64,000 bases of DNA, taken from assembly GCA_024137785.1 (NCBI GenBank), contig JAHRHZ010000002.1, positions 6,266,451-6,330,450 of the forward strand, written 5' to 3'. The translations under genes and the position numbers were made by a program. Of this stretch, positions 1 to 64,000 are shown piece by piece. Within the stretch, counting starts at the first letter, position 1; each line of letters starts with the position of its first letter. The stretch is from Ginglymostoma cirratum (Eukaryota). The notes beneath the pieces were generated by a model that worked only from the letters and a program-made list of their open reading frames with translations, was not told the origin of the DNA and ran no database searches.

Positions 1-130
1 ACAGAAGCCACGGGCTTTAGAACACGCAGGTCAGCTGTTCGCTCTTTTATAATGACTCTTGAATGGAAAACATACACGATCCAAGGAGGTAACACACCAC
101 TGATACCAAACGGGACACGTTAACATTTAT
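1..130 (-). promoter_or_regulatory. Probable promoter of a GPCR paralog lying just left of the window
   Basis: Aligns by eye with 13820-13950, directly upstream of GPCR exon 1. TATAAAA on the minus strand at 51-45 and E-box CAGCTG at 32-37. Confidence 0.5.
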
Positions 131-739
131 GCCCCACCAGAAGAGAAAATCTGAATTACACCTCCTTCAATATTGCCAGGTCTCCTAACTCGCTCTACCA
201 ATTGTCTCCCTATGCAGTCTAATCTGTTACATCATCATATTTTGCATTAACAAATGTGCAAGGGAATACCACAGCCAAACTTCTGTTGTTGAAAAAGTTG
301 TCCCTTCCTTCAATTAATAATGATTTCAAATTAAACTTCAGCCTCTTATCCTTTACCGTTACACACCAAATTTCTGGAAACAGGCATCCACCCTTCTACG
401 TTAGTTTATAATTTTAAATGCGTCCATCTATGACGCTTAAAGCTATATCTTTCTGACAAAAATGAAAGAGGAGGGTGGACGTGATTGTCACAGAATACTT
501 TATCTGCTAAAAAAAATTCAGCTGTCACCAAGATGCTAAGTTTAATATTTACTCTAAAACAAAATTGTTACCTGAGTAGAGGAGCTGAAACAAGCCATGT
601 TATGGAGTCTGCATGCCTTGTTGTGTATTAGATACCACTATGCTGTAGCTTAGTTTTAGGGTTATCGGAGTTTCTACTCAATGGTATAATAATGGTCTTT
701 TTTAACTTCTGTCTCAGAAGGTTTGTTTGTTGAATGGTC

Positions 740-1230
740 ATTCCTCAGAAAGCACTGGAAACAAGGCCCTTGACTATATTCAAAAGTCAAAGCTAAAGCT
801 GCTACGATTCTCGTAACGACTTGTTCGGGAACCATCAGGCTTGCGGCAGTGCTCCACCGAATCTTCAGCAACAGCACCTCGTTTTCATTTCTGGAATCCT
901 GCAGTCTTCTGGATTCAATATCTAGTTCAACAATTTTATGACGAGCAACTTCTCCCATGTCCCGCCTCACGAACTAGGATGGGATGCCCACATGGGATGC
1001 CACCACGCACTGTTGTTGGCTACTAATAGTACCCTTTAGCAGCTATTCATTCTTCCAGGCTGTCCATTACCCAGTTCCTTGTCAAACTAGCTTTCCGTTT
1101 CTTTGGACACTATCTCCATCTATCGCTCACTCCTCCTTGCTGCACCAAACACATTTTCTGCACAAGTAACACCTCTCCTTAGCTACCGAAGAAGCGTCAC
1201 TGGTTCCAAAACTGTAACACTGTTTTCATT
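740..1230 (+). mobile_element. Ancient Penelope-like element 3' remnant
   Basis: 870-940 reads QQHLVFISGILQSSGFNI*FNNF, resembling the PLE endonuclease C-terminus seen at 15887-16108 (PHLIFRLGTLQANQINVDF). Confidence 0.55.
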
Positions 1231-1615
1231 GAATCAAGGACCCTCCAATGTGTGGAAGGAGGTAATTCGTCCCATCGAGGGGATAGTGATTCTCAGAGGA
1301 GCATCTCACACAGACCCTCCTCCCACCCTCCTTTTGTAACCCTGAATTCCCCATGGCTAATCCAACTGGCCAGCACATCATTGGAAACGATGGGTAATTC
1401 AGGATGTCCAATCCAACTAACCTGCACATCTTTGGACTCTGGAGAGAAACCAGATTAGCAGAAGACAACTCACGCAGATACGGGTGTTGGGGTGGGGGTG
1501 TGGTGGTGGTAGAGAATGTGCAAACTCCGCACAGACTGTTGACCGACGCTTGAACCAAATCCGGGTCTCGGGCGTTGTGATGTAGCAGTGCTAACCACTG
1601 CGCCACCATGCTGTC
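1228..1615 (-). mobile_element. HE1-type tRNA-derived SINE
   Basis: Minus-strand head GGTGGCGCAGTGGTTAGCACTGC, core GAGTTTGCACATTCTC...TCCAAAGATGTGCAGG, and a CR1-like tail. Confidence 0.85.
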
Positions 1616-2519
1616 CACAAATCTTGCCAGATCTGCAGAGCCTTTCCAGAAAAATCTGTTGTGGTGTAACTAACTTTAGGGCCTGAGCGCTTTCTCCAAT
1701 CTCCTTATACCAAAACCCACAAAGGAGGCCTTATCACCACATGGGCTGCTTCTACACCAATCCCAATGTCAGCCGATAATCGTCCACATTAACAGCTATT
1801 GATTCTCCAAGGCTGACCCTTACCAATTTCTTTATCTGCCCAACTGTTGTTCACTTTCGCTCTGGGCTCGATCTCCATCTATTATTTATTCGTTCCCCTT
1901 CCTCTACATTCCTGTCTCTGGCTTATAAACAAAACTATGCAGGCTACAAATAGTTCTGAAGAAGTTTCACTGCTTTCTTTCCACAGATGCTCCCAGGCTT
2001 ATTGAGAATTTTTTTTTTCAGCATAGTCGATTAAATATTCGACTTTAAAATTCACGAGCTTTGAAAGTAATAGGGATCACTAAAATCGTAACGGCTTCCC
2101 TACTGATTTGCCTCCGATCAGATATCTTTCACAAATATTATGATGTTCTTCCCTGGGAGCTTCCACAGCAGCATGAAATAAAACGTACTCTGCTTCTGTG
2201 GTCGCTAACACTTCTGGTAAACATTTTTTTTCAGTCTTCACACTACCCACACACGCAATAAAAGTCGGTTCAAAGATTGCTGTATTAATTTGCTTGTAAT
2301 CAGGCCTTGGACACTTTTTTTTATCGATTCCAGCTATTTGCAAGCATTCACCTGCATAATTAGAACTAAAAACGAGAATGAAATCCATACACTCAAGCAA
2401 GCCTGTCTTACAAAAGCTTTACCTTTTTGGCTCTCTCCTCCTTCCATTGACGAAATCAATCATTGTTATCTTTTGTAAATGTTTCAATTTACTTCACACT
2501 AATGGTTCTGCTTGAAAAT

Positions 2520-4398
2520 GAGAAAGCAGAAGGATTGATGAGATGCATCCAAGGATTTTGAAGGAAGTGAGGGTGGATATTGCCAAGGCACTTGCCATGA
2601 TCATTCATTCTCCCTGGACTGCCACTGAATATCAAGAGGCTGTGAAAGTAGGAATAGTGATGGTGAAAATAGGAATGGGAGGATAGGGCAGATAAATGCA
2701 TTGCTGGGGAGCTGGGGCAGCAAGCGGGGAACAGATTTTTGGATCATTGGGATATCTTCTAGGGCAGAGGTGACCGTTACAAGAGGGAGGCGTTACACCT
2801 GGACTAGAGGGGGACCAACATTCTGGTGGAGAGAATGGGAGAGCTATTCTCAACAAGTTACTCTGGCCTGGCAGGGAGGTAGGGACTCTAAACAGAAAGA
2901 GACAAGAAATCATGATGGGGCTATTCGAGAAGTAAAAGACAGCAAGTTAAACAGAAAGGCAGGGAATTAGGAATGGGTGATAAATTAAATGGCATTTATT
3001 TGAAAGCAAGAGGGCGGACAGGTGAACTCAGAGCATAGGTAGAAACATTGGAATGGGCTATCACAGATACAAGATAAACACAGCTGATGAAGGGATATAG
3101 TCTGGGGTACGGATCCTATAGGAAATATAGAAGAGGAGGCAAAAGAGGAGGGGTAGTGGTTTTGTTTTAATTTGGGAAAACATCAGAGCAGTACTTAGGA
3201 TATTCCTGAGGAATCATACAGTTAGGCTGTATAAGTGGGAAGGAGTTAAGAAAGGAGTGATCACTTTGAAGGGATTATAGTACAGGCGCTTCATTATTCA
3301 GTGGGATATTGAGGAGCAAATATGTAGGGAGATCGCAGAGAGCTGTAAGAAGAATAGAGTTATAATAGTCAGAGATTTAAACTTTCCAAACATAGACTGG
3401 GGCTGTCAGAGTGTTAAGGTTTTGCAAGGGGTAGGCATTTGTTGTGGGTGTTCAGGAAAAAAGAAGATTGCAATTAATATGTAGGTGGCCCAATGAGAGA
3501 AAGTGGCAAATTCAACCTCCCCTTTGGAAGTAAGCAGTGCATGTGACTGAAGTGTTAGTGTGAGAGCACTTTTGAATCTTATAGCATAATTCGATTAGTT
3601 TTAAAACATTTACAGGAAAGTATCGATCTGTTTCACAAGGTAAAACCCGAATTCTAAATTAGGGCAAGGGCAATGTTGGTGGTATTAGAGTGGAACTTTC
3701 TAAAGTTGATTAAAGGAGGTTATTTGCAGGTAAATGAACGTCTGGCAAGTGGGAGGATTCAGAAGTGATATAACGAGAGATCAGGGTCAGCATGTTCCTG
3801 TCAGTGTGAAGGGCAATTCTGGAATGAGTCAGGAACACTAGATGACTATCGATATCGAGGTCAAGAAAAATGAGGAGACATATGTCTGGTATAGGCAGTT
3901 GGGATCACCTGAAGCCTTTGAGGAATCTAAGGAACGTAGAAGTATCCTAAAGAGGGAAATCAGAATAGTAAAAAAGAAGGACTTACGATACCTTTGGTAG
4001 GTAAGTTTAAGGACAATCCAAAAAGATTTTACAAGTATATTAAGAGCAAACGAGCAAGTATGGAGGGAACTGGACACCTCTCATATCTAATAGTCATCTC
4101 TATGTGGAACAACAGGAGTTGGGTGAGATCCTATCTCTTCTCAGTATTCACTGTGGGGAAAGACATGGAAGCTAGGGAACTCAGGAAGTAAACAGACATG
4201 TCTTGAAAAAAGTCCACATACAGAAGAGGAGGTGTTGAAGGTCTGAAAATTCATGAAGTTTCATAAAACCTGGGACCTGATCAATGTATCCCATGAATTT
4301 GGGAAGCTAGAGAAGAAATTGCAGGGCCACCAGCAGAGGTATTTTTGTCATCGACAGCTATTTTTTAGGTGCTGAAAGACAGACGAGCAGCTAATTTT
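2520..4398 (+). mobile_element. Degenerate CR1 LINE (ORF1 end, endonuclease, start of RT)
   Basis: Motifs DFNFPNIDW and KDNPKRFYKYIKSKR; many stops. Confidence 0.85.
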
Positions 4399-4984
4399 AG
4401 AATCATAGAATCCTTACGGTGTGGAAGCAGGCCATTCAGCCAAGCGAGTCCACACCCTCTGAAGAGCAACACACCCAGACCATGGGCATGAACACTTCCC
4501 ACCACTATCAGGAATTTGTTGCCTAAGCCAGACACACACATATGTTTGTGCCCAGAGAATTGTAAATTGTTCCTCGTACAATTATTTAAGAAAGTATTCC
4601 GGATCAGCTCAAAAACCTCAAAATATATTCACAAGGTAGCCTAAATATCAACATTATCTCATTTTTAAAGGCAAGTGCAAGACATTTTGTTCCAGATGCA
4701 ACTCGATTGGTCAAACTGCCAGGCTTGAAGTAAAACACACTTTATTCTTATTCATATATTTTAGCAACACAGAAACAAAAGAAAGAAGAATTGGAATAAT
4801 AACATTAATAGAAAACTTAACAGAATAATTGATTGTTTCACTGCAAAACAGTAACTGCTCCAATATAGAAACATTCCCTTAACTCACCCTTAGCCCAGGT
4901 AAAGTCAGTAAAATAGATTGTTTGACATGTCATTCTTCAGTCCAGGAGGGAAGAACATCTAGAGAAAACCTATACAGAGAAAAA

Positions 4985-5066
4985 CAGAGATAGAGTGTGA
5001 TGGAGATAGATAGAGAGAGAGATAGAGAGAGATAAACAGATAGATAGAGATAGAGAGAGAGAGAGA
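4985..5066. repeat. Compound (AG)n/(ATAG)n microsatellite inside the LTR
   Basis: Directly visible repeat tract. Confidence 0.9.
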
Positions 5067-6202
5067 GGACGCAAGCGTTTTGCTGCAGCAAGAAGAGATA
5101 TATAGCAGCTTCCAAAACCTTACATGTAGCGAAAGTGAAACTGAAATCCTGGTTCCATGGGAGTTTGACCACCCCTTCATGCTGCCGCAATTGCTCCAAC
5201 TTTTAGAACAACCTGAGCCCTGTTTGCTTTATTAGCCTGAAACAGATCACTCGAAACCTCTATTTCAATCTGTCTTCATTAATAAAAGGACAAAATGTAT
5301 CTTTTCAAGCCAAAGTTTGTCACAAATCGCCCGTAAAAATGAACCATCAATATACAAAGATAGCTCAATTGAAAAAGAAATCCTTTAGTATGATCCTATC
5401 AGTACAGTAAAACACGTGCATGTTACATTGACTCTAAGCATGCAGACATTCAATACTACAGCTCATTTTAATCCGTCTCTTCCTCCACCAAAATTTTCGG
5501 TTTTCACTCATTAAAGTTGCAACAACGAGTCAGCAATGACGTTCTCTTGTCCTGCCACCAGGAATGGCTGCAATAATAATCTTCATGTAAATAGTCTGGA
5601 AATTTTATATTTTATATTTTTTTCCCAAAAACTTTAAAGGTTTGTGACCATTTTCTATAGTTGTCTCAGAAACATTACTGGCAACATTACTGTTGAAATG
5701 TTGCAACATCAACACCAAACTCATGGTCTCCTTCTTAATTGTGGAATATTTCTGTTGATAAATTTTCATCTTTTTGAAAACATACCCAATAGGCCTTCCT
5801 ATCTTTTTGTTGTCATTTTGCAAACATGCAGCGCAGCACTGACATCCATATCACGCGCGTCACTAGCTACTTTGAGTAGCTTTATGTACTTAGGGGCTGC
5901 AAATACTGGGACAGTTGTCAAATGCTGTTTGATATGATTCAGCCCACAGACAGTTTATGCACTTCAACAGTCAGTCAATAGGGCAATCACAATGCTAAAA
6001 TTCGATACGTACTTCCAATAAAACCCACTGAGACTCAGGAATTGTAGTACTTCCCTCTTCGTGGAATGGGAAACTCCCCAGTCACCTTTATTTTCACATC
6101 CTCGTAGCCATCTGCCCATGTCCAATGACATGGCCCAGGAACGTGACTTGGGATTTTACAAACTCAGTCTTTGCCATATTGGTCACCAAGCCAACAAATA
6201 CA

Positions 6203-6437
6203 AACAAGGACAGAAGTTGCTGGAAAAGATCAGCAGCTCTGGCAACATCCATGCAGAGAAATCAGAGATAACATTTATGGTCGAATGACATTCCCTTGGG
6301 CTCTGAACAGTCGTGAGAAAGGGCCACTGCAACCCTGAAACGTTAACTCTAATTTCTCTCCACAAATGCTGCCAGATCTGTTGAGCTTTTCCAGAATTTT
6401 TTGTTTTTGTTACTGATTTGCAACATTGCAGATCTTT
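6203..6437. mobile_element. Palindromic PLE pseudo-LTR element (degenerate hammerheads)
   Basis: Inverted arms gttgctggaaaagatcagcag / ctgttgagcttttccagaa, with ctgaaacgttaac core. Confidence 0.75.
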
Positions 6438-6939
6438 CCATTTTTAATCACCAAGTCTACCTCATTAAGTCGATCTCATCATTTATATAGCACAATTCTT
6501 TTTCATTATTCTTCCTGTCCAAATTGACTAATTCACATTTTACTTTTATTCATCCATTCATTGATATTGATCTCATGTTGCCATTTAAGTTTATCATATC
6601 TATCTGAATTGTAGCTCTCAAGACAATAATAATCGTCACGGGTGGCACTTATTTGATATAAATGAGAAAGAACCTGACTGCTATTCAGAAACTGAGTGTC
6701 CCTAGTCCCTAGCTGCTGCTGATACTGAACGTCTGAAATGAAAACAACATTTATAAAACTTAGCAGGTCAGGCGACATCTGGTATATAAAAAAAAGCTGA
6801 CGTTTTACAATGAGAGCCTTTCATTAGAAATGTTCACATGAAAGGCTGTCTGCCTGGAAAATTAGCTCTGTCTTCATCTCCTAATGATGCATAGCTAGCA
6901 GGGTCTTGTGTTGGAGGGTGAATCTACGAAAGGAGACAG

Positions 6940-7826
6940 TTAGCATTTTTGTATTCTTTGATTATATTGAAATGTAATCATATACTTTACTTCATTTCTG
7001 AACTTGGTCTGTGCCATTGCATAAATAAACGTGTTGGTGCAAGAACTGAAAAGTTGCAGCATGTATCCAGTGTGTTTCACAATTGTGAAAGGGTCATTAT
7101 TATCAGTTTGGTAAAACTGGTTCTCTGTAAATTGTACACAGGCATGACAGATTGAAATTGCCATCCACAGACAAATAAAACTTCCAGAAATAGAAAGCAG
7201 TAGGTATGATGGATTTCCTGCGATTTTCCAACTCCGAGTCTTTGATACCTTCCCTGAAGTTTCTCCTTACCCTGCTACTCATTACAATATGCTGAATGGT
7301 CAGAGCATTGAAAAGAGAAATAAAGAAAAACGCAGCAAATGGGGTTAAAATGGTATCAAGACACAAGTAAGCCTTCCAAACGGGCAAAATATAGAAATCA
7401 GATTTTACAACACAGATCCATGCCATGTTATCAATCGAGTTTCCAGGCTGCTTTACAAAGTAAGATGGCACGTTTTGTACAGCACTAAGACCACATACAA
7501 TGGCTATAACAACAGTTGCAGTTTTCTCTGTACAGTATTTGACTCTCAACTTTTGGCAGCAGATGGATACAGATCGATCAAAGCTGAAAGCAACTGTTAA
7601 CCAAACGGAGAAATCAATGGAAATAAAAGTGAAGACAAAAGTAAGACGACAAATGGAAGTATAATCCAAAAACAATTTTGGAAAAAAGATCTCTTTAAGA
7701 ATGTGCATCATTACTTCAAATATTAAAACCAGGAGATCTGCTGCTGCCTTGACAACAGGTAGCATGCAATACATCTGGAGAGACCACAATTTCCACGGGA
7801 AAGAATTACAATTGATAATATATTAG
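6940..7826 (-). pseudogene. GPR139/GPR142-like class A GPCR pseudogene, exon 2 (TM1-TM7)
   Basis: cttacag|CT acceptor. Motifs: ANILSIVILSRGNCGLSRCI, AAADLLV, SVWLTVAFSFDRSVSICCQKL, FNALTIQHI, ENRRKSI, SSCTNTFIY. There is a 1-nt deletion at 7748/7749 and a 1-nt insertion at 7203/7204; stop at 6940. Confidence 0.9.
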
Positions 7827-8499
7827 CTGTAAGAAAAATTGGAAAACTGATGTTAGTGCTTCCATTCACAACAGAAGGATGAATAAATGGATGGCATTTT
7901 CCCTCACCCAACTCAGCAACTTTATTTTTCTCCTACAGAATATGATGCATCATTATTTTCTATAACATAACCTAACGGTTTGGATGTATTGGCCATAGGA
8001 GAACTGAATTGGAACGATGTTAGTAATACAATTTTTCTACATTTTGTCAATACTATAACCTCAGATACAAATTTGGACTCGTCTAGGAAGAACATTTCTG
8101 GCAGAAACAAAAAGTATCTTTCTGAAAGTGCAAAGAAAGTGATTAATTTCAGTGTTCAAAGACTGAGGAATAGTGTTGCAGAATCATCCAAAAATATGCA
8201 CATGGTTTATTGACATGCTGCTTTAATGCTATTGGGACAATCAAATGACAAAGTAAATATTGTAAGGAAACGAAATCCAAAGAAGAATTCATGTATTGGC
8301 TGTCCAGTGAGGACTATGGTAAGAATTTCTTTAGCTGTAAAGTAGTACCTGAAAGGAAGATAACGAGATAAGAGTTGGATGTAATGAAGATCGCCCTTTG
8401 TTGACATATGTTCCCTTCGTGAATGATGTGCATTTGGTTGCACTGCAAGGAAAATTCATCATTTCATTTATTCAGATCCAGACAAACAGGAGGCTGGAA

Positions 8500-8575
8500 G
8501 AACACAGCAAGCCAGGCAGCACGTGAAGGAAAGGAGAAGGCAATGTTTTGGGCATTATCCTTCTTCAGAACTGGA
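8500..8575 (-). mobile_element. PLE pseudo-LTR fragment
   Basis: Same family as 14222-14330; minus strand CTGAAGA...CCCAAAACATT is a decayed hammerhead. Confidence 0.65.
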
Positions 8576-9605
8576 TTCAGAGCCAGCTTGTCAAAGCCAT
8601 TCAAAAAGATTGCATGTCCTGGCCTGTCTACAATGCATGCTCTTGCAAATTTGTAACAATGCTACAGAAAACTAAGATGATAAGAACTATGTTTTTTTCG
8701 TACTCTTCACGAATCGATGAAGAAAAGATCAGTGAACACTCCACTGTTGAAAGCCCAACAATCCGAGAATGGTACATTTATTCAAACTCTCTGCATATTG
8801 CCTAGGAACTAATCTTCTGTCCATGCCAGTCAAATTTGATTCTTAGCAACCAAGACTTTACTTTTTCATCTTTTCCTTTTTTGTTTAGGTAAATGTTAAC
8901 TGTAGAACTGTTTGATATTTCCGACAGATCACTCTCTAGCATATGTTAGGGTAAACATCTAATCTCATAAGTAAATTAGTGATTGTTAAGTCAAGCGCAA
9001 GCTCCAGCTCACATTTCTTTGTGATATATCAGAGATTTCTGGCCTTTATTTGGTCACGGACTTTGTCCCGAATCATGTAGGATGAACTGTGTCTGTAAGG
9101 GATATATATCTCAAACAAAAATCCACTCCATCAGGACACCTCCATGGCAAATCAAAGCTCACGAACGTTGTATCCTGTTGATGTTCTGATTATCTATATG
9201 CTGGAGCACTTTTCAGTTGTTTAAAAATTAAATGCACCATTCAAAACATACCCAATTACAAGCTGACAGCACTCAGACCACTGTAAAAACTGTTGTATTT
9301 CTGTTACTAATGTGTTCTCGTGTCAACGCAATACACCTTTTTCCTGACTAAATGACCGGGGCACTCCTTTAATTTTCAACAGCGCACTCATCCAGGTTTT
9401 TGTCAGATATCAGTGAGAACAGGTACAATGATGTTTTTCATTGGAACGTAAATTAAATGAACAATCTCATAACACGGCAATCTTATCAACCTCACAAATG
9501 TAATATATCAGATGGAGTTTTTTGCATGGTAAAGTCATTTGCGTCTATAATAAAGGTAATTGTGGTAAATTTGCATCATTCTCTATCAATGTTAATGTGA
9601 AGCCA

Positions 9606-9835
9606 CAAAAACAAAGTTGCTGGACAAGCTCAGCAGGTCTGGCAGCACCTGTGAAGGGAAAAAACGGAGTTAACATTTTGGGTCAGTTGACCCTTCCTCA
9701 GAAGGTTCTGAGATAGGGACACTGTACCCGAAACGTTAACTCCGGTTTTTGCCTTCACAGATGCTGCCAGACCTACTGAGTTTTTCCAGCAACTTTGTTT
9801 TTGTTCCTGATTCACAGCATCCGCAGTTCTTTCGA
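9606..9835. mobile_element. Palindromic PLE pseudo-LTR element
   Basis: Inverted arms of about 95 bp centred on cagaa-gg-ttctg (about 9704); each arm carries a partly mutated CTGAnGA...GAAACGT motif. Confidence 0.85.
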
Positions 9836-10316
9836 TTTTTATTTAATGTGAAGCCAGCTTTGTGGTGCAACTAATGAAACAAATACAGAAACAAGGTAAA
9901 ATACAAAATATTAGTAAGAATAATTTCCCTCATCAATTTAGACGTACTGTTTCTACTGCCTCTTCTGAATTTAAAATGATTTTGTGCATAGTTAAGACAA
10001 CCACGAATATAAGAGGTGGAGAAATTGGATCTGTCTGTCTCCTTCTTCAGCCAATAAGGTCATGATAGAGCTAGTAGGTGAACTCCACATTCGTATTGGG
10101 TTCAAATACCTCTTAACATCCATTCACCAAATACTTCCAGATATTGATATGGATACTCTCACCGGAAAGATGATCCATTGCTTTCAGAGGTAGAGAATTT
10201 CGAAGAAGCATTATTTCACCTGAAGGAACTTGCTCTTCTCAAAGGCTTAGATGACAACTTTATGATTTTGATGCTGTAGCCACAATTCTAGACATCCCAG
10301 CAAGAGTAAATATTTG

Positions 10317-10560
10317 ACTTGATTTGATTTGATTTGTCTTATGTACCGAAGTACAGTGAAAAGTTTTGCAATGCATGCTAGACAGGTAGATCATACTGTA
10401 CGAGTGTACCATGGTAATAGAACAGAATGAAGAATGAATTATCGTGGCAGCAGAGAAAGTGCACAAAGAGCGAGATCAATGTTAAATTTAAAATTTGAGT
10501 GGTCTACTTAGAACTCTAATAATAGTGAAAGAAGCTATTTTTCAAATACTGTAGAAGACC
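10317..10560 (-). mobile_element. Rex1/Babar-like LINE 3' tail
   Basis: (ATCAA)n tail on the minus strand, similar to the end of 59085-59480. Confidence 0.5.
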
Positions 10561-11290
10561 CAAGGAGGATTGTCTGCATTTCTGAGAGGAAATTCAGTTG
10601 GTGTAATCTAACTGGAATACAACAAGGGTTTTGATGAAATTCCATATGGGAGACTAATAGAGGTCAGCGTGTTAGGTTCGATGGAACTTCAGCTGAATGA
10701 ATCTAGAATTGGCAGAGAGCAGAGGGTAATATTGGATGGCTTTTTTCTGATTGCAAGTCTATGTTCTGTGGGGTTCAGCAGTAATCAGTGTTATGCACCT
10801 ATTGTTTGACTTACACATTGGCAAGACAAACAAGGCAATGACTCACATGCGGAACTGCAGTGCCCTAGGAAGCAACCAGGATCAGTGGGACATTGGCGCA
10901 CATGCCCTTAAGTTCATGGGACAGTTACATAAAGTGGTTAAGAACACATCTGAGACACATTCCTTTTATCAGCCAAGGTAAAGAGGTTAACAGCTGGGAG
11001 TTTATACAGTAACTATATCAATTGTTGATTAGGCTGGAGCCAGAATATTGTGTGCAGTTCTGGAGTTGACATTTCCAGAAGGGGGCTTGATTGCAGCCAC
11101 CAGTGTGCAGAAGAGATTTATCTGGATATTGCCTGAGTTGAAAAGTTATATTTATGGAGAGAGATTGGGTAGACTGGAGTTGTTTTCTTTGGAGCAGTAG
11201 AGTCTGAAGTGGAAATGATCATAACGTACGAAATTGAGTGGCATTGATCCGGCAGAGAGGAAGGAACATTTTGCTCTGGCGTATGGATTG
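10560..11290 (+). mobile_element. Degenerate CR1 LINE RT fragment
   Basis: Similar to other CR1 3' regions in the window (gaatattgtgtgcagttctgg; ggagttgttttctttggagcag). Confidence 0.7.
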
Positions 11291-11399
11291 TATACCATTA
11301 CGGAATTTTGACCATGGGTGCTTTCGTTGTGTTTCTCCCCCGGATTAATCCACCTGTTCAACTGTCCCGCTGGCGATTTTCGAAAGTATGGTCAATTCG

Positions 11400-12560
11400 T
11401 TTGTTATTTCAGATTGCCAGAAACACCCGGAGACGAGATACTTTATAACGAAGCTGCTCCCTATTATTTGATACAGGAATCTGATACATAACTGGCAAGA
11501 TTGGATAGGTTGCTAGCCTGAAATTCCTGTAGCTTGGGGGAACCTCTCTTATCGTTAAGAGTGTCTCCCAAATTCCCACCCTTTCACAGACTTCTTGGGG
11601 CGCTTTGCAAGTTGATTCTCAATATTTGAACAGAAGAGACCGATGACAATCTTGTTTGGCCGCTTCATGACGTTATCTTCTATAGACGGCCTTTAGCAGG
11701 ATTTGAACCGAAAGGAATGCTACATGTTGGGACACAAGCGCTCGAAGACAAACATCGCAAATGTCATTCATATCAGAGGCCGCTGCCCAACCCAATGAAA
11801 TCAACATGATTGTATACACTTGCAGGACAGGTGAAAGTAAATCGGTAGATCCGTTTAAATGTCACCATAATTCATCTTGTTAACACAATCTCATCTCGTG
11901 ATTTTCTGTTGATTTGGATCAAAGGTCGCCTGTTCGTGGGTAAATTCAAGGGAATTTCAAAGGGTATAGTTCAAGTCCGTGTATGCTAAACAGTAGAAAA
12001 TCTTTCACTGGTGCTTTGTTGGCATGTAACAACATTATTCACCTTATGTGGTCAGGTTGCTACAATTGCAAATATTAGTAAAATCAAAATGCACCAACAT
12101 TAACGGTGAAGCGATCCTGGAATTAAAATTGGACTACTCTCAGAACACGGTTATTATGGTGTTAAGTTCTGACTTGGAGGCTGCAGAGATGAGTGCAATG
12201 TCCTTGGTACGTTTTTTTTTTCCGAACTCAATACTTTGCAGCAGGATTTAGAGATTCTGAGGGTATCATTCCATACCTTGAAATCGCCTAATTTATGCAA
12301 TCGGAACGATATCGGGATTCTCCACACCATCAGGACAAAGACGTTCAATTTTGCGGTTTTGACTAGTTTAACAATTGTTCCATCAATCACTGGCGCTGTA
12401 GTGTTTAGTGTCCACAGGAGGAACTGAAGAATTTCACAATGCTTCACTGCGCAACATCGCCCAACTGTGGTCTTTGATCTCGTAAACGGACTTGGCGAGC
12501 AGGTACTTGCCAAGGGTGACATCACCAGTTTCGTTTCAATTTGCAAACCCATCCTAATAC
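11400..12560 (-). mobile_element. Highly degenerate RTE-clade LINE RT remnant
   Basis: Collinear peptide fragments GVE..YRSD, DIALISAASKSELNTIITVF (after the YADD position), QVYTIMLIS...ASD and LRALVSQH match the order of RTE ORF2 motifs. Confidence 0.45.
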
Positions 12561-12684
12561 TGGAATCTGCAGAAAATAATACATCCGTCCAGACTCTGTC
12601 ACAGTTCTGAAGTTTAATTCCTAACAGAACCCTTCCTTCACTTCATGGACTGCAGCGTCTGCAGAAGAGGAGCCATCTAAGAAT

Positions 12685-13470
12685 CCTAGCGTCATACAGC
12701 ATGGAAAGAGACCCTTCGGTCCAAACAGTCCATGCCGATCATGTTGCCAAACTAAACTAATCCCATCTGCCTGTACTTGACCAACATCACTCCAAACTTT
12801 TCATTTTCATGAACGTACCCAAGTGTCTTAAGAATGTTGTAAATGTACTCGTCTCCATCACTTCTTGTGACAGTTCATTCCACACATGAACCTGTTTAAA
12901 ATAAATGTCCCTCGTGCTTTTTGAAAATCTTTCTCCTCTCACCTCAAAAGTACACCCTTCCCCTTTTTAACTCCCCCATCTTACAGAAGACCCTTGTCAT
13001 TCAGCTTTTCTATGCCACCCCGACAGCATCCCCCCCCCCACCCCCCGATTATTTTAAAAACTTCAATAAAGTCACTGGTCAACCTCCCACGCTGTAGCTT
13101 TAAAAAAAAGTCACAGGCTTTCCCATCTATTTTTATACCTCAAACTCGCCATTCCCGGCAATATCCTGGTACATACTTTCGGAACCCTCTGCAGATTAAT
13201 AGTATCTTTCTTATTGCAGGTCAGCCAGAACTGCAGACAGTACTCCAGAAGAGGCCTCACCAATGCCCTGTACAACCTCAATATGAAGTCTTAACTCCCA
13301 TATTCAAAGGTTGAGCAATGAAGGCAAAGGTGTTAAACGACTTCTTAACTACCATTCTACCTGTGACGCAAATTTCAACGAATTATGTACCTGAACCCTT
13401 GGGTCTCTCTGTTTTATAAAAGTACCCAGGGCCCTGCCATTAATAGTATAAGTCTTGTCCTTCATGTCTT
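12685..13470 (-). mobile_element. CR1 LINE 3' fragment
   Basis: CR1 tail (acagcatggaaagagacccttcggtcc) and YTINGRALG peptide. Confidence 0.8.
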
Positions 13471-13635
13471 CAAACTTAACTAGGGACGGAGAATAATTAT
13501 AAAACAAGGGGGGAGAAAAAGGAATTATAGACCTATTTAAAAATAACACTTACTTCAAAAAGAGATGATACAAGTAACGACCATATCAATTGCTGAAATA
13601 TCCAGTCTGATTGCCAACTGATAGTAGTGACTTAC

Positions 13636-13705
13636 CAGGAACTCCAACAATTGCGAGAATAAGGCAGTACATGGCTTCAATCTGCATCAGTATTGATGGA
13701 TCCAT
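13636..13705 (-). pseudogene. GPR139/GPR142-like class A GPCR pseudogene, exon 1
   Basis: Encodes MDPSILMQIEAMYCLILAIVGVP then G|GTAAGT. The phase-1 end joins exon 2 at 7826 to give GVP-ANILSIVILSRG, the TM1 motif of this family. Confidence 0.85.
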
Positions 13706-13819
13706 CCTCCAAATGATGTTGATAGCATTAATTATGATTGAAAAGTCGATAATTTCTTCAAAGCATGGTTTCATTTATATCTGAGAGACATCTCAGGTGG
13801 GCTAATTAGGCAATGGCTG

Positions 13820-13950
13820 ACATGAGTCACCGTCTTTTGAACACACAGATCAGCTGCTCGTTCTGCTATAGTGATTCTTGACAAATGGAAAACAAACGCA
13901 ATCCAAGAAGGTCACACACCACAATTCCCAAGTAGTCCACATCACCAGTC
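13820..13950 (-). promoter_or_regulatory. Probable promoter of the GPCR pseudogene
   Basis: Conserved with 1-130. TATA position reads TATAGCA (13870-13864), E-box at 13851-13856, AP-1-like TGAGTCA at 13823-13829. Confidence 0.45.
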
Positions 13951-14221
13951 CACATCAACACATCCACCAGAAAATGTCTGAATTTTATTTCCACAGTACT
14001 CCCAGTTCTCCAACCTCTCTGCATCAATCGGGTCCCTTGCTGCTCCAATCTTGTGTGTTATCATATTTTTTGCATTAACAAGCGTACAAAGAAATACCAC
14101 AGCCTCACATCTCTTGGTGCAAACGTTATCCCTTCTTTCCATTATAAATCACTTCAAATTAAACTTCAGTCTTTTATGCTTTATCTTTATGCCCAAAACA
14201 TCTGGAAACAGACTGTCCTTC

Positions 14222-14330
14222 TAGTCCTGAAGAAGAGTTATACCCGAAACGTTGACTGTTACTTTCCTCCAGATGCTGCCTGGTTTGCTGCTTTCTTCCA
14301 GCCTCCTGTTTGTTTACCTTGAATTCCAGA
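14222..14330 (+). mobile_element. PLE pseudo-LTR fragment with near-intact minimal hammerhead (14223-14257)
   Basis: AGTC-CTGAAGA-AGAGTTATACCC-GAAAC-GTT-GACT; stem I AGUC/GACU pairs, and stem II has one mismatch. Confidence 0.7.
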
Positions 14331-14364
14331 ATATGCAGTTTTATTTTCCTCATCCACTATTTTA

Positions 14365-14800
14365 TGTTAGTTTGAGCTATAGAGAGAGGCTGAATAAGCT
14401 GGGGATATTTTCCCTGGAACATTGGAGCATGAGGGGCGACCATATTGATGTCTTTAAAAATGTGAGGGGCATAGCTAGGGCGAATAGTCAAGGACTTTTC
14501 CCAGGTTAGGGAAGTCCAAAACTAGAGGGCATAGGTTTAAGGTCAGAGGGGAAAGATTTAAAAGGTGTCTAAGGGACAACGTTTTCATGCAAAGGATGGT
14601 GCTTGTATGGAATGAGCTGCAAGCGGCAATGGTAGACACTCTTGCAATTATTACATTTAAAAGACATTAAGATGGGTACATGAATAGGAAGGGTTTAGAG
14701 GGATATGAGCCAAATGCTGACAAGAAAAAAAGGATATATGCTCGGCATGGATGAATTGGACCAAAAGGAGTGTTTCCGCGCTAAACAACTGTATAACTCT
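14365..14800 (+). mobile_element. CR1 LINE 3' end
   Basis: LSYRERLNKLGIFSLE peptide and CR1 tail. Confidence 0.85.
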
Positions 14801-15487
14801 ATCTGTCTTTAAGCTACATCTTTCTGGCAAAAATAAAAGAGGAGTCTGAATTTTATTGTTGCAGAATACTTGAGATGCTGAAACTCTCAGCTGTCCCCAA
14901 GACACTAAATTTAATATTGATATTAACATAAATACCTGAGTAAAGGAACTGTAGCTAGCCCTGTTAAAGAGTCTGCGTGCTGAGTTATACACTTGATCCC
15001 CTTATACCGAGGGGTATAAAGTTAGCAGAGTTGTGAAGGAGTAGACAGAGTTTTTTTGAAAAAAATCTTCCACTTAAGCATATGATGAAAAGGGTTTTTT
15101 ATTCGTCCTGTCTCAGAATGTTAATCTGTTTAATGGTCATTACTCAGAAAGCACTGGAAGTAAGACACTTGAACATATTCAAAGGTTAAAGCTGAAGGTC
15201 GCATTCTTCTCGCAATGACTTGCTGTTTGGGTAAAGTCGTGTTGCTGCAGAGCTCCAGCGAAGTTCAACGCAAGTTGGAAAACAGCACCTCATTTTCATT
15301 TTGGTCACACTGCATCCTTCTGGACTAAATGTCGAGGTCAACACTTTTAGCTTGTACTCTTTCTTCCATATCCAACCGTCACACGCCAGGCCTTTCATCA
15401 CACTAGCTACTACTACACACCACACATTGTCACTTACTAAGAGACACCATTGGTAGCTATTCATTCTTCCAGGCTGATCTTTACCCA

Positions 15488-17503
15488 GAGATAGTAGGAA
15501 CTGCCGATGCTGGAGAATCTGATATAACAAGGTGTAGAGCTGGATGAACACAGCAGGCCAAGCGGCATCAGAGGAGCAGGAAAGCTGATGTTTTGAGTCT
15601 AGACCCTTCTTCAGAAATGGGGGAGGGGAAAGGGATTCTGAAGGAAATAGGAAGAGAGGGGGAGGTGGATAGAAGATAAATAAAGGAGAAGATAGGTGGA
15701 GAGGAGGCAGACAGGTCAAAGAGGTGGGGTTGGAGCCAGTAAAGGTGAGTGTAGGTGAGGAGTTAGGGAGGGGATAGGTCAGTCCAGGGAGGATGGACAG
15801 GTCAAGGTGGTGGGATGAGGCTGGTAGATAGGAGATGGAGGTGAGGCTTGAAGTGGGAGGAGGGGATAAGTGGGAGGAAGGACAGGTTAAGGCAGCGGTG
15901 ATGACCTGGGCTGATTTTGGCATGCGGTTGGGGGAGGGGAGATTTTGCAACTTGTGAAGTCCACATTGATCTGATTGGCCTGCAGGGTTCCCAAGCGAAA
16001 TATGAGATGCGGATCCTGCAACCTTCGGGCAGCAGTGTTGTGGCACTGCAGGAGGCCCAGGATGGACATGTCATCTAAGGAGTGGGAGGGGGAGTTGAAA
16101 CAGTTCATGACTGGGAATTGCAGTCATTTGTCGCAAACCGAGCGTAGGTGTTCCACAAAGCGGTCCCCAAGCCTCCCCTTGGTTTCCCCGATGTAGAGGA
16201 GGCCACAACGGGAACAGTGGATACAGGATACCACGTTAGCAGATGTGCAGGTGAATATTTGTTTGATGTGGAAGGTCTTCTTGGGGCCGGGGATGTGGGT
16301 GAGGGGGGAGGTGTAGGGGCAGGTGTAGCACTTCCTGTGGTTGCAGGGAAAAGTGCCAGGGGTGGTGGGGCTGGTGGGGAGAGTGGTGCGGACAAGGGAG
16401 TCACGGAGAGAGTGGTCCCCGCACCGCCCGTTTCTATCTCCTTCCCAAAATCCACAACCTGACTGCCCTGGTTGAGACATTGTCTCCGCCTACTCCTGCT
16501 CCACCGAACTTATCTCCACTTGTCCCGACCCTATTTTCTTCCCCTTGCTCCAGGAACTCCCCACCTACGTCCATATCACCACCCACACCCTCCACCTCCT
16601 CCAGAACTTCCGATTCCCTGGTCCCCAACACCTCATCTTTCCCATGGATGTCCAGTCCCTATGCACTTGCATTCCCCATGCAGATGGCCTAAAAGCCCTC
16701 TGCTTCTCCCTGTCTCACAGGCCTGACCAATCCCCCTCCACTGACACCCCCATCCGCTTAGCTGAACTCGTCCTCACCCTTAACAACTTCTCCTTCAATT
16801 CCTCCCACTTCCTACAGACAAAGGGGGTGGCCATGGGTACCCGCATGTATGCCCAAGCTATGCCTGCCTCTTTGTAGGATACATGGAACAGTCCCTCTTC
16901 CGAAGCTACACTGGCCCCATTCCCCCACCTCTTCCTCCGTTACATCGATGACTGTATCGGCACCGCCTCATGCTCCCACGAGGAGCTCGAACAGTTCATC
17001 CACTTCACTAACACCTTCCATCCCAATCTTACGTTCACCTGGATCGTCTCCGAGACCTCTCTCTCCTTCCTGGACCTCTCTGTTCCATCTCTGACAACCA
17101 CCTGGAAACTGATATCCATTTCAAGCATACCGACTCCCACAGCTACCTAGAATACACCTTCTCTCACCCAACTTCCTGCAAAAATGCCATCACCTGTTCC
17201 CAATTCCTTCGCCTCTGCCACATCTGCTCCCGAGATGAAGCATTCCACTCCCAGACATCCCAGATCGTTTTTCAAGGACTGCAAATTCCCCTCCACAGTG
17301 GTCGAAAATGCCCTCGACCATGTCTCACATTTCCCGCAACTCATCTGTCATACCCCCTCCCTGCAATAATAACCAAAACAGAATCCCCCTCGTCCTCACG
17401 TACCACCCCACCAACCTCCGGATCCAACGCATCATCCTCCGACACTTCCGCCATCTGCAATCTGACCCCACTACCAAAGATATTTTTCCCTCCCCACCTT
17501 TAT
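15488..17503 (-). mobile_element. Penelope-like element with inverted 5' part (GIY-YIG + pLTR on minus 15488-16420; RT on plus about 16425-17503)
   Basis: Endonuclease CIHCSRCGLLYIGETKGRLGDRFVEHLR; RT motifs MDVQSL, QTKGVAMGTRM and FLRYIDD. Perfect 14-bp TSD CTGATCTTTACCCA at 15474-15487 and 17504-17517. Confidence 0.93.
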
Positions 17504-19874
17504 CTGATCTTTACCCAATCCTTTTTTCAACTATTTTCTTGTCTCTTAGGGCATGATCTCCAAGTTTTGTTTATTCCTCACCCCTCCACCGAACATTTTC
17601 CTTGCTACCGTCAGTTTTGAAGAACGGTCAATGGACGGCTGAACTTTGGAGATAATAGAGATCACTATCTTGTAACTGCTGCTTCACTGCTGATTTGTCT
17701 TCAATCTGGACTCTTTTACAAATATTACGGCGTTGCTCCACAGGGATACTCCACTGCAGCACTAAACAATTTGAGCTCTGCTTCCTAGGTTGCCAATATT
17801 TTTAGCAGAGCATTTTTTTCACTCTTCACATCGTCCAATAATGTAATTAAATTAAGTTCACGGACCTCTTATATATTACTTGATCACTTTGTTTATAATC
17901 TGGCATTGGAGACTATTTTTAGCACGTCAGTGTGTTTCCAAGCATTACCATCGCAGTTAGAACTAAAACTGTATTAAAAATCCAAACATTTAAGGAAGCC
18001 TGTCATATTAAATCTCTGCCAGTTTTGGTACTGTCTTCCTTTTCCTTTTGACTAAAATAATCCTTGCTATATTTAGTAACGCTTCATCAGACTTCACACC
18101 AATGGATCTGCATTATAATTGGAACGCACAAGGACCGATGAGATACATTCAAGGGTTTTGAAGGAAGTGAGAGCAGATATTATGAGGCACTCGCCACATT
18201 CTTACAATCTTCCCTGGACTGCCATTGTATATCTAATGAGAGTAGCAATAGTGATTGTGCGAGTAAGAATAGGAGGATAGAGCAGATGAATGGATGGCTG
18301 AGGAGGTGGTGCAGGGAGCAGGGACACATGTTTTTGAATCATTTAGCTTTCTTCTGGGGAACAGATGACCTCTGCAAGAGGGACAGGTTGCACCTGGACT
18401 GGAGGATGACAAATATCCTGGTGAGGAGATTTGCTAGAGCTACTCTAAACCAGTTTAACCAGTCTACTGGGTTTGGGTGAGGGGGAGGGGTTGCAAATGA
18501 AACAACAGTGAGACAAGAGAGAAGGTTGGGGGTAGTAGAGAAGTTTAAGAGTTCAGAGTATGTTAAATAGAAAAGGCAGGGAACTAAACAGCAGTGAATG
18601 AGGGCTGACTACTGAATTAATTTTCATTTATTTCAATTCAAGAGACCTGACAGGTAAGGCAGATAAACTCGGGGCATGGATGGGCGAATTGGACTGAGGT
18701 ATCATAACAATTGTAGAAACGTACCTGATGGAAGGTCTGACAGCTTAATGTTCTGGGGTACATAGGTTATCGGAAGGATGGGGGGGGGGGGGGGGTGGCA
18801 AGACAGAAGAGCGACTGGCGTTTTTAATTAGGGAAAATATCGAAGGAGAATTTAGAGATGAAATTCCTGAGGGATCGTTCAGAGAGGATATTTGGTGGAG
18901 CTGAGAAATAAGAAGTTGGTGATGGGGTTGTACTATTGGTCCACCAATAGTCAGTGGGAATTTGAGGAACAAATATATGAGGAATTTGCAGACAGCTGTA
19001 GGAATGTTCGGATTGTAATATTGGTGACTTCAATTTTCCAAACATAGACTGGAACTGCCTTAGTCTGGAGGGGAGAAATTTGTCCAGGGGATTCAGGAAA
19101 TATTTTTCAATCATTATGTAGGTTGCCCAATGAGAGAAGGGGCAAAACTTAACATCCCTTTGGAAAATACGTAAAACATGTGACTGATGTGTCAATGAAG
19201 GAGCGTTTTGGGATCTTCAACCATAATTCTATTAGTTTTAAAATTGTTATGGAAAATGAAAAGTCTGGTCCACATGATAAAGTTCTAAATTGGACCAAGG
19301 ACAACTTTAATGGTATTAGACTGTAACTTTTAAAGATAACATTAGATAAAGGCATGTTCCTGTTAATGTGAAGAGAAAGGCTGGCAGGAATAAGGAACAG
19401 TGGATGACTGTGGAGATATTGTGGTCAAGAAAAAGGAGAAGTCATACGTCAGGTTTTGGTAGCTTGGATCAACATTATCCATTAATGTGTATAGGGATGT
19501 AGGAGTATAGTTAAGAGGGAAATCAGGAGAGTTAAAAGGGAACTTGACATAGCTTTAGCAGTTAAGCTTAGGGAGAATCCAAAAAGATTCTACAAGTATA
19601 TTAAAGGCAAAAGATTAACTAGGGACAGTTTAAAGGCCTTTAAAGATCAAGAAGTCATCTATATGTAGAGCTAGAGGAGATGGGTGAAATCCTAAATGAA
19701 TATTTCTCGTCAGTATTTACTATGGAGAAAGACATGGAAACTAAGGAATTCAGGGAAGTAAATGGTCATGTATTGAAAAGAGATAAAAGGTACTGCAGAT
19801 GCTGGAGAATCCGAGATAACAAGCATGGGGCTGGATGAACACAGCAGGTCAAGCAGCATCATAGGAGCAGGAAA

Positions 19875-19910
19875 ACTTGACGTTTCGGGCCTAAACCCTT
19901 CATCAGAAAT
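19875..19910 (-). ncRNA. Minimal type I hammerhead ribozyme (PLE-type)
   Basis: AUUU-CUGAUGA-AGGGUUUAGGCCC-GAAAC-GUC-AAGU: intact core, GUC site, loopless palindromic stem III (ACGU). Confidence 0.8.
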
Positions 19911-19950
19911 GGGGGAGGGGAAGAGGGTTCTGAAATAAATAGGGAGAGAG

Positions 19951-20350
19951 NNNNNNNNNNNNNNNNNNNNNNNNNNNNNNNNNNNNNNNNNNNNNNNNNN
20001 NNNNNNNNNNNNNNNNNNNNNNNNNNNNNNNNNNNNNNNNNNNNNNNNNNNNNNNNNNNNNNNNNNNNNNNNNNNNNNNNNNNNNNNNNNNNNNNNNNNN
20101 NNNNNNNNNNNNNNNNNNNNNNNNNNNNNNNNNNNNNNNNNNNNNNNNNNNNNNNNNNNNNNNNNNNNNNNNNNNNNNNNNNNNNNNNNNNNNNNNNNNN
20201 NNNNNNNNNNNNNNNNNNNNNNNNNNNNNNNNNNNNNNNNNNNNNNNNNNNNNNNNNNNNNNNNNNNNNNNNNNNNNNNNNNNNNNNNNNNNNNNNNNNN
20301 NNNNNNNNNNNNNNNNNNNNNNNNNNNNNNNNNNNNNNNNNNNNNNNNNN
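19951..20350. other. Assembly gap (400 N)
   Basis: Run of N. Confidence 1.
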
Positions 20351-20974
20351 TCAAGTTTTCCTGCTCCTATGATGCTGCTTGACCTGCTGTGTTCATCCAG
20401 CCCCATGCTTGTTATCATGTATTGAAAAGAGTCCGCATTACAAAAGAGGAGATGCTGGAAGTCTTGAAATGCATGCCGTTTGATAAAACCATGGGAACTG
20501 AACAAGTGTATCCCAAGACATCGTCAGAAGCTAGGGAAGAAATTACAGGGCCTCTAGCAGAGGTATTTCTGTCATCAACAGATACAGATAAGGTGCTGGA
20601 AGACTGGTGGATGGCTAATGCTGTGCCATTGTTTATGAAAGGCTGCAAATCAAAGCCAGTGAACTTCAGAGCAGTCAGCCTAATGTTAGTGGTGGTTAAG
20701 TTGTTGGGGGGGAATTCTATGAAACAGAATTTGCATGCATTTGGAAAGGCAAGAACTGATTAGGGATAATCAGCATGATTTTGTGTGTGGGAAGTCATGT
20801 CTCACAGATTCTAGTTTTTTTGAAGAGGTTATCAAGACAATACATGAGGACCATATGGTAGACATTGTCTACATGCACTTTAGCAAGGCCTTCGACAAGA
20901 TACTGCATACCAGATAGGTTAATAAGTTTAAACCACATGAGATCCAGGTAGACCTATCCATTTGGATACAATCC

Positions 20975-21075
20975 TGATCTGAGGAATGGTTACCAGACCT
21001 GAAACGTTAGCTCTGTTTTTTCTTTCACAGAAGCTGCCAGACCTGTTGGGCTTTTCAAGCAACTTTGTTTTTGTG
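20975..21075 (+). mobile_element. PLE pseudo-LTR fragment with hammerhead core
   Basis: CTGAGGA...GAAACGTT followed by the same arm as 9735-9805. Confidence 0.7.
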
Positions 21076-21708
21076 TCATTTGGGTAAAAAAATGGCTTGA
21101 TGGTAGGAGATAGAGGGTGGTGGTGGAGAGCTGTTTTTCAGACCAGAATCCTATGACTAGTGGTGTTCCACAAGGATCGTTGCTGAGTCCACGACTGTTT
21201 GCCAGTTATGTAAATGATTTGATGAGCATACAGGAGGCATTGTTAGTAAGTTTGCTGATGACACTAAAATTGGTTGCATAGTGGACAGCGAAACTTATCT
21301 AAGTGTATAACGTAGTCTTGATCAAACTGGGCCAGTGGATGAGGAATGGTAAATGGAGGTTAACACAGACAATGTATGGTGTTACATTTTGGAAAGATAA
21401 ACCAGGGCAGGACTTACACAGCTAATGGTAGGGACTTGGGCAGTGTTGTCAAACAGAGATCTAGTGGTTCAGGTACTGAGTTCCTTGAAAGTGGTGTCAC
21501 AGGTAGACGTGGTGACAAAGAAGCTGTTTGGCATGCTTGCCTTCATCAGTGAGAGCTTGAGTACAGGAGTTATGACATCAAGCTATAACTGTTCAAGGCA
21601 TTGGTCAAGCCGCAAATGTATATTGTGTACAATTCTGGTCGCCCAGCTAGAAGAAGGATGTTATTAGACTGGAAGGGTGAAAAAACAGATTTACTAGGCT
21701 GTTGCAAA

Positions 21709-22012
21709 GGGGTGGCACAGTGGTTAGCACTGCTGCCTCACAGCACCAGTGACCTGGCTGCAATTCCACCTTTGGGTAACTGTCTGTGAGGAGTTTGCAT
21801 ATTCTCCCTGTGTTTGGGTGCTCTGATTTCCTCACCCACAGTCCAAAGATGAGCAAGCTAGGTGGATTAGCTATGCTAAATTGCCTGTAGTTTCAGGGAT
21901 GTGTAGATTAGGCGGGTTATAGGGGGATGGATTTGGGTGGATGCTCTGAGGGTTGGTGTGGACTTTTGGGCTGAAGGGCTTGTTTCCACACTGTAGGGAT
22001 TCTGTAATCTAT
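21709..22012 (+). mobile_element. HE1-type SINE
   Basis: Head ggtggcacagtggttagcactgctgcctcacagc, core and CR1-like tail. Confidence 0.9.
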
Positions 22013-22014
22013 GA

Positions 22015-22610
22015 ATGTTATCTCAGAGTACACTCGGATTTTGATCAGATGGGACAATGGGCCGAGAAGTTTAATTTAGATAAATGTGGAGTGCTGCATT
22101 TTGGTAAGGCAAATCAGGTCAGGACATATGCACTTACTGGTAAGATCCTGGGAGTGTTGCCTAACCAAGAAACCTTGGAGTGCAGGTTCATAGTTCCTTG
22201 AAAGTGGAGTCAAGGGTAGGCAGGGTAGTGAAAAAGGCATTTGGTACGTTTGTTTTTATTGGATAGTGCATTGAATATAGGAGTTGGGATGTCATGTTAC
22301 GGCTGTACAGGAAATTAGTTAGTCCACTTTTAGAGTGGTACATTCGATTCTGGACTTAAAAGGGACCTAAGTGACAACATTTTCACACAGAGGGTGGTAC
22401 ACATATGGAATGTGATGCCAAAGGAAGTGGTGGAAACTAGTACAATTACAACACTTAAAATTCATCTGGATGTACACATAAATAGGAAAGGTTTAGACGG
22501 ATATGAGTCAAATGCTGGCAAATGGGATTAGATTAATTTAGGATATCTGGTCAGTATGGATGAGTTGGACCAAAGGGCCTTTTTCTGTGCTGTACAACTA
22601 CATGACTCTA
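22015..22610 (+). mobile_element. CR1 LINE 3' fragment (internally deleted)
   Basis: FNLDKCGVLHFGK peptide and CR1 tail. Confidence 0.85.
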
Positions 22611-22614
22611 AGAC

Positions 22615-25600
22615 AGATAGCAATGTGACTCTAATTTTATCCTTAATGAGATGCTGAGAGACAATTTGGTATGTAGGATTAATGATGTAACCATGCAAAC
22701 ACGCTTATTAGCTGAATCCCAACTGGACTACTAACAGGCACTACTGGATTTATCATTGGAAAATGGGGCAAGTGGAGCATATGATGTGCAGGGTATTCCA
22801 ATGGAAGTGGACTCCTTGTTAGTCTGACCCAGCGTGAGGAATACCACTTGAGTAACAGCCTCACTCAGGACATATCCTGAACAGGGGGACCCTAGGTCAG
22901 CCCACAGCAAACCCCTAAACAAATCCCAGCCTTGGCCAAATGGTTAAATTTTTCTTCTAGATCGTGGTTGGCAAACTGTTGTAGTTGTTGCTGTTATGTA
23001 GACTTGATACAGCAAAATAGCCTCCCTCAACATAAACTGAGAAAGAGAACTCATAGGCCGGTATGCAGGAGAATGCACACCATGGAAAGGCCAACTACGT
23101 CTGATTTGGAACAGTTAAATTGCTTAGCAATTTAAATGGGTCTAAATTAGAACCAATCAAAATAAACACCTGGTTAAATGCTCACCCAGTTCTAATGGAG
23201 ATTGATTCTGGTATGGCCATTTCAGTGATTGTAAAACCAGTTTATAACAAAACTGGACTCCAAACCTTAAGTTTGTGTCAGACCTCGGCCATACCGTGGA
23301 ACATGTATAGATTAAGGGTACAACTTTGGTTCCAGTCTCATACGAAGAAGCAGCTGGTTCAGGTACCACTGACTGTCGTAAAAAGCTCAGGTCCAAGCTT
23401 GATGGAGAAAAATTGGTTGAAAAAGATTCACCTAGATTGGATCAACATTTTTCAACTATAAAATAGTTCCTTGAGTGAAGTCCTACCTGGAAGGTTTTCA
23501 GGACGGTCTAGGGACTATCAAAGGAGTCAAGGCCATCTTGTATGTTGACCAGGAAGCAATTTCACAATTCTGCAAAGCCCACTCAGAAGGCTGGAAAGTG
23601 AAGGAATCATCAAACCAGTCCAGTCTGAAGAACGGTCAGCATTAGTTGTACCGATTGTGATCCTCAACAGGTCAGTTCACCTTTGTGGGAATTTTGAACA
23701 AATGGTAAACTGCTTTTCACAGCTGGATAAATACCCAGTTCTTTGCATAGAGGATTTGTATGCAAAGCTGTCAGGGTGGCTGTCTTTCATGAAGCTGCAC
23801 ATGAGCCACATGTACTTGCAATTGAGGTTAGATGAGGATTCCCAAAAGATTGTTACAATTCATACCCAGAAGGGTTTGTACCAATATATGGCGCTGCCTT
23901 TTGAGGTATTGTCAGCTTGTGCAACTTTTCGGCGGACGATAAAAAACATTTTTAAAGGTCTATCCGAGGTCGCTATTTATCCAATAACGGGGAAGATCAA
24001 TAAGGAGAATTTATAGAGAACTTGGATATAGTCCTCAGGTGTTTTTCTGAGGTGAGTGTACACTCTAATAGGGAAAAAAAACATATGTTCCAGGCACCCC
24101 AAGTGCCTCAGGCTACAGAGTCGACAAGGCCAGGTTATACCCATTGGAAAATAAAAAAATAAGGATGATCAAAGATGCCCCAGCTCCCATCTTAGTACCA
24201 GAGATTAGGTCTTTCCTTGAGCTGGTAAATTATTATGGAAACTTGACACTTAACCTGGCACTTTCACTTCAACTCTTAAGAAAGAGACAGCCTTGGAAAT
24301 TGTTGGGTAACCAAGCCATAGCTTTCAGGGAAGTGAAGAAACAGCTATCATTCCATAAGATGTTGGCACACTGTGATCCGAAGCAAGATCTGGTATTGAC
24401 ATGTGATACCTCTCCATACAGCAGCAGGATAGATGCAGAACGTAAATATACTCAGATAGAGAAGGAAGGTTTGGTGGTCAAATTACGAGTCATCAAGTTC
24501 CACAAATACCTTTATGGTTGTAAATTTTTAACAATAGCAGACCACAAACCCTGCTAGATCTATGTAAAGAGGTTGTACCACCTATAACTTCAGTCCGAAT
24601 TCACCTGTGGGCTCTTATGCTAAATGTATATAATTAAAAGTTGGAACACCATCAGGGAGGCCAAGCAGCAAATGTGGATGCATTGAGCCACCTCCCTCTG
24701 GCGGATGTACCACTGGTGCTACTTCCACTGGAATAGTCCACAATATTTTTCAATTTTCTGGATACACTTCCAGTTACAGCGGACAATTTGAGATTTTGGA
24801 CACAAAAAGAACTGGTCCTGGCAAAACTGAAATAACCGGTGGTGATGAGAGAATCCAAAGGGCCATCACAACCAGAACTGAAACCTCTGTTCCTTGGAGA
24901 GACCAGATCATAATAGAGGATGGTATATAATTGTGAACAGCAAGAACGATTGTCGTGAGTATTGGTTGCTGCCAGATTGTGTCTGAACATCACAAGGATT
25001 ATCCAGGGATTTCCAAAATGACGATATCGTTGAGACTCTCTGTCTCGTGGCCAGGATTGGATGCAGACATAGCAGTATCAGCGAGGCAGTATCCAGAGTG
25101 TCAGCAAGGACAAAACCCACTGCCAGCAGCTTCCCCACATTTGTGAGAACGGCTGGATAGGCCCTGGACTTGGTCCCACATCGACTATGCTGGTTATTTC
25201 ATTGTCTCATTGTTCTTAGTCAATGTGGATGTCCACTCAAAATGGTTGGAAGTGCACATAGTTCATTCGTCAAAAATGGGAGCGATGATAGAAAAACCAT
25301 GCATATTTTGCAATACATGGAATACCAGAAGTGTTGATCAAAGATAACAGGCTGTCATGTACCAGCAGTGAACCTCAGCATTTCTTAAAATTGAATGGTA
25401 TTTTCCATGAGGAAAGCTCCATACCATTCATCATCAAATGGTCTGGCTAAAAAGGCAGTCCAAACTTTTGAGGCAGACTTAAATTAACAGTCTATTGCTT
25501 TACTAGATATCAAACTGCCCTGTTTCCTAATTGATTTTAGGACTGCACTAATGCAACTATAATGATAGCTCCAGCAGAGTTGCTAATGGGGACAAGACTC

Positions 25601-26387
25601 TGCACTCGGTTAAAAATATGATGTCCCTGAACCTTTTTGGAGGAGTAGGGGGCAGGGTGAAATGGCATTACGAATGCCAATGTCAGACACAAATCCCACT
25701 AAGTGACAGAAACAGTTTATTCAGGGGACGAAATTTGATATGGGAACCTCAGGAGTGGCCCTGCATGGGTAAGAGGCACGGTCGATGTGAAGTCAGGTCC
25801 AGGGATGCATAAAGTTCAGGTATGTGTGACGGTCCTGATCAAGCATATCGACCACATGAAAGCTACAAACTCACAAGTGGCGCAGGAACAATGTGCCCAG
25901 CTCTCTGACTGCTTTTTCAAATGTCCCAGAACCCGTGGTTTCTTCCTCTCCATTAAGCATTGAAGATATCTGTTATCTGACTGGACACAGTGGATGTCGC
26001 CACCTCAATGCCTTTGTCATCTGAAGAGGAGAATGAATTTCTTACGAGATGCTCCGGCTGCAAGAGGCGAGTTAATATGCATTCCTGCCATCCATATCAG
26101 AGGCAGAGTTAGAGGAATCTGACCCAGTGCAAAAACACCCCAGAGAAGGGGAGGATGCAGTGATTGCAATGAGGTCAACCAGGTGGATCTCACAGAATAC
26201 GATTCTCTTATTGGGGCTGTTAAACTGATCCAATCATGGAGCCCTGGCTGACAGATATTAACTGGAGTGTCAGAGAATCTGTTCACAGAGAGCTGGCTCT
26301 GTGGGAGCTAGATCCATGTCAATGGCTCTCCACATGTATATGAAGGGTGACTTTGTGATGGGATACTGCAGTCTGTGGAGTTATTTA
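22615..26387 (+). mobile_element. Degenerate Gypsy LTR retrotransposon (gag end, PR-RT-RH-IN, PPT, 3' LTR 26156-26387)
   Basis: PR MEIDSG; RT KGLYQYMALPF; RH LTCDTSPY...YTQIEKEGL; IN HKDYPGISKM...WPGLDADI...C and HIDYAG. PPT AGAGAAGGGGAGGA at 26142-26155 is followed by TG. The 5' LTR is missing. Confidence 0.9.
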
Positions 26388-27099
26388 GTGTCCCTTCATT
26401 CTTGTTTGAATATATCATGAATGGGCCACTAGTAATCTTTAAAGAATCTTGTTTTCCTTTCTGAAAATAGAATTCTATAAAAAGAATGATTAAGTTCTGC
26501 TTATGTACTGCTTGCATGTACGGTGGAGGCTCCAAGTGATATGGGAGCTGGATTATTACCTGAAAAGTGAGCAAGTGTACAGAGGGAAGGTGGGAGAATA
26601 GCATGAGGACATGGTCTTTTGAAGTTCTGTGCTGACATGTCAGACTTAATGGTCTCCTTCTGTGATGTAACAGTTCTGTGATTCTGAGATATCAGTATTT
26701 TACTCCTTGCACCCAGAGCATTTGCATTCCTCTTAAATATTTTCTTATAAATGATGCTGAAGTCTTTTCACCTCAAGTCATTAGTTTCAATGAAACAAAT
26801 CCATTCTACATGTATAGAACTTGAACAAGCCATTTTGTAGCCTAAGAAGTTGCTTTTCTGTGGGTATTGTCCAAATAGTCTTTATTTGTGAAAGCAAAAC
26901 AATTTTGAATGCTTTGTAAGAACCAAAAGAACTACTTAACACATTAGGTATCAATAATTTCTTCTTACTTCACCTAACTTAACAGCAACTTTAATTCCAT
27001 TTAACTTAATATGTACTTAACTCTTATAGAAATAAATTACAAATTTGTTTGACCTGAAACAAATGTCACCTCAATTCAAATGAAGCAGTCAACTTTTGC

Positions 27100-27484
27100 T
27101 CTTGACATGGATCTCGTCTTGTGATGCTTTGTCGCTAAAGATAACTTCAGGGCACACATGTGGTGAATGTGGGTCTCCAGTGTTACTAAGGAAAAAGTTC
27201 TGGGCTGTTAACTTCATTGCAAATTTCACTGCAACAAATGATCTAGGTCTTGCAACATCACAAGCTCACGAATACTCAGTCCACTTCAGCAATTTCTTAT
27301 TCAGATATTGCTCAACCAAGCTTTACCAATCAATGGGAATGGGAATCTCTCGGAATTTAATCTGTCCTGTTAACTTGTGTGTTTTGCAACTGGAAAGCTG
27401 CCTTTTCTTCACTGACAGTATCAAGTTTCCATTTGAGCTCTGCATTTTCTGATCTCAACTCACGTATCTCAGCATTGCCCTGCT

Positions 27485-27515
<31 letters not shown>

Positions 27516-28525
27516 TTCACATGCTAAGTTTGTGCGAAAAGTCAAATTCCTTTCAGCCGTTTTCTTACAGACTTCTTGACCGACTAACAGATAATCTGGT
27601 TTGCTGGAACTTGAAATATCACAAGCTTCTCAATACTCTGTCCACTTCGGAAATTTCTTATTCAAGTTTTTCTTAAAAAAGCTCTCCCATTCACATTTAT
27701 TGTCTGCCATGATTTCAAAGCTAAGTTCCAATGCCAAATTTAATAGCACAAAAATTTAAATGTTATGATTAAATCGAAAAATCCTTGCTTCTACCCACAC
27801 TGTCAAATCCTGGCTGTCATGTGGGGCAGTTTCTCTCTTACTCAGGCTCAGGCTGTATTTCTGAAAATAAAAGACTGGTAGGTTCCACTTCGGAGCAACA
27901 TAAAGTCACCTCTTATCAAAGATGCCTCCATCCAGAGGCATCAATTATTGTGGAAAAATTGGCACAAGTTACCTTTAGGTTCAGCTACTTAAGAATTCAC
28001 ACAAACAAATACTGAAACAATGATTTTAAAACTTTATTGCATGTAGCAACCAAAATTCAACCCCCTCAAGTAAACAAGTTAAGTCTCACAACTCAACTTA
28101 CTTATTAACTGATTAACAGTTGAATTTAGCTACAATTCCAACCAACAGAGCCTGTTTCTGGGTGTGCCTTGAGTTTTGAAGCGAGCAGTGTTGCTATCCA
28201 AAATGCTGCTAATGAAGGGCTCTGGCGTTGGATTCTTGTACAGAGTTTTGCCCTTCAGTACATGACGTGCTTTAACTAACAGTTGCCCTTGTGGCATAAA
28301 GCAGCTATTTATCAAGCAGTTGTTAACAGTATTGTTCATGTAGCTTCAATGCCACCTACTCCCATAAGTGGCTAATTGCTTTCAATTCCTGTATAACTTT
28401 GCCCTTGTCCTTTAAGAACCTATTCCAGACAGTTATTACTACTTCCTTCTGTGTTTAATAGTTTATCTTTGCTAATTCTTTCAATCCATAACTAGCTACT
28501 GGGTTCTGAAGTTTGTAATATCACA
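27100..28525 (-). mobile_element. Probable LTR (27815-28525) plus gag-like 5' remnant of an unclassified LTR element
   Basis: TGTGA...ACA termini on the minus strand with an internal AATAAA. It is followed by a broken ORF MADNKCEWESFFKK...LQQGNAEIRELRSENAELKWKL with coiled-coil character. Confidence 0.45.
27487..27514. repeat. (CA)n microsatellite
   Basis: Directly visible. Confidence 0.95.
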
Positions 28526-30064
28526 ACCCTATAACACTGTATTCACCTTGGTGTGCTTCTCTATGAATCAGTTGCACATCTACAAATATACTGACCTATC
28601 ATTATATCTATACTTGAGTGTATATATTGCTTTGTCCACTAGTGAGTGTGAGCACGTGTACATTTATTTATCCAACATTTTCTGCAAGTGTGTACACATC
28701 CATCTCTATCCATCAATTTACAATGTGTGAAATGCAAACATACTGGCGTCATATTAAAAATTAAAATGACATTCACCTGAGCTTCCTCACAGCAGGAATG
28801 AAGGCCAGATGATTAAAAAAAACTGAACTTCCAGTTGCGGATGTTCTTGTCATGAATTAGAGCGAGAATAGTCTGGTCAGCTCACGTGGTTCGAGTGTCT
28901 GATGAACAAATGGTCTTTCTGGAGCATTTTGGGGTCAACTAAAAGCGTTGTGAAGTCTGTTTAAAAGCATCTGAAACAATGCAAGCTGTACCTCGGTATT
29001 TGGAAATGCATTGTTCAAGATTCGAAATTATGAGAGCAAAAATCAGCTGTGAAGAGGTCTCCAACTGTGAAGCTGTTCACATTGCAAACAGCTGTTCAAC
29101 ATTTACATTAAGCAGCACCAAAGTCTGGTTTGAAACATCAGGATCCCAAATTGCAGGAACTGGAATCCCTTGTTCAATCAATGGAAGCACAATCCCAGGT
29201 AATGATCAAACCAGAGATCCAACCCATCGGCTACTCCATGGTTAGAAGATCAACACTTCACTTGCTGAGTCATGAAGGACAGCGACATCAGAAGCTGAGA
29301 AAATAAAAATAAAAAAAAAGGGTGAGGTATTGAAAAATCAACCATGCCCAGGATTTATTCACTTCTCAGCATTAACTAACCAGATTCAAAAATGACGATT
29401 GTGAAGAGAATACAGACTAGAAAAACAAAAAAGAGGGGCCAGTCCAAATTGGTACAGTCTCAATCAGTGACTCCAACGCTTGAGAAGTCAGGAAATAGAC
29501 ATTGCACCTATTGTATTCAATAGAACTGACTGATATTCTCTGGAATTGAGAAGAATGTAAGGTAATCCCATTGACAGGTAAACAAGTCTGAAGATTCGAG
29601 AGATGACATGAGTTGCATCTTGGCTACAGAGTCGAGAACTAGGGTACAAGTTCATCCAGTTAGAACTGAGCTGAGGAGAAACTTCTTCACTGAAGATTAT
29701 TAACCATTGGAGTGTTCGCACCCACAGCACTCACTCATCGAGTATATGAAAAATGGGGATTGGTACATTCTGAATCGTAACAACAGCAGATAGAAGACAG
29801 TCAGCTCAACTCTATGTCGATTCTTTGTGAAGCAATCCAGTCAGTTTCACTCGCCATTCTTTAACCTCATAACCTTGCAATCATATTTATTTCCAGTGCA
29901 TATCCAATTTTAATTGGAAATTGCTGCTTATTTTTACTTCCATCTCTCTAGTAAGGAGGAGTGAGTTGAGAGTTATTACACTCACTGTGCAAAAGAAAAA
30001 AGTCTTCTCAACTCCCTTCTTTCTCTTAGCCAAAATCTTAAACTTGCGGCCCCACCTTCCACCT

Positions 30065-30398
30065 AGAAGCATAGAGGGATTCTATGTGGAAGCAGCCCAT
30101 TTGGCCCATCGAATCCACAGGACCCTTCTGAATAGCATCCCACCCAGGTCCACCCTCCCTCCCTCCCTATCCTGTACCACAGCATTTCCCATAGCTAATC
30201 CACCTAGCGTGCACATTCCTGGACCATGCACCTAGCCACACGTATTTCGACTGTGGGAGGAAACAGGAGCACCCAGAGAAAACCCCCACAGTCACAGGGC
30301 GAACATGTAAACTCCACACAGACAGATGCCCAAAGCTGGAATAGAATCTGGGTCCCCAGTGCTGCAAGGCAGCAGTGCTAACCACTGAGCTACTGTAC
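30065..30398 (-). mobile_element. HE1-type SINE
   Basis: gcagcagtgctaaccactgagc head (reverse complement) and HE1 core. Confidence 0.88.
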
Positions 30399-32429
30399 TA
30401 CCCTGCTCCTTGTACTAACCAGTAATGAGCTCCTTGTCCTTCTATAACATACGTAATCCTATCACAATCTTGTGCACCTCTATTAAAGCCCTCCTCAGTC
30501 TCCACTGCTCCAAAGAGGAAATAGCCCACCTTCTCAAATTTAAACTTGCGGATAAAGCCTTTCATCCCTACAACCATTCTTGCAAATTTCCTCTGCAATC
30601 TCAAAGACCCTGAGTTACTTTGTGGAAAGGTGATCTGGAAGCAATATTACAGTTGTGACATATGAATTGGAGCAGGGGTAGACCACTCTGCCCATTGTGG
30701 CTGCTCCGCCACTCACTAAGCTAGTGACTGATCCAACTGCAACCACAAATTCATATTCCTGCCTACCAATCAAAACATTTCACTCTCTCATTTAGTGAGA
30801 ATCTACCTATCTGCATACCCCTGCCTTAAAAATATTCACAGACTCAACTTCAAACTCCAGGATCCTATTATGAGTACCTGAGAGTTCCAAAGGCTTATAA
30901 TCCTCAAAAGGAAAGAACAGCCTAATCTGTTTTTAATTGAGTGACCACTAGTTTTCTTTTTACAGAAAACCTCAACTTCTAGATTCTCCCTGAAGAAACA
31001 TTTGCTCTACATCTACCCTGTCAAGACCTCTCAGGGTTCTATGTTTCAATCAAGTGAACTAATCACATTTTATAAAGATTTAGTTAGCATAGATTCTCTG
31101 CAATATCTATATTTACGACAACCAAGTTTCCACATGCCTTGCTCACCACTCTCAGTCTTGCATGTTAATGTCAAGAATCAAAATGTATGTGTTTCCAGGT
31201 CTGCCATCCTCAGAATTAGTGCTCAGAATTATGCCATTACATTTACGTTTTCTCTTTGTCTCTTTTTCCAATCGTGTCAACTCAGACTTCTCTGCATTAC
31301 ATTCCAAATGCCACTTGTCTAGCCATTAGCTACTCTATGCCCCATTGCAGTTAGTTCGTGTAATTCTTATTGCATTTATCACTTCTCCAAAATTAGTATC
31401 GGTGGCAAATTTTTAAATTTCAACTTGCATTATCATATTCAAGTTATTTATATAGGTCACAAAAAAAGTGACGGTGGAGTTACTGACCCTTAGGGAGCAG
31501 CACTATCACCCTCAAGTCTGAAAAATAACCATTAAGAATGAGTCAATGTTTTCTGAACTGAAAATAATTTTCTATCCAAGCTGACACCAGCCTTCCTATT
31601 CCACTAGTCTAAATTTTGTTAAACAGCCCTTTATGTCGTACTTTTTCAAGCGTTTCTTAAAATTCTTTCCATCCTTTTCCCTTCACCAAATTTAACTGTT
31701 TTTTCAACGGAATATTGAATTGAAATGGTCAGTGATTATCTGTGTTTTACTCATCAATGCCGGCTTTCCTTAATGAAGTCAAACCTCAGCAAATCCTTGT
31801 TTTTATTTTCCCATTCACACAATCTTCAAACAAGCTGTACCTTCAGTCATTTGCTGTAAGCTGTTGTTTAAGTCACCCTTGGCAAATCTGCAGAAGCAAA
31901 ATAATGTCAGTTAGAATGGGAGATAACCCATTAACAGAGAATGAGAACAAAGCAAGTGTGTTTGAATGTAGAGTATGAAATAAATGCAGCAGATCAGGAG
32001 ATAGAAATAAACTTTTGAAGCCTACAATAATCTTTTTAAAAAAAAAAGGATAGGCTTATGCACTAAGTACAAACCGTTAGTGGTCACCATTTTAAAATAT
32101 AAGTAACAACCATAACCTGATATTTCATTTTAAGTTATATGTAGTTGGGTTTACTGAATGAACTAACAATACAACAAGATACAACACAACCAGTCAAAAC
32201 ATTTTAGAACCATCAAATTCATTGCCGTCAGCATCTGATACACAGGTGATAAAATGCATTCGGAGTTATTTTCAGCTATGACATCACTGCAATGTCCGGT
32301 AACAGGAATTTCATGTGCTACCCACAATACGTCTCAACAATACCTAGGCAGAAACACTATATGATGAACAACCATCTACTGTTCGTCTTCTGGGCTCGGA
32401 GAACTTTTCCACCTTCTCAGCAGAATTCC

Positions 32430-34410
32430 ATATTGAAAACAACAAAACTCTAGATCTCCTTTGCATGAAATTGCTCAACTCTGAAATCAGTTTGTTGAGC
32501 CTCAATAAAGACAACTTAAAAATGTTTCCCCGCTACTTCATTCACCTCTTGTGAACTCTCTGCGAGGTTTACATTCAATCTCATAACTGTAGTTAAAGTT
32601 ATAATTTGACCTGGAGGTTCTTTTATAAGCTCATTTCTTGGACACATTCCTAAGAACTTCAATAAGGCCTGAAAATACATCCACACAAATTTCAACATTC
32701 TGATTGAAGATGTCACTTTGACCTTTGATACTCAATTCCACCCCCAGCATATTAAAGTTTGAGGAAACATTGCCGAGTCATTCCCAATTGTTTCTTCTTT
32801 GTCTGGCTATATGCCTTCCTTTTACTCTCCTACCTTATATCCTTTTTGATTTTATGGAGTGGGGGAAACCATAAGATTCAAGAGTAGAATTAGACCATTT
32901 AGCCCATCAAGTCTGCTCCACCATTTGACCACAGCTGATTGGAGAACAGGAAAATGATCTAGATTTGTGGATCACCTCAATCATCAGCTAGCTCACTGCC
33001 TGTTTAGCTGTTGCAACATAAATTCTACCAATTGGACTGTTCAATTCATCTGTGTGAATAATTTCCCCAAGAGCTTCAGCTCTTGATTCCTGTAGACAAG
33101 TGAAAATTGCTTGGCTTTACTCTTTCAAATTGAATTTGGGTCTGCCTAATATGTTTCCTCAAGTTTCAAAACTTCTGCATTTATGCTTTAGCAACTTATA
33201 TCCACCGAGAATAAGCATTTAAAAAAAATGTCATAATCCACCGAAAACTTTCCCAGAAGGATGCCTATGTCTCATGAGCTCTATCCGTCCAGATGCTCTG
33301 CAAGGTCAATAATCAAATTTACCTCCAGCCACTTCATTTGGAGTACTTTTTCCAACCAGTATAAGGAATATCTCCACATCTTTTTTCTGAAATTTTGATA
33401 GGAATTGTACAAATTTAAAAAAAAAAAACAAACTTTCCCTTCCTGGGCTTTGGGTTATGGCCAATGTATTTTTTTCTCATCAGAATCATCTTTTTCAATA
33501 GCAGCAGTTATTGGCAGTCCCTCTCATTTCTTTTGAAGTTTTGCAATTCTAATTCAAGCCTCTCTCTTTTTTTCTTTTGCCTTCTGTCTGAAGTCAAAAT
33601 TCAAGCCTTTTCATTTCCATTTACCTTTCCATCATTTCCTTGGACCAGTAACTGGTCTTTCTCCCATTTCTATTACTCCTTAGTGCTGTGGTAATATTTC
33701 AATCATCTGACTTCTTGGCTTTTGCAGGAAATCTCACCTTTCACTCCTTTGCCAATTATCTAAATCTTGTAAACCAGTCAGGGATACCCTATCCATCTTT
33801 GAAAGAGAGTTTCAGCTACTTCAAAGAACATCTTAATTTTTTAGTAAGAGAAACCCAGTATGTGTCCTTTTGTACTTTACAAATTACTATTACTCAATGT
33901 CCAATTTCATGCTATCTGCATCCAATCCCTACACTGAGCCCCAAACTTTGTTACGATTCGGACATAAGGAGTGCACTGGTAATTAACCCCACCACCTCAC
34001 AAACTGTTCAAAAAGTGCAAATGTTTCATTTTTACCAATGTTGTCAAGTTGTTTATTTTTATTTTTGTTATCTACAACTAAATACTGCCCTAGGTTTCTT
34101 CAGTAAGCTCAATAATAGCTTGTTTAATAAAAATTTAATTTAAACAAGTGGCAAAACTGGTTATCAACTATAGTATGTGAAGACAAATAATATTCCCTTA
34201 ATCCCAAACATACATCAACACAGAGAGCACAAGAACTCTGCAGAGATATTATGGGTTTGAAAATAAAGGGAAGAAAGCAGCCACATCACTGTCAGACATG
34301 GGTGCAAGTTTAGAAGATTCAATGGGTTCAATTGTCAGTTCCTTTGATGCCTGTCAAAAAGCTCCAGTTGCTGAGAGTCTCAGAATTTTGGAAAACACTT
34401 GGTGGTCCTG
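32430..34410 (-). mobile_element. Gmr1-like Gypsy 5' remnant: LTR (from 33949), PBS, gag
   Basis: The LTR end CGTAACA is followed by TTGGGGCTCAGTGTAGGGAT (33944-33925), a degenerate match to the tRNA-Pro PBS TGGGGGCTCGTCCGGGAT. Gag fragments EKVLQMKWLE, LQSIWTDRAHE and NLRKHIRQTQIQFERVKPSNF. Confidence 0.7.
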
Positions 34411-34458
34411 ATATTTATACAGTCGTACAGCATGAAAACAGACCCTTCAATTCAACGA

Positions 34459-34501
34459 AATAACAAGGTGTAGAGCTGGATGAACACAGCAGGCCAAGCA
34501 G
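34459..34501 (-). mobile_element. PLE pseudo-LTR end abutting a gap
   Basis: ataacaaggtgtagagctggatgaacacagcaggccaagc, identical to the arm at 15524-15563. Confidence 0.8.
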
Positions 34502-34901
34502 NNNNNNNNNNNNNNNNNNNNNNNNNNNNNNNNNNNNNNNNNNNNNNNNNNNNNNNNNNNNNNNNNNNNNNNNNNNNNNNNNNNNNNNNNNNNNNNNNNN
34601 NNNNNNNNNNNNNNNNNNNNNNNNNNNNNNNNNNNNNNNNNNNNNNNNNNNNNNNNNNNNNNNNNNNNNNNNNNNNNNNNNNNNNNNNNNNNNNNNNNNN
34701 NNNNNNNNNNNNNNNNNNNNNNNNNNNNNNNNNNNNNNNNNNNNNNNNNNNNNNNNNNNNNNNNNNNNNNNNNNNNNNNNNNNNNNNNNNNNNNNNNNNN
34801 NNNNNNNNNNNNNNNNNNNNNNNNNNNNNNNNNNNNNNNNNNNNNNNNNNNNNNNNNNNNNNNNNNNNNNNNNNNNNNNNNNNNNNNNNNNNNNNNNNNN
34901 N
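34502..34901. other. Assembly gap (400 N)
   Basis: Run of N. Confidence 1.
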
Positions 34902-37900
34902 TTACGCTCCAGTGAAAAAAGTCCCAGCCTATCCAGCTTCTCCTTATAACTCAAACCCACCCACCACTCCCAGCATCATCTTGGTAATCTCTTCTGAACC
35001 CTTTACAGTTTAACAATATCCTTCCTGTAACAGGCTGACCAGAACTGGGCACAGTACTCCAGGAGGCCTCAATGTCCTGTACAGCCTCAACATGACGTCC
35101 CAATTCCTATACTCTAAGGTCTGAGCAATGAAGGCGAGCATGGCAAATGCCTTCTTAACCAGACTGTCTACCTGTGATGCAAAATTCAAAGAACTGTGTA
35201 TCTGAATCCCTAGGTCTCTCCATTCTACAACACGACCCAAGGCCCCATTTTAATTGTAGAAATCCTGCCCTCGTTTGTTTTTCTAAAATGTAATATCTCG
35301 CATTTATCCAAATTAAACTCCATCTGCCATTCTCGAGCCTATTGACCCAATTGATCAAGATCTCTTTGTAATCTTAGATAACCTTCTTCACTCTCCACTA
35401 CACCAATTTTGGTGTCACCTGCAAACATACTAACCACACCTTCTATATTCTCATCTAAATTATTTATATAAGTGACAAAAAAAAAAGTCGACTGAGCACC
35501 GACCCTTGTGGAACGCTGCTAGACAGGTCTCCAGTCCAAAAAACTACCCTTTAACATCAGTCTGTCTCTTGCCATTAAGAGAATGCTGTATCCAACTGGC
35601 AAGCTCACCCTGAATCCCATGTGATCTAACTTAACTAATTAATTTACCATACAGAACCTTGGCGAAGGCTTTAATAAAGTCCAAGTAAACAATGTCTACC
35701 ACGACGCCCTCATCATTCTTCTTGGTTACTTCATCAAAAGGAAAATCTCACTCAAGTTTGCGAGTCAAAATTTCCCTTGCACAAAACCATGCTGACTACC
35801 CCTAGTCATTCCTTGCCTCTCTAAATGCATATAAATCCGATCCTTCAGAATCACTTCCAACAACTTATCCACCACCCAAGTCAGTCTCACAGGTCTAGCT
35901 CCTCTCCTTACATTCCTTCTTAAACAAAAAGCACAACATTAGCCACTCTTCAGTCATCCGGCACTTCTTCCATAGTTCTAGATGATACAAATATTTCTGC
36001 AAGGGGCCCCATAATTTCCTCCCCACCTTCCCACAATGTCCTGGGATACACTCGATAGGTCCCAGAAATTTATCCACCTTTGTGTTTCTTCCAGCACTTC
36101 CTCTTCTGTAATGTGAACAGTTTTCCAAACATCAAATGTTTATTTCTCTGATTTATCTGGCCTCTGTTTTTCTCAACAGTAAAAATTGATGCAAAATGTT
36201 CACTTAATACCTCTCCCGTCTCCTGAGTTCAACATAAGATGACCTCTTTCATGTTTAAGGGGCCCTACTCTCCCTCGCGTTGTTCCCTTGTTCTTAATGT
36301 ACTTGTGGAATCTCTTGGGATTATCCTTAACTTTATTTGCCAAGGCTATCTCATATCCTCTCTTTGCCTTCCTGATCTCCCTCTTGAGAATACACCTTAA
36401 AATCTTCAAGAGATTCATTTCATTAGAAGCCAGTTGTCTATACATAATGTGTGATTCATTTTTATTTTTGACTAGAACCTCAACACCTTCGTTAATCTTT
36501 GTTCTCTAATCATTCCAGCTTTACATTTCACTTCAACAAGAACATAATGATTCTGAACACTCGTAGTCACGCTTTTGAAAGCCTCTCATTTATCAAAATA
36601 TCCCTTTCCCTGCAAACAGTCAACTCCAAGCACATTTTCAAAGTCCTTGTCTCATCCCATTAAAATTTGCCCTACTCCAACTAAAATAAAATTAATTTTC
36701 ATTGAAGGCTCTTCCTTTTCCAAAACTATTTTAAAATGAATAGAATTATAATTACTAGACTCAAAGTGTTCCCCTATCACTCCAGTCACTTGCCCTGTCT
36801 TATTACCTAAAAAAAGGTCAGGTTTTGCTCCTTCTATAGTAGCAAGATTCGCATATTGATAAAGAAAAATTTCCGTGAACATATTTAACAAATAGGATAT
36901 CCTTTACTGTCACGTGTACTCCAGTAGAGGAATGGTGCCATCCTAGGCACAAGTACCGAGGTACAAATCTTGGATACAAAACAAGAATAAGTTAAAAATA
37001 AGAGAGAAGCAAGATCGGTACAATTCTGCACCATCCACATCTCTAACACTGTGGCTGTTCCGATCAATATTTGGAAAGTTCAAATCACCAACTATCACAA
37101 TGTTATTATTCTTACATAAATCAGACATATCTCCCCACATTTGCTCCTCAATTTCCCTTGGACTGTTGCGGGTTCTATAGCACAATCTAAAGGTGAGAAT
37201 TCCTTGCTTATTTCTAATGTGAACCTACGTATTTTCACTGGTCAACTTTTCAGAGATATCTCCTCTAGTTACAGCAGTAATGTTTTTCTTAATCAAAACT
37301 CCCTCCTCTTTTACCCCTCTTTCTATCCATCCTATAGCATCTGAAACCCAAAATATTGAGCTGCCAGGCCTGTCCATCTCAGACAAGTTTCTCTAACAGC
37401 TATGACATCCAAATCCCATGTTCCCAAACATACCGAGTTCATCAGGCTTCCCTGTGAGATCACTTGCCTTCAAATATATACAGTTTAATCCTTCAGAGTA
37501 ACTTGGTTCTCTGAAATGCTCGTGTCTGTCTTTTCTAATTAACGCATTCTTTTCAGATTCAAAAGCCCGCCTCATCTATCTTTCTATTTACTTTGCTACT
37601 TAGGATCCCTCCACACCCCCACTCTAATAGATTTCCATCTCCCTTAATAGAATTTGCAAGTCTTCCAGCTAGGATACTGGTCCTTTCAAGTAGAGGTGAA
37701 GCCCATCCTTTTTGAACAGGTCTTTTCTGCCCCAGAACAGATCTCAATGATCCAAGAGCCTGAAATCACTGAACATTATGCCACCTCTGATTTATCTCCT
37801 TTATCCTTTCCCTCATTTAAGCTTGGTGTTGGGTGTGAACCAGAGATTACTACTTTTGAGTTCCTGTAATTGATTTTTTTAAATCTTCTACCTGACCTCT

Positions 37901-39575
37901 TACATTCAATCCGTAAAGTATTAACCTTTTTCCTAACTATATCTTTCCTACCAATGTGTACAATAACTTACGGCTTCTCACGCTCATCTTTAATTGCATG
38001 TTTCAAATGTTTTGAAATATCCTTAATCCTGGCACCAGGAAGGCAACCTATTATCCTAGATTCATGTTCGCTGCCACAGAATCTCCTGTCTGTGCCCTTA
38101 ACAGGACAGTCCCTTATAACAATTACTCTTAAATTTTGTCAAACCCTGCCTGACACCAGGTTCATTTTTAGTGCCCAAGATCTGACTGCCTTTTCTATTT
38201 TTCTCTGAGAGACTATCCTTTTCAACAGTAGTTAAAACAGAGTATCTGTTTGAGAGAGGAGTAGCACAGGACGCTTCTGCATTACCTCATCTTTCCTGAC
38301 ACAGTCACCCATCTATCTGACTGATCCTGCTGTGTAATCACTTCGCTAAATCTACTGGCCATTTGAGTCTGTGTCTCTTGTATGCCTTGGATGACATTAA
38401 AAAGAAGCAGCTTTCAATAGCACCTTATTTATAAAATAAACTGCGGTTCCTTACCCAAAGAATTAATATCAAGCATGCAAAAAACAAATATATAAATAAA
38501 ATCACTTAGCTGAACAATCAAATTTAAAAAATGACTTCTGCTCGAGGAGGACCAGCCAACAGCTTTCAATCTTCTGATTAAAAATAACTCACTCCAGAGC
38601 CATATGTAGGCCTCTCCAAAAGCTCCGTAAAGACAGCTCCGTTTGAAAAAACTCTCCTCCACAATTTAAAACAAAATCTCTTTAGCAATGGTACATAAAA
38701 AAGTCTCCTTCTGTGCCATTAACACTGTTTGAAAAAAAACATGCATTTTTTTTGTTTTCTTTTGCATTTCTGACTATAAAAGAACCAAAAATGAATCAAA
38801 ATAAAAATCTTATTCTACTGAAATGTGGTAACTGTAAGAAAACTGGAAGTAAGCAAGGCAGCTATCTCAGGAGCAGATGCAAGATCCACTCTACTCTCAG
38901 ACCACGTTATTCAAACTTTATTTCATTTTCATACTATGTCACAGAATGAGAGCTTATTGCCGGTTTCAGTTTTAGGCTTTGCTCTTAGTGACAGAGATAA
39001 AAATATTAATAGCTTTTCCTTGCAAGTCTCTGCAACTACTGTTCACATCCAGGTCTGTGAACAAACACAGTATCTTGGTCCAGATGCTATTATTGCCTCG
39101 CAACAGATCAGAACCTCAGCTTTTTGCAAGTCTCTTTGTCCAAAAATTAAGGGCCACAGAAGTCCAATTCTTGTCTCCTAACCACTCTTTGTGGACTTCG
39201 CTCCCAAAATTTACTTGCTTATTCAAATAATCCACAGGTAGACAAGGTGGTTAAGGCAGCGTACAGGATATTTGTCTTCATTAGTCAAAGTACCAAATAC
39301 AAGAGCAAAGAAGTTATAATGGTGCTGACATAATGTTATTTAGGTCATGGCTAGAGTATGCATTTCTGGTCACCGTATTGTAGAAAGGACGCGACTGCAA
39401 TAGAAAAAGGTGCAGAGGAGATTCATCAGGATGGTGCCTGGGCTGGAGTGATTCTGCTATGAAGAGAGCACAGATAGGCTGGGGTTGTTTTCCTTACAGC
39501 AGAGAAGACTGTGGTGGTGGTGGTGGTGGTGGTGGGATCTGATTAAAAGGGTATCAGAGGCTCGACATATGCAGT

Positions 39576-40290
39576 GAGCAACTCACCCCCGACTCGCCAA
39601 AGCCTGTCTACCCTTGACAAAGGCCAAATCAGGACAGATTTCTTCCTAGATAACATGGTATAGAGCTGGATGAACACAGTAGGCCAAGCAGCATCAGAGG
39701 AGCAGGAAAGCTGACGATTCGGGTCGAGACCCTTCTTCAGAAAATCCTTCAAGGGTCTTGACCCGAAACGTCAGCTTTCCTGCTCCTCTGATGCTGCTTG
39801 GCCTGCTGTGTTCATCCAGCTCTACACCTTGTTATCTCAGATTCTCCAGCATCTGCAGTTCCTACTATCTCTGTAACAAATTTCTTCCTATTTGCCTGGA
39901 TGCGTGCAGGTCCAGAAGTACTCACGAAGCCTGACACCAAAGGACAAACCAGCACCACATCCACCACTGACACAAAGTAGCAGCAGTGTGTACCACTGAC
40001 AAACTGCACTGCAAAATTCACCAAAAATCCGTGGACACCACCTTCCAAATCCACGACCACTTCCATCTAGGAGGACTAGAGCAGGAGGTACACTTGCAAG
40101 TGCCCCTCCAAGCCAGTCACCATCCTGACTTGGAAATCTATCACCGTTCATTCAAATTTGCTGGGACCAAATCTTGGAATTCTCTCCCTAATAGCATTGT
40201 GCATTTACCCAGACCACACTGTTTCAAGAAGCAACAAAATATATGCAAGAAGTGCTGGCCCAACCGGTGAAGTCCATATTCTGTAAATTA
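39576..40290 (+). mobile_element. 3' fragment of the LINE family seen at 45076-48275, split by a PLE hairpin
   Basis: Collinear with 47700-48270 (e.g. caccatcctgacttggaaat). Confidence 0.75.
39649..39875. mobile_element. Palindromic PLE pseudo-LTR element
   Basis: Near-perfect inverted arms of about 90 bp; 15-bp TSD ACA(G/A)ATTTCTTCCTA at 39634-39648 and 39876-39890. Confidence 0.9.
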
Positions 40291-40880
40291 AGTTTTCAAA
40301 AAACAGAATGTGATGGAAATCTGGGATTCACTGCCAAAAAGGGTAGAAGATGCAGGAACCATCAAGACATTTAAGAACTCTTTAATGCAACAAGCCAAGT
40401 GCTGGAAAACAGGATTAGAACAGATATTTATTTGGTGACTGGCACAGGCAAAGTGGGCCAAAGGGACTCTTTCCACATTGTAAAAACTCTCAGCATGAAG
40501 TAAGCAAAACGGGTCTTTCTGGAGTGAAACAAACATTGAGAAACTAATACAAATATTGCATTTTCTCACTGAAAAGGCTGGAGGCAGGTGACGGTTTGGC
40601 TTATACACCGAAAATGCACAAAAGCACGATTTTTGGTACTGTACAAAACAGGGTTATCCTGTATGCCACAATCCAAGGTGCTCACAACAGTGTCAAATAA
40701 GGTACATATAATTTCAAACCTCAGATCTGACCCACCACATTTACCTTTCCAAGACCCATTCAAATGCTGATCAGAGTGCAGAAAACATACAATGACCAGA
40801 CAGTAAGAATGAAAATTCTACTGGACATAGAGTGGGTGTGGGTCTATCACCTCACCTCAACATTCTATCAATTTTTTACC

Positions 40881-40996
40881 TCACCGCAGCCTTTTCCATC
40901 TGATCACTGCAATTATCCCGATAATCACCAATGCAGCAACGACCGACAGCGTTATAATTCTTGCAGTGAAGCTTCTGCTTCTGTCCTCCACTGTTT
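40881..40996 (-). CDS. MHC class I connecting peptide/transmembrane exon with in-exon stop
   Basis: tttttcag|AA acceptor. Encodes ETVEDRSRSFTARIITLSVVAALVIIGIIAVIRWKRLR then TGA (40883-40881): a 19-aa hydrophobic helix followed by a basic stop-transfer. Confidence 0.9.
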
Positions 40997-43900
40997 CTGA
41001 AAAATATTTGAATAATAAGGGAGGTCACTATGTTCCTGAAATCATATTCAAATTCTGTCTTGTTGAAGGATGATTCTAACCAAACCTGCCTGTCCAGAAA
41101 GTGATGCACATACATACCCCACTGATAGAGTTTGGCCTCTGACAGGCTGCTGTGTTCAATTCGACAGGAGTATTGATCCTCATCCCCAGCACTGATTTCA
41201 ATCTCTTTCTGGATCTGAAACGTCCCATCATGGTTCGGCCGAACCCCTGAGGATTGTGTCTTAGTCATGACCTCTCCATTCCTTAGCCAGGTCACTACGA
41301 TTTCTACAGGATAAAATCCACTGACCAGGCACGAGAGAGTGAGAGACTTGTCCTGATGACGGAGTTCACTCTTAGAGATGAACACTTCAGGCTCAACCAT
41401 GATGGGAAAGGGTGAAAACACAAACCATGTATGAAAGGTAATGAGCAGAACTAGGAGAAGTTTCATAGATCTGTACGTGAACAAAATGAAAACATACCTT
41501 TCCTTTCAAAATATTCTTTTCCAACCTCCAAATCCAACAGCAATTGCTCCAGAAATACTTCTTCCAGATGTGTCTTCCAATACTTGGTCCAGGATGCATC
41601 AGAATTCCATTTCTCAGTTGTCACTAATGCACGGTGGCTGGTTGCAATCCATCTCATTCTCTCTGGCTCTAAAATAATATAGTCTTTTCCGTCATACCCA
41701 AAACGCATTGATATCTTAACGGAGCCATCTTCAGTTATTTCAGCACAACTTATCCATTGAAACAGGTGAATTCCTTTCAGTGATGAACAAAGGGATCAAA
41801 AACCAACATTTAATGATACATCACATGCTGTCTGAACAGAGACAACAGGCATCTAATTTCAGGTAGAAATGGGAGCTTAGAGTCAGACCCTGTATCAGAA
41901 AAGGAAGAGGATTCAGTTGAAAATGTATCCCAATTGTTGCTACTGTGAATTCAGGCTGAAAGTCTGAAATTTCTAATCATTTGAACTTGAGTGGTCAGAA
42001 GTCAAACAAAATGGTTATTGGGAAATTACGCATGCAACCAGGATTCAGTGGTCTTAGAAAGGGCCAGTAAACTAATGACAAGTCTTAACTCCCATACATT
42101 AATAGCAAACAACAAATTAATTCCCAAGAAGCTAATAACTTGAATTAATAGTCAACATATTAATCCCAAAATGCTTATATGTGTTGGTTTCAGCAAATTT
42201 ACAACAGGAGTTAACTGCCAGTCAGTGGTTAATTCCCAGATGTTGAAAATAAAGCATTAATTTACAACTTACTAATAATGGGAGATAATTCCTGTTGGTA
42301 GCTGGAAATTAATTCCTACCATGTTAACAACACAAGTCCCCAACATACAAACAGAAGTTTATTCCCAGCACACTATGGGTGGTTTTAATATGCAACACAC
42401 CAACAATGAGAGGTAACTCAAATATCTGAAAGTTAGAAGTTATTCCCAACTGCTGAAGAATATATTTAATTTAAAGTCACTACAGACAATGTGATGAAAT
42501 CTCTCGCTATTTCCACCTTTTCCTTTGCACTAAGCAAGCCAGCAAACTATGGCAATTTCTATTGATAGACAGTTCCAAGTGTTGCTAGGTGCCAACAAAA
42601 GGGAGGGGCTTATCATAGGACTGCAACAGATTACTCAGCACAAAGAATAGCAGTTTAAAATTTTCAGTACCTGACTGTAAGGTCAGCGTGAAGGCGACAG
42701 AGCAGACGGCATGTTAGGAGTCCTGATTTTTAGCTGCCCTACAGCAAAGGCAACTGAACTACGGGATTTCCATGTAGTTGACATATGGAGTTAAGTTCCA
42801 AGAGCAGTTGGGTGTCTGTGTTGTTGGAACCACGGCCAAATTCTCAAAGACATTAGGCAACTAGGTGTTGCCATCAGGGCTTAGGAAAAGTGATGGGAGT
42901 TCACAAGAAACCAGCTGTCACCAATAGGTCAGTACGGCTGAGAGTGATCATTGAAAAACCACCAAGAGTAATTGCTTGATGCAGCTCAGCAAGATGGGAG
43001 AGCTCGGGAAAAACACAAAGAAAAATTCAGCTTGGTAAAGCCTGCCTGAGTTGTGGCAGTGAATCAGTGAATCAGAAACTGCAGTGCTGTTTGCAGAGTC
43101 TGGGGCAGCATGGACCCAGGCAGGAGGGTAACCAACTCTAACAAGAGCAGTCATTGAGGCAATCCATGACAGACCACAAGGCATAGAATCAGAAATAGTC
43201 AATTGGCCCTAAAAGACTGCTTTGCCATTTGATCACTGCTGCTGATAAGTGGCTCAAGAGTGGATTTAAAGACCAGACTAGACCAGCAAAAGCAAAGAAC
43301 TGTAAACCCTTGTGAAGTTCAATGAGATTTATTGACTGACTGCATGTAACCTTAACCTCTGGAGGATTTGCTGAGAAAGCTGTAGGATCTGCCTTGATTG
43401 CATTTGACGCATAATTAAAATCATTTGAGAAGCTGGTGATGAGCTGCCTTTTTGATCCCTGCAATCCTGGTGCTGTAGGTACACCCACAGTGCCGGAGGA
43501 ATTCCAGGATTTTTGACTCAGCAACAGAAAAAGATACGCTGATATTTTTCCAAGTCAGGATGGTGGCTGGCTTGTAGGAGAATTTCCAAGGTGGCAGTGT
43601 TCTGCTGTATCTCTTGCCCTCATCCTTCGAGTCGGAAGTGATTACGGATTTTGAAGGTGCTATCTGAAGATCTTGGAATGCTTGTTCAGAGATCAGCAGA
43701 TGGCAGGACTGATTAATACGGTAGTTAAAAAGGCATATATGATGCTTGCCTTGACTAGTCATGGCACAGATTAGAAGAACAAGGCAGGCATGTTGGAGCA
43801 GGACTGAACATTGGTTAGGCCACAGCTGAAGCACTATGCACTCTTCTGATCACCATCTTCCATGTCATGGGGTTTCATTGTATCCCTTGACCTTCTAGAT

Positions 43901-46900
43901 AGTAGAGATCAGGGGATTGAAAGGTGCTGTCTGAAGGATCTTTGGTGAATTTCTGCAGTGCATCTTGCAGATTATACACACTGCTGCTACTAAGCATGGG
44001 GGAAGAGGTAGTGGTTGTTTGTGGATACGATACCAATAAAGTAGACTGCTTTGGCCTGGATAATGTCAACCCTCTTGATTCTGGAGCTGCACACACCCAG
44101 TCAAGTGGGGAGTATTCCATCACACTTCTCACTATGCCATGTAGATGGGGCTAGGCTTTATGGAGTCAGGATGAGAAGTACTCCACTGGCTTCTGGGCCC
44201 CATTCTTTTCACTCTTGCGTCTCCCCTGTCTCACATCCAGTTTCCCTCTCCTACCGCTGAAGCCCAGTCAAAATTGCACCTTTACCTGTACACTAATTCA
44301 CTGGTGCATGAAAATCACACGTGATAACATCAGTGCTTGGAACTGTGCGTTCCCGAATCAGCACGCACGTGTAGTTTGTCTGCATTTGCCTACTTTTTGA
44401 CGTGTACATGGGGTACCCGATCACAGCCTATTACTCAAATTTAGCACGTTACTTCTGTGTATTAGAAATAAGTTATACATGCATTGTTGATTGAAATACT
44501 GATGTAACTTGTATGGCACTATAAAGGAAGTGTCACCACAGTCCAGAGGACCATAGGGCACAGAAACACAACTGGTAGTGAGCTTAACTCATCTCAGACA
44601 GGGGACAAGGTTGAGAAACTGGGACCTACATAGTAACCTAAGCCAGTGTGGAATATGAACTGTTGGCATCACTCCGCACTGCGAATCTGGCATCCAGACA
44701 ACTGAGCCGAGAAAAGCCACCAAATACAGTGTGGACCCTAAATAACTAAACACACAAAAAGAAAAATGTTAACTGCATTACACTACACAAAAGAACTATT
44801 AGAATGATCTCTGTACAACTTTCAGGAAGAGAGTTGCATCCATTTTTACTCACAGCAATACCCTTACAATCTCCAAATCACAATAGAGAACCATCCTTCT
44901 ATGCATGCTAAAGCTTTTTGCCCAGCAGGCATGGTGTTAACCCAGTTTCCTTTTGGAAAATTTGCTAGCATTCACACAATCCTATCGTCTTTAGTTAAAG
45001 TCTCCCTCTGAAAAGCTTAAGGGAAGCAGAAAATTCAGTCCACTTAACATGGTTTACTTGAGCTCATATCTTTAGGGTAGGCAATGACCTAGTGGTATTT
45101 ATGCTAGACTATTACTCCAGTAACCCAGCTAATGGTCTGGGGACCCAGGTTCGAATCCCACCACAGCAGATGATGGAATTTGAACTCAATAAATAATACA
45201 AAAAAAGGGGAAGAGCCTGGAATTAAGAATCTACTGATCACCATGAAATCATTGCCGATCGTCAGAAAAACCCAACTGGTTCACTTACGTCCTTCAAGGA
45301 AGGACATCTGGTACCCTCACCTGGTCTGGCCTGCATGAGACTCTCAACTGCCCTCTGAAATGGCCTATCAAGCCATTCAGTTGTATTAGTTGCTACAAAG
45401 TAGTGAAATGAAATTGGACAGATCACTTGGCATCAACCTAGGTACTGGGAAAGACAACAGTGGAAACAACTCTGTCGACCCTGATAAATCCTCCTCACTA
45501 ACATCTGGGGGGCGAGTGCCAAAATTGGGAGAGCAATTTCACAGATTAGTCAGACAACAGCCTTACATCGTCTGTAAGGCATCATACTGCGAGAATGACT
45601 ATGCCCCAGACACCACCGTCACCAACCCTGGACATCTCCCGTCCCAGGCAGGACAGATCCAGAGGTGACGGCACGTTGGTGTACAGTCCAGAAGACATTG
45701 TTCTGGGAGTCCTCAACATAGGATCCAGAATGCATGAAATCTCACGGCTTCAGGTTAAACATGGGCAAGGAACCCTCCTGCTGATTACCATATACCATCC
45801 TGCCTCAGCTGATGATTCGGTACTGCTTCACATTGAGCAACACGAAGGAAGCACTGAGATGGCAAGGGCACTTGGGTACTCTGGTTGGAGGATTTCAATG
45901 TCCACCACCAAGAATGGCTCAGCAGCAGCACTACAGATCAAGTTGGTCGGGTCGTAAAAGACATATATGCTAAACTGGATCTGTAGCAGGTGGTGAGGGA
46001 ACCAACAAGAGGGAAAGCATACTTGACCTCATCCTTACCAATCTCCCAGCTTCAGCTGCATCTGACTATGACTGTCTCCACAAGGACTGAGCAATGGTCA
46101 CACTTACCGATACTAAGTACCACCTTCACATTGAGAGTAACTTCCATCGTGTTCTGTGGCACTATCACCAAATGGGACAGAGTTCACACAGATCTAACAA
46201 CTCAAGGCTGGGCATTCATGAGGCACCATGGACCATCAAAAGCAGAATTGTACTTCAGCACAATCTGTAACTTCATGGCCTGGCATATCCCCCACTTAAA
46301 TATTACCATCAAGTCAGTAGTTCAAACTTAGTTCAATGGAGAGTACAGGAGGGCAGGCCTGGAGCAGCACAACACAAAGAGGAGGTGCCAACCACGTGAC
46401 AGACAGCACACCAAACAAAAAAAAAAGCAGCAAGTGAGATACAGAGCTAAGTGATCCCACAACCAACAGATCAGATCTAAGCTCTGTTTATCCTGTCACA
46501 TCCAGTCATGAATGGTGGTGCACAATTAAACAATTCACTAGAGGAGGAGGCTCCACAAATATCCCCATCCTCAACGATGGAAGATCCCAGCACATCACTG
46601 CATTTGCAGCAATCTTCAGCCAGAAGTGCCAAGTGGATGATCCATCTCAGCCTCCTCCAGTTGTCCCCAGCATTACAGATACAGGTCTTCAGCCAATTCA
46701 ATTCACTCCATGTGATATCCACAAGAAACAGCTATAGACACTGGATACAGCAAAGGCCACAGGCCCTGACAACATTCTGGCAATAGTACTGAAGACTTGT
46801 GCTCCAGAAATTCCCGCTCCCCTAGCCCAGCTGTTCCGGTACATTTACAACACTGGTATCTAACCAGTAACGTGGAAAATTGCCCAAGTATGTCCCCTAC

Positions 46901-49900
46901 ACAAAAAGAAGGACAAATCCAACCCAGCCAATTACTGATTCATCAGTCTACTCTCAAATCATCAGTAAAGTGACGGAAGGTGTCATCAACAAGTGCTATC
47001 GAGCAGCAGGTGTCCAGTTTGGGTTCTGCCAGGGGCACTCAGCTCCTGACCTCATTACAGCCTTGGTTCAAATATGGACAAAAGAGCTGAATTCCAGAGG
47101 TGAGGTGAGAATGACAACCCTTGACATCAAGGCTGCATTCGACCAAGCGTAGCATCAAGGAGCCCTAGCAAAACCGCAATCAATGGCTATCAGGGTGCAA
47201 ACTCTCCGGTGGTTGGAGTCATACCTGACACATAGGAAGATGATCGTGGTTGTTAGAGGTTAATCATCTCAGCTCCAAATCATCTTGGCAAGATTTCCTC
47301 AGGTAGTCTCCTTGGCCCAACCATTTTCAGCTGCTTCAATGACTTTCCATCCATCGTAAGGTCAGAAGTGGTGATGTTTGCTGATGACTGCACAATGTTA
47401 AGCAATAATCACGACTCCTCAGATACTGAAGCAGTCCACATTCAAATGCAACAAGATTTGAACAATATCCAAGCTTGGGCTGAAATGAGGCATGTGACAT
47501 TCACACCACACAAATGCCAGGCCATGACTATCACCAATGTGAGACAATCTAACCGCTGTCCCTTGACATTCAATGGTGTTACCATCACTGAATCCCCACT
47601 ATCAATATCCCAGGGGTTATCATTAGCCAGAAACTAAATTAGACTCGCCACATAAACACAGTGGCTACAAGAGCAGGTCAGAAGCTAGGAATACTGCAGC
47701 GAGTAACTCAGCTCCTGACTTCTCAAAGCCTGTCCACCATTTACAAGGCACAAAAGACTTGTGCGAATACTCCCGACTTGCCTGGGGTGGTGGACAATTA
47801 AACAATGACTGCAGCCCCAACAACACTCAAAAAGCTTGACACCATCCAGGACAAGGCAGTCCTTTCGATTGGCACGACATCCACTCCCTCCACCATCGAC
47901 ACTCAGTAGCAGCAATATGTACTATCTACAAAATGCACTGCAGAAATTCACCAAAGATCCTCAGAGAGCACCTTCCAAACCCATTTCCATCTAGAAGGAA
48001 AAGGGCAGCAGACATATGGGAACACCACCACCTTCAAGTTCCCTTCCAAGACACTCATCATCCTGACTTGGAAATATATCACTGTTCCTTCACTGTCACT
48101 GGGTCAAAATCCTGGAATTCCCTCCCTAATGGCATTGCGGGGTCGATCTACAGCCGGTGGACTGCAACAGTTCAAGAAGGCAGCTCAGCACTAGCTTCTC
48201 AAGGGCAACTAGGGACCGACAAGAAATGTTGGCCGGCTAGCAACGTCCACATCCCACAAATGGTTAAAAAAAAAAGGCCTCATAGGATGTATTCCTCTTG
48301 GATAGTCCATTTAGCGAGTGGAACTTACTCCCCCAGCCCCAATTGTTTGGAGACTGCTCATAAAAGCATCTCCTCTCTCTGACTGGGCCTGCTTCTGTTC
48401 CTCTTTCTCAGTGTTTTGCTGGAGGTCATAAACCTCAAGTCAGCAAACTCCTAAGCAATTATCTCCCTAGTAGCATGCATTTTGTTAGAAGCCACAAAAC
48501 TCCATGCAAGTGCTGGTTTTTACTGTGTTAAAAAGGATGGTGACGTTCAAAAAAGGTCTGATATTCTCAGACTTAAATCTACATTCCCTTGAGAACAAAG
48601 TCTCAAAAATAATATACGAACATTCATAGCACAAGGTTTTTGAAATAGCTCATGATTTAAAAAAAGTTCAGAAGATGACGGTGGGAATGACTGATCCTAC
48701 TCAGAAACTCTATTCCTTACAGAAAGCTTCAACCCAGTATCCCAGCGCGATGGCTCAGTGGTTAACACTGTGCCAGGAACCCAAGTTCCATTCCACCATG
48801 GGTCAAATTGTTTGTGTGGAGTTTACACATTCTCTCCGTGTCTACACGGGTTTCCTCCAGGTGCTCCAAAGAATTGCAGGTTAGGTAGCTTGCCTGTGCT
48901 AAATTGCCCAAAGTGTTTACTTGGCTTAGCCATGGGAAATGCAGGGTTACAGGGACAGAAAAGGGGGTGGGTCTGGGCAGGATGCTCTTTGGAAGATCGG
49001 TGTGGGGATTTCGTGTGGTCAGTAAGTTTGCAAATGATACCCAAATTGCAGATGTAGTTAGTACAACAGGATCCTGATCAGATGGGCCAATGCGCCGAGT
49101 GGCATATGGAGTTTAAATTTAGATAAATGTGAGATGTTGCATTTTGGAAAGGCAAGTCACAGCAAGACTTATATACTTAATGATAAGGTCATGGGGAGCG
49201 TTGCTGAACAAAAAGACTTTGCAGGTTCATAGTTCCTTGAAAAATGGAGTCACAGGTAGATAGGATAGTGAAGGCGGCATTTGGTACGCTTGCCTTTATT
49301 GGTCAGTGCATTGGGTATAGGGAGTCGCATTGCAGCTGTTCAGGACATTGGTTAGGCCACCATTAGAATACTGCATGTAATTCTGGTCTCCATGCTATAG
49401 GAAGGATGTTGTGAAACTTGAAAGGGTTCAGAAAAGATTTACAAGGATGCTGCCAGGGACAGAGTGAGAGCTACAGGGAGAGACTGAATAGGCTGGGGCT
49501 ATTTTCCCTGGAGCGTCAGAGGCTGAGGGGTAACTTCATAGAGGTTCATAAAATTATGAGGGACATAGATATGTTAAGTAGACAAGGTCTTTTTCCTGGG
49601 GTGGGGGAGTCCCTAGAGAGTAGAGGCTGAAGGAGAGAGGGGAAAGATGTAAACAGGACCTAAGGGGCATCTTTTTCACACAGAGGGTGGTGGTATGTAT
49701 GGAATGAGCTGCCAGAGGAAGTGGAGGAGGCTGGTACAATTACAACATTTAAGAGGCATCTGGATATGTGTACGAATAGGAAGGGTTTAGAGGGATAAGT
49801 GCCAAATTCTGGCAAATAGGACTAGATTAATTCAGGGTATCTAGTTGGCATAGGTGAGTTGGATCAAACGGTCTGTTTCCGTGCTGAACATCCCTACGAC

Positions 49901-52900
49901 CCTAAATCATTTGGTTGCTGGGTCATTAAGTTATGTTATTGGACAGTGAATGCAGATATACAGTGTATGGAGTAGATTATTGAAAGGTAACATTTTAAGC
50001 AATGCAGCCCAAATTAAGTCTAAGGAAATTGCTAATGCTGCGAGCTTCAGGTTTGTAGTTGACCAGAAACATTTAATAAAAAAAATTAAAATTCCAAACA
50101 AACTAGCTGGGGTAAACACTTACCAACATGAATTTACAAACAGGAACAGCAGTAGGCCATTAGGCCCCTTTACCCTTACCTGACAATTAATAAGGTGGTG
50201 GTTGATCTGATTACAATCTTAAATCCATGCTTACCCATGACAACATTTCATTCTCAATCCATATAAATGCCTTAGGTGTCTTAAAAATATTCAAGGACTC
50301 TGCTTCCACCACCTCATCAGGAACGGAGAGTTCCAAAACTCTCGACTTCACGATAAAAAAGAGTTTCTTCTCATCTCAGTTTCAAATGTGACCACTTATT
50401 TACTAACAGTAAGCCCTAATTCTGAGATCTGCCATAAGAAGTCTGCAGTATAAATGTTGTTGACTGTATTGTGCATTGTATCTCACTGACATTGATTCAA
50501 AAGGACAGTCAACTTGATCTTACCAGATGTCTGGTTCATCCCCTTCATTATTGTATGGAGATTCTCCTTTGCTATAGTTGAATGTGAATTTGCAATATCG
50601 GTGACAACGTTCCAAGTTTCCATGCCAAAAGAGTCTTCCATGAACTTCTGCCTGGGAATCATTCGCTGGATCTTTGTATCGTGATAATTAAGTTGAATTC
50701 CTTTCACAATTGCAATGTTCATCACGTCAGGAAAGTCATCAATGCCAGAGACTGCCATGTACAGCACTGTCAATGAATTAGAGTCTATAAAACAAATATA
50801 AAAAGGGGAAAGAGGCAGATTATCAGCCATGCACACTGACGACCATCAACGGTTTACCGACAGTGCCAATCTCCAATAATCAACCACTTCCTTGCACTGT
50901 CAGAATTCTGTCTGATATTAGAAACAAAATCATCTCAAACTGGGTCAGAATTAGACGACTGCAGTCTCTCAGAACAAGGGGAAAGCATGGAAACAGAGTG
51001 ACAAAGAAACCCAATTGATGTAGATGTGGGGTGGGTATTGGGTCGTAAATAGAAGATCTCAAATTTACAGTTATTACTTCAGATATTCTCACCTCTCTAA
51101 TTCAAAGATAATCTGGGACACCCTGGATCTGTGACTAACCTAGAACAGCAATGAGTTAAAGCTAACTTGAGGAAACCTTTGGAGAAAGACAGTGAGGTGA
51201 TCCTTCTCGTGAGGGAACATTTGGAGTTAGGAATTCAGGATAATCCAAGGGCAGGTCTGTGGTTTATCACCATAACCAGGAAGGGAACTGTGTCAGTGAA
51301 TCTGGATTGTTGGATCTCCACTATCCTTCAGAGCTGTTTAACTTTTTATGCATAGGCAGTCAAATACTGCTGGTGTGAGATAATCTGTCCTATTCAATCG
51401 TGAGGGCATCACTTCTGAACCTGGGGTGGGTTAAACACAAACTATCCTTCTCTCAGCAGTGTTTAGAAGACTTGAGACCAGGAATGAAGAAGTTGTTCCG
51501 TTTCTCTCAAATGATATTGTCATGGGCCAGACCAGAGTTCCTCAAAATATTTAACAAGGTAGTGCAAACTCTAACTTTTTCTTATTTTAAAAAGGTATAT
51601 GTGAAGTGTGTTCCAGATGCAATGCAATTGGTCAAATTACTGGATATTAAGCAAAACACAATTTGTTTACATACTATAATTAAAATACCAACAAAAGAAA
51701 GAGGAATTTAGAATAACTTAACTATTGGGGAACTTAACTGAACAATAGCTACAGTAACTATTGCTAATTAATTGTTCCAATACAGTAACATCCCATCAAC
51801 ACACCCCTTGGGGAAAAAGGGAAGTTCGGACACACAGATTCTTATATGCTGTTCTCCAAGCCAGGAGGAAAAACATTCAGTGAAATTTCAGAGAAAGTAG
51901 CAACTAGGAATCATTCACTGAAGCTCCCAACTTTGCTGAGACCCCAAACAGCTTCTGACTGCTGAAAAAAAAACAGAAATCCTGATCTGAGAGAGTTGGC
52001 CACACCCATTCAGGCTGTTTTAAAAACAAACCGAAGGCTTCACAAGTGTTTTACTCTCATGGTTCTGGTATACTGCTCCACACCACTACCTTTACAATTT
52101 CACTTTAAAGAAAAAGGAAAAAAAAAACCTTTTAAAGTGATAGCATCATCACAATATGAAAATTAAAACTGTCCATCTGAACCATCTTCAGCGTGCTCTG
52201 ACCTTCTCTGATCTCAGGGTTTCTACACCCTGCTGTTTGGAGACCTGGACACAAAGCCCATCACAGTCTTCCGTAAGACCATGAGAAACAGGAACAGGAG
52301 TAGACCAATTGACCCCTCAAGTTGCTCCAACATTCAACAGGATCCTGGCTGATCTGACATTCTTTATGTCCAATTTCTTGCCATTTCCTATAACCCCTGA
52401 TTTTCCAAAGAAATCAGGATTCTATCAATCGCAGTCTTAAAGATAAAATAACTCTACCCACCGCAGCTCTCTGTGGCAAGGAATTCCAGAGACTCACAAC
52501 ACTCAGAAGAAATGCTTTCTCAGCTCAACCCTAAATTGGAAGCCTTTATCCTGAGACAGACATCCTTAGACAACACCTTCCAAATCTATGACCATTTCCA
52601 TTCCTATCTGCAAGTTCCCTTCCAAATCACTCACAATTCTCACTTGGAAATACGCTGGCGTTCATTCACTGCTGCTGGGTCAAAATGCCAGATTCCCCTC
52701 TCTAACAGCATTGTGTCTACCCACTACAATACAAGGAGACAGGTCATCACCACCTTCTCAAGGGTAAGTACGTATAGGCAATAAATGCTGCCCAGTCAAT
52801 GATGCCCACATCCCATGGGAGAATAAAAATAACTATGTCCTGTGCTCCTAAACTCTCCCATGAGGGGAATCATCCTCTCAGGTCTGTTTCTAATGGACAG

Positions 52901-53019
52901 AGTGCACGCACGCAATTGAGTGACTGCAATAGAAAGAGAGGAATTGGAAGGCTGTTTTTGTACTTACCAGCATAGACCCATGGAAAACACAGGGAGATGG
53001 AGAAAACGATCAGCAACAT
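40881..53019 (-). CDS. Non-classical MHC class I heavy chain gene (5 coding exons, 984 nt, 327 aa); possibly a defective allele or young pseudogene because of the alpha3 acceptor lesion
   Basis: Exons of 52+261+276+279+116 nt are joined by phase-1 introns and encode leader, alpha1, alpha2, Ig-C1 alpha3 and TM with no internal stop or frameshift. All donors are GT; acceptors are AG except before alpha3 (GG). The shark lineage (UBA/UCA/UDA/UEA/UFA etc.) cannot be assigned without a phylogeny. Confidence 0.93.
41118..41396 (-). CDS. MHC class I alpha3 (Ig C1) exon
   Basis: Encodes VEPEVFIS...LSCLVSGFYPVEIVVTWLRNG...RPNHDGTFQIQKEI...YSCRIEHSSL...YQW, 279 nt, with G|GTATGT donor. The expected acceptor reads catgg rather than catag. 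Confidence 0.95.
41498..41773 (-). CDS. MHC class I alpha2 exon
   Basis: aag|GA acceptor and G|GTATGT donor, 276 nt. Encodes GIHLFQWISCAEITEDGSVKISMRFGYDGKDYI...TTEKWN...HLEEVFLEQLLLDLEVGKEYFERK, with H93, Q96, YDGKDY and T143/K146/W147. Confidence 0.95.
43424..44175 (-). mobile_element. Fragments of the same CR1/L2-group LINE 3' end, with a CR1 piece in between
   Basis: Reverse-complement similarity to 47740-48200. Confidence 0.65.
44520..44712 (-). mobile_element. Second tRNA-derived SINE family
   Basis: Minus-strand head GGCTCAGTTG..GGATG...GATGCCAACAG, short body. Confidence 0.5.
45076..48275 (+). mobile_element. CR1/L2-group LINE (EN + RT, frameshifted) with a tRNA-derived SINE-like 5' head and A-tail
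   Basis: A box TGACCTAGTGG (45085-45095) and B box GGTTCGAATCC (45148-45158). EN VPKLGEQFHRLVRQQP and DFNVHHQEWL; RT QFGFCQGHSAPD, LDIKAAFD and MFADDCT. A-run at about 48266-48275. Confidence 0.85.
48742..49030 (+). mobile_element. HE1-type SINE (degenerate)
   Basis: tggctcagtggttaacactg head and tgtgtggagtttacacattctc core. Confidence 0.8.
49065..49900 (+). mobile_element. CR1 LINE 3' end
   Basis: SYRERLNRLGLFSLERQRLRG and CR1 tail. Confidence 0.9.
50524..50784 (-). CDS. MHC class I alpha1 exon
   Basis: ttttatag|AC acceptor and G|GTAAGA donor, 261 nt. Encodes DSNSLTVLYMAVSGIDDFPDV...RMIPRQKFM...ETW...KENLHTIMKGMNQTSG, with conserved W60 and the N86 glycosylation site NQT. Confidence 0.93.
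51374..52153 (-). mobile_element. Solo LTR in MHC intron 1, same family as 4480-5324
   Basis: TGTGA...TCACA termini; shared blocks ttccagatgcaa..attggtcaaa and acaaaagaaaga.gaatt. Confidence 0.7.
52968..53019 (-). CDS. MHC class I leader (signal peptide) exon, coding part
   Basis: ATG at 53019 gives MLLIVFSISLCFPWVYA, then G|GTAAGT (phase-1 donor). Hydrophobic core ending V-Y-A, a signal peptidase-type site. Phase matches the alpha1 exon. Confidence 0.88.
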
Positions 53020-53974
53020 TCTGGAAATCCACTCTCCCTATTCCAATCAGAGACCAGGAATTAAACTCCGAGTGATAGGAAAACAACTGTATGTAAACCA
53101 GAGGAAAAAAAAACAACCCATTTTATTGGACTTTATTTTAACAAAACTTGAACTGTACAGCCAGGAGGGTGAATAATTGGTTAGGCTTAGAAAAAAAACC
53201 ATTTAAAGAGGAATAAACAGCAGACTGTCATCAGTTACCAGGAAGATCAAAGTCAGGCAGCTTTTGAGCTTCTGAGATGAACGCAGAGAATCCTGGAGAA
53301 ACTCTGCACGTCTGGCAGCAACTGTGCAGACAGAGTTAATATTTTGAGTCCAGAACAACTGTTTCTCATAAATAGGCCGATTGGGAAAAGGTGAAGTACA
53401 TTTAGTTACAAGCTGGCTCACAGGGAATGAATGGCTGCCTGGGTGCCGTTTAAAAATAAGGCCAAGACTTTTCGGTACAGGATGTACTATGCAGAGAAAA
53501 GACTTCCGGCCTGCATGCCCCAACCCCACCCACCAATATGCAAATTTGCCAATCTACTTGCACCTACCTAATTACTAAGCTGAGAGTCTCATGATCTCAA
53601 GAGACCACTTGCCCCAAAGGAAAAGCCACATCCAAAGGCAAACTTGATATCCAGAATGAAACATTTCATCTGAAGATTTGTGATAACAGACCTTATCTGC
53701 CAGCCCCAGAGCAAACGAAAAGGCACCAGTATCTCTGGTTCCACCCCAGCCCACTGTACGCCCAATTAACACTGACACTGGTCCTCCTTCTCCTCCGCAA
53801 CCTCGATACTGACTCTGGTTGGACCGGGGCTATACTAGAACAAATTACAGTCAGACACCACCATTGACATTGTGAATGATCACACAGAGAAATTCATTAA
53901 GCAGGAAGGAAGTGGTGCAGAAAATTGCTCAGCTGTACCCCACCCACACACACATACAAAGGAACTCAGCAAAG

Positions 53975-54300
53975 ATCTGAAACATGCAAAAACAAACTGA
54001 TGCAAAAACTCAGCAGAGCTGTAGAGAGAATTCAGAGCTAACATTTCGAGTACACCGACTCTTCTTCAGAACTGATAACAGCATAAATACCACCTTTTCC
54101 TAGCTGTCGGGCCGGTGGTGGGGGGTGGGGGGGGGGGGGTGGTGGGGGAGGAGAAAGAGAGGAGGAGGGGGAAGGGAGGGGGAAAGAGATGGGGTGGGGG
54201 GTGGGGAGGTGGGAGGGTGTGATTAAAGGGCAGGCAGACAAAGGGTTTGTTGCTAACAAGCCAGGGAGCAATCAAACCAGGGCAGAAAACATGCTTGATA
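53975..54300 (-). mobile_element. PLE 3' remnant with hammerhead-like core and G-rich tract
   Basis: Minus strand CTGAAGA-AGAGTCGGTGTACTC-GAAATGTT near 54040-54070; purine tract similar to 15620-15890. Confidence 0.6.
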
Positions 54301-54864
54301 AGTGATAATAGGGGTTATGAGTGGGTGAAAATTGTTATGCTAGTTTGAAAGCAACCTGAAACCTGAAAGCCAAAGAACTGATTTGACTAGTTATATTCCT
54401 GTCTTTTCACTTTCAGAAGGTATCATCAATAATACTGCAGAAGAACATTTACACAGCAATAACCTGCTCACTGATGCCTAGTTTTGAGTTCAGCCAAAGT
54501 TACTAATCTCAATGTCATGTTTGACTCAATGCGGACAAAAAACTGGTGCAGTACGAGCGACCGCACAGGCTTGTGTGAAGATCTATTAACCCCCCTCTCA
54601 CCAACAGAGCAGGCGACTACTACGACATGAACTTTACATGTCAGAGGTTCGGATGAACAGTGAACCCCTTCGTGTTAACAGGTGAGGGAAAGACCATCCT
54701 CACAGCGTGAACATACTGGTGTGTGTAAATGGGGTGGGCAACTGTATCCCTTGCCATGCACAGAATAGGCAATAGTGTGGCTAAGTTGATGAATTCCCAT
54801 CTTGAATGTATAATCCAATCCGTTCGCACTGTCCCCACATTTCCAGCAATTCTCCATAGTGTGG

Positions 54865-55810
54865 TCATTAGAACCATTGAGTTGTACAGCACGGAAACAG
54901 ATTCTTCCATATAACTCGTCCATGCCGACTCAATATCCTAAATTAATCTAGTCTCATTTGCCAGCATTTGATCTATATCCCCCTCAACCCTTCCTATTCA
55001 TATAAACATCCACATGCCTGTTAAATATATTCCATGCAATCTAACCTTGCTAACCAGTCTATCATGAGGAACCTTGTTGAACGCCTGACTGACGTCCGTA
55101 TAGATCACTTCCACCGCTCTGCCTTCATCGATCCTCTTCGTTACTTCTTAAAAAAAAAACTGCATTGAGGTTGAGAAAGATGAGCACATATAATTTATAG
55201 GGTGACAGAGTTTTTACAGCATAGAAGACCTCTTCAGCCCATTGTGTCCACATGGACCATCAACCATCTATTCTGATCCCATTTTCCAGCATTTGGATCA
55301 TAGCCTTGTATGCTATGGTGTTTCAAGTGCTCATTCAAATGCTTCTTGAATTTATTGGATCTATCATCTTTTTAGGTAGCGAGTTCCAGATACCCACCAC
55401 CATTTGGGTCAATGCTATTTTTCAAATTTTCTCAAGACTTCTTGTTCCTTACTTTAAAACTGTGCCTCCAGTTATTGACAACTCTACGGATGAGGAAAGT
55501 TCTATATCTATATCCTTCATAATTTTGTACACTTCAATCAGGTGCCCCCTTAGGCTTCTCCGCTCTAAGAAAAACATCCACTGCTCATCTCGTCCTCGTT
55601 CATAGCTGAATCACTCCACTCCAGGGAACATGCTAGTCAATCTCCTCTGCTCCCTCTCAAGTGCAAATCACAACCTTCCAAAAGTGTGGTAACAATTACT
55701 GTGCACAGCACTCCAGTTTGGAGCTAAACAACATTATATACAGCTCCACCAAAACTTCCTTGCTCTTGAATTCAGTGCCTTGACTATTAAAGGCAAGTAT
55801 TCCAAGTATC
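54865..55810 (-). mobile_element. CR1 LINE fragments
   Basis: CR1 tail and RT-region similarity. Confidence 0.7.
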
Positions 55811-56384
55811 ATTTTAATACCTAACACTAATTTCCAGTCCCTCACAATACTAATTTGTTCTTATTTTCACAGCCGCTGAGGCAGTCATTAATGGCTTTGT
55901 GCAGGGTCATTTAATTACTACAGCAGAGGGGAAACTTCAGTGTTTCAGACACAGTATTCCAGGTAAGATGGACAGAGATTTGGGAAATGACAACACATTC
56001 AAGTATTTTGGACAGAACAAGAAGGTTGGAGTCAGGTTGTAGTTTTCAGAGACAGAAGGGTCATTAGTTTTTTTTGTAGGACTGGAGTGACAACAATGCC
56101 AATTTTTGAAGAAAACAGGGACAGACATTTTAAAAAAAAAAAACAAAGCAGTGGTCAATATATAAGCTAAAACAGGGAAAGAATGTTTTACGAACAGCAA
56201 TGCACAAGAAGTAGTATCAAGGAAGCAGGAGGTGGGTCTCACAAGATAGATGCGCTGGCAGACAGCATGAGTGGAGAGATGACCTGGATGTACTCTAATA
56301 TTACACTTTAAGAATACCAGCCACTATAAATTTCCAGCACTATATACTGCAATGACAGAAAACCCAGTACTGAAATCTGCAGAC

Positions 56385-56732
56385 ATGGAATCCTTACAGT
56401 GTAGAAGCAGGCTATTTGAACCATCGAGTGCACACTGACCCTCCGAACAACAAGCCACCCAGACCCACACGACTACCCTATCCTTGTAACCCTGCATATC
56501 CCATGGCTAATCCAACTAGTCTGCACATTCCTGGACACTATGGCAATTTAGCATGGCCAACCTATCTAACATGCACATCTTTGGTTGTGGGAGAAAACCA
56601 GAGCACCCAGTGGAAACCATGCAGACGTGGGGAAAATGTGCAAACTGCACACAGACAGACAGATTGCCCAAGGCTGGAATCAAACTCGGATCCCTGGTGT
56701 TGTGAGGCAGCAGTGCTAACCACTATGCCACC
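56385..56732 (-). mobile_element. HE1-type SINE
   Basis: gtgaggcagcagtgctaaccac head (reverse complement) and HE1 core. Confidence 0.9.
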
Positions 56733-57299
56733 TAAGTTATCTATTTCCTTTTGAAGATTCCTTGTGTCATTTTCACAATTTATTCTGAGTTATCCTTGTT
56801 CACCATCCTAACAACTCCAAGATGATGAGAATGCTAAAATCAAAGCATTGATAATTTTAGATCTATTATTGAAATTCATTTGAAGTACTTACGGCTAGCT
56901 GCACTGTGAGGAAAAGTGTTCTTGGAGCAGTCAGGATCAAACAACAGTCAAGTCACGGCCACTGTGTCAAAACAAAGATGGAAACAGGAATAGCTGGAGT
57001 ACGGAAAGTGAGATACCATACAACAGAGTACAAAAACCCTCAAAGACCACCTCTCCCGACCATCACCTGAATCAATAGTCAATCCTCCATCTTCCAAATC
57101 TAAACAGCAGATCAGAAGAGATTAGGACAAACCTTACACTATGGTGTGCAGCATTTAATTATGCAATTTGACATCACATGCTGGACAATCCCAATTGTGT
57201 GAAGACATTTATGAATGACTAATTTAAAATAATCAGTAATATTTGCAGAGTGGCTCACTCACACACAACAGAATCCACATAAATTCAAATGCAAGGCCC

Positions 57300-58360
57300 T
57301 GTCATAGAGTCAGAGAGGAGAGAAACAGACCCTTCAGTCCAAACAGTCCACACCGAACGTAATCCGAAACTAAACTGGTACCACCCGCCTAATTCTGGCC
57401 CATATCCCTCCAAACTTTTTCTACTTCTATTTAGATAAGCGCCTTTTAAACATTGTAACTGTGCCCGCCTCCACCACTTCCTCAGGAAGTTAATTCTACA
57501 TGTGAACGACCCTCTGGGTAAAAAATTTGACCCCATGTCTTCTTTTTTTTAAAATTCTCCCTCCTCCCTGGTCTTGAAATCCCCGCTCCTAGGGGAAAAG
57601 ACACCTACCATTAACCCTACCTATAACCCTCATGATTTTATTAACTTCTGTGAGGTCACCCTCAACCTCCTAGGTTCCAGTGGAAAGAGTCCCACAATAT
57701 GCAGCCTTTCTTTATAACTCAAACCTTCCATGCCAGGCAAAATCCTGGTAAATCCCTTCTGAACCCTCTCTAGCTTATTAATAACCTTCCTGCAACACAG
57801 TGATCAGAACTGGACACGTACTCTAAAACAGATCGCAACAATATCCTGTACAACCGCAACATGACTTCCCAGCTCCTCACTCAAAAGGGCTGAGCAATGG
57901 AGGCAAGTGTGCTAAACACCTTTTTAACCATGCTGTCCATATGCGACACAAACCTCAAAGAATTATGTTCCTGAACCCAAAGGTTTCTCTGTTCTATATC
58001 ACTACCCAAGGCCCTACCATTTATTGTACAGTCCTTCACTGTTTGTTGTGCCAAAATGCAATATCTCTCATGTATCCAAACTGAACTCCATCTACCATTT
58101 TTCAGCCCATTGACCCATTTGATCAAAATTCCCTTTGTAATCCTAGAAAACCTTCTTCACTGTCTACTATGTCACCATTTTGGTGTCATGCGCAAACTTA
58201 CTAACCATGCTTTCTATATTCCTATCAAATCATTTTATAAGTGACAAACAAAATAAAAAAAGGTCCCAGAATCGATCAGTATGGAACTGCAGGTGACAGG
58301 CTTCCAGTCCATAAAGGAACCTTCTATGCCACACTGACTCCTGCCATTAAGCCAATTACC
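57300..58360 (-). mobile_element. CR1 LINE 3' fragment
   Basis: CTINGRALG peptide and CR1 tail. Confidence 0.88.
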
Positions 58361-59084
58361 TTTTCAAACAAAGCAAGTTGTGTACTAGACATTGTGCCCT
58401 TTTCAACTGAACAAATCCTTGGTTGGGGGGAACAATCATGCTTGATATAATCTCCATTGAAGTACCTGGATCAGTGTTAACCTGTTTCGGATGAATTTGA
58501 ACAAAACATGACAATTAACTGTTCTCTGGTGCATTCTCCATGGTATGACTCTACCGGAATCCATTTGCCAAGTAATCAGTACACTCATTCCACACAACAT
58601 ATACTGTTGTTCCCTCTGAGATTTGGTAGTTGTGTGACACTGTTTTAATGAGGGCAAATTGAAAAGCTTACCCAGAAAATGTCTTTCTTTTCAGTACAAC
58701 CAAGCAGCTATAAGTACCTTCATGTTAACAGAGCCATCTAGGACTAGATGGAACTAATTCAATTGCTCTTTCAAAGAGACAATACAAGTAATTGATGAGC
58801 AACATTACCTTCATCTGTATCATTCTCTGATTCAGTGTAATTTTGAGATCCAACCTATTGCCTGTCTGGTTGGGAGGAAGCAAAAGAGAGACAATGTCTC
58901 AGCTGAGCTGGCTCACCAGGCACTGTTGAAATTCACGGAATCTCAACAGGAGGACTAACTATCGTGCTGCATTTCTCCAACATTTCCTGTATTTGGCCCA
59001 GAGTTATTTCTTGTCTTGTTCTCTCCACTCCCAGGCCACCCCCCCACCCCCTCTCTTAGTCCTAATTCATGTGACTGCACAGAG

Positions 59085-59480
59085 ATGCAACTGCTCTACC
59101 CATGACAGCAGGAAATTACAGAAGGTTGTGTGCACAGCCCAGACCATCATGGAAGCCAATTTTCCATCCATGGGCTCTATTTACACGGCTCACTGATGCA
59201 GAAAGGTGGCCAACATCAAAGGCCCATCACACCCTGGTAATGACTTCCTACAACTTCTTCCATCAGGCAGAAGACACAAAAGACTGAACACACGCACGAG
59301 CAGGTTCAGGAACAGCTTCTTTCTGGCCATTATCAGACTGTTGAATGGACTCTAGCCTCAATTAATGTAACCTGCATTGTAACTTGTATGCCTGTAAGTC
59401 TTTTTGATCGGGACATCCTTTGCTTGCTGTGATCTGCCTGTACTGCTCGTGAACAAAGCTTTCCACTATATTTTGACACA
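59085..59480 (+). mobile_element. Rex1/Babar LINE 3' end
   Basis: RKLQKVVCTAQTIM...SHPG...LLPSGRR..RLNTRTSRFRNSFF..IIRLLN, ending in an ATCAA repeat. Confidence 0.8.
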
Positions 59481-59639
59481 CATGACAATGAAATCAATCA
59501 AGGGAAGGCAAACCAGGCACTGAGAGAATGGAAATTCACAGAGAACCACACAGGAGGTCCATGTGACTCACAGTCCAGTTCTCTGCTCCTGCCCCCTCCT
59601 TTTCCCCCTAGATCAGAGATTGGAAGATGTTTAAATAAA

Positions 59640-59770
59640 AAACAGAAAGAACTGCAGTCACTGTAAATCAGAAACAAATACAGAAATTGCTGGTAAAGCT
59701 CAGCCGGTCTGGCAGCTTCTGTGGAGAGAATTCAGAGTTAATGTTTTGGGTCTAGTGACCCTTCCTCAAC
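59640..59770 (-). mobile_element. PLE pseudo-LTR arm
   Basis: Same family as 9606-9835. Confidence 0.7.
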
Positions 59771-59978
59771 GCCTTTGGAAATTGTTTGCCAGCCAAGGGG
59801 TTTGAGCAATTAAAGCAAAATGAGGAGGATGGAGCTGGATCAGTCATTACTCCCAGTTAATGGTGGAAAAAGCTAAAAGCGATGGTCTGGATGTCCTCCT
59901 GCTGTTCATACTGACAGGGTCAGTGTGCATTCGATGGGCCGAATGGCTTCTTTCTGTACTCTAGGGAATCTACGACCC

Positions 59979-60375
59979 GGCAGATGCTTCATTACCCTGC
60001 TGGGTAACACCGTCAGTGCAGCCTCCGGTGAAGAGCTGTTGTGTTTTCCCACTTGGTATTTAAACTCTGGAGTCTGTTGAGCTGGAGTTCCTCACTTCCG
60101 GTTTTCCTTCGCAATGGAGTGTATATGGGGTCGAGTTCTACGTGTTTGTTGATGGCTTTCTTCGTGGAGTACCAGCCTTCCAGGAACTCTCGTGCTTGAC
60201 GCTGCTTAGCTTTCCTAGGATCTTGGACAAGCACAAAGGCGTTTCATCGGAGGCTGCACTGATGATGTTACCCGGCAGGGTAATGAAACGTCTGTACGAC
60301 AATGAACCAGCTCGGCGAGCCAAGCCACCACAACACCCATAACCCGAGCCACAAATCTACTCCAAAACCTTAGAT
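59979..60375. mobile_element. Second PLE family fragment with inverted pLTRs
   Basis: Minus-strand EN C-terminus KAKQRQAREFLEGWYSTKKAINKHVELDPIY; inverted copies at 59980-60030 and 60245-60296. Confidence 0.85.
60255..60296 (+). ncRNA. Minimal type I hammerhead ribozyme (PLE-type)
   Basis: UGCA-CUGAUGA-U-GUUACCC-GGCA-GGGUAAU-GAAAC-GUC-UGUA: intact core, 7-bp stem II, 4-bp stem I, predicted cleavage after 60292. Confidence 0.85.
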
Positions 60376-60459
60376 TCTACGAGCCCGCCCTCAGCCACTG
60401 CGTCCTCACAATGACTAGGTCACTCGGGACACCCTCACCACGCTAGGCCCAGAATTATA

Positions 60460-60730
60460 CAATAACTACTGAGCAGAAAGAGACCATTCAGCCCACCGAG
60501 TCTGCACGGATCCTCTGAACAGTGTCCGACCCAGACCTCTTCCATTCACCCCTCCGCCTCGACTCCATAAACCCCTATTTCCTACGGCTAATCCACCTTG
60601 CCTGGACACTATGGGACAAGATAGCACACTCAACCTACCTAATGTGCACATGCTTGGACTGTGGGAGGAAACAAGAGAATCCTGCAGAAATCCACGGAGA
60701 CGAACAAACCCTGGGACTGGGTCCGCTCCT
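60460..60730 (-). mobile_element. HE1-type SINE (5'-truncated or degenerate)
   Basis: ttggactgtgggaggaaac core and CR1-like tail. Confidence 0.75.
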
Positions 60731-60766
60731 CGGTTACCAGCCAGCACCTCACTCTGGAACACTCAC

Positions 60767-60945
60767 CCACGACCCCGAAAACGCCACCAAGTATTATCAT
60801 CCCGTACCCAGGAACCAGCGGGCGGCTCGTACCAAACCAGCAGCCACTCGGCTCTTTCTTTTCCCGGCGGCCGTGGTGACGTAATTGCGAATTACGTGCT
60901 TGGAGGCGTCAGCCCGGGCGAAAGCAGAGCTGTCAATCAAAGGAA
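60767..60945 (-). promoter_or_regulatory. CpG-rich promoter with candidate first exon
   Basis: Local CpG cluster with GC box (60820-60825), ATF/CRE-like TGACGTAA (60877-60884) and PBX/PKNOX decamer TGATTGACAG (minus, 60939-60930). Strong donor GG|GTGAGT at 60767/60766. Confidence 0.55.
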
Positions 60946-60962
60946 CCACAGCACAGTCTCTG

Positions 60963-61118
60963 CGAGATAGTAAGAACTGCCGATGCTGGAGTTAGAGGTA
61001 ACACCGTGTGGAGCTGAAGGACACAGCTGTCTGCACCTCGGGTTCCCGAACCGAAACGTCAACTTTCTTACTCCGCTGATGCTGTCTGGCTGCTGTGTTG
61101 CTCCAGCTCCACACTGTG
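60963..61118. mobile_element. Degenerate palindromic PLE pseudo-LTR element
   Basis: gtgtggagctg / cagctccacac inverted arms with ccgaaacgtca. Confidence 0.7.
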
Positions 61119-61690
61119 ATGTACGGTACAGTCACTCCTCGTTTGTAAATCTCACTTCGAACACATAGTCTGGAGTATTCAGAAATGTAAGCAGTATTGA
61201 TCCAACAAAAGAAAAAATCTGACTCTTAGAAGTCGGAAGTTACAGGTGAAGGAAAAAAAGCTAAGTACAGAGATTGAGTAAACGCAAATTTACGAGTTGC
61301 TCTCAGTCAATGCTTGTATGCAATTCTCCAACACCTAAAATATTGGAAAATGGAGCATTTTAGGAACACATTTGAAAGAGTTCTGGCGTGTCACAGAAAA
61401 AAAGGAATAAGTACTTAGGATACACCAGGTGTGAAATTGAGGTTTTGTTTCTTTTTCATCCATTTGCACCAGTAAAATCCAATCACCTCTCAACTCATGG
61501 AGAAAATAGATGCTTTTTCATATGACCTGATCGAAGATGTTATAATGCATCTCTGGATCAGATGGAACTTGAATCTATGCCTTCTGGTAGGGACATAACC
61601 ACTGTGCCACAAAATGAATTTCAAATTGGGCCTATTTGACCCACTATGGAAACAGGGCCTAGATATTTAAATCAACCTGTTCAGATATAT

Positions 61691-61884
61691 GAGAGGTAAT
61701 AGGTACTGCAGATGCTGGAGAATCCGAGATAACAGGGTGTGGAGCTGGATGAACACAGCAGGCCAAGCAGCATCATAGGAGCTGGAAAGCTTAACATTTT
61801 GGGCCTAGACCCTTCGTCAGAAAAATTCTGCTCCTATGATGCTGCTTGGCTTGCTGTGTTCATCCAGCTCCACACCTTGTTATC
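61691..61884. mobile_element. Palindromic PLE pseudo-LTR element
   Basis: Inverted arms; 10-bp TSD TCAGATATAT at 61681-61690 and 61885-61894. Confidence 0.88.
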
Positions 61885-62289
61885 TCAGATATATTATGAT
61901 ACACCTCGGGAGCAGGTGAGACTGGAATTCAGGACTTCTGGCCCACTGCTAGGGCCCTTAAAATTAGTTTTAGTCAACTGGCTTGGACATGTTATGGCAT
62001 TGCTCTATGGCAGGTGAGACATGAACCTGGACCTACAAGTCAGGCACTGAGATAGGACCACTGTGCAACAAGAGTCCCTATAACTCCCCATAATCTAATT
62101 GACTGGCTGTGTTTTCACTGTTTACTGCCCCCGTCATTCTGTGTCTTCTACATTTACAAAATAAATTCTTTCTCTGCATCTATCATATTCAAACATCCAG
62201 CTTTTTGTCAAGGGTCAGAGATTTTACAGTCAATGGAGAGACCTTTCTTCAATTGTCCCCATGCCAGGCATCAAACAAACATCTATTCT

Positions 62290-63320
62290 AATCCCATTTT
62301 CCAACACTTGACCCATAGACCTGTTCACAAAGGTGTTTGAAATGTTCATCTAAATAGTTCTTAAATGTTTTGCACATTCTCACCTCGACCACCATTTTAA
62401 TTAGTGAGTTCCTGATATCTGCAACACACTGTGTGAAAATATATTTCCTCAAAAAGCTAAATCCCCTGCTCCTTACTTTAAAATTGCACCCCATTGTTAT
62501 TGAACCCCACTATTAAAGGAATAATTTTCTCTCTTTCTACCTGTCTACATTCTTCGAAATGCTCTCAGCCTTTTCTGCTCTCTGTAAATCTACCCAAGCT
62601 GATTCAGTCTCTCCAGAGATAAATCACTTCAATTTCAGCAACATCTGCTCAAAGCTCCTCATCACCCTTTCTAGTGCAATTCCATCCTTCCTAAAGTGTG
62701 GTGACCAGAACTGCACACAGCGCTCTAGCTTTGGCCTAACAAATGTTACATGCAGCTGAATAATAATCTCCTAGCTGCAGCATTCAGTCCCTTCTGACAA
62801 AGTTAAATGGGGGTCCGTTCAGTTATCAAATGCACATAAACATGGTCTAGCATGTGTAAGAGATGTCTTTGGTTTGTTGGACAGAGTCAAACTTGTATGT
62901 TTTTCTTTCCTTGATATGCTACTGTACAAAGCCAAACGGCGTTCGTGACTATGCATATACATAAAATTTTTTTTAATGAATAAAACATATTTTGAAGTAA
63001 AGAAAAGTTGCACTCAGTGCCTTGGCTAATAAAGGCAAGTATGCCATATGCCTTCTTAACCACATTAACCACCATACCTCCCTGTTCTGCTGCCTACAAG
63101 TATCTATGAACATGCATACTGAAGTTGCTGAAATTCTCTTTACTTCCTGTTGTCCTACCATTAAATATGTACTTACTTGCCCTGTCAGTCCTCTCAAAAT
63201 GTATCACTTTGTTATTTTCAAATTTAAATTCCATTTGCCATTGTTCAGCACATCTGAACAGCCTGTCTATATTACGTGTTAGGCTAAGGTTTTCGTCTGA
63301 ATATTTGCCATTTTATTATA
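62290..63320 (-). mobile_element. Degenerate CR1 LINE fragments
   Basis: VKKAYGILAFISQG and YIFTQCVADIRNSL peptides. Confidence 0.75.
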
Positions 63321-63574
63321 GAAATTGCAGAAGGAATGTGGAAAATTATAAAACATATATAATAAATTCTCTTAGATTCCCTGGACACTTGGGCAGGTTC
63401 TGATTAAAATGACACCTACATAAGCCAAAACTGGTTGACCTGAACAGTGCTGGGACTGGTTCCTTGCAAGGAAAATGCTGGTTCTGTAGAGTGGTCTCTG
63501 AATCAACTCAGCAGATTTGTGAGAATCAAAAAAGAACATTAAACTTGAATACCAAAGTGCACTAGGACAGAGAA

Positions 63575-64000
63575 TAGGTGATGTCCTGATGGTATTATCC
63601 CAAAACTACTAATCCAGAGACCAGGTCATGTTCCAGAGACCTGGTTTCACATCCCATCAGGGAAGATGGTGGAATTTGATTTAAATAAAAATATGCAATT
63701 AATACTTTAATGACAACCACTGGTGATTGTGGGAGAAAGAAAACAGCTTAACTGGTCCAGCGTACATGTGCCTCTTACTTGCACTCAATTCTACCAGCCA
63801 CTTGTAAGGAAAGTAAATGAATGAAAATGTCCTCCTGGCATTAACCTAAGTACCAGAAACACAGTCCTCTGAAACCTGCCAAATTGTCCTTACGAAACCT
63901 CTGGGGGCCACTCCACATCCTTGTCAAGTAACAGCTTAACATTCTCACAGAATCGTACCTGTCAGACAATGCCCCAGACACCATCATGTCTACATACGTC
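63575..64000 (+). mobile_element. Older copy of the SINE-headed LINE (5' end, runs off the window)
   Basis: Collinear with 45080-45620: head (tggtattat..actactaatccagagacc; agatggtggaatttga), then ggcattaaccta.gtac and atgccccagacacca. Confidence 0.7.

Follow-up and report, generated by a model that had tools for sequence, protein, structure and literature searches.

The MHC class I gene carried by the window, the 64,000-nucleotide stretch of nurse shark (Ginglymostoma cirratum) DNA analyzed here, is very probably a transcribed class Ib gene of the UEA type that inherited the absence of the alpha2 disulfide C101-C164 from its family, acquired A101 and C100 afterwards, and has, ahead of alpha3, a GG splice acceptor that likely segregates. 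The alpha2 exon lies on the minus strand at 41498..41773 (276 nt, bounded by AG and GT) and translates without stops from 41773 to 41498 as GIHLFQWISCAE…LEEVFLEQLL. In the numbering set by alignment to solved class I chains and to Pfam MHC_I, whose profile positions 91-177 correspond to exon residues 1-87, the exon encodes Cys 100 (TGT, 41747-41745), Ala 101 (GCT, 41744-41742), and Phe 164 (TTT, 41555-41553), all on the minus strand, and the C101-C164 disulfide is absent. The full exon was covered by transcript contigs of runs X1, X5, and X6, and most of it (41523-41774) by a contig of run X9, each with no other letter; in run X21, 45 raw reads lay over the exon, with no other letter listed. 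The reading C100-A101…F164 made in an earlier note on this DNA is thus real, the same bases being present in the transcript contigs of four runs (X1, X5, X6, and X9). A base-call error behind the three residues was ruled out by these contigs together with the X21 reads. A shift of register, in which C100 would be the true C101, was likewise excluded: family and outgroup sequences both line up with the strand free of gaps, and residue 164 is Phe regardless.

The remaining exons were placed on the same strand. The predicted leader exon (52968..53019), with its ATG at 53019 and a signal peptide, was located by tblastn to family leaders, a GT donor, and an open frame. It is followed by an alpha1 exon (50524..50784) that has no cysteine and an N86 glycosylation site, and that matches Pfam MHC_I with an E of 4.5e-5, below the curated cut-off. 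Downstream of alpha2, the intron at 41397..41497 runs from GT to GG in the genome and in transcript contigs, the AG acceptor having been lost at 41398; the alpha3 exon (41118..41396) encodes an intact C1-set domain with both cysteines (Pfam C1-set, E 2.3e-18), and the transmembrane exon (40880..40996) ends in RWKRLR and a TGA just before the donor. Given splicing at the GG/AG site, the leader, alpha1, alpha2, alpha3, and transmembrane exons form a single open frame of 327 residues, and with these five exons, one frame, and a C1-set alpha3, the product is an MHC class I heavy chain. The only cysteines of the frame are one in the leader, that at position 100, and the alpha3 pair, so that C100 is the sole cysteine of alpha1-alpha2 and the mature chain's other two are those of alpha3. 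The alpha1-alpha2 splice joint was found among the loose ends of X1, X5, X6, X9, and X21, and the alpha3-transmembrane joint in X21, X1, X6, and X9; loose ends at 40880 map to an untranslated next exon, of which the start alone is placed (31858..31887, acceptor at 31887). Since these three joints are present in the runs, the gene is transcribed and spliced. The TGA at 40881-40883 leaves a tail of 6 residues after the transmembrane segment; without it, the frame would continue for about 7 residues into the exon at 31887, an arrangement found in P0002 and other relatives. Window positions 19951-20350 and 34502-34901 are 400-base stretches of N, the second inside the intron after the transmembrane exon.

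The absence of the disulfide was traced through relatives of the alpha2 exon. A search of the same genome gave 16 matches, comprising the window itself, seven close paralogs with 48-62% identity at 4.77-5.14 Mb of contig C2, and eight distant loci. A protein database search with the horn shark relative P0001 as query found the family in at least 13 shark species among the best 120 of 124 matches. The 126 alpha2 sequences assembled besides the window fell into 14 that were dropped as truncated or mis-spliced, 20 outgroup sequences, and 92 family sequences; the last consist of 85 database entries (13 shark species, among the matches listed), which include isoforms and are therefore not independent, and the seven same-genome paralogs. 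C101 was found in none of the 92 family sequences (matches listed plus paralogs), whereas G100, C101, and C164 were all kept in 20 of 20 outgroup sequences. In one of the dropped sequences, P0076, a cysteine in column 101 arises only from alpha1 sequence aligned there. In a quick tree, the window gene nested beside P0025 within an 84-sequence family clade with an SH-aLRT of 100; its end branch is long (0.42), and its best identity is 65%. The contrast between family and outgroup, together with this nesting, indicates that the disulfide was likely lost in the family ancestor and inherited from it, with A101 and C100 arising later as single changes.

The earlier note had read the Ala/Phe pair as a compensatory C101A/C164F swap made in this copy. 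A small residue facing a large one is structurally plausible, and the A/F pair recurs in P0007 (Hemiscyllium), but a recent double change of this kind is refuted by the family and is extremely improbable. Besides the absence of C101 from every member, residue 101 is V in 86 sequences, with A, I, and L in two each, and the V/F and V/L combinations of 101 and 164 are common (23 and 29 sequences, respectively). Position 164 holds ten different residues (L in 32, F in 24, Y in 10, C in 9, S in 6, G in 5, D in 3, and one each of H, T, and W); set against a nearly constant V101, this variability leaves a strict compensatory pair unsupported. A101 is one base from V101. Residue 100 is S in 35 sequences, T in 33, I in 13, and N in 7, with four single occurrences of others, and never G or C; codons 100-101 read TGT GCT in the window versus AGT GTT in paralog L003, one base apart each. 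The path was therefore likely V101>A and S/T100>C, rather than C101>A and G100>C. Of the two outcomes that the note had foreseen, conserved A/F/C residues or paralogs retaining C101 and C164, neither was found; a third applies, in which both cysteines of the pair were lost family-wide. What appears particular to this copy is only the lone free cysteine and a broken splice site that is likely polymorphic. A search of openly available literature for a printed statement of the family's disulfide loss found none; the UEA paper or its supplement may well contain one.

An AlphaFold model of P0007, which carries the same A101/F164 pair, has a complete class I fold with a mean pLDDT of 80 and mostly above 90 in the groove, and its best PDB match is the shark class I structure 6LUP. 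The model would speak only for compatibility of the fold with A101/F164, as models of this kind readily reproduce a class I fold. The alpha2 helix may rest on the sheet by hydrophobic packing with no covalent link, and the chain, which keeps N86, Q96, and D122, would pair with beta2-microglobulin as a surface glycoprotein. The groove probably does not hold a peptide anchored in the classical way; a non-classical ligand is likely because Y59, R84, Y159, and Y171 are replaced.

Structures of class I chains place residue 100 under the platform, facing away from the groove, which makes a groove adduct less likely than a dimer for a putative thiol function at this position. Free cysteines elsewhere in class I chains, C42 of HLA-G and C67 of HLA-B27, give disulfide-linked homodimers or covalent adducts. 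We considered whether C100 is likewise a selected functional free thiol of the ortholog group, forming homodimers or a covalent adduct. It is the sole cysteine of the groove domains, and DNA contigs of a related shark, organism B (X12 and X19), which cover the region in single copy with about 96% identity, appear to keep the C100 and F164 codons unchanged, as deduced from a tally of differences by kind of change. In that tally, all A>N differences are listed, eight other rows stand outside the listing, and the unlisted C>N changes are explained by the X6/X9 alpha3 differences; the A101 codon is touched at most by one unplaced G>T. The presence of C100 in none of the 92 family sequences and its seeming retention in the ortholog make selection on it possible, and an extra C100 is described for cavefish S-lineage genes in PMC4364491. 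Against this, not one of the 92 other family sequences has C100, and in the ortholog only about 6 of the 92 alpha2 residues have changed, so that any three residues would be expected to stay the same by chance and a C100 kept in one ortholog is weak evidence. Odd cysteines, moreover, are scattered over 11 positions across the family, position 100 tolerating S, T, I, N, K, A, F, and Y; unpaired alpha2 cysteines are frequent among the 92 sequences, 19 of which have an odd number, and nine have C164. Among the paralogs, L007 carries a cysteine at 99 and L008 a C164 that has no partner. A selected thiol is thus quite improbable, and C100 is most likely a substitution that this variable position of the strand tolerates. 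Two word-limited searches of the protein database, one with 2 matches among 47 candidates and the other covering the best 120 of 124 matches, gave no ortholog protein with C100/A101.

The alpha3 acceptor at 41397-41398 on the minus strand is GG in place of AG. AG is present in organism B and in six of the seven paralogs, these being the six with the junction in view, the seventh having a long insertion. The runs differed in their use of the site. X6 had the spliced form only, at a depth of 81.7 and with 208 letters on the shorter side, the intron having a depth of 0. X5 had the retained form only, in one 892-nt contig already spliced from alpha1 to alpha2, and X1 had both, the spliced form at 72.7 (its shorter side just 29 letters long) and the retained form at 42.6; reads of X21 cover the alpha2-alpha3 intron, with no joint listed. 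Retention brings in a stop in frame at 41465-41463, after 207 residues and 345 nt before the next junction. The simplest reading is that GG is likely a segregating loss-of-splicing (null) allele produced by A>G, and that AG alleles also likely exist in organism A, where they would give the full 327-residue membrane protein. A search of the literature for an AG-to-GG class I null allele found none. Alternatively, GG might be fixed and a non-canonical GT-GG intron be used variably, yielding a membrane form and a 207-residue secreted form with alpha1-alpha2 only. The joint does lie exactly at GG in X1 and X6, organism A has no AG among the variants listed, and no other letter occurs in those contigs of X1 and X5 that contain the intron. 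However, the all, none, or mixed pattern over the runs fits genotypes, spliced contigs cannot reveal the acceptor letter, and one other letter in the X6 alpha3 indicates that X6 carries another allele; the stop 345 nt before the next junction also makes the retained form a likely target of nonsense-mediated decay. Variable use of a fixed GG is accordingly quite unlikely. More doubtful still is a compound reading, in which a conserved, specialized UEA offshoot gained C100 for covalent dimers after the disulfide was lost from the lineage and switches, by way of an alpha3 acceptor that is non-canonical or polymorphic, between membrane and secreted alpha1-alpha2-only forms.

A segregating null allele differs from outright decay of the gene, in which relaxed selection would account for the residues A101 and C100 as well as for the GG acceptor and early stop. 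The loss of AG in the assembly, the retention of the intron in X5 and, in part, in X1 and X21, a tail that ends at RWKRLR, the long branch, and the stops carried by paralogs L006 and L007 would suit a decaying pseudogene. We nonetheless consider decay unlikely, as every coding exon is open, X6 is fully spliced (depth and intron depth as above), and the ortholog has AG. Among the differences listed against the ortholog, 11 are nonsynonymous and 9 synonymous, for a dN/dS of 0.34 (P=0.017 against neutrality, from few changes); against the paralogs, the alpha2 dN/dS is 0.29-0.36. By these ratios, the gene is under purifying selection. The view of the earlier note that the loss is not random decay therefore holds, the gene being transcribed and spliced with a dN/dS of about 0.3-0.4. 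The in-frame stops of L006 (C2:5140545-5140802) and L007 (C2:5100331-5100603) are consistent with birth-and-death turnover. Window positions 41687-41860, which comprise groove-floor strands and the upstream intron end, are unusually conserved, with at most one difference from X19 in 174 nt versus 18 in the adjoining 323 nt.

Most likely, the gene belongs to UEA, a multicopy class Ib family of sharks, as one of its outliers. The clade in which it falls is multicopy and of class Ib, with eight loci in the genome and 84 sequences nested together in the quick tree. On C2, the paralogs at 4.77-5.14 Mb are followed by UDA (L011) at 5.63 Mb, the window at 6.31 Mb, and a ZIP-family gene at 8.03 Mb, which we infer to be slc39a7; the family is thus MHC-linked, clustered with UDA, and flanked by the putative slc39a7, although the window gene itself is separated from the paralog cluster by about 1.17 Mb and lies beyond UDA. 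The alpha2 of L011 matches that of nurse shark UDA exactly (P0112; supplement of PMC10751288). Named family matches, among those listed in the word-limited search, came from 13 shark species and from no ray or chimaera. Almeida et al. in 2021 reportedly found UEA in sharks and noted its absence from rays and chimaeras. PMC10751288 describes a multicopy UEA clustered with UDA and adjoining slc39a7, and the UDA/UEA arrangement in its section 9 agrees with the order on C2; PMC12562908 names UBA and UEA as the two expanded shark families. The label UEA had no match in the PMC10751288 supplement, and none of ten protein clusters looked up was so named; the name most likely applies on grounds of elimination, distribution, and position, set against descriptions of UEA. 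By eye, none of the paralogs L002-L008 is the nurse shark family sequence published in that supplement, which suggests copy-number variation or an unassembled locus.

Elsewhere on C2, divergent class I alpha3 exons lie between UDA and the window at 5.66, 5.91, and 5.97 Mb (L014 at 5.90 Mb) and probably belong to UFA/UGA-type genes. Within the window, positions 6943-7822 (minus) hold a rhodopsin-family GPCR remnant over two frames (Pfam 7tm_1, E 7e-10), likely a frameshifted pseudogene, and 27360-27629 (minus) a short open frame with a coiled-coil-like end and no Pfam match. Retroelement remnants were seen on the plus strand at 47257-47634, with an RVT_1 match at 47257, and at 23105-24013, with broken protease/RT-like frames by eye and no Pfam match.

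Mutation of C101-C164 in mammalian class I abolishes the interaction with TAPBPR, the disulfide being needed for folding and chaperone binding (PMC6926029). A shark-wide family lacking the bond offers a natural system in which to study a groove that has no disulfide and is perhaps more flexible. Published alignments already show the absence of the disulfide, which characterizes a known lineage and is no discovery made at this locus. What the locus adds is modest, namely an outlying gene that is expressed and has an ortholog, its free cysteine, and what is probably a splice-null allele.

Compared with known systems, the gene agrees with the UEA lineage (Almeida et al. 2021, doi 10.4049/jimmunol.2000851) in being multicopy, MHC-linked, and clustered with UDA, the named family matches listed coming from sharks, and differs from it in C100, A101, the GG alpha3 acceptor, the 6-residue tail, and its location outside the cluster. 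In the PMC10751288 supplement, a nurse shark query labelled 'Gcirratum_UCA' and dogfish UCA both lack C101/C164, whereas UAA, UBA, UDA, UFA, and UGA keep the alpha2 cysteines. The 'Gcirratum_UCA' query in that supplement resembles the window gene by eye in alpha2 and alpha3 and belongs to its family. Spiny dogfish UCA (AF515705), as given there, has V101 and V164 and shares the absence of the disulfide and a similar FQW..VE strand, but its alpha1 and alpha3 clearly differ by eye, so that it represents a related but separate lineage. The CD1-like UFA and UGA (PDB 9CH4 matches the UGA alpha1 sequence) are nonclassical and lie in the same class Ib cluster, but in the supplement they keep the alpha2 cysteines and differ in alpha1 and alpha3; by-eye comparison with its alignments sets the window gene apart from UFA, UGA, and UDA, lineages characterized as single copy with alpha2 cysteines and alpha1/alpha3 of their own. 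Classical UAA (Triakis P0115, P0118, and P0120; PDB 6LUP) has the same exon layout and predicted fold, and both keep N86, Q96, D122, T143, K146, W147, and Y7. UAA retains G100, C101, and C164 together with Y59, R84, Y159, and Y171, whereas the window gene has T59, G84, H159, and D171; with A101 and F164 in place of the disulfide and four of the eight anchors Y7, Y59, R84, T143, K146, W147, Y159, and Y171 kept, it is distinct from class Ia.

What the first reader, a model, noticed from the sequence alone, without database searches (positions are those of the whole stretch)
41498..50784. Non-classical MHC-I groove with all N-terminal anchors lost, C-terminal anchors kept and an aromatic-filled cleft
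Seen, using HLA-A2 numbering from a manual alignment: Y7>V, Y59>T, E63>V, Y159>H, W167>Q, Y171>D and Y/R84>G, while Y123, T143, K146 and W147 are retained. Groove-facing positions carry Y9, F95, W97, M114, F116, W152, Y155 and W156. Established: those tyrosines bind the peptide N-terminus in classical class I, and sharks have several non-classical lineages, some with hydrophobic grooves. The beta2m-contact residues Q96, D119-G120, D122, R234-P235, D238 and Q242 are intact. Inference: a beta2m-associated molecule that binds a non-peptide ligand (small aromatic metabolite or lipid, MR1/CD1-like by convergence) or has a half-open groove. It may be an uncharacterised sub-lineage.
Basis: partly seen in the sequence, partly recalled or inferred. 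Interest (0 to 1): 0.78.

Follow-up and report, generated by a model that had tools for sequence, protein, structure and literature searches.

The report
Fast-evolving shark UEA-type class I gene
This is a real, transcribed non-classical MHC class I gene of a shark, but its unusual binding groove is mostly a shared trait of a large, already annotated shark gene family, and the copy in this genome has a damaged splice site.

Summary
A five-exon class I gene lies on the minus strand: leader, alpha1, alpha2, alpha3 and TM, 327 codons. RNA contigs confirm the alpha1-alpha2, alpha3-TM and TM-to-next-exon junctions.

The gene is not a new lineage. Separate alpha1 and alpha2 trees both nest it in one sublineage of a shark-only multigene family. 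That family has 80 annotated members in 13 species and is most likely the published UEA lineage. An earlier follow-up of this scan (s1-879974) reached the same family verdict for two genes 1.47 Mb away.

- **Family or sublineage traits:** V7, Y9, hydrophobic 63, loss of R84, F95, W97, M114, F116, W152, Y155, W156, H159, loss of W167, loss of the alpha2 disulfide, and retained Y123, T143, K146, W147.
- **Private to this gene:** T59, Q167, D171, C100.
- **"Aromatic-filled" is not distinctive:** 10 aromatics at 42 groove positions, against 10-16 in the family and 14-15 in classical UAA.

The gene evolves 5-7 times faster than its relatives but still spares conserved columns. It has lost its cytoplasmic tail to a stop codon. 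In the reference allele the alpha3 acceptor is GG, and two RNA data sets retain that intron while a third splices it.

Ligand and function are untested.

The parts
52968..53019 (-). Candidate leader exon (coding part): 17 codons MLLIVFSISLCFPWVYA plus one base, donor G|GTAAGT, phase 1; joined to alpha1 it gives Asp
   Evidence: Best of the scored ATG/hydrophobic/phase-1-donor candidates in 50785-58000. Close match to the signal peptides of family members such as P0003. Not checked with reads.
50524..50784 (-). Alpha1 exon (261 nt, phase 1 at both ends); N86-Q-T glycosylation site kept
   Evidence: Sequence and splice sites. Pfam MHC_I E 4.5e-5. The loose ends of RNA contigs X1 and X2 at 41774 are an exact match to 50525-50554, so this exon is spliced to alpha2.
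41774..50523 (-). Intron of 8.75 kb between alpha1 and alpha2, filled with repeats including reverse-transcriptase fragments
   Evidence: ORFs. RVT_1 hits at 46880-47152 (E 0.0081, below Pfam's cutoff) and 47368-47637 (E 1.4e-5). Removed in RNA contigs X1 and X2.
41498..41773 (-). Alpha2 exon (276 nt); A101 and F164 in place of the disulfide cysteines, private C100
   Evidence: Pfam MHC_I 2.8e-14. Residue table. Covered by polyA RNA reads X14 and by contigs X1 and X2.
41397..41497 (-). 101-nt intron with a GT donor and a GG acceptor. If retained, the frame reads 11 more codons (GMFSFCSRTDL) and then stops.
   Evidence: Sequence. Joint 41396/41498 with ends GT..GG on the gene strand is seen only in the X2 contig (depth 81.7). 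The X1 contig runs straight through 41189-41774. In X14 the intron bins have depth about 3.5 against 4.8-5.8 in the flanking exon bins, and no joint is listed.
41118..41396 (-). Alpha3 exon (Ig C1-set); beta2m-contact stretch R-P-N-H-D-G-T-F-Q
   Evidence: Pfam C1-set 2.3e-18. Up to 83% identical to family alpha3 domains. RNA coverage.
40880..40996 (-). Connecting-peptide and transmembrane exon. The in-frame stop TGA at 40881-40883 leaves a tail of RWKRLR only.
   Evidence: Joint 40996/41118 (GT..AG) in 8 X14 reads and in an X2 contig. The exon ends at 40880, shown by loose ends in X14 (7 reads), X1 and X2. Sequence. No differing letters in the X2 contig over 40880-40996.
31841..31887 (-). Next exon, now 3' UTR: a relic of the family's cytoplasmic exon (family DSPSVTYTTAQ..., here DLPRVT*TTAYSK*)
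   Evidence: The 30-letter loose end at 40880 matches 31858-31887 exactly.

Best explanation
This is a transcribed non-classical MHC class I gene. It is one fast-evolving member of a large shark-only multigene family, most likely the published UEA lineage, and it sits inside an existing sublineage of that family.

Shown:
- The exon structure, and three of its splice junctions seen in RNA.
- Family and sublineage placement.
- Which groove residues are shared and which are private.
- Loss of the cytoplasmic tail to a stop codon.
- A GG acceptor before alpha3, with intron retention in the RNA data sets that match the reference allele.

Inferred mechanism. When correctly spliced, the gene encodes a beta2m-associated, membrane-anchored, nearly tail-less molecule. 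The N-terminal (A-pocket) tyrosine cluster is gone (V7, T59, H159, D171). The floor is bulky and hydrophobic (F95, W97, M114, F116) and the alpha2 helix carries W152, Y155 and W156. It therefore cannot hold a peptide by both termini. The T143/K146/W147 triad is kept, as in most of the family. That is compatible with a ligand anchored only at the F-pocket end or with a hydrophobic non-peptide ligand. The ligand is unknown.

The reference allele mostly yields an intron-retaining mRNA with an early stop, so it is a null or weak allele. Another individual's transcripts are spliced exactly at that site, which suggests that the splice defect is polymorphic.
For: Class I identity:
- Pfam MHC_I and C1-set on the separate exons.
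- Hits to solved class I chains.

Family:
- The alpha2 exon finds shark proteins at 55-62% identity.
- A search with Heterodontus P0003 lists 124 proteins. The hits with at least 50% identity that carry a species name come from 13 shark species; one further hit (P0242, JGI) is unnamed.
- 80 of the 263 stored proteins meet the family cut (at least 50% identity over at least 250 aa, under 470 aa), with 2 to 14 per species.
- In the alpha2 tree the family is a starred clade (SH-aLRT 97, branch 0.75) that includes this gene.

Sublineage:
- The gene falls in a 9-row clade in alpha1 (support 90) and an 11-row clade in alpha2 (support 89).
- Both clades hold the same genes: P0172, P0178, P0184, P0192, P0174, P0185, P0208 and the first unit of P0152.

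Shared residues, out of 80 family members:
- V7 49 (Y 0), Y9 61, L/I/V at position 63 74, F95 44, W97 54, M114 76 of 76 filled, F116 56.
- T143 60, K146 70, W147 79, W152 78, Y155 62, W156 79, H159 30, V at position 101 71.

RNA:
- polyA reads X14 cover alpha2, alpha3 and TM.

Constraint:
- This gene differs at 7 of 78 columns that are at least 95% conserved in the family, all conservative changes. It differs at 76 of 192 variable columns (Fisher p 2e-7).
- A substitution-only simulation gives P = 0.02 for no stop in alpha1-alpha3 if the whole excess branch were neutral.
- The tail relic has 2 stops in 16 codons, while the 327 codons upstream have none.

Literature (passages seen):
- UEA is multicopy and lies in a class Ib cluster (PMC10751288).
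- UBA and UEA are the two expanded shark families, and UEA is the older (PMC12562908).
Against: - No sequence labelled UEA was available in any tool, and the primary UEA paper is not held. The UEA label therefore rests on elimination plus a recalled abstract.
- The gene has the longest terminal branches of its clade: 0.48, 0.45 and 0.16 against medians of 0.098, 0.095 and 0.022.
- It also has the highest rate of changes at conserved columns. None of the 77 members evaluated reaches its 9% (median 1.3%, maximum 7.5%). Constraint is therefore relaxed, and alpha3 is affected as much as the groove.
- The reference allele has a GG acceptor. X1 retains the intron completely, and X14 shows no junction reads there.
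- Expression is low, about 5-10 reads deep in the 1.9 billion letters of X14 that were read. X15 gave no reads.
- The acceptor letter in the X2 animal was not seen, so the polymorphism is inferred.
- If only a quarter of the excess branch were neutral, an open frame would be unsurprising (P = 0.28).
- beta2m association, surface expression and any ligand are untested.
Confidence: 0.65

Rival explanations
1. It is a pseudogene in early decay. The gene lost its tail to a nonsense change and then its alpha3 acceptor. Its odd private groove residues (T59, D171, Q167, C100) are drift, not adaptation. The transcripts are residual and are destroyed by nonsense-mediated decay.
For: - GG acceptor, with intron retention in X1 and apparently in X14.
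- Stop codon inside the TM exon, and a decayed tail exon with two stops.
- Terminal branches 5-7 times the family median in all three domains, including the normally conserved alpha3.
- The highest rate of changes at family-conserved columns among the 78 sequences compared.
- No close ortholog found: best identities are 65% (alpha1), 69% (alpha2) and 83% (alpha3).
Against: - No stop or frameshift in 327 codons, and gap-free alignment to the family.
- Substitutions avoid conserved columns (7/78 against 76/192, p 2e-7), and the seven exceptions are conservative.
- P = 0.02 for an open frame if all the excess divergence were neutral.
- The X2 contig is fully spliced at the expected site at depth 81.7.
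- A tail-less class I molecule can still work (general knowledge).
Confidence: 0.25
2. It is the founder of a functionally new sub-lineage with a rebuilt A pocket. An acidic D171 with T59, H159 and V7 replaces the tyrosine cluster. It presents a new class of small or lipid ligand, by convergence with MR1 or CD1.
For: - T59, D171 and Q167 occur in 0 of 80 family members.
- Groove hydropathy is above the family mean (0.38 against 0.23) and only 3 groove residues are charged, against 6-7 in UAA.
- The long branch could reflect positive selection.
Against: - Both domain trees nest it inside an existing sublineage.
- Its groove hydropathy is within the family range, and 25 of 73 members score higher.
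- The acceleration is as strong in alpha3 as in the groove domains. That points to general relaxation, not groove-directed selection.
- It has the fewest aromatic groove residues in the family.
- The reference allele is splice-defective.
- The fold search does not separate MR1, classical class I and YF1.
Confidence: 0.1

Closest known systems
UEA lineage of shark non-classical class I (Almeida et al. 2021, J Immunol: paper not held, abstract recalled; passages seen in PMC10751288 and PMC12562908)
   Same: - Multicopy and found in sharks only. The species-named hits with at least 50% identity come from 13 shark species, with none from rays or chimaeras.
- The peptide-termini residues are not conserved, and the groove is more hydrophobic than in UAA.
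- It is a clade separate from UAA-like genes and from the clade that holds Callorhinchus and the nurse-shark entry QGX07421.1.
   Different: - No UEA-labelled sequence could be compared, so identity with UEA is inferred.
- This gene adds private changes (T59, Q167, D171, C100), lacks a cytoplasmic tail, and carries a GG acceptor in the reference allele.
Annotated sublineage genes: P0174 (Chiloscyllium punctatum), P0185 and the first unit of P0152 (Hemiscyllium ocellatum), P0208 (Stegostoma tigrinum), P0192 (Pristiophorus japonicus), P0172 and P0178 (Cetorhinus maximus), P0184 (Carcharodon carcharias); NCBI names them 'F10 alpha chain-like' or 'uncharacterized'
   Same: - Same clade in the alpha1 and alpha2 trees.
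- Same V7, Y9, F95, W97, M114, K146, W147, W152, Y155, W156 and H159 (T143 in all but P0178, which has I), with no alpha2 disulfide.
   Different: - Only 51-56 of 86 alpha1 residues and 52-63 of 91 alpha2 residues are identical.
- They keep Y59, and all but the Stegostoma gene (T) keep Y171. Most of the full-length models (P0174, P0185, P0172, P0178) have the DSPS.TYTTA cytoplasmic exon.
Shark and ray UFA and UGA, CD1-like class Ib genes (PMC10751288 and PMC12562908, passages; structures unpublished according to those texts)
   Same: Non-classical, MHC-linked, with a hydrophobic groove.
   Different: They are described as single- or low-copy genes shared by sharks and rays. This gene belongs to a multicopy family found in sharks only. 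No labelled UFA or UGA sequence was compared.
Mammalian MR1 and CD1, and chicken YF1
   Same: Class I fold. A model of family member P0174 aligns to MR1, classical class I and YF1 at Z 24.1-24.8.
   Different: About 30% identity and no specific relationship; the rows are tied. On the landmark alignment the residue at the MR1 Schiff-base lysine position is Q. Both the lysine position and the alignment there are recalled or manual.
Classical shark class I, UAA (Triakis scyllium P0256, P0258, P0086)
   Same: Same domain layout, the N86 glycosylation site, beta2m-contact residues, T143/K146/W147 and W156.
   Different: Y7, Y59, R84, Y159, W167, Y171 and the C101-C164 pair are all absent here. Family members share 33-35% identity with UAA.

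Membership tests
UEA (shark multicopy class Ib) | Large multigene family within each shark genome | tested here: met
   80 family proteins (clusters at 90% identity), 2-14 per species, in 13 shark species. Isoforms may inflate these counts.
UEA (shark multicopy class Ib) | Present in sharks, not detected in rays or chimaeras (recalled from the 2021 abstract) | tested here: met
   The species-named hits with at least 50% identity are from sharks; one (P0242, JGI) is unnamed. The Callorhinchus hit is at 30% and falls in another clade. This holds only for the database that was searched.
UEA (shark multicopy class Ib) | Invariant peptide-termini residues not conserved; groove more hydrophobic than UAA | tested here: met
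   Y7 in 0 of 80 and Y159 in 14 of 80. Mean hydropathy over 42 groove positions is 0.23 in the family and 0.38 here, against about -0.05 in UAA.
UEA (shark multicopy class Ib) | Lies in the class Ib cluster near UDA, beta2m and brd2 (PMC10751288) | tested here: inconclusive
   The 64-kb window holds only this class I gene, repeats and a 7TM fragment. Earlier notes of this scan place other class I genes 0.28-1.47 Mb away; I did not check them.
UEA (shark multicopy class Ib) | Clusters with named UEA reference sequences and one of their three sublineages | not testable with these tools
   No protein or 57 carries the name UEA. The primary paper is not held and supplements are closed.
Classical class I (UAA) | Conserved residues that bind the peptide termini (Y7, Y59, R/Y84, T143, K146, W147, Y159, Y171) | tested here: not met
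   V7, T59, G84, H159 and D171; only T143, K146 and W147 are kept.
Classical class I (UAA) | Alpha2 disulfide C101-C164 | tested here: not met
   A101 and F164 here. In the family, position 101 is V in 71 of 80 and never Cys.
CD1-like UFA/UGA | Single- or low-copy gene shared by sharks and rays | tested here: not met
   The gene nests in the multicopy family found in sharks only. The description of UFA and UGA comes from PMC12562908.
MR1 | Lys43 that forms a Schiff base with the ligand (recalled) | tested here: inconclusive
   On a manual landmark alignment (P47 equivalent) the aligned residue is Q. The alignment of this loop is ambiguous, and a Lys lies two residues upstream (sequence).
MHC class I fold, beta2m-associated | MHC_I platform plus C1-set alpha3 with beta2m-contact residues | tested here: met
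   Pfam hits on the separate exons. Q96, D119, G120, D122 and the R-P-x-x-D-G-T-x-Q stretch are present. The association itself was not tested.

The most novel reading that the evidence does not exclude
This gene may be a private, fast-evolving offshoot of the UEA-type family with a remodelled A pocket: an acidic D171 with T59, H159 and V7 in place of the tyrosine cluster. It may segregate in the population as a working allele and a splice-null allele. That would be a functional presence/absence polymorphism of a class Ib gene in a shark, possibly tied to a ligand not bound by its relatives.
Probability: 0.12. Interest if true: 0.5.

Novelty: new member of a known kind. Interest (0 to 1): 0.25.

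Why it matters
It matters little beyond annotation. The result shows that the striking groove is a family trait of shark UEA-type genes and not a discovery in this gene. It adds one divergent, tail-less member, expressed at a low level, to that family.

Two modest points of interest remain. First, the family as a whole keeps the T143/K146/W147 triad while discarding the N-terminal tyrosine cluster and the alpha2 disulfide. That is a clear, testable hint about how its unknown ligands are held. Second, there is an apparent splice-site difference between individuals. It could serve as a natural knock-out for studying one family member.

Tried and rejected
- **Pfam, first attempt.** Corrected coordinates came and the search was repeated.
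- **Primary papers.** The two primary papers on shark UDA and UEA are not held. Four literature searches gave only two papers with short passages on UEA, UFA and UGA. A search for the PDB codes 9CH4 and 8GM8 found only unrelated texts, so what those entries are stays unknown.
- **Other copies in the window.** tblastn of the exon translations against the window found no second class I gene.
- **Cytoplasmic exon.** tblastn of family tails against the window did not find it. The RNA loose end did.
- **Alternative acceptor.** An in-frame AAG lies 9 nt downstream of the GG. No such joint is listed, so I dropped it.
- **Solved structures.** None belongs to the family. The best profile hits are ordinary class I chains.
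- **Structure and fold search.** A model of the natural relative P0174 has a platform pLDDT of about 81-94, but alpha3 is only 51-74. The fold search ties MR1, classical class I and YF1, so it says nothing about the ligand.
- **Joined model.** All searches, alignments and trees used the exons apart. Pocket volume for this gene was therefore not computed.
- **Supplements.** Supplementary tables of PMC10751288, which may list UEA gene coordinates, could not be seen and might settle the UEA label.

Full report
**What is there**

The finding's two ends are exon boundaries of a minus-strand gene. Reading the minus strand gives the following exons:
- An alpha1 exon at 50784-50524, with acceptor ttttatag| and donor G|gtaag.
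- An alpha2 exon at 41773-41498.
- An alpha3 exon at 41396-41118.
- A connecting-peptide and transmembrane exon at 40996-40880.
- A candidate leader exon at 53019-52968. It encodes MLLIVFSISLCFPWVYA and ends in a perfect phase-1 donor G|GTAAGT. It closely matches the signal peptides of the relatives found later.

Searched exon by exon, Pfam gives MHC_I for alpha1 (E 4.5e-5) and alpha2 (2.8e-14), and C1-set for alpha3 (2.3e-18). The solved-structure search returns class I chains for both platform exons. The window holds no second class I gene.

**The observation**

The alpha1 and alpha2 exon translations align without gaps to classical Triakis UAA (P0256). I placed HLA-A2 numbers on landmark motifs of that sequence; the numbering is recalled.
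- Lost anchors: V7, T59, V63, G84, H159, Q167, D171.
- Retained: Y123, T143, K146, W147.
- Groove: Y9, F95, W97, M114, F116, W152, Y155, W156.
- beta2m contacts: Q96, D119, G120, D122 and the alpha3 stretch R-P-N-H-D-G-T-F-Q.

The phrase 'aromatic-filled cleft' does not hold as a distinction. Over 42 groove positions the gene has 10 F/W/Y residues. Family members have 10-16 (73 of 80 could be scored) and classical UAA has 14-15. None of the 73 has fewer aromatics than this gene. What does differ from UAA is a bulky, uncharged floor (F95, W97, F116 against L95, R97, D116) and fewer charges (3 against 6-7).

**What it belongs to**

- A search of 1.84 billion representative proteins with the alpha2 exon found shark proteins at 55-62% identity well ahead of all other single-copy matches.
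- A second search used the best of these, Heterodontus P0003, residues 1-290. It listed 124 proteins with E up to 1e-10. The hits with at least 50% identity that carry a species name come from 13 shark species, with none from rays or chimaeras. One such hit (P0242, JGI) is unnamed.
- Of the 263 proteins then stored, 80 met my family cut: at least 50% identity over at least 250 residues and under 470 residues. A further 45 aligned below 50%. Longer tandem-fusion models were left out of the table but entered the trees as separate units.
- The 80 are spread at 2 to 14 per species.
- In the alpha2 tree the family, including this gene, is a starred clade (SH-aLRT 97, branch 0.75). It is separate from the UAA-like genes and from a clade that holds Callorhinchus and the nurse-shark GenBank entry QGX07421.1.

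Passages in two papers bear on the name. UEA is multicopy and lies in a class Ib cluster (PMC10751288). UBA and UEA are the two expanded shark families, and UEA is the older (PMC12562908). From memory of the 2021 abstract, UEA is restricted to sharks, lacks the invariant residues and has a hydrophobic groove. By elimination the family is most likely UEA. No sequence carrying that name could be compared, and the primary paper is not held. An earlier follow-up of this scan reached the same conclusion for two genes 1.47 Mb away.

**Shared and private residues**

Counts out of 80 family members:
- V7 49, and Tyr in none.
- Y9 61; L, I or V at position 63 74; F95 44; W97 54.
- M114 in all 76 filled rows; F116 56.
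- Y or F at 123 71; T143 60; K146 70; W147 79.
- W152 78; Y155 62; W156 79; H159 30.
- V at position 101 71, with Cys in none.
- No Trp at 167.

The two domain trees, built separately, put the gene in the same small clade. In alpha1 it is a 9-row clade with support 90. In alpha2 it is an 11-row clade with support 89. Both hold the same annotated genes of Cetorhinus, Carcharodon, Pristiophorus, Chiloscyllium, Hemiscyllium and Stegostoma, plus Heterodontus in alpha2 only.

In the six sublineage genes displayed, V7, Y9, F95, W97, M114, K146, W147, W152, Y155, W156 and H159 are uniform, and T143 is present in all but one (P0178 has I). Private to this gene are T59 (family F 38, Y 30, T 0), D171 (Y 54, R 17, D 0), Q167 (0) and C100 (0). 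A101 is shared with only 1 of 80 members.

**Rate and constraint**

- The gene's terminal branches are 0.48 (alpha1), 0.45 (alpha2) and 0.16 (alpha3). The medians are 0.098, 0.095 and 0.022. That is 5 to 7 times faster in all three domains, not only in the groove.
- Best identities to any stored protein are 65%, 69% and 83%.
- The divergence is not random. At the 78 columns that are at least 95% conserved in the family the gene differs at 7, all conservative changes. At the 192 variable columns it differs from the majority at 76 (Fisher p 2e-7).
- Its 9% is still the highest. None of the 77 members that could be evaluated reaches it (median 1.3%, maximum 7.5%).
- A substitution-only simulation gives P = 0.02 for no stop in alpha1-alpha3 if the entire excess branch were neutral. 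It gives 0.28 if only a quarter were.

**RNA**

Of 15 runs offered I laid four on 39900-42100.
- PolyA raw reads (X14): 109 reads laid out of 12.9 million records read, many of them on a repeat at about 40034-40195. They cover the TM, alpha3 and alpha2 exons at about 5-10 reads. X15 gave none.
- The alpha3-TM intron (41117-40997, GT..AG) is spliced in 8 X14 reads and in an X2 contig.
- Loose ends at 41774 in the X1 and X2 contigs match 50525-50554 exactly, so alpha1 is spliced to alpha2.
- Loose ends at 40880 in X14 (7 reads), X1 and X2 match 31858-31887 exactly.

The TM exon therefore ends at 40880, one base after an in-frame TGA (40883-40881). The next exon (31887-31841, good acceptor and donor) is now untranslated. 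In the old frame it reads DLPRVT*TTAYSK*, against the family's DSPSVTYTTAQ.... It is a decayed relic of the cytoplasmic exon. The protein thus ends ...IRWKRLR.

**The alpha3 acceptor**

The 101-nt intron between alpha2 and alpha3 ends in GG, not AG; a separate first-reader note on this window also says so. The three RNA sources behave differently:
- The X2 contig (depth 81.7) is spliced exactly there, and the X2 depths show no intron coverage at all.
- The X1 contig (depth 39.8) runs unbroken from 41189 to 41774 although it is spliced to alpha1.
- In X14 the two bins that contain the intron have depth about 3.5 against 4.8 and 5.8 in the flanking exon bins, and no joint is listed. The listing threshold is 3 reads.

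X2 also differs from the reference at 41298 (a Val to Ile change in alpha3), while X1 and X14 do not. The simplest reading is a linked difference between alleles: the reference-type allele fails to splice and the other allele splices. Retention adds 11 codons and then a stop. By the usual rule that makes the mRNA a target of nonsense-mediated decay.

**How it most likely works**

From a spliced mRNA the product would be a beta2m-binding, membrane-anchored, nearly tail-less class Ib molecule. Its groove cannot hold a peptide N-terminus. It keeps the T143/K146/W147 triad and is lined with hydrophobic residues. This fits a ligand held at the F-pocket end only, or a hydrophobic non-peptide ligand. 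That is the same guess one would make for the whole family, and nothing here tests it.

No solved structure belongs to the family. A model of the natural relative P0174 has a confident platform (pLDDT about 81-94) and matches MR1, classical class I and chicken YF1 equally well (Z 24.1-24.8).

**Verdict**

The interpretation as a new sub-lineage is not supported. This is a new, divergent member of a known kind, with relaxed but not absent constraint, a lost tail and a probably polymorphic splice defect. A decaying pseudogene remains a serious rival (about one in four).

The organism is a shark. The alpha3 domain sits nearest to the orectolobiform genera Stegostoma and Rhincodon.

Noticed in passing
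window 7103-7789 (-): ORF of 228 aa with a partial rhodopsin-family 7TM match (PF00001, E 7.2e-10, profile positions 27-189 of 260). It is probably a fragment or relic of a GPCR gene.
   Followed up: partly
window 40034-40195: A short stretch downstream of the TM exon has very high depth in the RNA contig sets (thousands in X1), with fixed differences from the window and many loose ends. It looks like a dispersed repeat expressed from many copies and not part of this gene's mRNA.
   Followed up: no
window 41298: C>T difference in the X2 contig only (a Val to Ile change in alpha3). It marks a second allele, the one whose transcripts are spliced at the GG site.
   Followed up: partly
window 34502-34901 and 19951-20350: Two runs of 400 N. 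The first lies inside the 9-kb intron between the TM exon and the tail-relic exon. They were left as they are.
   Followed up: no
window 46880-47637 (+) and 24144-24557 (+): Reverse-transcriptase fragments inside the alpha1-alpha2 intron: RVT_1 at E 1.4e-5 (47368-47637) and a weaker hit at E 0.0081 (46880-47152), both below Pfam's cutoff. There is also an LTR-retroelement RNase H fragment (RT_RNaseH_2, 8.9e-12) further upstream. The window is repeat-rich and gene-poor.
   Followed up: partly
proteins P0151 (611 aa, Mustelus asterias) and P0152 (694 aa, Hemiscyllium ocellatum): These annotated models each contain two complete class I units of this family in tandem. They are most likely neighbouring genes fused by the annotation pipeline.
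   Followed up: no
PDB entries 9ch4 and 8gm8: Class I-like chains of 268 and 265 residues with uninformative names hit the alpha1 exon weakly (E 7.8e-5 and 0.021). They may be other fish or shark class Ib structures, but no paper naming them was found.
   Followed up: partly
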